Shown here: positions 1 through 32,000 of the stretch, in pieces
Position numbering within the stretch: position 1 is the first letter of the stretch
Layout: each line of letters begins with the position of its first letter
Source of the DNA: an archaeon
Lineage (GTDB): Archaea > Iainarchaeota > Iainarchaeia > Iainarchaeales > 1-14-0-10-31-34
Direction: 5' to 3'
NCBI GenBank assembly: GCA_024277355.1
Contig: JAJRVL010000011.1
Coordinates: 60,001-92,000, forward strand
DNA length: 32,000 nucleotides
Position numbers and translations under genes: made by a program
The notes under the pieces: model-generated
Seen by the model: only the letters and a program-made list of their open reading frames with translations
Told to the model about the DNA's origin: nothing
Databases searched by the model: none

Positions 1-609
1 ATCCATCCTGATGCTGAATTATCAGAATTAATTGACCCAAAAAGAGGCATTGACTTAAAGATATTAAGATATTTAGAAGAACTTCCAAAAGAACAGTTTA
101 CTGCATTGCTTTTAGTTGAACCAACAAATTACTCTAAAATAAACTATGAATTATTAAGGCTTTTAATAAACCATACAAAAGGAAAAGGAATATATGTAAC
201 TTTAAATCGTGCTTATGAATTTGTAGAAGAAACACTAAAAAAAGAAAAAATTGATACAGAACAAATAGTTTTCATTGATGCAATAAGCAAAGGAACAGGA
301 AAAAACATTGTATCCAGAGAAAACGTTGAATACATTGAATCCCCAAGAGATTTAACTGCATTAAGTGTAATATTAGATGAAACATACCAGAAAATGACAG
401 AAAAACCAAAATTTATGGTGTTTGATTCAATCAGCACTTTATTGATTTACAATGATGTTTCTTCAGTTGAAAGATTTACTCATTTAATTATAGGAAAATT
501 AAGGGAATGGCGGATGAAAGGAGTATTATTAATGGTTAAATCAGAAGAACACAGAGGAGTAGTTAATTCATTAAGCCAGTTCTGCGACAGAATTCTTGAA
601 ATAATATAA
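1..609 (+). CDS. Degenerate RecA/KaiC-fold (DUF835-like) domain protein; 5' end lies outside the window
   Basis: Frame 1 is open from base 1 (IHPDAELSELIDPKRGIDLKILRYLEEL...), so the TTG at 106 in the ORF track is probably internal. It has a Walker-B-like strand FMVFDSISTLLIYN but no GxxxxGK[ST] P-loop. It is colinear by eye with the 28769..29377 product (IVFIDAISKG vs IYFVDCVSKS; DSISTLLIYN vs DSINTLLIYN; SQFCDRILE vs SQFSDKIIE). Confidence 0.6.
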   Translation: MHPDAELSELIDPKRGIDLKILRYLEELPKEQFTALLLVEPTNYSKINYELLRLLINHTKGKGIYVTLNRAYEFVEETLKKEKIDTEQIVFIDAISKGTGKNIVSRENVEYIESPRDLTALSVILDETYQKMTEKPKFMVFDSISTLLIYNDVSSVERFTHLIIGKLREWRMKGVLLMVKSEEHRGVVNSLSQFCDRILEII

Positions 610-625
610 AAATCAAAAACAGAAA

Positions 626-1204
626 CTATAAATCAAAAACAAAATTCTTTTTCACTGAATTAAAAGGAAAAGCAGTTAATTCAACAAACAATTTTTTTTC
701 TTTAACTTCAAAGAAAAAATTATAATCCATCATTTTTTTTATATTCATTAAAACAGCATTATCATGCAGTCTTTCATCAATAAAACACACAACTGAATAA
801 TTCAGTTCTTTTGCTTTTCTTGTTTCAAAAAACAAAAAAGAATAAACTGCATTAGAAGGATTAAATGAAAGTAAAGAAGACAAAGAATCAAATAATAAAA
901 TTCCTTTGTTTTCTTTTTTGCCTTGAACTGAATGAATTGAAGAAGAAATTTCAGGAAGAGAAAACCCTTCAATTTCAACTGCTTTTTTTCCAAAACCATA
1001 TTTTGATATAACAAAAAAGTCATCCATTAAAGAAGAATAATTTGATGGATTAAATAAAACTAAAATGTTTTTTTGGTTTTTGTTTTTTTTAAACATTAAT
1101 TCAATTAGTTTTTTTGCCTGAACTGACTTTCCGGAAAACATAATGCTTGAATTAGGCTTTACTCCTAATAAATCAAAAGAAAAATTCATAATAAAAAAAC
1201 ACAT
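626..1204 (-). CDS. Degenerate RecA/KaiC-like protein
   Basis: 192-aa ORF with a remnant P-loop-like segment IMFSGKSVQAKK and a Walker-B-like strand GILLFDSLSSLLSFN. An alternative ATG lies at 1189 (MNFSFDLLG...). It starts 16 nt downstream of the coiled-coil gene on the same strand. Confidence 0.5.
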   Translation of the reverse strand: MCFFIMNFSFDLLGVKPNSSIMFSGKSVQAKKLIELMFKKNKNQKNILVLFNPSNYSSLMDDFFVISKYGFGKKAVEIEGFSLPEISSSIHSVQGKKENKGILLFDSLSSLLSFNPSNAVYSFLFFETRKAKELNYSVVCFIDERLHDNAVLMNIKKMMDYNFFFEVKEKKLFVELTAFPFNSVKKNFVFDL

Positions 1205-1220
1205 TAAGCAAATAAAAGGT

Positions 1221-2528
1221 TTATTGCTTAAAAGAAATAATTTTGCCTGAAAACTCTGAAAGTTTTTCTTTTAAAGAGTCAGTTAAAGATAAAATTTCAT
1301 CTGAAATTTTTTTTGAGTTATTTTGCTGTCTTGCAAGTTCTTTTTCTGAATTCTGCTTTGAATTATTCAAAGAAATTATTTCTTCTTCTAAAGAAGAAAT
1401 TTTACCTGAAATTTCAGATAAACTGATTTTTCTTTCTATTTCATTAAGTGATTTCTCTGTTTCAGAAAATTCATTAAACATTAAATCAAAATTATATTCA
1501 GTTAATTCATTTAAAACAGCTGTTTTTTTTATTTTTTCTTTTTCTTTTAATGAAATTTTTCCTTCAGAAATTAATTCCTGAATATAAGAAAAAATTTTTT
1601 TTAAGATTAATGCATTATTGTCTTTTTTTAATGCAAGAAAAGGATTTGAAAGATAAGCTTCTAAAAGAGATTTTTCTTCTGGTTTAAGCAAAAAATTCTT
1701 TGATTCAGATAACTTGCTTAAAACTTTCATGGATTTTTCAATTGGAAAAAGAAGTTGAATTAATTTTGTTTTAGTTTCCTGTTTTTTATGGATTAAAACG
1801 CTTTTTTCTTCAAAAAAAGATTTCAGTTCTGCTGCTTCAGGAGAAAGTTTTAATGAATCTAATCTTTCCTGTAATTCAGTTATTTTTTTATTTAAATCAT
1901 TATTTCTTTTTTTTATTTCTGTTTCAGATAAAACAGAAGCAGAATTCAATTCATTTTTTTTCTTTAATTCAGTAAATTCTTCTTTTATTTCTGAAAGCAG
2001 TAAAATTTGTTTTTTTGAATCAAATAATTTTTTTAATTCAGTGAAAACTGAATTTAATTCATTTATTTTTTCTCCTAATTTTTTCACTGAATCTTTTAAG
2101 ACAATTCCAGTGTAAGCAATATTTCTTCCAAAAGAATTAATTTCAGATTCAAGTAATTTTAATGAGTTAATACAGTAAGTATTTAATTCAATAAAATCAT
2201 TAGAAGAAACAGGAGTTAACTTTGAAATCAAAGGATTCATTTTACTGATTAATGTTTTCTTGCTTGTCAAAACAATTCTTCTTAATTTAGGGTTTCCTTT
2301 GTCTTCTTCTATTTTTTCTTTTTCTAAGTCATTTAAAATTAAATCTAATTCTCTGATTAAATGCTTGATTTCAGCTAACTTAGAAAAAATTTCTTTTGAA
2401 ATTTCATTGAATTCTTTTAAATAAAATTCCTCTGCAAAAGAAACAGAATTATTTAATTCAATAATTAACTCTTCTTTTTTTGGTTTTATTGCTTCTTTTT
2501 TTCCAAAAATTTTATCTAAAAAACTCAT
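1221..2528 (-). CDS. Long coiled-coil protein (E/K/L/S/N-rich), function unknown
   Basis: The ORF track gives 1221..2645, but its first 39 codons overlap the 3' end of the GNAT gene. The ATG at 2528 gives MSFLDKIFGKKEAIKPKKEE... (435 aa). The sequence is heptad-like and low-complexity throughout. Confidence 0.6.
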   Translation of the reverse strand: MSFLDKIFGKKEAIKPKKEELIIELNNSVSFAEEFYLKEFNEISKEIFSKLAEIKHLIRELDLILNDLEKEKIEEDKGNPKLRRIVLTSKKTLISKMNPLISKLTPVSSNDFIELNTYCINSLKLLESEINSFGRNIAYTGIVLKDSVKKLGEKINELNSVFTELKKLFDSKKQILLLSEIKEEFTELKKKNELNSASVLSETEIKKRNNDLNKKITELQERLDSLKLSPEAAELKSFFEEKSVLIHKKQETKTKLIQLLFPIEKSMKVLSKLSESKNFLLKPEEKSLLEAYLSNPFLALKKDNNALILKKIFSYIQELISEGKISLKEKEKIKKTAVLNELTEYNFDLMFNEFSETEKSLNEIERKISLSEISGKISSLEEEIISLNNSKQNSEKELARQQNNSKKISDEILSLTDSLKEKLSEFSGKIISFKQ

Positions 2529-2571
2529 ATAAAAAAATAAAAGATTAGAAAGAATTAAACGGTTATGCAAA

Positions 2572-3009
2572 TTAAATGCTTTTTTCCATTCTAATATGTT
2601 TGATTCCGGTTGGTTTAGTAATAAAATAATCTCCAACTGGAACATAACCTATTTTTTTGTAAAAACCAACTGCATAATCTCTTGCAATAACAAAAATTTT
2701 GTTCTTATTTTTTTCTTTTGCTTTTTTATGCAGAAATTCAATTAATTTTGAACCAATTCCTTTTCTTTCATGGTCTACATCAGTTAAAATTTTGTCAATT
2801 TCCGCTGAATTGTCTTTGTAAACAGTTAATCTTGCAGTTCCAACAATTTTTTTTAATTCATCATCAAAAGCAATAACAAATTCACTTAAAGATTCTTTTC
2901 CGTCTTTTTCACTTCCTTTAGGCAAACCCAAAGGTTTGCGCAGCATTTTCCACATTAACAAAAACATTTCTTCAAATTCATTTTTTTCAGGAGTTCTTAT
3001 TTCAATCAT
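2572..3009 (-). CDS. GNAT-family N-acetyltransferase
   Basis: 145 aa. Carries the acetyl-CoA-binding motif A (HERKGIGSKLIEFLHKKA) followed by ARDYAVGFYKKIGY. Size and motif order are typical of GNAT enzymes. Confidence 0.8.
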   Translation of the reverse strand: MIEIRTPEKNEFEEMFLLMWKMLRKPLGLPKGSEKDGKESLSEFVIAFDDELKKIVGTARLTVYKDNSAEIDKILTDVDHERKGIGSKLIEFLHKKAKEKNKNKIFVIARDYAVGFYKKIGYVPVGDYFITKPTGIKHIRMEKSI

Positions 3010-3025
3010 GTTTTCAACAAAAAAA

Positions 3026-3349
3026 TTAAATTTTATTTAACTTAAACAATTCTGCAAAAATATCTGCTAAAATTTTAGTTTTGGCATATTGAACAGTAAA
3101 ACGGGCTTTTTTAAGTGCATTTGCCTGCTTCTGCAAAAACTCATAAAAAAAAGTTAATTGACGGTTATTTTTCTGCATCTTTACTGGAATTGACTTAAAA
3201 ACCAATTCACTTAATTGATTTTTTACTGCTTGTCTTTGTTTTCCTCCTTCCATTGTAATATAAGTAGCTAACAAAGACTTTTTTGAAGTCAAAGAAAGTC
3301 TTTTAGTTAAATTGCGAAAAATTTCTTTATTTCTTAATTCAGCACGCAT
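3026..3349 (-). CDS. Basic helical hypothetical protein (conservative ATG start)
   Basis: 107-aa ORF. The same frame stays open upstream to 3415 (KKAKTKKIKPIIKISVEKQVQ-MRAEL...). See the mini-ORF at 3388..3450. Confidence 0.5.
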   Translation of the reverse strand: MRAELRNKEIFRNLTKRLSLTSKKSLLATYITMEGGKQRQAVKNQLSELVFKSIPVKMQKNNRQLTFFYEFLQKQANALKKARFTVQYAKTKILADIFAELFKLNKI

Positions 3350-3387
3350 TTGAACTTGTTTTTCAACTGAAATTTTAATTATTGGCT

Positions 3388-3450
3388 TTATTTTTTTAGT
3401 TTTCGCTTTCTTTTTTTAACTCCAATTATAGGTTTACTTCTTTTAAGCAT
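3388..3450 (-). other. 20-codon mini-ORF MLKRSKPIIGVKKRKRKLKK* ending in A7 followed by TAA; the -1 frame runs on into the 3026..3349 gene
   Basis: The minus-sense sequence reads atg ctt aaa aga agt aaa cct ata att gga gtt aaa aaa aga aag cga aaa cta aaa aaa taa. Shifting -1 on the A7 run (plus-strand T7 at 3391..3397) gives ata aag cca ata att aaa..., which is the frame of the downstream ORF. The N-terminus resembles MPKRKKPIEG of the 28470..28673 product. Confidence 0.45.
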
Positions 3451-3512
3451 ATAATACTTATAAATTTCAGGCTTTAAAAAATTAACATAAAAAGGTTAAG
3501 CCTTAAGAAACA

Positions 3513-4925
3513 ATGAAAAAAATAGTTTTTATGGACTTTGAAGAACTAAAAAAAAGAAACCAGTTAATAGCAGAAGAAATCAAAAAAAGAAATAATTTTG
3601 TTATAGTTAACCATCATGATGCAGATGGATTATGTTCCGGAGCAATAATTGCAAAAGCATTAGAAAGAGAAAACAAAAAATTCAATCAGATTACAGCAAA
3701 ACAACTTTATTCTGATACAATAAGAGAAATTAAAAATTCAGGAGAAAACTATATTTTTGTTGACTTTGGTTCAGGCCAATTAAATTTGCTTGAAGAAATG
3801 CTTGAAAAAAACTATTTTGTAATAGACCACCATCAGCCAGTAAAATCTGATTACTTATTTCATTCAAATCCTTTTTTGTTTGGGTTTGACGGAGGCAAAG
3901 AAGTTTCAGGAGCAGGAATGACTTATTTTTTAGCAAAAGAATTAAATGAAAAAAACAAGGATTTAAGTGCATTAGCAATTGTTGGAGCAGTAGGAGACAT
4001 GCAGGATTATGAAGGCGAATTAACCGGATTAAACCGAAAAATTTTAGCTGATGCAGAAGAAATGAAATTAATAAAAAAAGAAAAAGATTTGAGGTTATAT
4101 GGAAAAATTTCAAGGCCTTTAACTCAGTTTCTTTCTTTTTCTTCTAATCCAATTTTTCCCGGCTTAGCAGCAAATGACAAAGCATGCGTTGACTTTATTT
4201 TAAATTCAGGAATTGAATTAAAAGAAAAAAATGCATGGAAAACTTATTCAGATTTAACTAAAGAAGAAAAAAAAACTTTTACTTCAAATTTAATTGTTTA
4301 TTCAATTGAAAATGGTTTCAGTGAATGGAAAGCACAAAATATTATTGGAGAAACATACACTTTACTGAAAGAAAACCCAAAAAGCCCTTTAAGAGATGCA
4401 AAAGAGTTTGCTACACTTCTTAATTCCTGCGGAAGACACGGAGAAGCACATATAGGCTTAAAAGTCTGCATGGGAGACAGAATCAACGCATACCAAAATG
4501 CAATGGAATTATTATTAGAACATAAAAGACAGTTAAGAGCAGGAATTGAATGGGTTCATGAACAGGGATTAACAGAAGAAAAAGCATTTTATTTTTTTGA
4601 TGCAGAAGAAAACATAAAAGAAGAAATTGTAGGAATAATTGCAGGAATGCTTTATGGTTCAAATTTAGTTAGCCAAAAAAAACCAATAATTGCTTTTGCA
4701 AGACAAAAAGACGGATTAATTAAAGTTAGTGCAAGAGCAACAGATGATTTAATTAGAAAAGGATTAAATTTAGGAAAAATTTTAAGAGAAACCTGCATGG
4801 AATTAGGTTCTGATGCAGAAGGCGGAGGCCATAAAATTGCAGCAGGATGCAGAATTAATTTATGGCAGCAGAATTCATTTAAAGAAAAATTAAATAAAAA
4901 AATAGCTGACAGCATTAAAATCTGA
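3513..4925 (+). CDS. RecJ-like DHH/DHHA1 phosphoesterase (archaeal RecJ/GAN-type nuclease)
   Basis: 470 aa. DHH-family motifs appear in order: VNHHDADGLCSGA, IFVDFGSG, VIDHHQP, GAVGDMQD, and the DHHA1 motif GGGHKIAAG near the C-terminus. Confidence 0.85.
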   Translation: MKKIVFMDFEELKKRNQLIAEEIKKRNNFVIVNHHDADGLCSGAIIAKALERENKKFNQITAKQLYSDTIREIKNSGENYIFVDFGSGQLNLLEEMLEKNYFVIDHHQPVKSDYLFHSNPFLFGFDGGKEVSGAGMTYFLAKELNEKNKDLSALAIVGAVGDMQDYEGELTGLNRKILADAEEMKLIKKEKDLRLYGKISRPLTQFLSFSSNPIFPGLAANDKACVDFILNSGIELKEKNAWKTYSDLTKEEKKTFTSNLIVYSIENGFSEWKAQNIIGETYTLLKENPKSPLRDAKEFATLLNSCGRHGEAHIGLKVCMGDRINAYQNAMELLLEHKRQLRAGIEWVHEQGLTEEKAFYFFDAEENIKEEIVGIIAGMLYGSNLVSQKKPIIAFARQKDGLIKVSARATDDLIRKGLNLGKILRETCMELGSDAEGGGHKIAAGCRINLWQQNSFKEKLNKKIADSIKI

Positions 4926-4966
4926 AAAAGGAAAAGCAAATAAATGTCTAATGCTTAAATAATTTA

Positions 4967-6216
4967 ATGCCAAAAAGAAAATATACTCCTGGACCAAAAA
5001 AAATTACTGTTCAAAAAAAATAATAACAGAAACAGAATACTGGAAATTAATTAAACAGGGAAAAAGAATTCCTGCAGGAGCAGAAGTAAAACCAAGAAAA
5101 GTCGGAGAAACAACTTTAGGAAAATTAAAAATAAGGTTTCATGCGGACGGTTCAATTGAAATTCCAAAATATACAGGAAAAGAAGGCAAACTAAAAAAAA
5201 GCACGCTTAGAACAAAAACAATTCCAGAAGGAGTAAGACTAATTTATCATCAAATAGAATCAGTTAAAACAAGAATTGGACAGGCAAAAGAAATTTCAAA
5301 TACAGTTTCAAGAATGCATTATGACTTAGAACATCAATGGAAAAAATTCAATCCCGCACAAAAAAAATCTTATACAAAATATCTAACAGAGCTGCTTGGA
5401 AAATTAACAAAAAACCCGCTTTTATTAAAAGAAGAAAACAAAATTCGTGCAGTTCAAAGATTTAACAATGCAAAGCAATTATTAGAAAAAGGAAATTTCC
5501 CTGCTGCTTCAGCTGTTTTAAGAGGAATAGAAAATGATATGCAGAACTGGTTAAGAAAAATGAAACTGCAAAGCACAAGACTTGAAAGAAGAAGAAGTTT
5601 AGTTGTGGATAAAAAATTCCAGAAAGATGAAAGAATTTTTTCTGCATTAGATTCAATGATTAATGTGTTTAATCAGTTAAGACAGGGAATTGAACCAAGA
5701 GCAAGGCAAAGGGTTGCTGGAACTCTTTCTTCAATTAAAAGAAAATTGTTTGCAACAGGGTTGTCAAAATTTAAAAGTGCAGGAATAATTATTGAAAAAG
5801 CAGCTGAATTAGTTAAAAAAGGAGAAATAACAAAAGCAAGAAGTTATATAAAAAATGCAAACAAAAAAACAGTTGCTGCTGCTTCAGAGATTTCTTCTAT
5901 TTATCCTGATAAATTGATGAGAATTGGAAAAAGCACAGATTTAAAATTTAAAACAACCGTTTTAGCAAATCAAACTTTATTGTTTCACGATATGATGAGT
6001 TTATGGTGGATTCCAAAAAACAAGGCAAAAAAAAAATTAATTTTAGAAACAATAACAGAACTTTCATCTTTAGCTGAAAGCACAGGAAAAAAAGAAGTAA
6101 GCAGAATTATTTTAAATGCAAAAATACAATTAACAGAAAATAAAATACAGGTATTTACTGAACTGTTTGAAAAAGCTTTAAATAAATTAGAATCAAAAAA
6201 ACAGAAACACAAATAA
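4967..6216 (+). CDS. Hypothetical basic/helical protein, contiguous only with a -1 shift in the A8 run at 5013..5020
   Basis: The ATG at 4967 opens MPKRKYTPGPKKITVQKK, then taa taa (5021..5026). The -1 frame is open from 4963 and reads IITETEYWKLIKQGKRIPAGAEVKPRKVGETTLGKL... for about 100 codons with no ATG/GTG/TTG before the ORF-track start at 5314. Combined length is about 416 aa. Confidence 0.5.
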
Positions 6217-6238
6217 ACTTTTAATGCTTAATTTATTT

Positions 6239-6796
6239 ATGCCGAGAATTCCCATTAAAAAAAGAAGAATTGTTCCTGCAAAAAAATCTGGAAAAATCCT
6301 GATTAGCGGAAACAAAGGAACTGAATATTTAAATAAATATACTTCTGCAAGGCTTACAAAACAAACTAAAAATACTTTAATAAAACTTGCAAAAAGAAAA
6401 CCTAAATTATTTGAACAAAAATATTCAAAAACAAGATTAAATTATCAGGCACTTTTTGCCAGAACAATAAAAACATTAAAAAAACACGGAATTGAAGTGG
6501 ACTTTAAAGAATTAAAACACGAAGATGAAATTACCTGGGGGCATAACCACAGGCATATTAGAGGAATTTATACTAAAACAGCTGAAAAACAAAAAGTCCA
6601 AATGTGGAAGACTGCTGAAAAAATAATGAAAAACGCTGAAAAACAAATAGTGGTGGCTGAATTATATTTGAAAACATTTTTAGAGATTGCAAAAAGCAAT
6701 GGAACAACACTTCAGGAATTTCCATCAGATATTGAATCAGGATTTAAAATAATTTCAAAGTATATTAGAAAACAAGGAGAAACTCTTATTTACTAA
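6239..6796 (+). CDS. Hypothetical basic protein whose N-terminus is paralogous to neighbouring genes
   Basis: The ORF track starts at 6224 (MLNLF-MPRIPIKK...). The ATG at 6239 gives MPRIPIKKRRIVPAKKSGKILISGNKGTEYL, resembling KRIPAGAEVKPRKVGETTL (5065 region) and KRSPAGAFGKKPTHGTEL (31308 gene). A His cluster WGHNHRHIRG is present. Confidence 0.55.
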   Translation: MPRIPIKKRRIVPAKKSGKILISGNKGTEYLNKYTSARLTKQTKNTLIKLAKRKPKLFEQKYSKTRLNYQALFARTIKTLKKHGIEVDFKELKHEDEITWGHNHRHIRGIYTKTAEKQKVQMWKTAEKIMKNAEKQIVVAELYLKTFLEIAKSNGTTLQEFPSDIESGFKIISKYIRKQGETLIY

Positions 6797-6844
6797 AAAC
6801 CTAAATAAATAAATTTAAATCAAGTTAATTTCTAATTGAAAAAG

Positions 6845-8689
6845 ATGTATTTAATTAAAGAAAACAAAGACAAAAAATATTTGGTTTTATCAGGGAATAA
6901 AGGATTTTATTTAAGGTATTTAGATAATGGATTTAAAACTAAATGGACTGGTTTATGGAAAGATTCAGTGAAATATTTAGAATATTTTGCAGTCAAAGGC
7001 TTAGAAGAAGAAAAATGCATTAAAACAGAATACACTTATGGAAAAGCAGTTTATTATTACAAAGGAATAACAGAAACAAACTTAATTCCAAAAAACAAAA
7101 CAGGTTTATACATAAAACTTGAGTTTGGGAAAGAAAAACAAACTGAAATAGAATTAGCTTTAAATATAAGAAAAAGAGAAGAAAATTTAACTAAAAGAAA
7201 ATATAAAATAAAATTTAATAAAAAGAAAAAAGAAATAAAAATTTCAAATGAATTAAGTGCATTAACTTTTTTTTTAATTAAAGGAGAACTTAATTTTCAA
7301 GAACAATCTTATGAAAAAATTCATTTTCCTTCAGATGAAAAACAAAACTGCTTTATTCCCGGAAAAATTTCAGTTAAAGGAAAAGAAATAATTTTTGGGT
7401 TAATCCCAGAAAAAGAAAAAAAATTAAATAAACGAGAAATAGAAAAAGAACTGAAAAAACAAAAAATTCAAAACAAGAAAACTGAAGAATTAATTAAATG
7501 CAGTTCAAAAGAAATAGAAAAAGGATTTATTAATTCAGTTAAGGCAGTTGAACTGCTTGAAAACAACGGGAATTTTTTTGCTGGTTATCCCTGGTTTCTG
7601 CAGTATTGGGGAAGAGATAATTTATGGAGTTTAAATGCATTAATTTCAGCAGGCAAATTTGAATTAACTGAAAAAGTTTTATTGTATTTCTGGAAAAAAA
7701 ACAGTAACGGAAAAATACCAAACTTTATTGACGGCAAAAAAGTGTTATTTAATTCAATTGATGCTTCATTGTTATTTTTAATTTCCCTGCAGAATTATGT
7801 TTTTGCTTCAGGAAACAAAAAAATTTTAAAGAAAATTAAATACACTGAAGTGTTGGATTTTCTTAAATCAAGAGAAGAAAACAAATTGATTTTTCATGAA
7901 GGAAATGAAACATGGATGGATTCAATTGAAAGAAAAGGAAAAGCAATTGAAATTCAAGCACTATATCTTAAAGCACTACATTGTGCAAGGAATTTAATGA
8001 AATTAGAAGGAAAAGAAAAAGAAGTTCATTTAACTGAAAAAAAAGCTGTTAACTTAAACAGGAAAATAATTGAAGAATTTGAAGTTAACGGAGTTTACAG
8101 GGATTTAGTTAATGAAAAAAATGAATTCATTAAAACATGCAATCCTTTGGTTTATTTAATGGGAAAGAAAGCAGAAGAAAAAGAAATTGCTTTATTTGAA
8201 TCAGAAGAATTTAATGGACTAAAAGGAATTTTAACAAGAAGCAAAAAAGAACAGGGATTTGATTCAGAAGGATATCACACAGGATTAAGCTGGAGTTTAA
8301 TTAACGGCTGGATGAGTTGTGTTGAATTTAAAGCCGAAAAAACAAAAAAAGGATTGTTTTATCTACAAAAATTAATTGAAGATTTAAATCAAGATTGTAT
8401 TGGAGGAATAGGGGAATGCTGGTCTCTTGATGGAAAACTAAAAGGGTGCGGAATGCAGTTATGGGGAAATGCTTTTGTAATTAAAATTATCGATGAATTT
8501 ATGCTAGGAATAAAAATAAATGAATTTGAAAAAAAAGTTTTTTTAAAACCGCAATTGCCTGAAAAAATTAATTTAATTAAAAGAAAAATAAGAATTGGAA
8601 ATACTTGGTTTGAACTTATTGTTGAAAGAAAAAAAAGAAAGGTTTCAGCTAAAACAGACAACAAGAAAATTAAAATTGAATTTTATTGA
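6845..8689 (+). CDS. Glycogen debranching enzyme-like protein (amylo-alpha-1,6-glucosidase, GDE_C-type barrel)
   Basis: About 614 aa counted from the ATG at 6845; the ORF track uses a TTG at 6836. The C-terminal half carries the GDE-type block AGYPWFLQYWGRDNLWSL, then IPNFIDG, ETWMDS, EIQALYLKAL and GLSWSLINGW. Confidence 0.75.
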   Translation: MYLIKENKDKKYLVLSGNKGFYLRYLDNGFKTKWTGLWKDSVKYLEYFAVKGLEEEKCIKTEYTYGKAVYYYKGITETNLIPKNKTGLYIKLEFGKEKQTEIELALNIRKREENLTKRKYKIKFNKKKKEIKISNELSALTFFLIKGELNFQEQSYEKIHFPSDEKQNCFIPGKISVKGKEIIFGLIPEKEKKLNKREIEKELKKQKIQNKKTEELIKCSSKEIEKGFINSVKAVELLENNGNFFAGYPWFLQYWGRDNLWSLNALISAGKFELTEKVLLYFWKKNSNGKIPNFIDGKKVLFNSIDASLLFLISLQNYVFASGNKKILKKIKYTEVLDFLKSREENKLIFHEGNETWMDSIERKGKAIEIQALYLKALHCARNLMKLEGKEKEVHLTEKKAVNLNRKIIEEFEVNGVYRDLVNEKNEFIKTCNPLVYLMGKKAEEKEIALFESEEFNGLKGILTRSKKEQGFDSEGYHTGLSWSLINGWMSCVEFKAEKTKKGLFYLQKLIEDLNQDCIGGIGECWSLDGKLKGCGMQLWGNAFVIKIIDEFMLGIKINEFEKKVFLKPQLPEKINLIKRKIRIGNTWFELIVERKKRKVSAKTDNKKIKIEFY

Positions 8690-8721
8690 AAAAAAATAAT
8701 AGAAATAAAATTGCATTAATC

Positions 8722-8764
8722 AAAAAAAAGTTAATTAAAATAAAGTGAAATAAAAAAAAGTTAA
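8722..8764 (-). terminator. Repeated oligo-T tracts downstream of the phosphohexomutase gene
   Basis: The 13-mer AAAAAAAAGTTAA occurs at 8722..8734 and 8752..8764 (plus strand). On the minus strand each reads TTAACTTTTTTTT, giving T8 archaeal-type termination signals just past the TAG stop at 8775. Confidence 0.4.
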
Positions 8765-8774
8765 AGTAATTTTT

Positions 8775-10142
8775 CTAAAAATCAATTTTAACGCAGTCAA
8801 ATTCATTTAGTTTCTGCCTGAATTTAGATTTAATTTCCTCTAATTCGTTTTGAGTTTTTGCTTCAAATCTTAATACTAAAACAGGCTGAGTGTTTGATGC
8901 ACGAACTAAACCCCATCCATTATCAAATAAAACTCTTGCTCCGTCAATGTCAATTACTTTATGATTTTTCTTAAAGTATTCTCCTACTATTTTAACTACT
9001 TCAAATTTTTTTTCATCTGAACAATCTACTCTGATTTCAGGAGAAGAAAAATATTTTGGGGCATCAGATAATAATTCAGATAATTTTTTATCTGAATTTG
9101 AAAGAATTCTTAAAATTCTTGCTGAAGCATAAATTGCATCATCAAAACCAAAAAATTCATCTCTGAAAAACATATGCCCTGACATTTCTCCTGCAATTAA
9201 AGCATGTTCTTCAATCATTTTTGCTTCAATAATACTGTGCCCAGTTGGAGATAAAATTGGAATTCCATTATGGTTTTTGATGTCTTCAATTAAAGCCTGA
9301 GAGCATTTAACTTCAACTAAAATTTTTGATTCAGGTTTTTTTGCTAATAATTCCCTTGAAAATAAAATCAATAACTGGTCTCCCCATAAAATTACTCCTT
9401 TGTCATCAACTACTCCAATTCTATCTGCATCTCCATCTAATGCAATTCCAATATCTGCATTAGAATCTTTTACTTTTTTAATTAAGTCAGTTAAAGTTTC
9501 AGGCAAAGTTGGATCAGGATGATGATTAGGAAAAGTGCCGTCAGAAACACAATATAATTCCTGTAATTCAACTCCTAAACTGTTTAAGATTTTTGGAGCA
9601 ATAACAGATCCTACTCCATTACCACAGTCTAAAACTACTTTTAATTTTTTATTTAAAGAAACTTTTTCTTTAATCATTTCAGCATAAATATCTAAAATTT
9701 CTGTTTTTTTTATGCTTCCTTCTCCTTTAAGAAATTCATCTTTTTCCATTAAATGCATTATTTTCTGGATTTCTTCTCCAAAAATTGCATGGTTTTCTTT
9801 GGAAATCTTAAAACCGTTAAATTCAGATGGGTTATGTGAACCTGTAATCATTACTCCTCCTGAAGCCTTAAAATGCACTACAGAAAAATAATAAGCAGGA
9901 GTAGGAACTAAACCTACATCAATTACATCAATTCCAGTTGAAACTAATCCACGAATTAAATGCTTTGAATAAGAAGGAGAAGAAGGCCTGTTATCATAAC
10001 CTACAACAGCTGATTTTCCTCCGCTTTTAATTATATAAGTTCCTACAGCTTTACCTAAAGCTTCAGCAAAATCCCCATTTAAATCTTTATTGACTAAACC
10101 TCTGATATCATATTGCCTGAAAATATTCTGATTAACTTTCAT
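8775..10142 (-). CDS. Phosphoglucomutase/phosphomannomutase (alpha-D-phosphohexomutase)
   Basis: 455 aa. Has the catalytic phosphoserine loop TGSHNPSEFNGFK, the Mg-binding loop ALDGDADR, the sugar-binding GEMSGH and the C-terminal phosphate-binding RASNTQP. Confidence 0.9.
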   Translation of the reverse strand: MKVNQNIFRQYDIRGLVNKDLNGDFAEALGKAVGTYIIKSGGKSAVVGYDNRPSSPSYSKHLIRGLVSTGIDVIDVGLVPTPAYYFSVVHFKASGGVMITGSHNPSEFNGFKISKENHAIFGEEIQKIMHLMEKDEFLKGEGSIKKTEILDIYAEMIKEKVSLNKKLKVVLDCGNGVGSVIAPKILNSLGVELQELYCVSDGTFPNHHPDPTLPETLTDLIKKVKDSNADIGIALDGDADRIGVVDDKGVILWGDQLLILFSRELLAKKPESKILVEVKCSQALIEDIKNHNGIPILSPTGHSIIEAKMIEEHALIAGEMSGHMFFRDEFFGFDDAIYASARILRILSNSDKKLSELLSDAPKYFSSPEIRVDCSDEKKFEVVKIVGEYFKKNHKVIDIDGARVLFDNGWGLVRASNTQPVLVLRFEAKTQNELEEIKSKFRQKLNEFDCVKIDF

Positions 10143-10155
10143 TCAAAACCAATAG

Positions 10156-10166
10156 AAATATAAAAA
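10156..10166. promoter_or_regulatory. Single central TATA-like element in a 43-bp divergent intergenic region
   Basis: AAATATAAAAA is centred 19 nt from the phosphohexomutase ATG (10142, minus strand) and 25 nt from the galT ATG (10186, plus strand). No other A/T box fits in the 43 bp. Confidence 0.45.
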
Positions 10167-10185
10167 CCAAAGCATTAAAGACATT

Positions 10186-11172
10186 ATGGAAGCAAACGAA
10201 CTGAGAAAAGATTACTTAATGGATGAATGGTCAATTATATCCAAAAACCGTTCTTCACGCCCTTTTGATCATAAAACATCAGAAAAATTAAAAGAAACAG
10301 AAAAAATTGAAGTGGATGTAAACTGCCCTTTTTGTTTAGGAAATGAAAAACAGACTCCTCCTGAAATTTTCAGAACAGGAAGCAAAATTAAATGGAATTT
10401 ACGGGGATTTGCAAACAAATTTTCTGCAATGCAGACAGAAAAAGAATTTTCAATTCAAAAAAAAGGGTTGCTTGAATTTGATGATGCTTTTGGTTATCAT
10501 GAAGTAATAGTTGAAACAAATAATCATTCAAAAGAATTAGCTGAATTAAATAAACAGGAAATGACTGAATTATTTACTGCATACCAAGAAAGAGAAAACA
10601 AATTAAAGAAAAGAAAGGGAGTAAAACATGTTTTAATAATAAAAAATTTCGGCAAAGAATGCGGGGCTTCATTAAGGCATAATCATTCACAATTAATTAC
10701 TTTTCCTTTTGTTCCTCCAAAAATTGAATTAGAAATAAAAAAAGCAGAAGAATTTTTTAAAGAAAAAGGAAAAAACGTTTTTTTGGAAATAACTGAAACT
10801 GAAAGCAAAACAGAAAGAAAAGTATTTGAAAACGAAAATTTTGTTGCTTTTACTGCTTTTGCACCTAAATGGACTTATGAAACATGGATTACCCCAAAAA
10901 AACAATTTTCTAATTTAAGTGAAATGGATGAAAAAACATTGAAAGATTTAGGAGAAATAACTGAATTTGTTTTAAAAAAAATAAAGAAAAATTTAGGCAA
11001 TGCTTCATATAATTATTTTTTGCATGAATCAATGACACAAAATAAAGCTTATTGTTTTCATTTGAAAATCCAGCCAAACGTCAAAAAAATTTACGGCGGA
11101 ATAGAAAAAGCTTCAGATATAATTTTAATTGAAGTTTCTCCGGAACAAGCAGCAGAAGAACTAAGGAAATGA
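10186..11172 (+). CDS. galT: Galactose-1-phosphate uridylyltransferase family enzyme (HIT-like nucleotidyl transferase/phosphorylase)
   Basis: 328 aa. Has the Zn-site CPFCLGNE, FANKFSA and the HxHxQ active-site motif RHNHSQLI. Length and motif order match GalT-family proteins. Substrate specificity cannot be read from the sequence. Confidence 0.8.
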   Translation: MEANELRKDYLMDEWSIISKNRSSRPFDHKTSEKLKETEKIEVDVNCPFCLGNEKQTPPEIFRTGSKIKWNLRGFANKFSAMQTEKEFSIQKKGLLEFDDAFGYHEVIVETNNHSKELAELNKQEMTELFTAYQERENKLKKRKGVKHVLIIKNFGKECGASLRHNHSQLITFPFVPPKIELEIKKAEEFFKEKGKNVFLEITETESKTERKVFENENFVAFTAFAPKWTYETWITPKKQFSNLSEMDEKTLKDLGEITEFVLKKIKKNLGNASYNYFLHESMTQNKAYCFHLKIQPNVKKIYGGIEKASDIILIEVSPEQAAEELRK

Positions 11173-11233
11173 AAACCTTAATCCATTAAATTTAATAAAA
11201 GAAAGAACAGATTATTAGTGGAAAAACTGTTTT

Positions 11234-11244
11234 GTGATTAAATG
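11234..11244 (+). promoter_or_regulatory. GTGATTAAATG start context (SD fragment GTGAT plus ATG)
   Basis: An identical 11-mer occurs at 17311..17321. GTGATGAAATG is at 22145..22155 (ispD) and GAGATTAAATG at 20890..20900 (dxr). GTGAT is part of the sequence complementary to the usual 16S rRNA 3' end (..GAUCACCUCC..). Confidence 0.5.
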
Positions 11245-13023
11245 GATTATGTTGTATTAGAAGCAAGCTATGAAGTAGCAAACAAAGTTGGCGGAATACA
11301 TACAGTTTTAACAAGCAAATCAGCAAGAATGCAGGAAAAAATTCCTGAATTTTATGAGATTGGACCTTACTACAAAAAAAAAGCACAAGTAGAATTTGAA
11401 GAAAAAGAAATTCCAAATAAATTTCATAAAACTTTTGTTGAAATGGAAAAAGAATTAGGAATAAAATGCTATTATGGAAACTGGGTTGTAGCAGAAAAAT
11501 CTCCAAATTGTATTTTAATTGACCATTTAAACTTAAAGAAAAAAACAAATGAAATAAAAAAAGAGTTATGGGATGCATTTAAAATTGATTCAATGGGAAC
11601 AGACGAATGGTTTAACGAACCGGTAATCTGGAGCAAAGCAGTCGGTTTACTAATAGAAAAACTAGAAAAAAATAAAGTTTTTGGAAATAAAAAAATTGTT
11701 TCACATTTTCATGAATATTTAAGCGGAACAGGATTACTGCATTTAAAAAAAATTAAAAGCAAAACAAAAACGGTTTTTACAACTCATGCAACAGTTTTAG
11801 GAAGAACAATAGCTGAATCAAGAAAACAGGATTTATATGAATTAATTGAAAAAGGATTTAAAGAAAAACAAACTGCATCAAATGAATTAGCTTATTCTTA
11901 TGGAGTTCAGTCAAAACATTTATTAGAAAAAGCATGTGCATTAAATGCTGATGTATTTACTTCAGTAAGCAAAGCAGTAGCAAAAGAATCAGAATTTATT
12001 TTAGGAAAAAAATGCGATTTAATTCTGCCTAATGGATTAGATTTAGATAAATTTCCAATAATGGAAGACTTAAGTATTTTACATAAACAATACAGAGACA
12101 GAATAAGGCATTTTATTGAAGCATATTTTTATCCATATTATTATTTTGACATAAAAAAAACTTTGTTTTATTTTATTGCGGGAAGATATGAATTCCACAA
12201 CAAAGGAATAGACTTGTTTATTGATGCCTTAGGAGAATTAAATAAAGAACTAAAAAAACAGAAATCAGATTTAAAAATAATTGCTTTTATCTGGATTGCA
12301 GAAGAAACAACAGCAAGAAATTTAGCTGTAATGGAAAACATGGTAATACACCAAACCATAGAAGATTTAATGGAAAGAGAACTGCCTAATATTCAAAGAC
12401 AATTATTTAGAAATTTAATGGAAGGCCAAAAACTGGAAACAAATTTATTTGAAAAAGACTTTTTATTAAATTCAAAAAAAATGGCTTTAAGATTAAAAAG
12501 CAAAAAAGAAGTTTTGCCTCCAATAAGTGCATTTGAAACAAGAGAAAATGAAATATTAAAATCAATTAAAAGAAATAATTTATTAAACAAAGAAGAAGAC
12601 AAAGTCAAAATCATTTATTATCCAACTTATTTAAGTACTGCAGATGGATTAATCGGATTAAATTATTATGAAGCAATAATCGGATCACATTACGGAATTT
12701 TTCCTTCTTATTATGAACCCTGGGGTTATACTCCATTAGAAACTGCTGCTTTAGCTGTTCCTTCTGTGACAACAGATTTAGGAGGATATGGGCAGTTTAT
12801 TGAAGAAACATTAGGAAAAAAAGCTGAAGGAAGTATTCAGGTATTAAAAAGAAAAGGAAAAACATACAAAGAAGAAGTAAAAGAAATGAAAAATAAAATG
12901 AAAGATATTTATTTAATGACAAAACAGCAGAGAATGCAGAAAAAAATTAATGCAAAAGAATATTCTTTTTTGGCTGACTGGCGAAACTTAATTGAAAATT
13001 ACATTAAAGCATATGAAAGCTAA
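11242..13023 (+). CDS. Glycogen synthase, GT3 (eukaryote-type) family
   Basis: 593 aa. Shows long colinear matches to my recollection of yeast/animal glycogen synthase: EVANKVGGIHTVLTSK, HFHEYLSG, FTTHATVLGR, ADVFTSVS, ILPNGLD, LFYFIAGRYEFHNKGIDLFIDAL and GIFPSYYEPWGYTPLE. GTGATTAAATG is the start context. Confidence 0.9.
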   Translation: MDYVVLEASYEVANKVGGIHTVLTSKSARMQEKIPEFYEIGPYYKKKAQVEFEEKEIPNKFHKTFVEMEKELGIKCYYGNWVVAEKSPNCILIDHLNLKKKTNEIKKELWDAFKIDSMGTDEWFNEPVIWSKAVGLLIEKLEKNKVFGNKKIVSHFHEYLSGTGLLHLKKIKSKTKTVFTTHATVLGRTIAESRKQDLYELIEKGFKEKQTASNELAYSYGVQSKHLLEKACALNADVFTSVSKAVAKESEFILGKKCDLILPNGLDLDKFPIMEDLSILHKQYRDRIRHFIEAYFYPYYYFDIKKTLFYFIAGRYEFHNKGIDLFIDALGELNKELKKQKSDLKIIAFIWIAEETTARNLAVMENMVIHQTIEDLMERELPNIQRQLFRNLMEGQKLETNLFEKDFLLNSKKMALRLKSKKEVLPPISAFETRENEILKSIKRNNLLNKEEDKVKIIYYPTYLSTADGLIGLNYYEAIIGSHYGIFPSYYEPWGYTPLETAALAVPSVTTDLGGYGQFIEETLGKKAEGSIQVLKRKGKTYKEEVKEMKNKMKDIYLMTKQQRMQKKINAKEYSFLADWRNLIENYIKAYES

Positions 13024-13025
13024 TA

Positions 13026-13138
13026 ATTTTTAATAAAACCTTTTTGAAAAGTTTGTTTTTGCAAAGCAAACTAATTTTTGATAAACCTTTTTTTTTAAAA
13101 AGATTTTTTTGATAAAACTTTTTCTGAAAAAGTTTTTT
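13026..13138. repeat. Three tandem imperfect units of about 30-35 nt, each a hairpin, plus a fourth hairpin, in a convergent intergenic region
   Basis: The units at 13026..13054, 13074..13106 and 13104..13138 share TTTTT[AG]ATAAA(A)C(C)TTTTT..AAAA(A)G[TA]TTT. Unit 3 is a perfect 10-bp stem (AAAACTTTTT ctg AAAAAGTTTT, 13114..13136). A further hairpin GTTTGTTTT tgc AAAGCAAAC is at 13051..13071. These probably act as bidirectional terminators. Confidence 0.5.
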
Positions 13139-13331
13139 ATTCAGTTAAATAAAACTTGTTTTTTGAGATTCCAATTTTTCCTTCTCTTGCAAGCCAGCCT
13201 AAAGCAGCAAAAACATGTTCTGATTTAAGTTTAGTTGCTTTTTTTAACTGAACTGCATTCATTGGTTTTTTGTTGTTTAATACATTCCATACAGTTCCTG
13301 CTTTGCTTCCAAAATATTCATTTGATTCCAT
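13137..13331 (-). CDS. Small winged-helix protein (DUF2582-like)
   Basis: 64 aa. The pattern AGTVWNVLNN...MNAVQLKKATKLKSEHVFAALGWLAREGKI matches the small archaeal wHTH family I recall as DUF2582. It is the last gene of the glgA-GH57 minus-strand run. Confidence 0.55.
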   Translation of the reverse strand: MESNEYFGSKAGTVWNVLNNKKPMNAVQLKKATKLKSEHVFAALGWLAREGKIGISKNKFYLTE

Positions 13332-13388
13332 TTTATGCCCTCCTAAGAAAGTTAATTCATTAATATTGTAAAAAATAAATTATTAAAT

Positions 13389-14558
13389 CTATTGCAATCT
13401 TTGCTTTAAATCAGCTAAAACATTAGCATAATTCAAAAAAGATTCATAAGGAGAATCATAAGGATTGAAATATTTATGCACGTCTCCGTCAGCAAACCAT
13501 TTAGTGCACATATAATAAAAATGATCTGAAATCTGCAGTTTTCTCCAGTCCTGAATTAACTTTGGGTTTCTTGAAGCTAAAATTTTTTCTTCTAAAGATT
13601 TAATTTCGTTAAATGCCTGCTGCTGCATTTGATTTTCAAGCCATGCAGATAAATCTCTGTCAACATCAGCCCAAGAAGAAATATAAGGAACATCAAATTC
13701 TCCTACAACAGGAAAATCATTAATTATTTCTGAAGCAGTAGCAAACTCTAATTTTTTTGTTTTAAACATTTCTTTTGGAAGATGCTTTAAAAAATTAAAT
13801 ATTCCTGTTGACTCCCATTGATGTTCACCAAAAGTTTCATAATCCATAAATAAATTAATGCAATGCCCTTTGTTTTGTGAAAGCCATAAAGCATATTTAT
13901 CAGCAGTTAAAGGCCATTCATTCCAGTCTCTTGAAGAAAAACGAAAAGCAATATCATCTGAAAGCTTGTAATTTCTTAACAAAACTTTAATATTTGAATT
14001 TTTAGCTTTGTAAACATAATTAGGGGAACGCCAACCTAAAACAGAAGTTAAACCTTCAGATACAATTCCTTTAAAATTCATTTCTTCTGCTGCTTTAGCT
14101 ATTTCATTTGAATACATTGCTTCAGTGTTACGGAAAATTTTTGGTTTAACTCTAAAAACTTTCTTGAATTTCTTTGAATGCATTTTAACTTGTTTTACAA
14201 ATTCTTTTTGTGAAACTAAATAAGCTAAAGAATGATAATAAGTTTCATCAAATAATTCAACGTTCCCGGAATCAACTAATTTCTGAAATGATTCAACTAC
14301 TTCAGGAAAATGTTCTTCTAATTGATCTAAAAAAACTCCTGTAATGCTGAAACAAAATTTAAATTTGTCTCCGTGTTTTTCAATTAAATCCAGTAAAATT
14401 TTGTTTGTTGGGAGATAACATTTATTTGAAACTCTTTCTAAATAAAATTTATTTGCCAAATCATCAAAATAATTATTGTTTTTTCCTATGTCAAACAAAG
14501 AATAATTCCTTAAACGCAAAGGCTGATGAACATGAAAATAAAGACAAACTGCAGGCAT
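13389..14558 (-). CDS. Glycoside hydrolase family 57 protein (alpha-amylase-like)
   Basis: 389 aa. Has the GH57-type N-terminus CLYFHVHQPLRLRNY, and later FMDYETFGEHQW. Its start overlaps the glgA stop (TAATG at 14556..14560), implying translational coupling. Confidence 0.8.
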   Translation of the reverse strand: MPAVCLYFHVHQPLRLRNYSLFDIGKNNNYFDDLANKFYLERVSNKCYLPTNKILLDLIEKHGDKFKFCFSITGVFLDQLEEHFPEVVESFQKLVDSGNVELFDETYYHSLAYLVSQKEFVKQVKMHSKKFKKVFRVKPKIFRNTEAMYSNEIAKAAEEMNFKGIVSEGLTSVLGWRSPNYVYKAKNSNIKVLLRNYKLSDDIAFRFSSRDWNEWPLTADKYALWLSQNKGHCINLFMDYETFGEHQWESTGIFNFLKHLPKEMFKTKKLEFATASEIINDFPVVGEFDVPYISSWADVDRDLSAWLENQMQQQAFNEIKSLEEKILASRNPKLIQDWRKLQISDHFYYMCTKWFADGDVHKYFNPYDSPYESFLNYANVLADLKQRLQ

Positions 14559-15775
14559 TAAACAACCTCTTTGTAAATTTCAAGGCATTGATCTGCAACA
14601 GAACCCCAACTAAAAGACTGAAGTTCAGTAAAAGCATTATGTTTTAGTTCATGCGAAAGAGAACCATGTTCTAATACCCCAATTATTTTATTTGTTAATT
14701 GATTTACATCCCAAAAATCAACTTTAAAGCAATGATTAATCACTTCACTTACTCCTGATTGTTTTGAAATAATCACAGGATTCTTAGAAGCCATTGCCTC
14801 TAATGCAGTCAAACCAAAAGGCTCTGAAACAGAAGGCATAACAAACAAATCTGCAATAGAATAAAATTGTTTTACATTGTCTTGAAAACCAGAAAAAGAA
14901 ATTTTATCTGAAATGCCCATTGCAATAGCTTTATTGATTAAAGAAGAAAGCATGTCTCCGTCTCCAACAATAACAAAACGAGTATTAGGTTTAAATTGAA
15001 GAACTTGATATGCTGCTTCAAGAAACCAGTCAGGACCTTTTTGAATAGTTAATCTTCCTAAAAACAAAACAACTTTTTCATTTAAAGCAAAATTAGAATT
15101 ATCCACGATATAACTTGATTTATCTATTCCATTGTATACTACTTGAATTTTTTGTTCAGGAATATTATATCTTTCAATTAACTGGTTTTTCATGTAATTG
15201 CTTATTGTAATTACTTTATCTGCTTCAATTAAGCCGTTTCTTTCAACTTTACAGATTTTTTCATTAGGAAACTGATTTCCTGTCCTGTCAAATTCAGTTG
15301 AATGAATAGTAACAATTAAGGGCTTGTTTTTTGCTTTTTTTAATGCAATTCCTGCAGGAAAAGTCATCCAATCATGACAATGGATTACATCACAAGGTTT
15401 TGAAGTCATTTTTTTCACTGCAGAAACAGTATAACTTTTAACTTTAGAGAAAAAATCCATTCCATAAGCATTAATGTTTTTTTCAGCTTCATGCCTTTCA
15501 AGATCACTTTTAACTTCCTCAGAATAAATAATGTTATTTGAAGGAGAATAAGGATGAAAATCAAAGCCTTCAATTTCAATTAAATCTAAATGAGCATAAT
15601 CTTCTGCCTGAACAACTTCAATAAAACCCGGATTAATTTTTACGCCAGTAGAAGGCATAACAAAAGTAACTTTAGTTCCTTTTTTAGATAAAGCTTTAGT
15701 AAAACCAAATAAATAAGTGCCTAAACCTCCAGATTTAAATGGAGGAAACTCCCAACCAAGCATTAAAACATTCAT
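14558..15775 (-). CDS. glgA: GT-B glycosyltransferase, archaeal glycogen synthase (GlgA)-like
   Basis: The ATG at 15775 gives MNVLMLGWEFPPFKSGGLGTY, a GlgA-type N-terminal KxGGL motif. The C-terminal domain has VMPSVSEPFGLTALEAM (GT-B E-x7-E region). The first 11 codons of the ORF-track version were trimmed. Confidence 0.75.
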   Translation of the reverse strand: MNVLMLGWEFPPFKSGGLGTYLFGFTKALSKKGTKVTFVMPSTGVKINPGFIEVVQAEDYAHLDLIEIEGFDFHPYSPSNNIIYSEEVKSDLERHEAEKNINAYGMDFFSKVKSYTVSAVKKMTSKPCDVIHCHDWMTFPAGIALKKAKNKPLIVTIHSTEFDRTGNQFPNEKICKVERNGLIEADKVITISNYMKNQLIERYNIPEQKIQVVYNGIDKSSYIVDNSNFALNEKVVLFLGRLTIQKGPDWFLEAAYQVLQFKPNTRFVIVGDGDMLSSLINKAIAMGISDKISFSGFQDNVKQFYSIADLFVMPSVSEPFGLTALEAMASKNPVIISKQSGVSEVINHCFKVDFWDVNQLTNKIIGVLEHGSLSHELKHNAFTELQSFSWGSVADQCLEIYKEVV

Positions 15776-15929
15776 ATAATCAACCACTAACCTGCATGAT
15801 TTTCTCATAATTGTGCAGTTGGGTTACTAAAAAAACACAAGTCAATACTGCAAGGTAATATATGGGCTTAAGTTAAATAAAAGAGTTTGTGTTTGGAAAA
15901 ATTAACCAAAAAAATAAAACAAAAAAAGA

Positions 15930-15940
15930 TTTATACATAA
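15930..15940 (+). promoter_or_regulatory. TATA-like box TTTATACATAA (copy 1 of 3)
   Basis: GATTTATACATAATTTTACA sits in the glgA/pfkB divergent intergenic region, 56 nt upstream of the pfkB ATG. It is nearly identical to the 23749..23767 copy. Confidence 0.5.
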
Positions 15941-15985
15941 TTTTACACAAAAACAATAAATACAATTACTTCGTATTCTTAAAGA

Positions 15986-16942
15986 ATGAAACCAAAAATT
16001 GCTTGTATTGGTTCTGCTACAGAAGACATTTTTGTTAAAACAGATGAATTTCATTTCAGAAAAGACAAAACCCATAAAGGAACAGATTTATGCCTTAAAT
16101 TAGGCAAAAAATTTGATATAGATGAAATTCACTTTGATTTTGGCGGAGGGGCATTAAATACTTCTTTAGGATTTAAAAAAATGGGTTTTGACACAAATGT
16201 ACTGGTTTCTTTAGGAAATGATTCAACTGCAAAAAAAATTGAAATAATTCTTAAAATGGAAAAAATTAATTTAATTAAAGTTCAGTCAGACAAAGAAACC
16301 GGTTTTTCAATTATATTCAGGAAACCTAAAGGAGACAGAACAATAATGACTTACCGAGGAGCAAACAATAAATGGAATGAAAAAGAAGTTGAATGGAATA
16401 AACTAAAAAAAATGAACTGGATTTACCTTTGTTCATTTGGAACTAATATTAAGTTTTTAGAAAAAATTGCTTTTTTCTGCAAAAAACACAAAATCAAATT
16501 AGTCTTTAATCCTGGTTTATCTCAAAGAAAACTTAAATTAGACAAAATGAAAAACATAGTAAAAAACTGTTATTCAATAATTTTGAATAAAGAAGAAATA
16601 ACTGAATGGACAAAAAAAAGAAATGAAATGGATGCAATGAGAGAATTAAATGAATTAGGAACAAAAATTATTGTGACAACAGACGGAAGAAAAGGAAGTT
16701 CTGCTTTTAATGGAAAAAAGTTTTTTAAACAAAAAGGATTTGATGTAAAAAGAGAAGATGTAACAGGAGCAGGAGATGCTTTTTCTGTTGGATTTATTGC
16801 AGGAATGGAAAAGAAAAAAAACATTAAAGACGCATTAAAAATTGGAACAGCTAATGCCTGTTCAACTATAACTAAAATCGGCGCACACAACGGAATATTA
16901 TCTTTTCCTAAATCAGAAGAATTTGTAAAAAAACATCAATGA
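15986..16942 (+). CDS. PfkB-family (ribokinase-like) sugar kinase
   Basis: 318 aa. Has the N-terminal GGGALNTS motif and PfkB signature 2, DVTGAGDAFSVGFIAG. Substrate unknown. Confidence 0.85.
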   Translation: MKPKIACIGSATEDIFVKTDEFHFRKDKTHKGTDLCLKLGKKFDIDEIHFDFGGGALNTSLGFKKMGFDTNVLVSLGNDSTAKKIEIILKMEKINLIKVQSDKETGFSIIFRKPKGDRTIMTYRGANNKWNEKEVEWNKLKKMNWIYLCSFGTNIKFLEKIAFFCKKHKIKLVFNPGLSQRKLKLDKMKNIVKNCYSIILNKEEITEWTKKRNEMDAMRELNELGTKIIVTTDGRKGSSAFNGKKFFKQKGFDVKREDVTGAGDAFSVGFIAGMEKKKNIKDALKIGTANACSTITKIGAHNGILSFPKSEEFVKKHQ

Positions 16943-17226
16943 CGTTTTGGTTTTATTGGATTTCGTATTCTGGAAATTGTTCTTTTTAATTTTAAGTTAT
17001 ATGCTTTGTGTTTTCTTTTTAAATAAATTTTATAATCAATTTTATTTAAATGTTTCTGAAACCATTGCTCTTTTGCAAAAGCTATTGAATGATTTTTGTT
17101 TTTTGCATTCCATCGGAATTCATTGAATTCTTTTTCAAACGCTTCTTTTGTAGGCCATGTTTTTTTGTCTGCCCCATATTTAAAAAAAGGTGCAAAAACT
17201 TTTTTTCCATTTAATTTAACATACAT
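16936..17226 (-). CDS. Small basic hypothetical protein
   Basis: 96-aa ORF that converges on and overlaps the pfkB stop by 7 nt. A TATA-like GAAAATTTAAATG sits about 25 nt upstream of its ATG. No recognisable motif. Confidence 0.4.
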   Translation of the reverse strand: MYVKLNGKKVFAPFFKYGADKKTWPTKEAFEKEFNEFRWNAKNKNHSIAFAKEQWFQKHLNKIDYKIYLKRKHKAYNLKLKRTISRIRNPIKPKRH

Positions 17227-17245
17227 TAAAATAAATTATTGACTT

Positions 17246-17291
17246 GAAAATTTAAATGTTTTTCGAATATCTTCCAGAAAAATTTAAATAG
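17246..17291. promoter_or_regulatory. Pair of GAAAA(A)TTTAAAT boxes serving divergent genes
   Basis: GAAAATTTAAATG (17246..17258) lies about 25 nt from the minus-strand ATG at 17226. GAAAAATTTAAATAG (17277..17291) lies about 30 nt from the plus-strand ATG at 17319. Confidence 0.45.
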
Positions 17292-17318
17292 TAAAAGAAT
17301 AATAGTATTAGTGATTAA

Positions 17319-17717
17319 ATGAAATTCTTTGAAGATTTAATTAAAAAACTAAAAAAAGAAACTAAATTTTTGTTTAACGGAATGAATACATATGAACTGC
17401 AGAGAACTAAAGGAAGCGAGTGTGCTGCAGTATTGTTAAGCGAAGTAAAACATTCTGATCATTATTTTTATTTGGATTCCAGTATTGCAATTAAAAGTTT
17501 ATGCGAATTATCCGACCATTTACAGGAAATGGATGCAGAAACATTCAGTAAACATGTAAATGAAGAAAAAAATGATTTTAGTGCGTGGGTTTCAAATACA
17601 ATTGGCGACAAGACTTTAGGAAAAAAAATGAATGAATTAAAAGAACAGGATGAAATTGCCAAAGCAGTTGAAATTAGAGTTAATTACATTAAAAGAAGAG
17701 CACAAAATAATTACTGA
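17319..17717 (+). CDS. Hypothetical protein
   Basis: 132 aa with start context GTGATTAAATG. Shows the pattern YFYLDSSIAIKSLCELSDHLQEMDAETFSKHVNEEKNDFSAWV. This may correspond to a small family seen next to glycosyltransferases (low-confidence recollection). Confidence 0.5.
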   Translation: MKFFEDLIKKLKKETKFLFNGMNTYELQRTKGSECAAVLLSEVKHSDHYFYLDSSIAIKSLCELSDHLQEMDAETFSKHVNEEKNDFSAWVSNTIGDKTLGKKMNELKEQDEIAKAVEIRVNYIKRRAQNNY

Positions 17718-17722
17718 TTTTT

Positions 17723-17995
17723 ATGCATTTAATGCTGAAAGAAAAAGAAATTCTTGTAAGTATTTTAGATGAACCAAAAACAATTGAAGAAATACAATTA
17801 AAAGTTTTTTTAAGTTTTGGAGAAACAAGAGAATTAATAAGAAAACTAATTAAAGAAAAAAAAATTTCAAGAGAAAAAAGTTTTCCTGTAAAATATTCAG
17901 TTAAAAAAGAATTAAGAAAAAGCATTAAAGAAATTAAAAGAAAACTTGACTGGACTGAATTAGTTTCTGATGCGTGTTTTGTTTGTGATTACTAA
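17723..17995 (+). CDS. Small putative winged-helix protein ending in CxxC
   Basis: 90 aa. The EKEILVSILDEPKTIEEIQLKV...TRELIRKLIKEKKI segment is wHTH-like, and the C-terminus is DACFVCDY followed by TAA. Confidence 0.45.
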   Translation: MHLMLKEKEILVSILDEPKTIEEIQLKVFLSFGETRELIRKLIKEKKISREKSFPVKYSVKKELRKSIKEIKRKLDWTELVSDACFVCDY

Positions 17996-18007
17996 AAAGT
18001 GAATTCA

Positions 18008-18112
18008 ATGACTGAAGAATTTGAAAACCAATTAAAAAAATTAGATGAAAGAATTAAAAAAGACTTAAAAAAAGAAAAGTCAATTCCTTCCTGCATTAGA
18101 TGCTGTAAATAA
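18008..18112 (+). CDS. 34-aa ORF ending in CxxCC, in the same frame as the preceding gene
   Basis: Encodes MTEEFENQLKKLDERIKKDLKKEKSIPSCIRCCK*. It is separated from 17723..17995 by one TAA and 4 sense codons, in the same reading frame. Confidence 0.3.
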   Translation: MTEEFENQLKKLDERIKKDLKKEKSIPSCIRCCK

Positions 18113-18122
18113 AAAAAATAGT

Positions 18123-20756
18123 TTACTTTTTTTCTTTTATTTTTGCCTGAGCTGCAGCTAATCTTGCAATTGGAACCCTAAAAGGCGAACAAGAAACATA
18201 ACTTAAACCTAAAGAATGACAGAATTCAATTGAAGCAGGATCTCCTCCGTGTTCCCCGCAGATTCCTAACTTAATATTTTCTTTTGCTTTTTTTGCATGA
18301 CCTACTGCAATTTCCATTAATTTTCCTACTCCTGAAATATCAACTGAAACAAAAGGAGAAACAGAAAAAATTTTTTCTTCAAAATATTTATTGAAAAATT
18401 TTCCTTCAACATCGTCTCTAGAAAAACCAAAAGTAGTCTGAGTTAAATCATTTGTTCCAAAAGAAAAAAAATCCGCATGCTCTGCAATTTCATCTGCAGT
18501 TAAAGCAGCTCTAGGTAATTCAATCATTGTCCCAATAGGAATATTATTTTCAGGAATTAAATCAGATAAAACTTTTTCTACTTTTTTTCTTGACAATTCA
18601 AGTTCTTTTGCTATTCCAACTAAAGGAATCATTATTTCAGGTTTAGGTGAAAGCCCTTTATTTTTCAAATTTAATGCAGCTTCAGCTATTGCTCTGGTTT
18701 GCATTTCAATTATTTCAGGATAAACTATTCCAATCCTGCATCCTCTAAAACCAAGCATTGGGTTAACTTCATGTAATTCTTTTATTTTAATTAATAAAGC
18801 TTTTTTTACTGCAATTTCTTCTAAAACGTCAGAGTTATTTAAATCTCTTTTTCTTTTTAATCGGTTTATTTCTCTTAATAATTTTTCTTTTGAAGGCAAA
18901 AATTCATGTAAAGGAGGATCAATTAAACGAATTGTAACAGGAAAGCCATCCATTGCCTCAAAAATTTCTTCAAAATCTTTTCTCTGCATTTTTTCTAATT
19001 CATCTAAATGTTTTTTTCTTTCATCAAAAGAAGAACTTAAAATCATTTTCTGAACAATAGGAAGTCTTTTAGCGTCAAAAAACATGTGTTCAGTTCTGCA
19101 TAAGCCGATTCCTTTAGCTCCTAATTCAACTGCTTTTTTTGCGTCTTTTGGAGTATCAGCATTAGTTCTTACTCCTAAAGTTTTAATTTCATCACTCCAT
19201 TCAAGAATAGTAGAAAAAAACTTATATGGTTCAGGTTCAATTAATTTAATTTCCCCTAAAAAAACTTTTCCTGTTGTACCGTCAATTGAAATAAAATCTC
19301 CTTGATTTAATTCAGTTCCCTCAACTTTAAGGGTTTTAGTTGAATAATCAATTTTTATTTCTTCGCATCCAACAACACAAGGTTTGCCCATTCCTCTTGC
19401 AACAACAGCAGCATGAGAAGTGTTTCCTCCTCTGCAAGTTAAAATTCCTTTTGATGCAATCATTCCATGAATATCTTCAGGAGAAGTTTCATGTCTGACT
19501 AAAATTACGTTTCCTTTTTCGCTTTCTTTTTCAGCTGTATTTGCATCAAAAAACATTCTCCCTGATGCAGCCCCGGGAGAAGCATTTAACCCTAAAGCAA
19601 TTTCATTTAATTTTTGTTTTGGGTCAATTCTTTTATGGAGCAGTTGATTTAAATCTAAAGGATTAATTCTCAGTAAAGCTTCTTGTTTTGAAATTAGTTT
19701 TTCTTCAACTAATTCAACTGCAATTCTAACTGCTGCCTGACCGGTTCTTTTTCCGTTTCTGGTCTGCAGTAAAAATAATTTTTTGTCTTCAATAGTAAAT
19801 TCAGTGTCCTGCATGTCTTTGTAGTGTTTTTCTAATTTTTCGCATACAGACTTAAATTCTTCAAAAACTTCAGGCATTACTTCATTTAATTCAGCAATTA
19901 TTCTTGGAGTACGGATTCCTGCAACAACATCCTCGCCTTGAGCATTTAACAAAAATTCTCCATATAATTTTTTTATTCCATTAGAAGGGTTTCTGGTAAA
20001 ACACACTCCTGTCCCTGAAGTTTCGCCTAAATTTCCAAAAACCATTTCCTGAATTACTACTCCAGTTCCCCATGAATCAGGAATTTTATTTAATTTACGA
20101 TAAGTTATTGCTCGTTTATTATTCCATGAATTAAATACAGCCTTAACCGCTAAAATTAATTGTTGTTTTGGTTCTTCAGGAAAAGTGTTTTTTGTTTCTT
20201 GTTCAACTAAATTTTTGTATTCTTTAATTATTTTTTTTAGTGATTCAGCAGTTAAATCACAGTCTTTTGTTGTTTCTGTATTTTGTTTTTCTTTTTCTAA
20301 GATTTCTTCAAATTTATCGTGTTCTAAATTTAATACAACATTAGAAAACATCTGAATAAATCTTCTGTAAGAATCTAATACAAATCTTTCATTTTTTGTT
20401 TTTTCAATCATTGATTTAATTGTTTTTTCATTTAATCCAAGATTTAATACTGTATCCATCATTCCAGGCATTGAGGTTCTTGCACCACTTCTAACTGAAA
20501 CTAATAAGGGGTTTTCTCCTGAAAACTGTTTTTTTGTTTGTTTTTCTAATTGCATTAAAGAGTCATTTAATTCTTGTTCTAATCCTTCAGGGAAATCATT
20601 TGAATCAAAAAAATTAATACAAGCTTGAGTTGAAATCACAAAACCTTTAGGGACAGGCAAACCTAATTTAGTCATTTCACATAAATTGCTTCCTTTTCCT
20701 CCTAAAAGGTTTTTCATTTCTTTGCTTCCTTCCTCAAAAAAATAAATATACTTCAA
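18123..20756 (-). CDS. ppdK: Pyruvate, phosphate dikinase
   Basis: 877 aa. The N-terminus (M)KYIYFFEEGSKEMKNLLGGKGSNLCEM aligns with the PPDK consensus, which supports the TTG start at 20756. Has the phosphohistidine signature GGNTSHAAVVARGMGKPCV and C-terminal PEP-utilizer motifs (FFSFGTNDLTQ). Confidence 0.95.
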   Translation of the reverse strand: MKYIYFFEEGSKEMKNLLGGKGSNLCEMTKLGLPVPKGFVISTQACINFFDSNDFPEGLEQELNDSLMQLEKQTKKQFSGENPLLVSVRSGARTSMPGMMDTVLNLGLNEKTIKSMIEKTKNERFVLDSYRRFIQMFSNVVLNLEHDKFEEILEKEKQNTETTKDCDLTAESLKKIIKEYKNLVEQETKNTFPEEPKQQLILAVKAVFNSWNNKRAITYRKLNKIPDSWGTGVVIQEMVFGNLGETSGTGVCFTRNPSNGIKKLYGEFLLNAQGEDVVAGIRTPRIIAELNEVMPEVFEEFKSVCEKLEKHYKDMQDTEFTIEDKKLFLLQTRNGKRTGQAAVRIAVELVEEKLISKQEALLRINPLDLNQLLHKRIDPKQKLNEIALGLNASPGAASGRMFFDANTAEKESEKGNVILVRHETSPEDIHGMIASKGILTCRGGNTSHAAVVARGMGKPCVVGCEEIKIDYSTKTLKVEGTELNQGDFISIDGTTGKVFLGEIKLIEPEPYKFFSTILEWSDEIKTLGVRTNADTPKDAKKAVELGAKGIGLCRTEHMFFDAKRLPIVQKMILSSSFDERKKHLDELEKMQRKDFEEIFEAMDGFPVTIRLIDPPLHEFLPSKEKLLREINRLKRKRDLNNSDVLEEIAVKKALLIKIKELHEVNPMLGFRGCRIGIVYPEIIEMQTRAIAEAALNLKNKGLSPKPEIMIPLVGIAKELELSRKKVEKVLSDLIPENNIPIGTMIELPRAALTADEIAEHADFFSFGTNDLTQTTFGFSRDDVEGKFFNKYFEEKIFSVSPFVSVDISGVGKLMEIAVGHAKKAKENIKLGICGEHGGDPASIEFCHSLGLSYVSCSPFRVPIARLAAAQAKIKEKK

Positions 20757-20887
20757 TTCAAATCCCCCTTAAACAAAATCATGTAAAACTTCATAAAAAG
20801 TATGAAAACTTAGATAAAGAAAGCTTTTAAACCAAATGTTTAACTAAAAAAAGCAATTCATTTAAACTATTAAGAACTGAATATTAC

Positions 20888-20892
20888 AGGAG
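20888..20892 (+). promoter_or_regulatory. Shine-Dalgarno-like AGGAG upstream of dxr
   Basis: acAGGAGattaaATG, with a 5-nt spacer. Confidence 0.5.
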
Positions 20893-20897
20893 ATTAA

Positions 20898-21914
20898 ATG
20901 AAAAAAATAAGTATTTTAGGTTCAACCGGAAGCATCGGAACACAGACTTTAGATGTAGTAAGACAGCATTCTGATGAATTCAAAGTTTTAGGGTTAGCTG
21001 CGTTTAATGAAATAGACAAAATAATTGAACAAATTAATGAATTTAAGCCGGAAAAAGTCTGTTTGTTTGATGAAAAATCAGCTGAAGAGTTAGCAAAAAA
21101 AACTGATGTTGAAGTTGTTTCAGGGATGCAGGGATTAAAAGAAATTGCAGTAATAGAAGAAATTGAGCAGACAATTGTTTCAGTTGTAGGTGCAATAGGA
21201 ATTGAGCCGACAATGCATGCAATAAAAAAAGGAAAAAATATTGCTTTAGCAAATAAAGAAACTTTAGTTTCAGCAGGACAGCCAATAATGAAAGAAGTCA
21301 AAAAACAAGGAATTGTATTAATGCCAATTGATTCAGAGCATTCAGCTATATTTCAATGTTTGAATGGAGAGGAAAGAAAAAAAGTTTCAAAAGTTTTAAT
21401 TACTTGTTCTGGCGGGCCGTTTAGAGGGAAAAAAATTTCTGATTTTTATAATGCAACTCCTGAACAGGCTTTAGGACATCCAACATGGAGTATGGGTTCA
21501 AAAATTACAATTGATTCTTCAACTTTAATGAATAAAGGCCTGGAAGTATTGGAAGCAAAATGGCTGTATGATTTAGAATTAGAAGAAATTGAAGTAGTAA
21601 TTCATCCTCAAAGTTTAATTCATTCAATGGTTGAATTTACTGACGGGAGTATTATGGCTCAAATTGGAACACACGATATGCGTACTCCCATCCAATATGC
21701 TTTAACTTATCCAAAAAGATTAACAAATGAATTTCCAAGATTAAATTTATTTGAAAACAATAATTTAACTTTTGAAAAACCTGATTACAAAAATTTTCCG
21801 TGTTTAGGTTTTGCTTTTGAAGCAGGAAAACAAAAAGGAACTTTAGCTTCAGCAATGAATGCAGCAAATGAAATTGCTGTCTGGAGTTTTTTAGATAAAA
21901 AAATCAAGTACTGA
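20898..21914 (+). CDS. dxr: 1-deoxy-D-xylulose-5-phosphate reductoisomerase, ended early by an in-frame TGA
   Basis: Motifs present: ILGSTGSIGTQTLDV (NADPH site), LANKETLV, PIDSEHSAIFQC, GHPTWSMG, NKGLEVLEA and HPQSLIHSMVEF. AGGAG sits 5 nt upstream of the ATG. The ORF stops at 338 aa inside the conserved ANEIAVWSFLDKKIKY segment. Confidence 0.85.
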   Translation: MKKISILGSTGSIGTQTLDVVRQHSDEFKVLGLAAFNEIDKIIEQINEFKPEKVCLFDEKSAEELAKKTDVEVVSGMQGLKEIAVIEEIEQTIVSVVGAIGIEPTMHAIKKGKNIALANKETLVSAGQPIMKEVKKQGIVLMPIDSEHSAIFQCLNGEERKKVSKVLITCSGGPFRGKKISDFYNATPEQALGHPTWSMGSKITIDSSTLMNKGLEVLEAKWLYDLELEEIEVVIHPQSLIHSMVEFTDGSIMAQIGTHDMRTPIQYALTYPKRLTNEFPRLNLFENNNLTFEKPDYKNFPCLGFAFEAGKQKGTLASAMNAANEIAVWSFLDKKIKY

Positions 21915-22043
21915 GAAATCCCGGAAATAATTAAACAAGTAATGGATTTACATAAAAATACTTTAAATCCTTCTTTAGAGGATTCACTTGAAGCAGATAA
22001 AAAAGCAAGAGAAACAGCAAAAAAAATAATAGAAGAAAAATGA
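21915..22043 (+). other. In-frame continuation encoding the missing Dxr C-terminal region
   Basis: Directly after the TGA at 21912..21914 and in the same frame comes EIPEIIKQVMDLHKNTLNPSLEDSLEADKKARETAKKIIEEK*. This matches the usual Dxr tail pattern (..I..ii..v.......sledvl..D..AR..A). The joined length is 381 codons, typical for Dxr. Confidence 0.7.
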
Positions 22044-22152
22044 GAAAAAATGAAAAAACAGCAGAGTATTCAGTTATTCAGTAATTGATAATTTAATAAA
22101 CAAAACAAAAAGAAATTTAAGCATTAAAAGAGTTTAATTACAAAGTGATGAA

Positions 22153-22842
22153 ATGAATTATGCAGTAATTTGTGCCGGCGGAAAAGGAATAAGAATGGAC
22201 GCCGGAAAAAACAAAGTGTTCTTAAAAATTAAAGGCAAAGAAATAATTGCAAAAACTATTTTAGTGTTTGAAAAAGCAAAAGAAATAAACGGAATAATTA
22301 TTTCAATTGGAAAGAATGACATAAAAGAAATACAGGAAATAATTGAAAAAGAAAAATTTGAAAAAATTAAAGCAGTAATTGAAGGTGGAAAAGAAAGACA
22401 GGATTCCGTTTATAATGGAATAAAAAAATTACAGGAATTTGCAGAAAAAGATGACGTGATTTTAATTCATAATGCAGCAAACCCTTTTGTAAAAGAAGAA
22501 ACAATAAACAACTGCATTAAAGCAGCAAAAGAATTTGGAGCAAGTGTTGCAGCACAAAAAGTAAAAGACACAATAAAAAAAGTTGATGAAGATTTATTAG
22601 TTAAAAAAACATTAAACCGAAAAGAATTATGGCAAATGCAGACTCCGCAGGCAATAATTAACCACATTGCATTAAAAGCATTTGAAAAAGCTTATTCAGA
22701 AAACTTTTATGGAACAGATGACGTTCAGTTAGTTGAAAGAATTCATGGAAAAATAAAAATAGTTGAATGTTCATATAAAAACATTAAAATTACAACAAAA
22801 GAAGATATAGAATTAGCAGAAAGAATTTTAGATGAAAACTGA
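22153..22842 (+). CDS. ispD: 2-C-methyl-D-erythritol 4-phosphate cytidylyltransferase
   Basis: 229 aa. Motifs are AVICAGGKGIRM, GGKERQDSVYNG, VKDTIKKV and LWQMQTPQ. Homologous cytidylyltransferases such as TarI cannot be excluded from motifs alone, but the dxr/ispF/dxs neighbours support IspD. Confidence 0.8.
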   Translation: MNYAVICAGGKGIRMDAGKNKVFLKIKGKEIIAKTILVFEKAKEINGIIISIGKNDIKEIQEIIEKEKFEKIKAVIEGGKERQDSVYNGIKKLQEFAEKDDVILIHNAANPFVKEETINNCIKAAKEFGASVAAQKVKDTIKKVDEDLLVKKTLNRKELWQMQTPQAIINHIALKAFEKAYSENFYGTDDVQLVERIHGKIKIVECSYKNIKITTKEDIELAERILDEN

Positions 22843-22857
22843 TTAAAATGAAAAAAA

Positions 22858-23709
22858 TTGTCAGGAAATTGTTTAAAAGAAAAAAAAACCCCTAAAAAAA
22901 TAAATATTCCCAGAAGAAAGTTTCTCAAAACCATAACTATCGGAACTACATCAATATCTTTAGCTTATCTTTTGAGCTGTTTTCCAATTAAGCTATCTAA
23001 ACTGCCTATAGAAAAAACCCATCAAACTACATTACTTGGAATGATTCATTTTACAGACATGAAATCAAGCAAACAAGAAATTATTAATAAAACAAAAACC
23101 AATAAAAATACTTTAAAAAGCTACAATAAAGCACTTGAAGCCATTAAAAGACTGCCTGCTGGTTCAAGAATATTAATTGAAGATGCTACTCCTTTTTCAG
23201 TTAACGGAAAAAAGTATTACAGTATTTTTTCTGTTTTATCTGAAAAAGCAAGAGCAAAAGGATTAATAGTTGAAAATTATCTTCCAAGAAAAGCAATATT
23301 CAGGAGAATTGACGCATACAGTTATTTGATTGAAACATTTTATAAAAATAAAAATCCAGAAATAATTAAAGCAAGAAAAAAAGAACTAGCTAAAAAATAC
23401 AATCTTAGTTCAATAAAAAACATTAATTCTGTTGAAGAAGCAAGCACAAAATTATATCAATATTTTGAACATATGACAAATTTTTTAATTAAATCTTACA
23501 GAAAAAAACCAGCATTAATTATTGCAGGAGATTTACATGTTGCTGCATCAAAAAAATGGCTGAAAAATGCTGAAGATATAACTCCTAAAAACACCAGAAA
23601 ATACACTGAAAAAATCATGGCAAATTCAAAACAAGAATTTAAAGAACTAGTTGAATTATTTGAAAAACACAGAGAAAAAATGGTTAAAAAATTAAAAGTT
23701 AACGGATGA
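22858..23709 (+). CDS. Putative Tat-signal lipoprotein with TraB/Tiki/ChaN-like motifs
   Basis: Has a twin-arginine consensus PRRKFLKT followed by an h-region ITIGTTSISLAYLLSC, where LLSC is lipobox-like. The mature part has LLGMIHFTD near its start and PALIIAGDLHVAA near its end, resembling the GTxH...GxxH pair of the TraB/PrgY/Tiki/ChaN superfamily. The start is uncertain: TTG at 22858, or ATG at 22848 in another frame. Confidence 0.5.
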   Translation: MSGNCLKEKKTPKKINIPRRKFLKTITIGTTSISLAYLLSCFPIKLSKLPIEKTHQTTLLGMIHFTDMKSSKQEIINKTKTNKNTLKSYNKALEAIKRLPAGSRILIEDATPFSVNGKKYYSIFSVLSEKARAKGLIVENYLPRKAIFRRIDAYSYLIETFYKNKNPEIIKARKKELAKKYNLSSIKNINSVEEASTKLYQYFEHMTNFLIKSYRKKPALIIAGDLHVAASKKWLKNAEDITPKNTRKYTEKIMANSKQEFKELVELFEKHREKMVKKLKVNG

Positions 23710-23752
23710 ATTAATAGTTAGATAAAAAAAAAAGCAACAATATAAAAAGGAT

Positions 23753-23763
23753 TTTATACATAA
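23753..23763 (+). promoter_or_regulatory. TATA-like box TTTATACATAA (copy 2 of 3), ispF promoter
   Basis: GGATTTTATACATAATTTTAGTG. The box starts 25 nt upstream of the ispF ATG (23778), which fits archaeal leaderless geometry. Confidence 0.55.
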
Positions 23764-23777
23764 TTTTAGTGAGAGTT

Positions 23778-24299
23778 ATGCCATTTAGAGTAGGATTAGG
23801 ACAAGATTCCCATAGGTTTTCTCACGTGCATGAAAAAAGACCTTTGATTTTAGGCGGAATAGAAATTAAAGATTGTTTGGGTTTAAAGGGAAATTCAGAT
23901 GCAGATGTAATACTTCATGCATTATTTAATTCTCTTGCACAATTAATTGGCTGGAAAAGTTTAGGAAGCCATGCAGACAAAATGGTTAAAGAACAAGGAA
24001 TAACTGATTCAAAAGAATACTTAAAAGAACCATTAAAAAAACTAAAAGAAATGAATTATGAAATTACAACTGTAAGCATCACACTTGAATGCAAAAAACC
24101 AAAAATTGATCCGGTATCAAATGAAATAAGAACAAGTGTTGCAAAAATTCTTGGAATAAAAAAAGAACAAGTAGGAATAATTGCAACAACAGGAGAAAGA
24201 TTAACTGCTTTTGGAAGAGGGGAAGGAATACAAGCATTTACAGTGATAACAGCAATACATAAAGACATCAAAAAATTTACAGGAAAAAAAAATAAATAA
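23778..24299 (+). CDS. ispF: 2-C-methyl-D-erythritol 2,4-cyclodiphosphate synthase
   Basis: The ATG at 23778 gives MPFRVGLGQDSHRF (the Zn-binding DxH motif); SDADVILHAL and ATTGERLTAFGRGEGI follow. The ORF track's GTG at 23769 is 3 codons upstream. A TATA-like box lies 25 nt upstream of the ATG. Confidence 0.85.
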   Translation: MPFRVGLGQDSHRFSHVHEKRPLILGGIEIKDCLGLKGNSDADVILHALFNSLAQLIGWKSLGSHADKMVKEQGITDSKEYLKEPLKKLKEMNYEITTVSITLECKKPKIDPVSNEIRTSVAKILGIKKEQVGIIATTGERLTAFGRGEGIQAFTVITAIHKDIKKFTGKKNK

Positions 24300-24392
24300 A
24301 TAAATTCGTTCTTTGACGTAATATGCTTGTTAAATCAACGTAAGGTTTAAATAGTTTGAGCTATAATATTGGTATTTCGGGAAAAGATTTTT

Positions 24393-26192
24393 ATGGATAA
24401 AAATGAATTAAATTTTGGAAAATTACTGGAAAAAATTGATTCTCCAGCAGACTTAAAAAAACTAAAAGTTGAAGAATTAGAAGAATTGTCTAAAGAAGTA
24501 AGAGAAGTTTTAATTAAAACCTGTTCAGCTAACGGAGGACATATTGGGGCAAATTTAGGAGTAGTTGAATTAAGCATTGCATTGCATTATGTTTTTAATT
24601 CTCCTCAAGACAAATTTTTGTTTGATACAAGCCATCAAAGTTATACTCACAAATTATTGACTGGAAGGAAAAAAGATTTCCATACAATCTGCACTCCAAA
24701 AGGAATTCCAAGATTTACAGTAAGAAATGAAACTCCATTTGATAACTGGAGTGCAGGCCATGCTTCAACTGCATTAAGCGGAGCAATGGGAATGGCTGAA
24801 GCAAGAAAAACAAACAAACAAGAATATGAAGTAGTAGCAGTAACAGGCGACGGAGCATTAACCGGCGGAATGTGTTATGAAGCACTAAATAATATCGGGT
24901 ATAACCAGACAGATGTAATTTTAATTTTAAATGACAACAAAATGAGCATTTCTCCTAATGTAGGTGCAATGTATAAACATTTGAAAAAGCTGTCAATGTT
25001 TGCAGACGAAAAAATTCCACGAAGAGAAGTAGGAACAATATTTGAAAAATTAGGAATTCAATATTACGGGCCGGTTGACGGCCATAACGTAAAAAAATTA
25101 GTTGAAGAATTAGAAAATTTAAAAGACTTAAAAGGACCAAAATTGCTTCATGTATTAACCATTAAAGGAAAAGGAATGGAATACATGGAAAACGATAAAG
25201 CAACATGGCATGAGCACCCTGCATTTGATGTTGAAACCGGCCAGCCAATAAAAAAAGGACCTGCAAAAATAGAAAAAATTGCAGTTCAGGCTTTAATGGA
25301 ATTAGCAGAACAAGATAAATCAATTGTGGGAATTACAGCAGCAATGCCTGCAGGAACCGCTTTAATTGAATTCAGCAAAAAATTCCCTGACAGATTTTAT
25401 GATGTAGGAATAGCAGAAGAACACGCAGTTACTTTTGCAGCAGGATTAGCTGCAGAAAAAACAAAACCTTTTGTAGTAATTTACAGTCCTTTTTTGCAGA
25501 GAGCTTTTGATCAGGTAGCACATGATGTTGCATTACAGGATTTGCCGGTAAAATTATTGGTTCCAAAAGCAGCAATAACCGGAGACGGCCCAACACAAGG
25601 AGGAATCCTTGACTTCAGTTATCTGAGAATTATTCCAAACTTAATTGTAATGGCGCCAAAAGATGAAAACGAATTAAGACATATGATTAAAACCGCACAA
25701 GAATACAATAAAGGACCAATTAGTGTCAGATACCCAAAAGGAAATGCTTTAGGAGTAGAATTAGATAAAGAAATGAAATCAATTGAAATAGGAAAAGCTG
25801 AAATGATTAAAGAAGGAAAAGACATTTCTTTGATTAGTATTGGATTTATGTTAAAAGAAACAGTTGAAGCTGCTGAGATTTTAAAGAAAGAAGGGATTGA
25901 TGCTGAAGTAATTAATTCAAGGTTTGTTAAACCATTAGATAGAAAAATGATTTCTGAAAGCCTGAAAAAAACAGGAAAAGGAATCACAATAGAAGAAAAT
26001 ATTCTTCCCGGAGGGTTTGGTTCAGCTGTCTTGGAAATGCTTGAAGCTAAAGGACTAAATGAAGTTGTATTGCAGAGAATAGGCGCACCAGACGAATATA
26101 TTGGTTATGACAGTCCAAATGAAATCAAAAAACAGTTTGGAATGGATGCAGAAAGCATAGTAAAAAAAGTTAAAAAAATGCTTGGAAAATAA
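24393..26192 (+). CDS. dxs: 1-deoxy-D-xylulose-5-phosphate synthase
   Basis: Motifs present: SPADLKKL, NGGHIGANLGVVELSIALHYVF, DTSHQSYTHKLLTGR, the ThDP motif GDGALTGGMCYEALNN, and IAEEHAVTFAAGLA. The ORF-track TTG at 24369 is an alternative start. Confidence 0.9.
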   Translation: MDKNELNFGKLLEKIDSPADLKKLKVEELEELSKEVREVLIKTCSANGGHIGANLGVVELSIALHYVFNSPQDKFLFDTSHQSYTHKLLTGRKKDFHTICTPKGIPRFTVRNETPFDNWSAGHASTALSGAMGMAEARKTNKQEYEVVAVTGDGALTGGMCYEALNNIGYNQTDVILILNDNKMSISPNVGAMYKHLKKLSMFADEKIPRREVGTIFEKLGIQYYGPVDGHNVKKLVEELENLKDLKGPKLLHVLTIKGKGMEYMENDKATWHEHPAFDVETGQPIKKGPAKIEKIAVQALMELAEQDKSIVGITAAMPAGTALIEFSKKFPDRFYDVGIAEEHAVTFAAGLAAEKTKPFVVIYSPFLQRAFDQVAHDVALQDLPVKLLVPKAAITGDGPTQGGILDFSYLRIIPNLIVMAPKDENELRHMIKTAQEYNKGPISVRYPKGNALGVELDKEMKSIEIGKAEMIKEGKDISLISIGFMLKETVEAAEILKKEGIDAEVINSRFVKPLDRKMISESLKKTGKGITIEENILPGGFGSAVLEMLEAKGLNEVVLQRIGAPDEYIGYDSPNEIKKQFGMDAESIVKKVKKMLGK

Positions 26193-26295
26193 TTACAAAA
26201 AGAATAACAGCTAATTATAAAAGAATAAAAATAATAGAAATAAAAAATTAAGGAAAAAAATAAAACTAATAAATTACTAATTAATCAAAAACTAA

Positions 26296-26331
26296 TTAAA
26301 AAAAAGAAAAGTTGATTGCTAAAGCAATCAA
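26296..26331 (-). terminator. Hairpin plus T8 terminator overlapping the stop codon of the 26328..26579 gene
   Basis: TTGATTGC (26312..26319), loop TAAA, GCAATCAA (26324..26331) form a perfect 8-bp stem. On the minus strand this is followed by cttttcTTTTTTTT. Confidence 0.55.
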
Positions 26332-26579
26332 ACACCAATTTTTAATTTTGAAGGCTGAATAATAAAACCCCAATCAGCTACTGTAAATTTTAATGGAGAA
26401 CCGCCATCTCCGCCACCCATCAAAATTACAGGAACAGAATTGCTTTCTTCGTCATCTTTAGGAACAGATGTTACTCCATCTTCAATTTCATCCCCAACAA
26501 CACCAATTTGATTCCACACTGCAGAAGTAAACCCTGCAAAAGCAATTAACAAAACTGCTAAAATTAATAATTTTTTCAT
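26328..26579 (-). CDS. Small secreted protein (83 aa)
   Basis: The N-terminal signal peptide is MKKLLILAVLLIAFAGFTSA. The mature part is acidic then Gly-rich (ILMGGGDGGSP). GGAGGT lies 8 nt upstream of the ATG, and a hairpin plus T8 follows the stop codon. Confidence 0.5.
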   Translation of the reverse strand: MKKLLILAVLLIAFAGFTSAVWNQIGVVGDEIEDGVTSVPKDDEESNSVPVILMGGGDGGSPLKFTVADWGFIIQPSKLKIGV

Positions 26580-26587
26580 TTAATAAA

Positions 26588-26593
26588 ACCTCC
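26588..26593 (-). promoter_or_regulatory. Shine-Dalgarno-like GGAGGT upstream of the small secreted protein gene
   Basis: Minus-sense tttGGAGGTtttattaaATG, with an 8-nt spacer. Confidence 0.55.
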
Positions 26594-26644
26594 AAATAAA
26601 CAAAACAATTAGTATATGTGTGTTTTACTTTAAAAAGTTTTAGT

Positions 26645-27484
26645 TTACAAAAAATCCCTTGATTTTTTCCATTCAATTTCAGCTTTCTCACAAAAAGAAA
26701 TAATTTTTTGTTTTTGTTCTGAAACTAAACCTTTCCAGTCAAACAAAACAAAATCAACTTTTTCAGAAGTCTGTTTAATCATTTGTTCAAATAAAACAAA
26801 ATCAACTTCATTAACATAATATTTAGATAAAATATGAGAAACCGCAATATCTGTTCTGGCCATTACTTTAGAAAAAGAAGGACAATAATGGGTTCCGCCT
26901 ACTCCAATTGCTGTCTTGAAATTTGAATTAAAATTAAAAAAAGAATCCATAATAGAAAAAGCAATTATTTTTCCTGCCTGCTTATTTTTCCATTCGGTTT
27001 CATTGCTTCCAATTTCAATAAAAACTGCAGGTTTAGACAAAAAAGGGCCGTGATGAGTTTGCTCCATTAAAACAGGCCAGTCAAAATTTTCTTTTTTTGT
27101 TTGTTCAAGTAAATTCAAAAAAAAGTTTTTCATTACTAAAGAAGAAACTGAAACTAAAGTTTTTTCTTTTCCGCCTAAATCAGCTTTACTAAAATTTCCT
27201 ATTGGGTGAACAGAAAAAGTTTTTTGTCCTGATTCACTTGAATGCTTTGAAGCAAAAATAAACAAATCAGTTTCTAATTCATCTAAAAAATCTGCGGTAA
27301 CTTGTTTTTCATTAATTAAAATTAAATCAAAAATTTGTTTTTCATTAGAAAAAGAATAAATTGAATTTGAATTAAATTGTTTTTCTGTTTTCTTAAAATC
27401 AAAGCATTCAATTAAATTAGAATAAATGTTTAATCCTGCTAAATCTGTTTTAGAAACAATAATTGAAATTTTATTAAAGTTCAT
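26645..27484 (-). CDS. dtdA: D-aminoacyl-tRNA deacylase, archaeal DtdA type
   Basis: 279 aa. The N-terminus is IIVSKTDLAGLNI, with central HHGP and GVGGTHYCPSF motifs characteristic of the archaeal/plant tRNA_deacylase family. Confidence 0.8.
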   Translation of the reverse strand: MNFNKISIIVSKTDLAGLNIYSNLIECFDFKKTEKQFNSNSIYSFSNEKQIFDLILINEKQVTADFLDELETDLFIFASKHSSESGQKTFSVHPIGNFSKADLGGKEKTLVSVSSLVMKNFFLNLLEQTKKENFDWPVLMEQTHHGPFLSKPAVFIEIGSNETEWKNKQAGKIIAFSIMDSFFNFNSNFKTAIGVGGTHYCPSFSKVMARTDIAVSHILSKYYVNEVDFVLFEQMIKQTSEKVDFVLFDWKGLVSEQKQKIISFCEKAEIEWKKSRDFL

Positions 27485-27501
27485 AAGAAAAAAACAAATA
27501 A

Positions 27502-27972
27502 TTATTTTTTATAACTTAAGGATAACTGGCCAAAAACATCTTCTAAATTATTTAAAGTTTGAATTAAGTTTTTTGTAACGTAATGATTGAAAGATGCTTT
27601 GAGGTCATCTCGTTCAGCAAAAGGCGCAGGATTAAATAAATACGCCTGTTTTTTTCTAACTAATAAATCAAATTCTTTCATTCGGTTTAAATGATATCTT
27701 AAAAGTTTTTCAGAGATTTTTTTTGAATTCTTTTTTTTAATATAAGACTGGATGTTTGGAACAGTAGGAAGCGTTTTAGAAAAATTCAAATAAAATAATG
27801 CATCTAATACATCTAAAACAGTGGTTCTGGATTCTTTTTCTGAAAGCAAACCAAAAGACAAAGCAAACCACCTTAACATTGAACGTTTAGTTAATTTTAC
27901 ATTAGGGGGGAAATCCATTGATTTAATTATGAAAGTTTTTCTAACTAAACAGCTTTCAGGTAATTCAGACAA
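27502..27972 (-). CDS. Hypothetical protein, possible winged-helix DNA-binding protein
   Basis: 156-aa ORF with a TTG start; an internal ATG gives MDFPPNVKLTKRS.... The segment ISEKLLRYHLNRMKEFDLLVRKK resembles a wHTH recognition helix plus wing. Weak call. Confidence 0.4.
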   Translation of the reverse strand: MSELPESCLVRKTFIIKSMDFPPNVKLTKRSMLRWFALSFGLLSEKESRTTVLDVLDALFYLNFSKTLPTVPNIQSYIKKKNSKKISEKLLRYHLNRMKEFDLLVRKKQAYLFNPAPFAERDDLKASFNHYVTKNLIQTLNNLEDVFGQLSLSYKK

Positions 27973-28105
27973 TTTAACACCAAAACATTATTTCCTTTTC
28001 AAATAGATTATTCTCATTGATTTATTTAAGTTTTTTGGTTAAATTAAGCAAAAATTGAATAAACGTTTAAAATAAGTTAATGTCATATAATTTTACTGAT
28101 TCTAT

Positions 28106-28468
28106 ATGAGTATTTCAATTAATACAAGCTTTCTTCCATTCAAGCTTGACTTAAAAGAAAAAAAGCCTGTAAGAATGGATATTGAAGTAATAAACAGATA
28201 TGATAAACCAAAAAAAGTTATTTTAGAGTTATTAGCTTCAAGTCAGATTGGATTTAACAAGACAAGCGCAACAAAAGAAAAATATGAAATTGGATTGCTT
28301 GAACCAGGACAAAGCAAAAACATCAAAATAGATATTTTTCCTAAAAATTTTGCAATAAAAAGAGAAGAAGTAATTTCAATTACTGCAACAGAAATAACTA
28401 TTGAAGATTCAGGTTATAGTTTTCCTTCAAAAAAATTCAAGAAAAACGTCGGCTTAGAAATAAAATAA
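28106..28468 (+). CDS. Hypothetical beta-rich protein
   Basis: 120 aa with alternating-polarity strands such as VRMDIEVIN, VILELLA, LEPGQSKNIKIDIFP and VISITATEITIED, suggesting an Ig-like/CARDB-like sandwich. There is no signal peptide. A TATA-like box lies about 20 nt upstream. Confidence 0.45.
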   Translation: MSISINTSFLPFKLDLKEKKPVRMDIEVINRYDKPKKVILELLASSQIGFNKTSATKEKYEIGLLEPGQSKNIKIDIFPKNFAIKREEVISITATEITIEDSGYSFPSKKFKKNVGLEIK

Positions 28469-28469
28469 T

Positions 28470-28673
28470 TCACTTTTTTTTAGTTTTTTTTATTTCTTTT
28501 TTTTCTTCTTTTAGTTCTTCCTGAAATTCTTCTCGGTCTTCGTCATCTAAGCCTAATTGTTTAAGCATTTTATCATGGTCTTGCGGAGTAAGCTTGTCAT
28601 ACCATTCATTCCATATTTTATCTTCGGCTTTAGAAACGATTTTTCCTTCTATAGGTTTTTTTCGTTTAGGCAT
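28470..28673 (-). CDS. Small charged protein with an MPKRKKPIEG N-terminus
   Basis: 67 aa: MPKRKKPIEGKIVSKAEDKIWNEWYDKL...EEKKEIKKTKKK. A TATA-like ATTTTAAATATT lies about 25-30 nt upstream on the minus strand. The N-terminus matches the mini-ORFs at 3450 and 4967. Confidence 0.45.
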   Translation of the reverse strand: MPKRKKPIEGKIVSKAEDKIWNEWYDKLTPQDHDKMLKQLGLDDEDREEFQEELKEEKKEIKKTKKK

Positions 28674-28768
28674 AAATAAAAAAATCCTTGAATAATATTT
28701 AAAATACTTTCCTATAAATCAAAAAATCAATAAAAGTATTTAAAGGAATTAACTCATTAATCAATAAA

Positions 28769-29377
28769 ATGAGCAAAATTATTTCAAATCCTGACAAAAA
28801 CCAGAATATAATTCTGATTGTTCCTGAAGAAAAATACCAGAATACAATTCAAGCATTACTAAAAGAACTGGTTTCAGCAAAAAAAACAATTGTTTTTATT
28901 TCAGTTAATAAAACAAAAAAAGCATTAGAAAAAGAATTAAAAGAAAATAAAATTTCAACAGAAAAAATTTATTTTGTTGACTGTGTAAGCAAAAGTATTT
29001 CAAAAGGAAAAATTTCATGGAGCGACGAAAAAAACCAATATGTCGATAACCCAACTTCTTTAACTCAAATAAGCCTTGCAGTATTTAAATTATTTGACCA
29101 GACAAAAATGGATTATTTAGTTTTAGATTCAATTAACACTTTGCTGATATATAATGAAGAAAAAGAAGTGTTGAAATTTGTACATCACACAACAGGCAAA
29201 CTAAAAGAAAACAACAAAACCGGTGTGTTTGTTTATTTAAAGGAAGAAATGAATCAAACTTTGCTGAAAAAGTTTTCTCAGTTTTCCGATAAAATAATTG
29301 AAGCAAATCCCCCTGAAAAAAAAGAATTTATTAGAAAAAAAGGTTCAATGAATTCATTTGAAGAAATAAAGCTTTAA
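28769..29377 (+). CDS. Degenerate RecA/KaiC-fold (DUF835-like) domain protein
   Basis: 202 aa. Colinear with the 1..609 product, with a Walker-B-like YLVLDSINTLLIYN and no P-loop. A TATA-like GTATTTAAAGG lies about 28 nt upstream of the ATG. Confidence 0.6.
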   Translation: MSKIISNPDKNQNIILIVPEEKYQNTIQALLKELVSAKKTIVFISVNKTKKALEKELKENKISTEKIYFVDCVSKSISKGKISWSDEKNQYVDNPTSLTQISLAVFKLFDQTKMDYLVLDSINTLLIYNEEKEVLKFVHHTTGKLKENNKTGVFVYLKEEMNQTLLKKFSQFSDKIIEANPPEKKEFIRKKGSMNSFEEIKL

Positions 29378-30700
29378 TCAAAAATTAAAATATTTTTTTA
29401 ACTCCCATTCAGAAACCTGAGTATTATATTCAAGACATTCAGCTTTTTTTGCTTTTATAAAGCTTTCAAAGATTTTTTCGCCTAAAACATTTTTAATTAA
29501 TTCATCTTTTTCTAATTCATTTAATGCTTCAGACAAAGAAGAAGGAAGTTTTTCAATTTTTAATTCACTCATTTTTTCTTCAGAAAAACCATAAACATCT
29601 TCTTCAACTGCATCAGGTGGAAAAAGATTTTTTTCTATTCCGTTTAATCCTGCTTCAAGCATTACAGCAAAAGCCAAATAAGGATTAGAAGAAGGGTCAG
29701 GGCAGCGTAATTCAATTCTTGCAGCTTTTTCTTTTTCCTTAAAAATTCTTGGAACACGGATTAAAGCAGAACGATTAGTTGTAGCCCAGCAGATGTTTAC
29801 TGGGGCTTCAAAACCAGAAACAAGTCTTTTATAAGAATTAATTGTTGGAGAAAGAACTGCGCTCATGGCTTTAATGTGTTTTAACTGCCCTGCAATAAAA
29901 TTCATTGCTAAATCTGAAAGATTATGCTTAAAAGAAAAATCACAAAAAAGATTTTTTCCATTTAAGTCAAATAAAGATTGATGAACATGCATTCCTGAAC
30001 CATTAATTCCAAAAACAGGTTTAGGCATAAAAGAAGCAAACAAATCAAAAGAAGACGCAACAGATTTTACAGTCTGCTTAAAAGTTATGGCTCTGTCAGC
30101 AGTAATTAAAGCATCTCCATATTCAAAATCAATTTCATGCTGGCCAAAAGCAACTTCATGATGAGAAGATTCAACTTTAACCCCTAACTCCAATAAAAAA
30201 GAAACAATTCTGCTTCTGACATTAGTTGCTAAATCTTTAGAAGAAAAATCAAAATAAGAACCAGTGTCATGAGGAACAGGCCTAATATCTCCGTTAGGCT
30301 TTTCAAACAAAAAAAATTCTAATTCAGGCCCTGTATTAAAAATAAATCCTTTTACTTTTGCTTTTTCAATTGTTTTTTTTAAAATAAATCTTGGGTCTCC
30401 TTCAAAAGGTTTCCCTTCAGGAGAAAAAACATCACAAATAAATCTTGCAGTTTTTTTATCCCAAGGCAAAACAGCATAAGTTGATGCATCAGGTTTAAGA
30501 TACATGTCTGACTCATGAATTCTGGCAAAACCTTCAATAGAAGAACCATCAAACCAAGTCCCTGTTTCTAAAGAATTCTTTAATTGAGCAGCAGGAAAAT
30601 AAACGCTTTTAATGTTTCCAATTATATCCGTGAACTGAAGAACAATTTCTTCTATTTTATCTTCTTTAACTTTATTTAAAATATTATCAAAATCAACCAT
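29378..30700 (-). CDS. glnA: Glutamine synthetase, type I
   Basis: The ATG at 30700 gives MVDFDNILNKVKEDKIEEIVLQFTDIIG; the ORF track uses a TTG 4 codons upstream. Motifs are FDGSSIEGF, KPVFGINGSGMHVHQSL and NPYLAFAVMLEAG. TATATAAA is centred about 26 nt upstream. Confidence 0.9.
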   Translation of the reverse strand: MVDFDNILNKVKEDKIEEIVLQFTDIIGNIKSVYFPAAQLKNSLETGTWFDGSSIEGFARIHESDMYLKPDASTYAVLPWDKKTARFICDVFSPEGKPFEGDPRFILKKTIEKAKVKGFIFNTGPELEFFLFEKPNGDIRPVPHDTGSYFDFSSKDLATNVRSRIVSFLLELGVKVESSHHEVAFGQHEIDFEYGDALITADRAITFKQTVKSVASSFDLFASFMPKPVFGINGSGMHVHQSLFDLNGKNLFCDFSFKHNLSDLAMNFIAGQLKHIKAMSAVLSPTINSYKRLVSGFEAPVNICWATTNRSALIRVPRIFKEKEKAARIELRCPDPSSNPYLAFAVMLEAGLNGIEKNLFPPDAVEEDVYGFSEEKMSELKIEKLPSSLSEALNELEKDELIKNVLGEKIFESFIKAKKAECLEYNTQVSEWELKKYFNF

Positions 30701-30721
30701 AAAAAAAGACAATTTTGTTTA

Positions 30722-30729
30722 TTTATATA
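30722..30729 (-). promoter_or_regulatory. glnA TATA box (minus-sense AAAGCTATATAAAT)
   Basis: The minus-sense sequence ccgcaaagcTATATAAAtaaac is centred about 26 nt upstream of the glnA ATG at 30700, with a purine-rich BRE-like stretch 5' of it. Confidence 0.5.
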
Positions 30730-30807
30730 GCTTTGCGGAAAAAAAGTAAACAAAAATTTAGGAAATAAGGAAAATAATAAAAACTTGTTTATACTTTAAT
30801 TGATTTT

Positions 30808-31257
30808 ATGAATAAAAGTAAAAAAACGTTTAGCGAAAATTCAAGTAAAAGAGTTCTTAATGCATTAATTGAGAACTCAAGAATGTCATCAAGAGAAATC
30901 GCAAAAAAAGTCAATTTAAGCACTGCCACAGTAATAAAAAAAATAAACGAAATGAAGAAAAAAGGAATTATTAAAGGCTTTACTGCAAAAGTTGATTTTG
31001 AGAAATTAGGCTATGATTTTCCTGCTTTAATTGAAATAAGAGTTTCAAAAGGAAAATTGACTGAAGTCGAAAACAAAATAGCAAAAGACAAAAATGTAAA
31101 AGCAGTTTATGACATTACAGGGCAATTTGATGCTGCAATTTTAGCTGATTTTAAAAAAAGAAAAGAACTAAATGATTTTCTTAAAAAACTGCAAAAAATT
31201 GAATTTGTTGAACGAACTGAAGCAAAATTAATTCTGAATAAAGTAAAAGAAGAATAG
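30808..31257 (+). CDS. Lrp/AsnC-family transcriptional regulator
   Basis: 149 aa. The N-terminal HTH is VLNALIENSRMSSREIAKKVNLSTATVIKKINEMKKKGIIKGF, followed by a RAM/ACT-like domain (ALIEIRV...VYDITGQFDAAI). It is divergent from glnA. Confidence 0.85.
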   Translation: MNKSKKTFSENSSKRVLNALIENSRMSSREIAKKVNLSTATVIKKINEMKKKGIIKGFTAKVDFEKLGYDFPALIEIRVSKGKLTEVENKIAKDKNVKAVYDITGQFDAAILADFKKRKELNDFLKKLQKIEFVERTEAKLILNKVKEE

Positions 31258-31258
31258 T

Positions 31259-31269
31259 TTTATACATAA
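31259..31269 (+). promoter_or_regulatory. TATA-like box TTTATACATAA (copy 3 of 3)
   Basis: GTTTTATACATAACG lies directly after the lrp stop codon, about 49 nt upstream of the ATG at 31308. Confidence 0.45.
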
Positions 31270-31307
31270 CGAAAGGTTTTTATTAAAACAAATTTATTAT
31301 TTGTTTG

Positions 31308-32000
31308 ATGACTAGAAGAAGACACTTTAAAAGAAGCCCTGCAGGCGCTTTTGGAAAAAAACCTACTCATGGAACAGAGCTTTCTGTTGACAGGAAAATA
31401 GGCGGAGCTATAGGAAAACTAATTAAACAAAGAAAACAAGAACAAAGAAAACAAGATAAAAGAATGGCACAATTAAAAAAAATTTCAAAAACAAAACTTA
31501 CTCTTGCAGAAGAACTTGAGTTAATTAAACTAAATTTAATTAAATACCAAAAATTATTAGGAGATACTTCAAAAGGAGTAGTTACATTAAACCTTGCAGG
31601 AATAGGAAAAAAAAGGAATCTTTCTGAAAAACAACTAAAACAAATTTCAAAACTGCTTTATGAAGGAAATATTGAAGAAATAAGAAATTACAAGATAGAA
31701 ACTTTAACAGAAAAAAAAAGCACTCAACTAAAAACAATAATAAAAAAATATCCTGCAAAATTAATCCCTAAACCTAAATCTTTTACTCATTTGCCTTCAG
31801 GAAACATGCTTGCAAGAATTTCAGTTGAATTAAAAATAATTAAACCAAGAAAACAAGTACAGCAAGTAAATAAATATGGCTCCAGAATAGGAAAACCAAA
31901 GCAAATAACAGAAGAAATTGAAACTACTAGCACAGAATTATTAGTTGAATATAATTTGAATAGTCTGCCTTCAAGAAAAAAGAAAGGAAACTTAAGAATT
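31308..32000 (+). CDS. Hypothetical basic protein; 3' end lies outside the window
   Basis: This ORF is absent from the ORF track because no stop is reached. It opens with the ATG at 31308 and runs 231 codons with no stop to 32000: MTRRRHFKRSPAGAFGKKPTHGTELSVDRKIGG.... It shares the KR-x-PAGA-xx-K-[KP]-xxx-G-x-E block with the 4967..6216 product. Confidence 0.5.
   Translation, partial: MTRRRHFKRSPAGAFGKKPTHGTELSVDRKIGGAIGKLIKQRKQEQRKQDKRMAQLKKISKTKLTLAEELELIKLNLIKYQKLLGDTSKGVVTLNLAGIGKKRNLSEKQLKQISKLLYEGNIEEIRNYKIETLTEKKSTQLKTIIKKYPAKLIPKPKSFTHLPSGNMLARISVELKIIKPRKQVQQVNKYGSRIGKPKQITEEIETTSTELLVEYNLNSLPSRKKKGNLRI

Follow-up and report, generated by a model that had tools for sequence, protein, structure and literature searches.

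Bacterial dnaX and IS elements are known for programmed -1 ribosomal frameshifting, with A_AAA_AAR heptamers as the sites of the shift. The known sites of this kind are conserved by purifying selection, mostly come with stimulators, and give rise to two useful products. Archaea and archaeal viruses use A_AAA_AAR sites as well, as in the case of the Mg-chelatase of Methanocaldococcus and the tail-assembly (G-T) genes of haloarchaeal viruses (PMC5009743). The small and very AT-rich genomes of the insect endosymbionts Buchnera and Blochmannia carry single poly(A) indels in otherwise intact genes, essential ones included, in a number of about ten per genome, and the resulting frameshifts are rescued by transcriptional slippage (Tamas et al. 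2008, cited in PMC3017870; Williams & Wernegreen 2010, PMC3017870); in Blochmannia vafer eight genes are frameshifted in homopolymer tracts, among them dnaG and pth (PMC3017870). In these endosymbionts the indels are verified on DNA, the long tracts are counted from 9 bases upwards, transcripts have been shown to be mixed, and some of the frameshifts are shared by several species. Slippage of transcripts in A/T runs mostly adds bases, and it becomes exponentially more frequent the longer the run (PMC5574713). Finally, breaks in homopolymers can be consensus errors, of which long-read assemblies are the classic cases; such errors fragment gene calls and are quantified by tests of the IDEEL type (Sereika et al. 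2022, PMC9262707).

The gene considered here lies on the forward strand of a window of 32,000 nucleotides (positions 60,001 to 92,000 of contig JAJRVL010000011.1, assembly GCA_024277355.1) from a DPANN-type archaeon of the Iainarchaeales, and unless a contig is named, all coordinates are those of the window. Read directly, an ATG at 4967-4969 followed by 17 codons (MPKRKYTPGPKKITVQKK, 4967..5020) runs in the 0 frame through CAA AAA AAA at 5012-5020 into TAA TAA at 5021..5026, and the heptamer A_AAA_AAA at 5014-5020 is part of an A8 run at 5013..5020. In the -1 frame, the two stop codons are read as (A)TA ATA A.., which is Ile-Ile. From 4963 up to its stop codon at 6214-6216 this frame stays open, and it contributes the gene body of 398 codons (product P0014, 5020..6216), of which the 98 codons that follow the run have no start, there being neither ATG nor GTG nor TTG in the -1 frame before 5314. 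The first ATG of the -1 frame, at 5314..5316, opens an ORF of 300 aa (product P0001) and aligns to orthologue residue 117, inside the conserved protein. A gene caller would report this 300-aa ORF from 5314.

By a codon table trained on long ORFs of the same genome, the score of the start-less stretch is 0.66 bit/codon as compared to a median of 0.54 for long genes, and the five other frames over the same stretch have negative scores, which is why the stretch can be regarded as coding. The 5' segment scores 0.61 bit/codon, and this in its own frame only. The first-pass annotation had described just such an arrangement, namely an ORF from the ATG at 4967 into TAA TAA after a slippery heptamer and about 100 start-less coding codons in the -1 frame, and had named a non-coding 5026..5313 as the observation that would speak against it; direct reading and codon scores bear the description out, and conserved positions of the orthologues fall within that region.

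An A9 at the break site results in CAA AAA AAA ATA ATA ACA and hence in QKKIIT. Both frames are open over a zone of 61 bases (4963-5023) that contains a second A8 run, which is in frame as read (4996..5003), and a frame shift is therefore formally possible there too. A shift at 4996-5003 would give NYCS and a shift at 5013-5020 would give ITVQ, to be compared with L-x-G-P in the orthologue consensus; the joined product aligns to the orthologues without a gap at 5013-5020, and on this comparison the second of the two runs is slightly preferred as the place of the missing base. The trans-frame peptide expected from the joined product is ITVQKKIITETEYWK, and it would be the same for an A9 gene, for transcript slippage and for a ribosomal -1 shift.

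A protein search with the joined product of 416 residues yielded 12 relatives of 48-62% identity over the full length, about 418 aa long and mostly of 416-432 aa, one being a 355-aa fragment and one truncated; most of them come from metagenome assemblies, and the source record of one orthologue is labelled Candidatus Diapherotrites. The full-length orthologues are all single ORFs, the N-termini of 11 of them (MPxKKYxPxxKRLxGPK) align with the 5' segment, and the alignment crosses the junction from Met1 onwards without any gap, QKK/IITETEY (the slash marking the junction) matching the consensus PKxxLTExEY. Since the orthologues are contiguous and gap-free over the junction, there is one gene that needs one A, and the earlier suggestion of two pieces of one gene, restored by one extra A or a -1 shift, could thus be substantiated. 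The locus represents one gene, whose product of about 416 residues is conserved and restricted to DPANN archaea. Within the 98 start-less codons, the positions Y7, P18, G20, D43, G44 and R73 to V82 of P0014 are invariant among the orthologues.

The orthology is secured by the neighbours. Upstream lies a gene for a GAN/RecJ-Cdc45-like DHH nuclease (3513..4925, forward strand; Pfam DHH, DHH_CID and DHHA1), downstream a gene of the amylo-alpha-1,6-glucosidase type (6836..8689, forward strand; Pfam GDE_C), and the order GAN, target, GDE_C is kept in two genomes of the same genus, G004 and G002, in which the GAN gene (77-79% identical) adjoins the target orthologue and the GDE_C gene (63-67% identical) directly follows it. 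The KRIPAGA block of the protein is kept among the orthologues as GKxVPQGA. It had been annotated as a KR-x-PAGA block common to two paralogues, which could not be upheld, as a tblastn search of the entire genome with the joined protein as query gave no paralogue at E<1, and KR.PAG elsewhere in the genome is a short motif in ORFs that have no tblastn link to the target.

The target gene is one of many that are broken in this way. The genome (1.13 Mb in 11 contigs, 28% GC) contains 2158 A/T runs of at least 8, and a census was made of pairs of ORFs that share a run of at least 6 A or T in their overlap, score well as coding sequence on either side of it and lack a start codon near the junction; the calls rest on codon scores and on inspection of the joined proteins, some of which were checked against PDB sequences. 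In the whole assembly, at least 12 genuine splits at A6-A10 runs were found, and 12 of 12 require +1 A (contigs marked rc have coordinates on the reverse-complement strand): the target gene (A8, window 5013, C9:65013), rad50 (A7, C11 rc 15085), top6B (A8, C2 419471), a FlaI-like ATPase (A10, C11 rc 87988), adenine phosphoribosyltransferase (APRT; A6, C10 55151), a methyltransferase (A9, C7 23257), a CMP-kinase-like gene (A8, C3 rc 62114), NTP_transf_5 (A9, C9 25025), hel308 (A7, C9 rc 98544), a metallophosphoesterase (A7, C11 rc 9598), aspS (A7, C2 rc 239473), and an aminotransferase (A8, C7 59357). Genuine splits that require -1 at runs of at least 6 were absent from the census. Four candidates for such splits turned out to be adjacent genes, for example S9/RpoN and S24e/S27ae. 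The sole frameshift of opposite sign is in a radical-SAM gene, where one surplus T in a T3 run causes the split.

Sorted by the run length of the intact gene, the broken fraction among coding-strand runs is about 0.05% for A7, 0.5% for A8, 2% for A9, 10% for A10 and 25% for A11, and this steep rise with run length is the signature of slippage. The first-pass annotation had argued that A7-A9 runs elsewhere stay in frame and that miscalling is therefore not evident. The first part holds, as in the case of the glycogen synthase gene with its A9 in frame at 11374-11382 (given earlier as 11373-11381), but the conclusion fails genome-wide, where the runs are broken at the rates just given and always by a missing A. 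An asymmetry between A and T runs (12 breaks versus 0) was considered as evidence and discarded, since coding-strand A runs of at least 7 outnumber T runs 4.8 to 1 and the probability of finding none in T runs is about 0.10.

If the A8 were real and not rescued, the gene would be a very young pseudogene, or would make only the 300-residue product from the ATG at 5314. In favour of this, the protein is fast-evolving relative to its neighbours (identity to G004 and G002 is 50-57%, as compared to 77-79% for GAN in the same genomes), and the gene is dispensable in some lineages, as only seven of the 41 genomes searched (G000 included) gave a match, five of the seven being convincing. The G002 orthologue is moreover itself broken, at a different A7 that also needs +1 A. 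A second lesion is lacking in the target gene, though, codon usage is undiminished in both parts, and the 98 start-less codons contain many positions that are invariant in the orthologues. The same type of lesion also affects a dozen housekeeping genes, and not all of these can be pseudogenes. A real A8 without rescue is an improbable explanation.

Formally, the site resembles those of the Methanocaldococcus Mg-chelatase, bacterial dnaX and IS elements in heptamer and direction of the shift, with an X_XXY_YYZ heptamer in the 0 frame of the ORF overlap (A_AAA_AAA, 5014-5020) immediately 5' of a stop codon. It had accordingly been annotated as a canonical site for programmed -1 frameshifting stimulated by the adjacent TAA, which would set the amount of full-length protein, and archaea and archaeal viruses do use A_AAA_AAR sites (PMC5009743). 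The heptamer is uninformative, however, because any A run of at least 8 holds A_AAA_AAN in every phase; it is present at 11 of the 12 broken sites, as compared to about 85% expected for A7 runs from the phases of in-frame coding runs. The 0-frame stop follows the run at a distance of 0 to 40 codons across the 12 sites, and an immediate stop is therefore not common to them; the stop beside the run of the target gene is an accident of ATA ATA being read one base late. Heptamer and nearby stop are what is expected of any Lys-Lys run that is one A short in a genome of 28% GC.

Unlike the known A_AAA_AAR sites, the present one occurs in one assembly only. Neither the two-ORF arrangement nor the shift site is conserved in any of the 12 orthologues, the syntenic ones of G004 and G002 included, which read CCAAAAGTTGTT (G004) and GGGAAAAACAGCC (G002) at this place and have no A run there; the first-pass annotation had proposed to look for the A run and TAA in orthologues, and what is found there are contiguous ORFs. 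Folding of the region 5021-5110 gave -7 kcal/mol (z = -0.44 relative to shuffled sequences) and no stimulatory hairpin or pseudoknot, and translation of the 0 frame yields a stub of 18 residues with no plausible role instead of a second useful product. The same account would be required for 11 further genes. An evolved recoding site is extremely improbable, above all because the site is not conserved.

The census of runs does not cover all the damage, as coding frames of this assembly are interrupted by at least five in-frame stops with strong coding signal on either side, among them stops at C7:25669 and C6:4244. The three that were checked are all in conserved enzymes: in deoxyhypusine synthase the stop lies inside the conserved IILGG motif and is aligned to a Ser of PDB 7cmc, and the other two are in an M17 aminopeptidase and a dCTP-deaminase-like gene. 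Slippage cannot rescue stops, and some process that damages the sequence must therefore act in the dataset. The stops in deoxyhypusine synthase, together with the mid-domain breaks in aspS, top6B and APRT, also indicate that this process is not filtered by selection. A G-to-T origin of the stops was considered and dropped, as it fits only a GAA to TAA change at a contig end (see below), whereas the deoxyhypusine synthase stop is aligned to Ser.

At contig ends the assembly can be compared with itself, and there it contradicts itself. The last 338 bases of C7 represent the same locus as the first 339 bases of C2, and the C2 copy has an A9 and an intact aminotransferase frame, whereas the C7 copy has an A8 and a broken frame. 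In the overlap of C11 with C9, T11 stands against T10. The three long overlaps contain four substitutions, of which two are non-synonymous, one is the GAA to TAA change and one lies in a tRNA gene, and as none of the three coding substitutions is synonymous, they look like unselected change and not like natural polymorphism. Two other contig pairs have exactly 141 bases in common, and the three long overlaps are flanked by regular stretches of 122-123 and 131 bases; exact overlaps and regular flanks together suggest a short-read de Bruijn assembly with k=141.

The coexistence of A8 and A9 forms at the aminotransferase locus, and the position of the run close to the 5' end of the target gene, would also be compatible with slipped-strand phase variation, that is with a reversible A8/A9 mixture in the population by which the gene is turned off and on. 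Against this, the genes broken elsewhere, aspS and top6B among them, belong to the housekeeping core and are not contingency loci, and the substitutions that are linked to the length changes look unselected, unlike maintained alleles. Phase variation is therefore very improbable.

It was also asked whether related genomes have the same load of broken genes. A sample of 1.06 Mb from the same genus (G004, 495 kb; G002, 566 kb), with a similar density of A/T runs, contains one strong poly-A split, compared to 7.1 expected at the per-run rate of the present genome (Poisson P about 0.007), and no split by an in-frame stop, compared to 4.7 expected (P about 0.009). The excess of broken genes thus belongs to this assembly or to this one lineage. 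The single split of the sample is the G002 orthologue of the target gene, and the phenomenon as such is therefore not unique to this assembly. An independent assembly of the same population did not come to light: beyond the window's own, no near-identical product of 416 or 300 aa was found in the protein search, and a search of metagenome contigs for the exact flanks with variable run length gave no match.

Taken together, it is rather probable that the A8 at 5013-5020 is one A too few in the assembled sequence and that the gene of the cell has an A9 and is contiguous. A one-base error, the last of the options listed in the first-pass annotation, is the best fit to the recurrence, the stops, the congeners and the contradiction at the contig ends. 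That about a dozen unrelated housekeeping genes are broken alike points to a flaw of the assembly and not to an evolved frameshift signal, and the findings correspond to what is expected of assembly errors: a fix of one base restores the orthologue, the breaks recur with the same sign, they are in excess over the congeners, and A8 and A9 contradict each other at one locus. In such a scenario, the A8 would be a one-base contraction that got into the consensus, while the working copy with A9 would have one open frame. The defects would have arisen in vitro and not in the organism, for instance when a low-input library was amplified and the polymerase slipped and misincorporated bases, or they may stem from another loss of consensus quality such as low depth. 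Slippage errors of amplification are mainly contractions and grow with run length.

Homopolymer consensus errors of the kind that IDEEL-type tests pick up (Sereika et al. 2022, PMC9262707) are alike in that the break is in a homopolymer, one added base restores the orthologue, many unrelated genes are affected with the same sign, the rate climbs with run length and the excess is specific for the assembly. Unlike the classic cases, which are long-read assemblies, the present assembly has the geometry of a short-read de Bruijn assembly and in-frame stops beside the indels, and with that geometry the source of error would be amplification or low depth and not base-calling. Short-read de Bruijn assemblies seldom have consensus errors in homopolymers of A6-A8, except where coverage is low or the library has gone through heavy amplification.

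This rarity at A6-A8 counts against an assembly error and speaks for a real A8 allele, in which expression would be reduced and take place by RNA polymerase adding an A and/or by a ribosomal -1 slip on A_AAA_AAA, as an unprogrammed, leaky rescue. The small genome of 28% GC with its many long runs is of the kind in which this could be expected, the coding quality is full in both halves of the gene, and the G002 orthologue is split at another A7. In Blochmannia, poly(A) frameshifts that affect essential genes are known in similar numbers and accepted as real (PMC3017870), which counts against an assembly error as well. The same is true for the bias of all 12 breaks towards contraction, since a need for +1 A corresponds to the direction of transcript insertions and is expected also from selection for rescue by RNA polymerase, from which the occurrence of only +1-A alleles would follow (PMC5574713). 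As a discriminator the direction of the breaks was rejected, because contraction in vitro and selection for insertion-rescuable alleles both predict +1 A (PMC5574713).

Against such a rescue, the breaks in APRT, aspS, rad50 and hel308 are in runs of A6-A7 only and mid-domain in housekeeping enzymes, and slippage falls exponentially with shorter runs (PMC5574713). It leaves the in-frame stops in deoxyhypusine synthase and other genes unexplained, the congeners have similar run loads without the excess, and the intact A9 form exists at one locus that was sampled twice. The genome does resemble those of Buchnera and Blochmannia in being reduced and AT-rich, with a single poly(A) indel in an intact gene, but the frameshift does not persist across strains or species, being missing in all relatives found, and several of the tracts are just A6-A8, compared to the tracts of at least 9 bases counted there. 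A real A8 allele with leaky rescue of the target gene, which takes up the transcriptional slippage listed in the first-pass annotation, is the main rival of an assembly error; it is unlikely, albeit far from negligible. It is likewise unlikely, though not negligible, that all twelve one-A-short runs are real, in which case a DPANN archaeon would keep aspS, top6B, rad50, hel308, APRT and the others in a frameshifted state and express them via insertion slippage of RNA polymerase and/or ribosomal -1 slippage on A_AAA_AAN.

The distinction matters in both directions. If the A8 is an artefact, about 18 defects break genes in a genome that represents its species (12 contractions of poly-A, an extra T, and five in-frame stops or more), and annotation will turn the affected genes into pseudogenes or split genes. 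If the A8 is real, the rescue of poly(A) frameshifts by slippage would extend from bacterial endosymbionts to DPANN archaea, and it would bear on the degree of mutational decay that gene expression can tolerate in episymbiotic archaea.

In the case of an artefact, the 300-aa ORF at 5314 has to be read as a protein of 416 aa. A Pfam search of this protein gave YfdX below threshold only, and the family is thus without a Pfam model. In a Foldseek search of the PDB with the AlphaFold2 model, matches with an E below 0.08 or a TM above 0.25 were absent. The model itself, which covers the part encoded in the -1 frame, is confident, with a pLDDT of 85.7 and a pTM of 0.75, and it predicts two N-terminal beta strands that are followed by helices.

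Downstream of its break, the split gene (window 4967-6216, +) contains two A8 runs (window 5193-5200 and 5360-5367) and an A10 run (window 6027-6036), all of them in frame; run length alone does not predict where a gene is broken. The orthologue of the congener G002 is also split (locus L005, around 1528-1540; G002:C26, minus strand), there at an A7 (GGCAAAAAAAGCC) that is another run than the one broken in the window gene, and it likewise needs one additional A; the annotation in the source record covers only the front half of this orthologue, 267 residues (P0013). The only frameshift of opposite sign that was seen lies outside long homopolymers, in a RaSEA-like radical-SAM gene of G000, the source genome of the window (C2 rc 313247-313430), where a single additional T within the T3 run of GATTTAC splits the gene.

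The family formed by the split gene and its orthologous proteins P0002-P0012 was seen in DPANN-type metagenome assemblies only, its members have about 418 residues, and there is no Pfam model for it. A confident AlphaFold2 model of the -1-frame part of the window protein consists of two N-terminal beta strands and helices, and no PDB structure resembling this model was found. Between this gene and the GDE gene there is an ORF of 190 residues (window 6224-6796, +) with a basic N-terminus (MPRIPIKKRRIVPAKKSGK) and no Pfam match; it has no counterpart at the same position in the congeners G004 and G002, where the orthologue is directly followed by the GDE gene.

Several contig ends of G000 are duplicated, namely C7:59242-59579 with C2:1-339, C9:111021-111364 with C11:1-345, and C9:1-324 (rc) with C3:1-324, and the copies disagree in run length (A8 versus A9 and T10 versus T11) and at four substituted positions, with a TAA arising at one of these. 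The overlapping contigs can probably be joined. Two further pairs, the C4 end with the C6 start and the C11 end with the C8 end, have exactly 141 bases in common, and these exact overlaps together with regular flanks of 122/131 bases suggest a de Bruijn assembly with k=141.

Five coding frames of G000 that are otherwise well conserved contain an in-frame stop: a TAA at rc 177 in a dCTP-deaminase-like gene (C3 rc 24-600), a TAA at rc 123634 in a long coiled-coil protein (C2 rc 123346-125160), a TAA at 100748 in a protein of 2400 residues (C10:93536-100892), a TGA at 4244 in an M17 leucyl aminopeptidase (C6:3980-5452, +), and a TGA at 25669 in a deoxyhypusine synthase (C7:24598-25920, +). No such stop was found inside conserved coding frames in 1.06 Mb from two congeners. 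In the last of these ORFs, the deoxyhypusine synthase domain is preceded by a fused N-terminal region, about 130 residues long, which by eye resembles a pyruvoyl-type S-adenosylmethionine decarboxylase (…SHISIHTYPE…), and if this putative assignment is true, the ORF would be an unusual fusion of two enzymes of the polyamine/hypusine pathway.

Follow-up and report, generated by a model that had tools for sequence, protein, structure and literature searches.

This locus raises two questions: how an archaeon comes to carry a row of bacterial-type MEP genes, and whether these genes can belong to a working isoprenoid pathway when the kinase that should act between IspD and IspF is not encoded beside them. 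The window, that is, the whole stretch of 32,000 nucleotides that was analysed (contig JAJRVL010000011.1 of assembly GCA_024277355.1), contains between positions 20898 and 26192 the genes dxr, ispD, an orphan open reading frame (ORF X), ispF and dxs, all of which are co-oriented. A sequence-only reading of this DNA had started from the premise that the MEP route is not archaeal, which is out of date, since MEP genes of DPANN archaea have already been published (PMC6107057; PMC8421398 citing Castelle & Banfield 2018; PMC12892359). The cluster is a rearranged copy of this known oddity and not a new pathway. It probably represents the native, vertically inherited dxr-ispD-ispF-dxs core of an ancient, bacterial-derived DPANN MEP cluster that has since been rearranged.

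Identity and setting of the four genes

Dxr, IspD, IspF and Dxs all pass the cut-offs of their NCBIfam equivalog models (Dxr with its internal stop masked), and these scores, together with matches to solved structures, bear out their earlier assignment as true MEP enzymes. The dxr gene (DXP reductoisomerase; 20898..22043, forward strand) spans 381 codons with an in-frame TGA inside; with the stop masked, it is recognized by Pfam and NCBIfam, scoring 512 with NF009114 (cut-off 461) and 493 with TIGR00243 (cut-off 316), and shows three Pfam Dxr domains, the last of which matches across the stop to residue 372. The ispD gene (MEP cytidylyltransferase; 22153..22842, forward strand) scores 206.5 with TIGR00453 (cut-off 181.3), and the best solved relative of its product is the Bacillus IspD 5ddt (E 2.6e-50), with TarI chains ranking below. 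The ispF gene (MEcPP synthase; 23778..24299, forward strand) reaches 152 with TIGR00151 (cut-off 116), and its GxDxH, SDADVxxHAL and ATTxERL motifs align with those of the solved IspF 3re3, such that the Zn-site and substrate motifs are conserved. Its listed open reading frame starts at a GTG at 23769, while the ATG at 23778 is the start conserved in relatives. The dxs gene (DXP synthase; 24393..26192, forward strand; listed open reading frame from a TTG at 24369) scores 722 with TIGR00204 (cut-off 466), and the window Dxs is 100% identical to a database entry of 599 aa (P0001) and shares 77–84% identity with the remaining members of its subclade. The paralogues that might have been mistaken for these enzymes were ruled out: IspD fails the TarI model (135 against 166), and the transketolase models stay far below their cut-offs for Dxs. 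Dxs converts pyruvate and glyceraldehyde 3-phosphate to DXP, Dxr converts DXP to MEP, IspD MEP to CDP-ME, and IspF CDP-ME2P to MEcPP.

The host is archaeal, as had been read from the flanking genes: the RecJ/GAN nuclease (3513..4925, forward strand) scores 530 with the RecJ_archaeal equivalog model (cut-off 360), and DtdA (PF04414) and DUF7504 are present. Neither tRNA genes nor Rfam families were found within the window. Three further loci from independent assemblies (L002, L004 and L010), which belong to the same subclade as the window, share its reduced layout and have archaeal flanks. Compared with these loci, the window proteins are 80–82% (Dxr), 76–78% (IspD), 81–84% (IspF) and 77–82% (Dxs) identical, and the neighbouring PPDK and DtdA are 76–78% and 69–71% identical; the four MEP genes are conserved to the same degree as their housekeeping neighbours. 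A TATA-like box, TTTATACATAA (23753..23763, forward strand), lies 15–25 nt 5′ of the ispF ATG, with four exact copies in the window against 0.13 expected, and L002 and L004 have the same box at the same place; ispF has its own predicted promoter box, which is conserved across the subclade.

The cluster also shares the composition of its surroundings, with a GC content of 0.26–0.35 against 0.22–0.33 elsewhere in the window, and a tetranucleotide correlation of 0.989 with the rest of the window, compared with 0.996 between the two window halves. No composition break was seen across the cluster, and the earlier judgement that it is native, and neither mis-binned nor recently inserted, holds. All that speaks for an assembly chimera or a mis-binned bacterial fragment is that the enzyme families are of bacterial origin, and either artefact is extremely improbable given the uniform composition, the same gene order and archaeal flanks in three independent assemblies, and the promoter box they have in common.

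The in-frame TGA of dxr

The TGA at 21912..21914 (forward strand) is aligned with a glycine codon, GGA, in the closest relatives, the DNA reading AAG TAC TGA GAA in the window, AAG TAT GGA AAG in L002 and AAG TTC GGA GAA in L004. The change from GGA to TGA is seen in the window genome only, while L002, L004 and L010 encode an intact Dxr of 381–389 aa. The TGA is the only lesion, with no frameshifts, and by manual count on the alignment the 42 codons 3′ of it are still ~67% identical to L002. We infer that in the window genome this codon is either a recent nonsense mutation of GGA to TGA or an error in base calling; if the nonsense codon is real, the second step (DXP to MEP) would be broken in this genome. 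Recoding of TGA as glycine or tryptophan would leave dxr intact, and the exact alignment with a glycine codon is what genetic code 25 would give. However, TGA is the ordinary stop of nine other window genes, including ispD, GAN and glnA, none of which shows a coding-like read-through extension past it, and the relatives use GGA at the site; recoding was rejected as very improbable.

Related loci and the rearranged flanks

In an NJ tree, a distance tree with no support values, the window Dxs falls together with that of Iainarchaeum into a clade of 36 sequences with no bacterially named member, and thus groups with Diapherotrites/Iainarchaeum copies and not with bacteria. Only a few sequences of the clade have names; these come from Ca. 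Diapherotrites/Iainarchaeum MAGs, one is labelled Micrarchaeota, and a Dxs labelled Nanoarchaeota lies outside the clade. Named Dxs matches at 59–84% identity likewise come from Diapherotrites, Iainarchaeum or “archaeon” MAGs, bacteria appearing only at ~48–51%. The window's own subclade consists of ten sequences (P0001–P0010; 77–86% identical) and is sister to the L003 group in the same tree. The closest named relatives are Ca. Diapherotrites/Iainarchaeota MAGs.

The relatives retain what the window lacks. In four other lineages (L001, L003, L005 and L007), one of which is a complete Iainarchaeum genome of 1.05 Mb, ispE is located between GAN and dxr, next to ispH in three of the four. Three of them have ispG past dxs or ispF, and two have GGR or IDI-2 nearby. 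The order is ispE, ispH, dxr, ispD, ispF, dxs, ispG and IDI-2 in L001 (CP064981.1), where IspE, IspH, IspG and IDI-2, the four proteins tested, all pass their equivalog cut-offs, and ispE-ispH, dxr-ispD-ispF-dxs and ispG in L003; L005 and L007 have variants of the cluster with GAN adjacent. Across the Ca. Iainarchaeum cluster (CP064981.1, GCA_016699555.1) and Diapherotrites MAGs, the four genes are orthologous to those of the window (identities of 62% for Dxs, 56–57% for Dxr, 48% for IspD and 42% for IspF) and occur in the same order between GAN and the p156/p158 protein. The window thus has the dxr-ispD-ispF-dxs order and the GAN and p156/DtdA flanks of its relatives, but not their ispE between GAN and dxr, which ispH accompanies in most of them, nor the ispG at the other end of the cluster. 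These loci add ispE, ispH, ispG, GGR and IDI-2, whereas at the locus of the window's subclade ispE, ispH and ispG are gone and a glycogen/PPDK block and ORF X are new.

On the left, GAN, the conserved flank of the ancestral cluster, adjoins ispE in L001, L005 and L007. In the window, the interval where other lineages have ispE (usually with ispH) is filled by a glycogen/sugar block with PfkB and PPDK (5314..20756; Pfam GDE_C, PGM, GalT, Glycogen_syn, GH57, GT4/5, PfkB and PPDK), and the positions of PfkB and PPDK are identical in L002, L004 and L010. PfkB had been named, as speculation, as a stand-in for the CDP-ME kinase; the gene is part of the glycogen/glycolysis block, and nothing ties it to CDP-ME. 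On the right, DtdA and a conserved protein of 156 aa (p156) occupy 26645..27972 on the reverse strand, and the interval between dxs and DtdA contains only an 83-aa ORF and no ispG. A p156 homologue (57–58% identity) lies directly 3′ of ispG in L003 and ~4 kb past ispG in L001.

No ispE, ispG, ispH, idi or GGR was found in the window by Pfam scans of the large ORFs or by tblastn with Iainarchaeum proteins, which gave nothing below E 0.1, confirming that ispE, ispG and ispH are missing from it. IspE is absent within ±10 kb at L002, L004 and L010, and IspG and IspH are absent from these three loci. A missing kinase is nevertheless no trait of the whole lineage: relatives have a canonical ispE between GAN and dxr, and the gap reflects a subclade-specific rearrangement of one locus. 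By these comparisons, ispE-ispH and ispG were lost from this locus in the window's subclade.

The gap between ispD and ispF is occupied by ORF X (22858..23709, forward strand), which encodes an orphan protein of 283 aa with an N-terminal hydrophobic stretch. It has no family match in Pfam or NCBIfam and no homologue in any of the related loci examined, and only seven representatives were found among 1.84 billion proteins. Its AF2 model (pLDDT 81.5) has no significant PDB match. A role as replacement kinase was rejected, since kinase features are absent and the ORF is not conserved. ORF X is a lineage-specific, variable insertion unrelated to the MEP genes.

The missing steps and the fate of the pathway

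Among the word-prefiltered matches listed (up to 120 per search), none of the IspE or IspG sequences could be placed in the subclade of ~10 members, and none came from a contig equal in length to one of its dxs contigs (111, 146, 103, 83, 58 and 43 kb). Every archaeal-type IspE listed at the identity to be expected belonged to another lineage, the divergent P0187 being the sole one unassigned; for IspG, the matches listed were those of at least 55% identity, a level below which L001's own IspG fell, and no IspH was among the matches listed. Accession linking tied no IspE or IspG among the matches listed to GCA_043819075.1 or GCA_043820085.1, and a metagenome scan with the archaeal-IspE motif PExKTKWIY gave 11 matches, of which none came from the sample of L004. 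Two IspG candidates were rejected as the subclade's own. An orphan cluster of 35 IspG sequences appears to be from Micrarchaeota/Micrarchaeaceae, the one locus fetched having a GC content of 55%, and 23 further IspG loci, which matched a query of the L009-type IspG cluster, have GC contents of 0.35–0.69 and include none in assemblies of the window's subclade. The AT-rich P0290 adjoins HMG-CoA reductase in GCA_964492665.1 and is from a different organism, with a tetranucleotide correlation to the window of 0.79 against 0.96–0.97 for true subclade loci. The balance tips slightly towards ispE, ispG and ispH sitting elsewhere in the window genome. Other DPANN genomes also have their MEP genes dispersed, e.g. 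as the isolated ispH-ispG pair of a Micrarchaeota genome (L009), so that relocation is plausible.

In the preferred reading, an ancestor of this DPANN lineage would have acquired the MEP cluster from bacteria long ago; within the window's subclade, ispE-ispH and ispG were removed from the locus, with the glycogen/PPDK block now on the left and ORF X as an unrelated insertion, while the four genes presumably still serve an IPP-producing pathway. An unlikely alternative is that the subclade lacks ispE, ispG and ispH genome-wide and keeps the four genes under purifying selection as a truncated or rewired module, either with a non-orthologous CDP-ME kinase or with a product other than IPP (DXP, MEP, CDP-ME or a cyclic phosphate), in which case isoprenoid units would come from a mevalonate route or a host. 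The deletion of ispE-ispH and ispG from their ancestral positions is consistent with such a module, as are the conservation of the four genes and of the ispF promoter and the searches just described, in which several of the subclade members are on contigs of 80–146 kb. Moreover, 39.7% of Diapherotrites genomes are reported to have a mevalonate pathway (PMC8407392), and MVA-route bacteria often retain incomplete MEP sets, which the partial set here resembles; the examples quoted include Staphylococcus species with only one or two MEP enzymes, against four in the window (PMC10663253). By contrast, Dxr, IspD, IspE and IspF are kept together in essentially all bacterial MEP users and are described as evolutionarily rigid (PMC10663253), IspF without IspE has no established role, and the IspE and IspG negatives apply only to the word-prefiltered matches listed. 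Nor is there a candidate for the replacement kinase, with ORF X not conserved and PfkB within the sugar block. If the three genes were truly absent, this would be the first sign of IspE replacement or of a non-IPP use of early MEP steps.

The suggestion that the cluster is decaying stood in one part, as the dxr nonsense codon is unique to the window genome, but not in the other, as the whole subclade conserves the remaining genes and the ispF promoter. A relic in which the pathway is being lost, with the nonsense codon as the first visible lesion, would explain a TGA where L002 and L004 still have a glycine codon, in a locus from which ispE, ispH and ispG are already gone. However, the lesion is single, the codons beyond it remain similar to L002, ispD, ispF and dxs have kept their full length and their motifs, conservation across the subclade equals that of housekeeping genes, and the TGA may be a base-call or a population variant, so that ongoing decay is improbable.

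Archaeal MEP genes are relevant to the “lipid divide” and to the capacity of DPANN archaea to make their own isoprenoids, and the window adds a documented case of an MEP cluster that would have been acquired once, inherited and then rearranged within a Diapherotrites/Iainarchaeota-type clade. The chemistry is that of the seven-enzyme bacterial MEP/DOXP pathway (E. coli, Bacillus), and the four enzymes fit its equivalog models, but here they belong to an archaeon, the searches brought up only four of the seven genes and the promoters are predicted archaeal TATA-like boxes. Woesearchaeota likewise have a bacterial-type MEP route, which is attributed to horizontal transfer (Castelle & Banfield 2018 via PMC8421398; Huang et al. 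2021). In their subgroup J, ispD and ispF are fused in most members and some MEP genes are reported closest to Firmicutes (PMC8421398), whereas the window encodes IspD and IspF in two genes, and its Dxs lies in a separate Diapherotrites/Iainarchaeum clade. Orders of the sister DPANN phylum Micrarchaeota are reported to have acquired the complete MEP pathway by HGT (PMC12892359, 2025); the Micrarchaeota genome sampled here (L009) has its ispH-ispG pair isolated, at a GC content of 55%, and one MAG of the window's subclade is itself labelled Micrarchaeota.

MEP enzymes in an archaeal neighbourhood

Five ORFs share one orientation (plus strand) at 20898-26192, and four of them are MEP enzymes by curated NCBIfam thresholds: Dxr (20898-22043; NF009114, score 512 against a cut-off of 461, with an in-frame TGA masked), IspD (22153-22842; TIGR00453, 206.5 against 181.3), IspF (23778-24299; TIGR00151, 152 against 116) and Dxs (24393-26192; TIGR00204, 722 against 466). 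With all four equivalog cut-offs passed, the observation made in the sequence-only reading is confirmed, and the TarI-like or transketolase-like paralogues named there as a possible error do not apply: IspD does not pass the ribitol-phosphate cytidylyltransferase model, and transketolase models score far under threshold on Dxs. The top solved relative of IspD is the Bacillus IspD, with TarI chains well behind, and in an alignment to a solved IspF the GxDxH, SDADVxxHAL and ATTxERL motifs are all kept.

The surroundings are archaeal, as had been proposed, and include a RecJ/GAN nuclease (GAN; equivalog score 530 against a cut-off of 360), DtdA and DUF7504 KaiC-like proteins; no tRNA genes or Rfam families were found across the window. 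With a GC of about 0.28 the window is AT-rich, and the cluster shows no compositional step, the tetranucleotide correlation being 0.989 between 20.8-26.3 kb and the rest of the window and 0.996 between the window halves. A 599-aa NCBI entry from a 111,364-bp contig has the same sequence as the window Dxs; the next matches, at 59-84% identity, come, where they bear a name, from MAGs labelled Ca. Diapherotrites, Ca. Iainarchaeum, "archaeon" or, once, Micrarchaeota, and bacterial Dxs among the matches listed reach no more than about 48-51%. In a neighbour-joining tree of the 119 matches listed, a distance tree without support values, the smallest clade uniting the window and Iainarchaeum Dxs has 36 members, none bacterially named, and Nanoarchaeota- and Bathyarchaeia-labelled Dxs sit outside it.

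A 2018 paper reported MEP enzymes from "a few DPANN archaea" and ascribed them to HGT (PMC6107057), a passage citing Castelle & Banfield 2018 mentions MEP genes in Woesearchaeota (PMC8421398), and complete MEP pathways were described in three Micrarchaeota orders in 2025 (PMC12892359), so that the phenomenon is already known. One ODZ Iainarchaeota MAG was scored with MVA genes (PMC10936187), and the mevalonate pathway was scored in 39.7% of Diapherotrites genomes (PMC8407392). The window locus adds a further archaeal MEP case; its lineage is of the Diapherotrites/Iainarchaeota type, and its reduced layout is specific to that lineage.

A reduced layout within one subclade

In the complete genome of a Ca. 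Iainarchaeum (CP064981.1, 1.05 Mb; locus L001), a stretch of about 17 kb carries GAN, ispE, ispH, geranylgeranyl reductase, dxr, ispD, ispF, dxs, ispG and type-2 IDI, and the IspE, IspH, IspG and IDI-2 encoded there each score above the equivalog cut-off. A compact form, ispE-ispH / dxr-ispD-ispF-dxs-ispG, is found in L003, whose Dxs is 73% identical to that of the window and where a homologue of p156, the conserved 156-aa protein of the window's right flank, directly follows ispG. In two variants (L005, L007) ispE adjoins GAN, and contigs of matching length put IspE and Dxs together in seven or more additional lineages. The window falls in a subclade of 10 Dxs sequences (pairwise identity 77-86%), whose sister in the unsupported distance tree is a group that includes L003.

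Three independent assemblies from this subclade, L002 (GCA_043819075.1, 146 kb contig), L004 (JGI metagenome, 103 kb) and L010 (GCA_043820085.1), are collinear with the window in the order PfkB, small ORFs, PPDK, dxr, ispD, ispF, dxs, DtdA, p156. The window retains GAN at 3.5 kb, but a glycogen/sugar block and PPDK occupy the interval that holds ispE-ispH in other lineages, and there is no ispG between dxs and DtdA/p156. The absence of ispE, ispG and ispH from the window had been noted before and holds up, since a tblastn search of the window found no remnants of ispE, ispH, ispG, IDI-2 or GGR. Because relatives carry the full locus, the subclade assemblies share the reduced layout and the window holds no remnants, the ispE/ispH/ispG gap is a subclade-specific rearrangement of an ancestrally complete locus.

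In one relative (L010:1420-5301 / L011:1420-5301) a LAGLIDADG intein lies in the PPDK gene, with a product of 1293 aa in L011, and the window PPDK (877 aa) is without it. The second of two paralogous DUF7504/DUF7090 KaiC-like proteins (106-609 and 28769-29377) has a conserved position in L002, L004 and L010. Within the glycogen block, together with GDE_C, PGM, GalT, GH57 and a GT4/GT5 synthase, a 593-aa protein (11242-13023) gives an end-to-end match to PF05693 Glycogen_syn (E 3e-135), the GT3 family of eukaryote type.

Conservation of the cluster and the dxr stop codon

Between the subclade loci and the window, Dxr (80-82% identity), IspD (76-78%), IspF (81-84%) and Dxs (77-82%) are conserved at least as well as the neighbours PPDK (76-78%), DtdA (69-71%), p156 (76-81%) and PfkB (75-81%). 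The box TTTATACATAA has four exact copies in the window (7105, 15930, 23753 and 31259) against 0.13 expected, one inside the GDE gene and three upstream of the starts of PfkB, ispF and the last ORF, so that the sharing of the ispF box with two other loci, seen earlier, is borne out. The ispF copy lies 15-25 nt upstream of the ATG, and the box keeps this position in L002 and L004 despite a different upstream gene. This conservation of genes and box argues for functional maintenance of the four MEP genes throughout the history of the subclade, rather than for general decay.

The earlier suggestion of a decaying cluster was prompted by an in-frame TGA in dxr (21912-21914). When this codon is read through, Dxr has its full 381 residues, and the match to the C-terminal Dxr Pfam domain spans the stop. 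L002 and L004, the two closest relatives for which DNA was aligned, have GGA (Gly) at this codon, so that the TGA is a single G-to-T change, and L010 has an intact Dxr of 381 aa. Recoding is rejected, since nine other window genes, including ispD, GAN and glnA, terminate at TGA. The TGA, which does not characterise the lineage, is a nonsense mutation of recent date or else an assembly error, base-call or population variant. Decay of the pathway in this genome is improbable, and the earlier interpretation as a whole is partly supported.

Candidates for the missing steps

What lies between ispD and ispF varies among the loci compared: nothing in L003 and L010, a basic protein of 147-150 aa in L002 and L004, a NUDIX protein and a protein of no named family in L001, and Sua5 in L005. 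ORF X (22858-23709) was found in the window alone among these loci, has no Pfam or NCBIfam family match, and comes from a very small family, with only 7 representatives among 1.84 billion proteins and 14 invariant columns, including E108, R150, H227, H271 and R272. Its AF2 model is confident (pLDDT 81.5), although residues 1-53 are disordered or hydrophobic, and gave no significant match to PDB folds; nothing in the family and fold searches points to a kinase. Nothing links PfkB, put forward speculatively as a non-orthologous kinase, to this role: it is a gene of the sugar block, and its scores identify no more than a generic member of the ribokinase family.

We know of no rationale for selection on Dxr, IspD and IspF without the remaining pathway. 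These enzymes are retained together in a bacterial survey (PMC10663253), and MEP genes are scattered in other DPANN genomes, as in a Micrarchaeota assembly (GCA_028866775.1, L009:9038-11236) where ispH and ispG are adjacent and isolated, no further MEP gene lying within 10 kb of the pair. On these grounds the presence of ispE, ispG and ispH elsewhere in the genome is somewhat favoured. A truly truncated or rewired MEP module is rather unlikely; it would agree with the finding that, among the matches listed, no IspE or IspG is on a contig matching any subclade dxs contig in length, and the archaeal-type IspE sequences within the expected identity band all trace to other lineages, apart from P0187, a divergent IspE from a different MAG of the sequencing project of L002 and L010. 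This negative evidence on the subclade genomes is weak: candidates were sequences sharing words with the query, the IspG matches listed all lie at 55% identity or higher, with a large cluster apparently from Micrarchaeota/Micrarchaeaceae, and a motif scan of JGI metagenomes gave no match from the sample of L004. Interest in the locus would rise sharply only if ispE, ispG and ispH were truly absent genome-wide.

P0187 (MFH1752491.1, 16 kb contig) is an archaeal-type IspE with the three-residue insertion of the clade, in which the conserved KRxDGYHE motif is replaced. About half of 24 further IspG loci (L013-L036) are titled Micrarchaeota/Micrarchaeaceae. In another low-GC MAG (GCA_964492665.1, L012:7910-11058) IspG adjoins HMG-CoA reductase and succinyl-CoA ligase genes, placing MEP and MVA genes side by side. 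About 9 kb downstream of dxs in L004, a subclade relative, two overlapping ORFs (20790-21709) make up a split squalene/phytoene synthase (SQS_PSY) gene, which hints that the lineage uses prenyl diphosphates.
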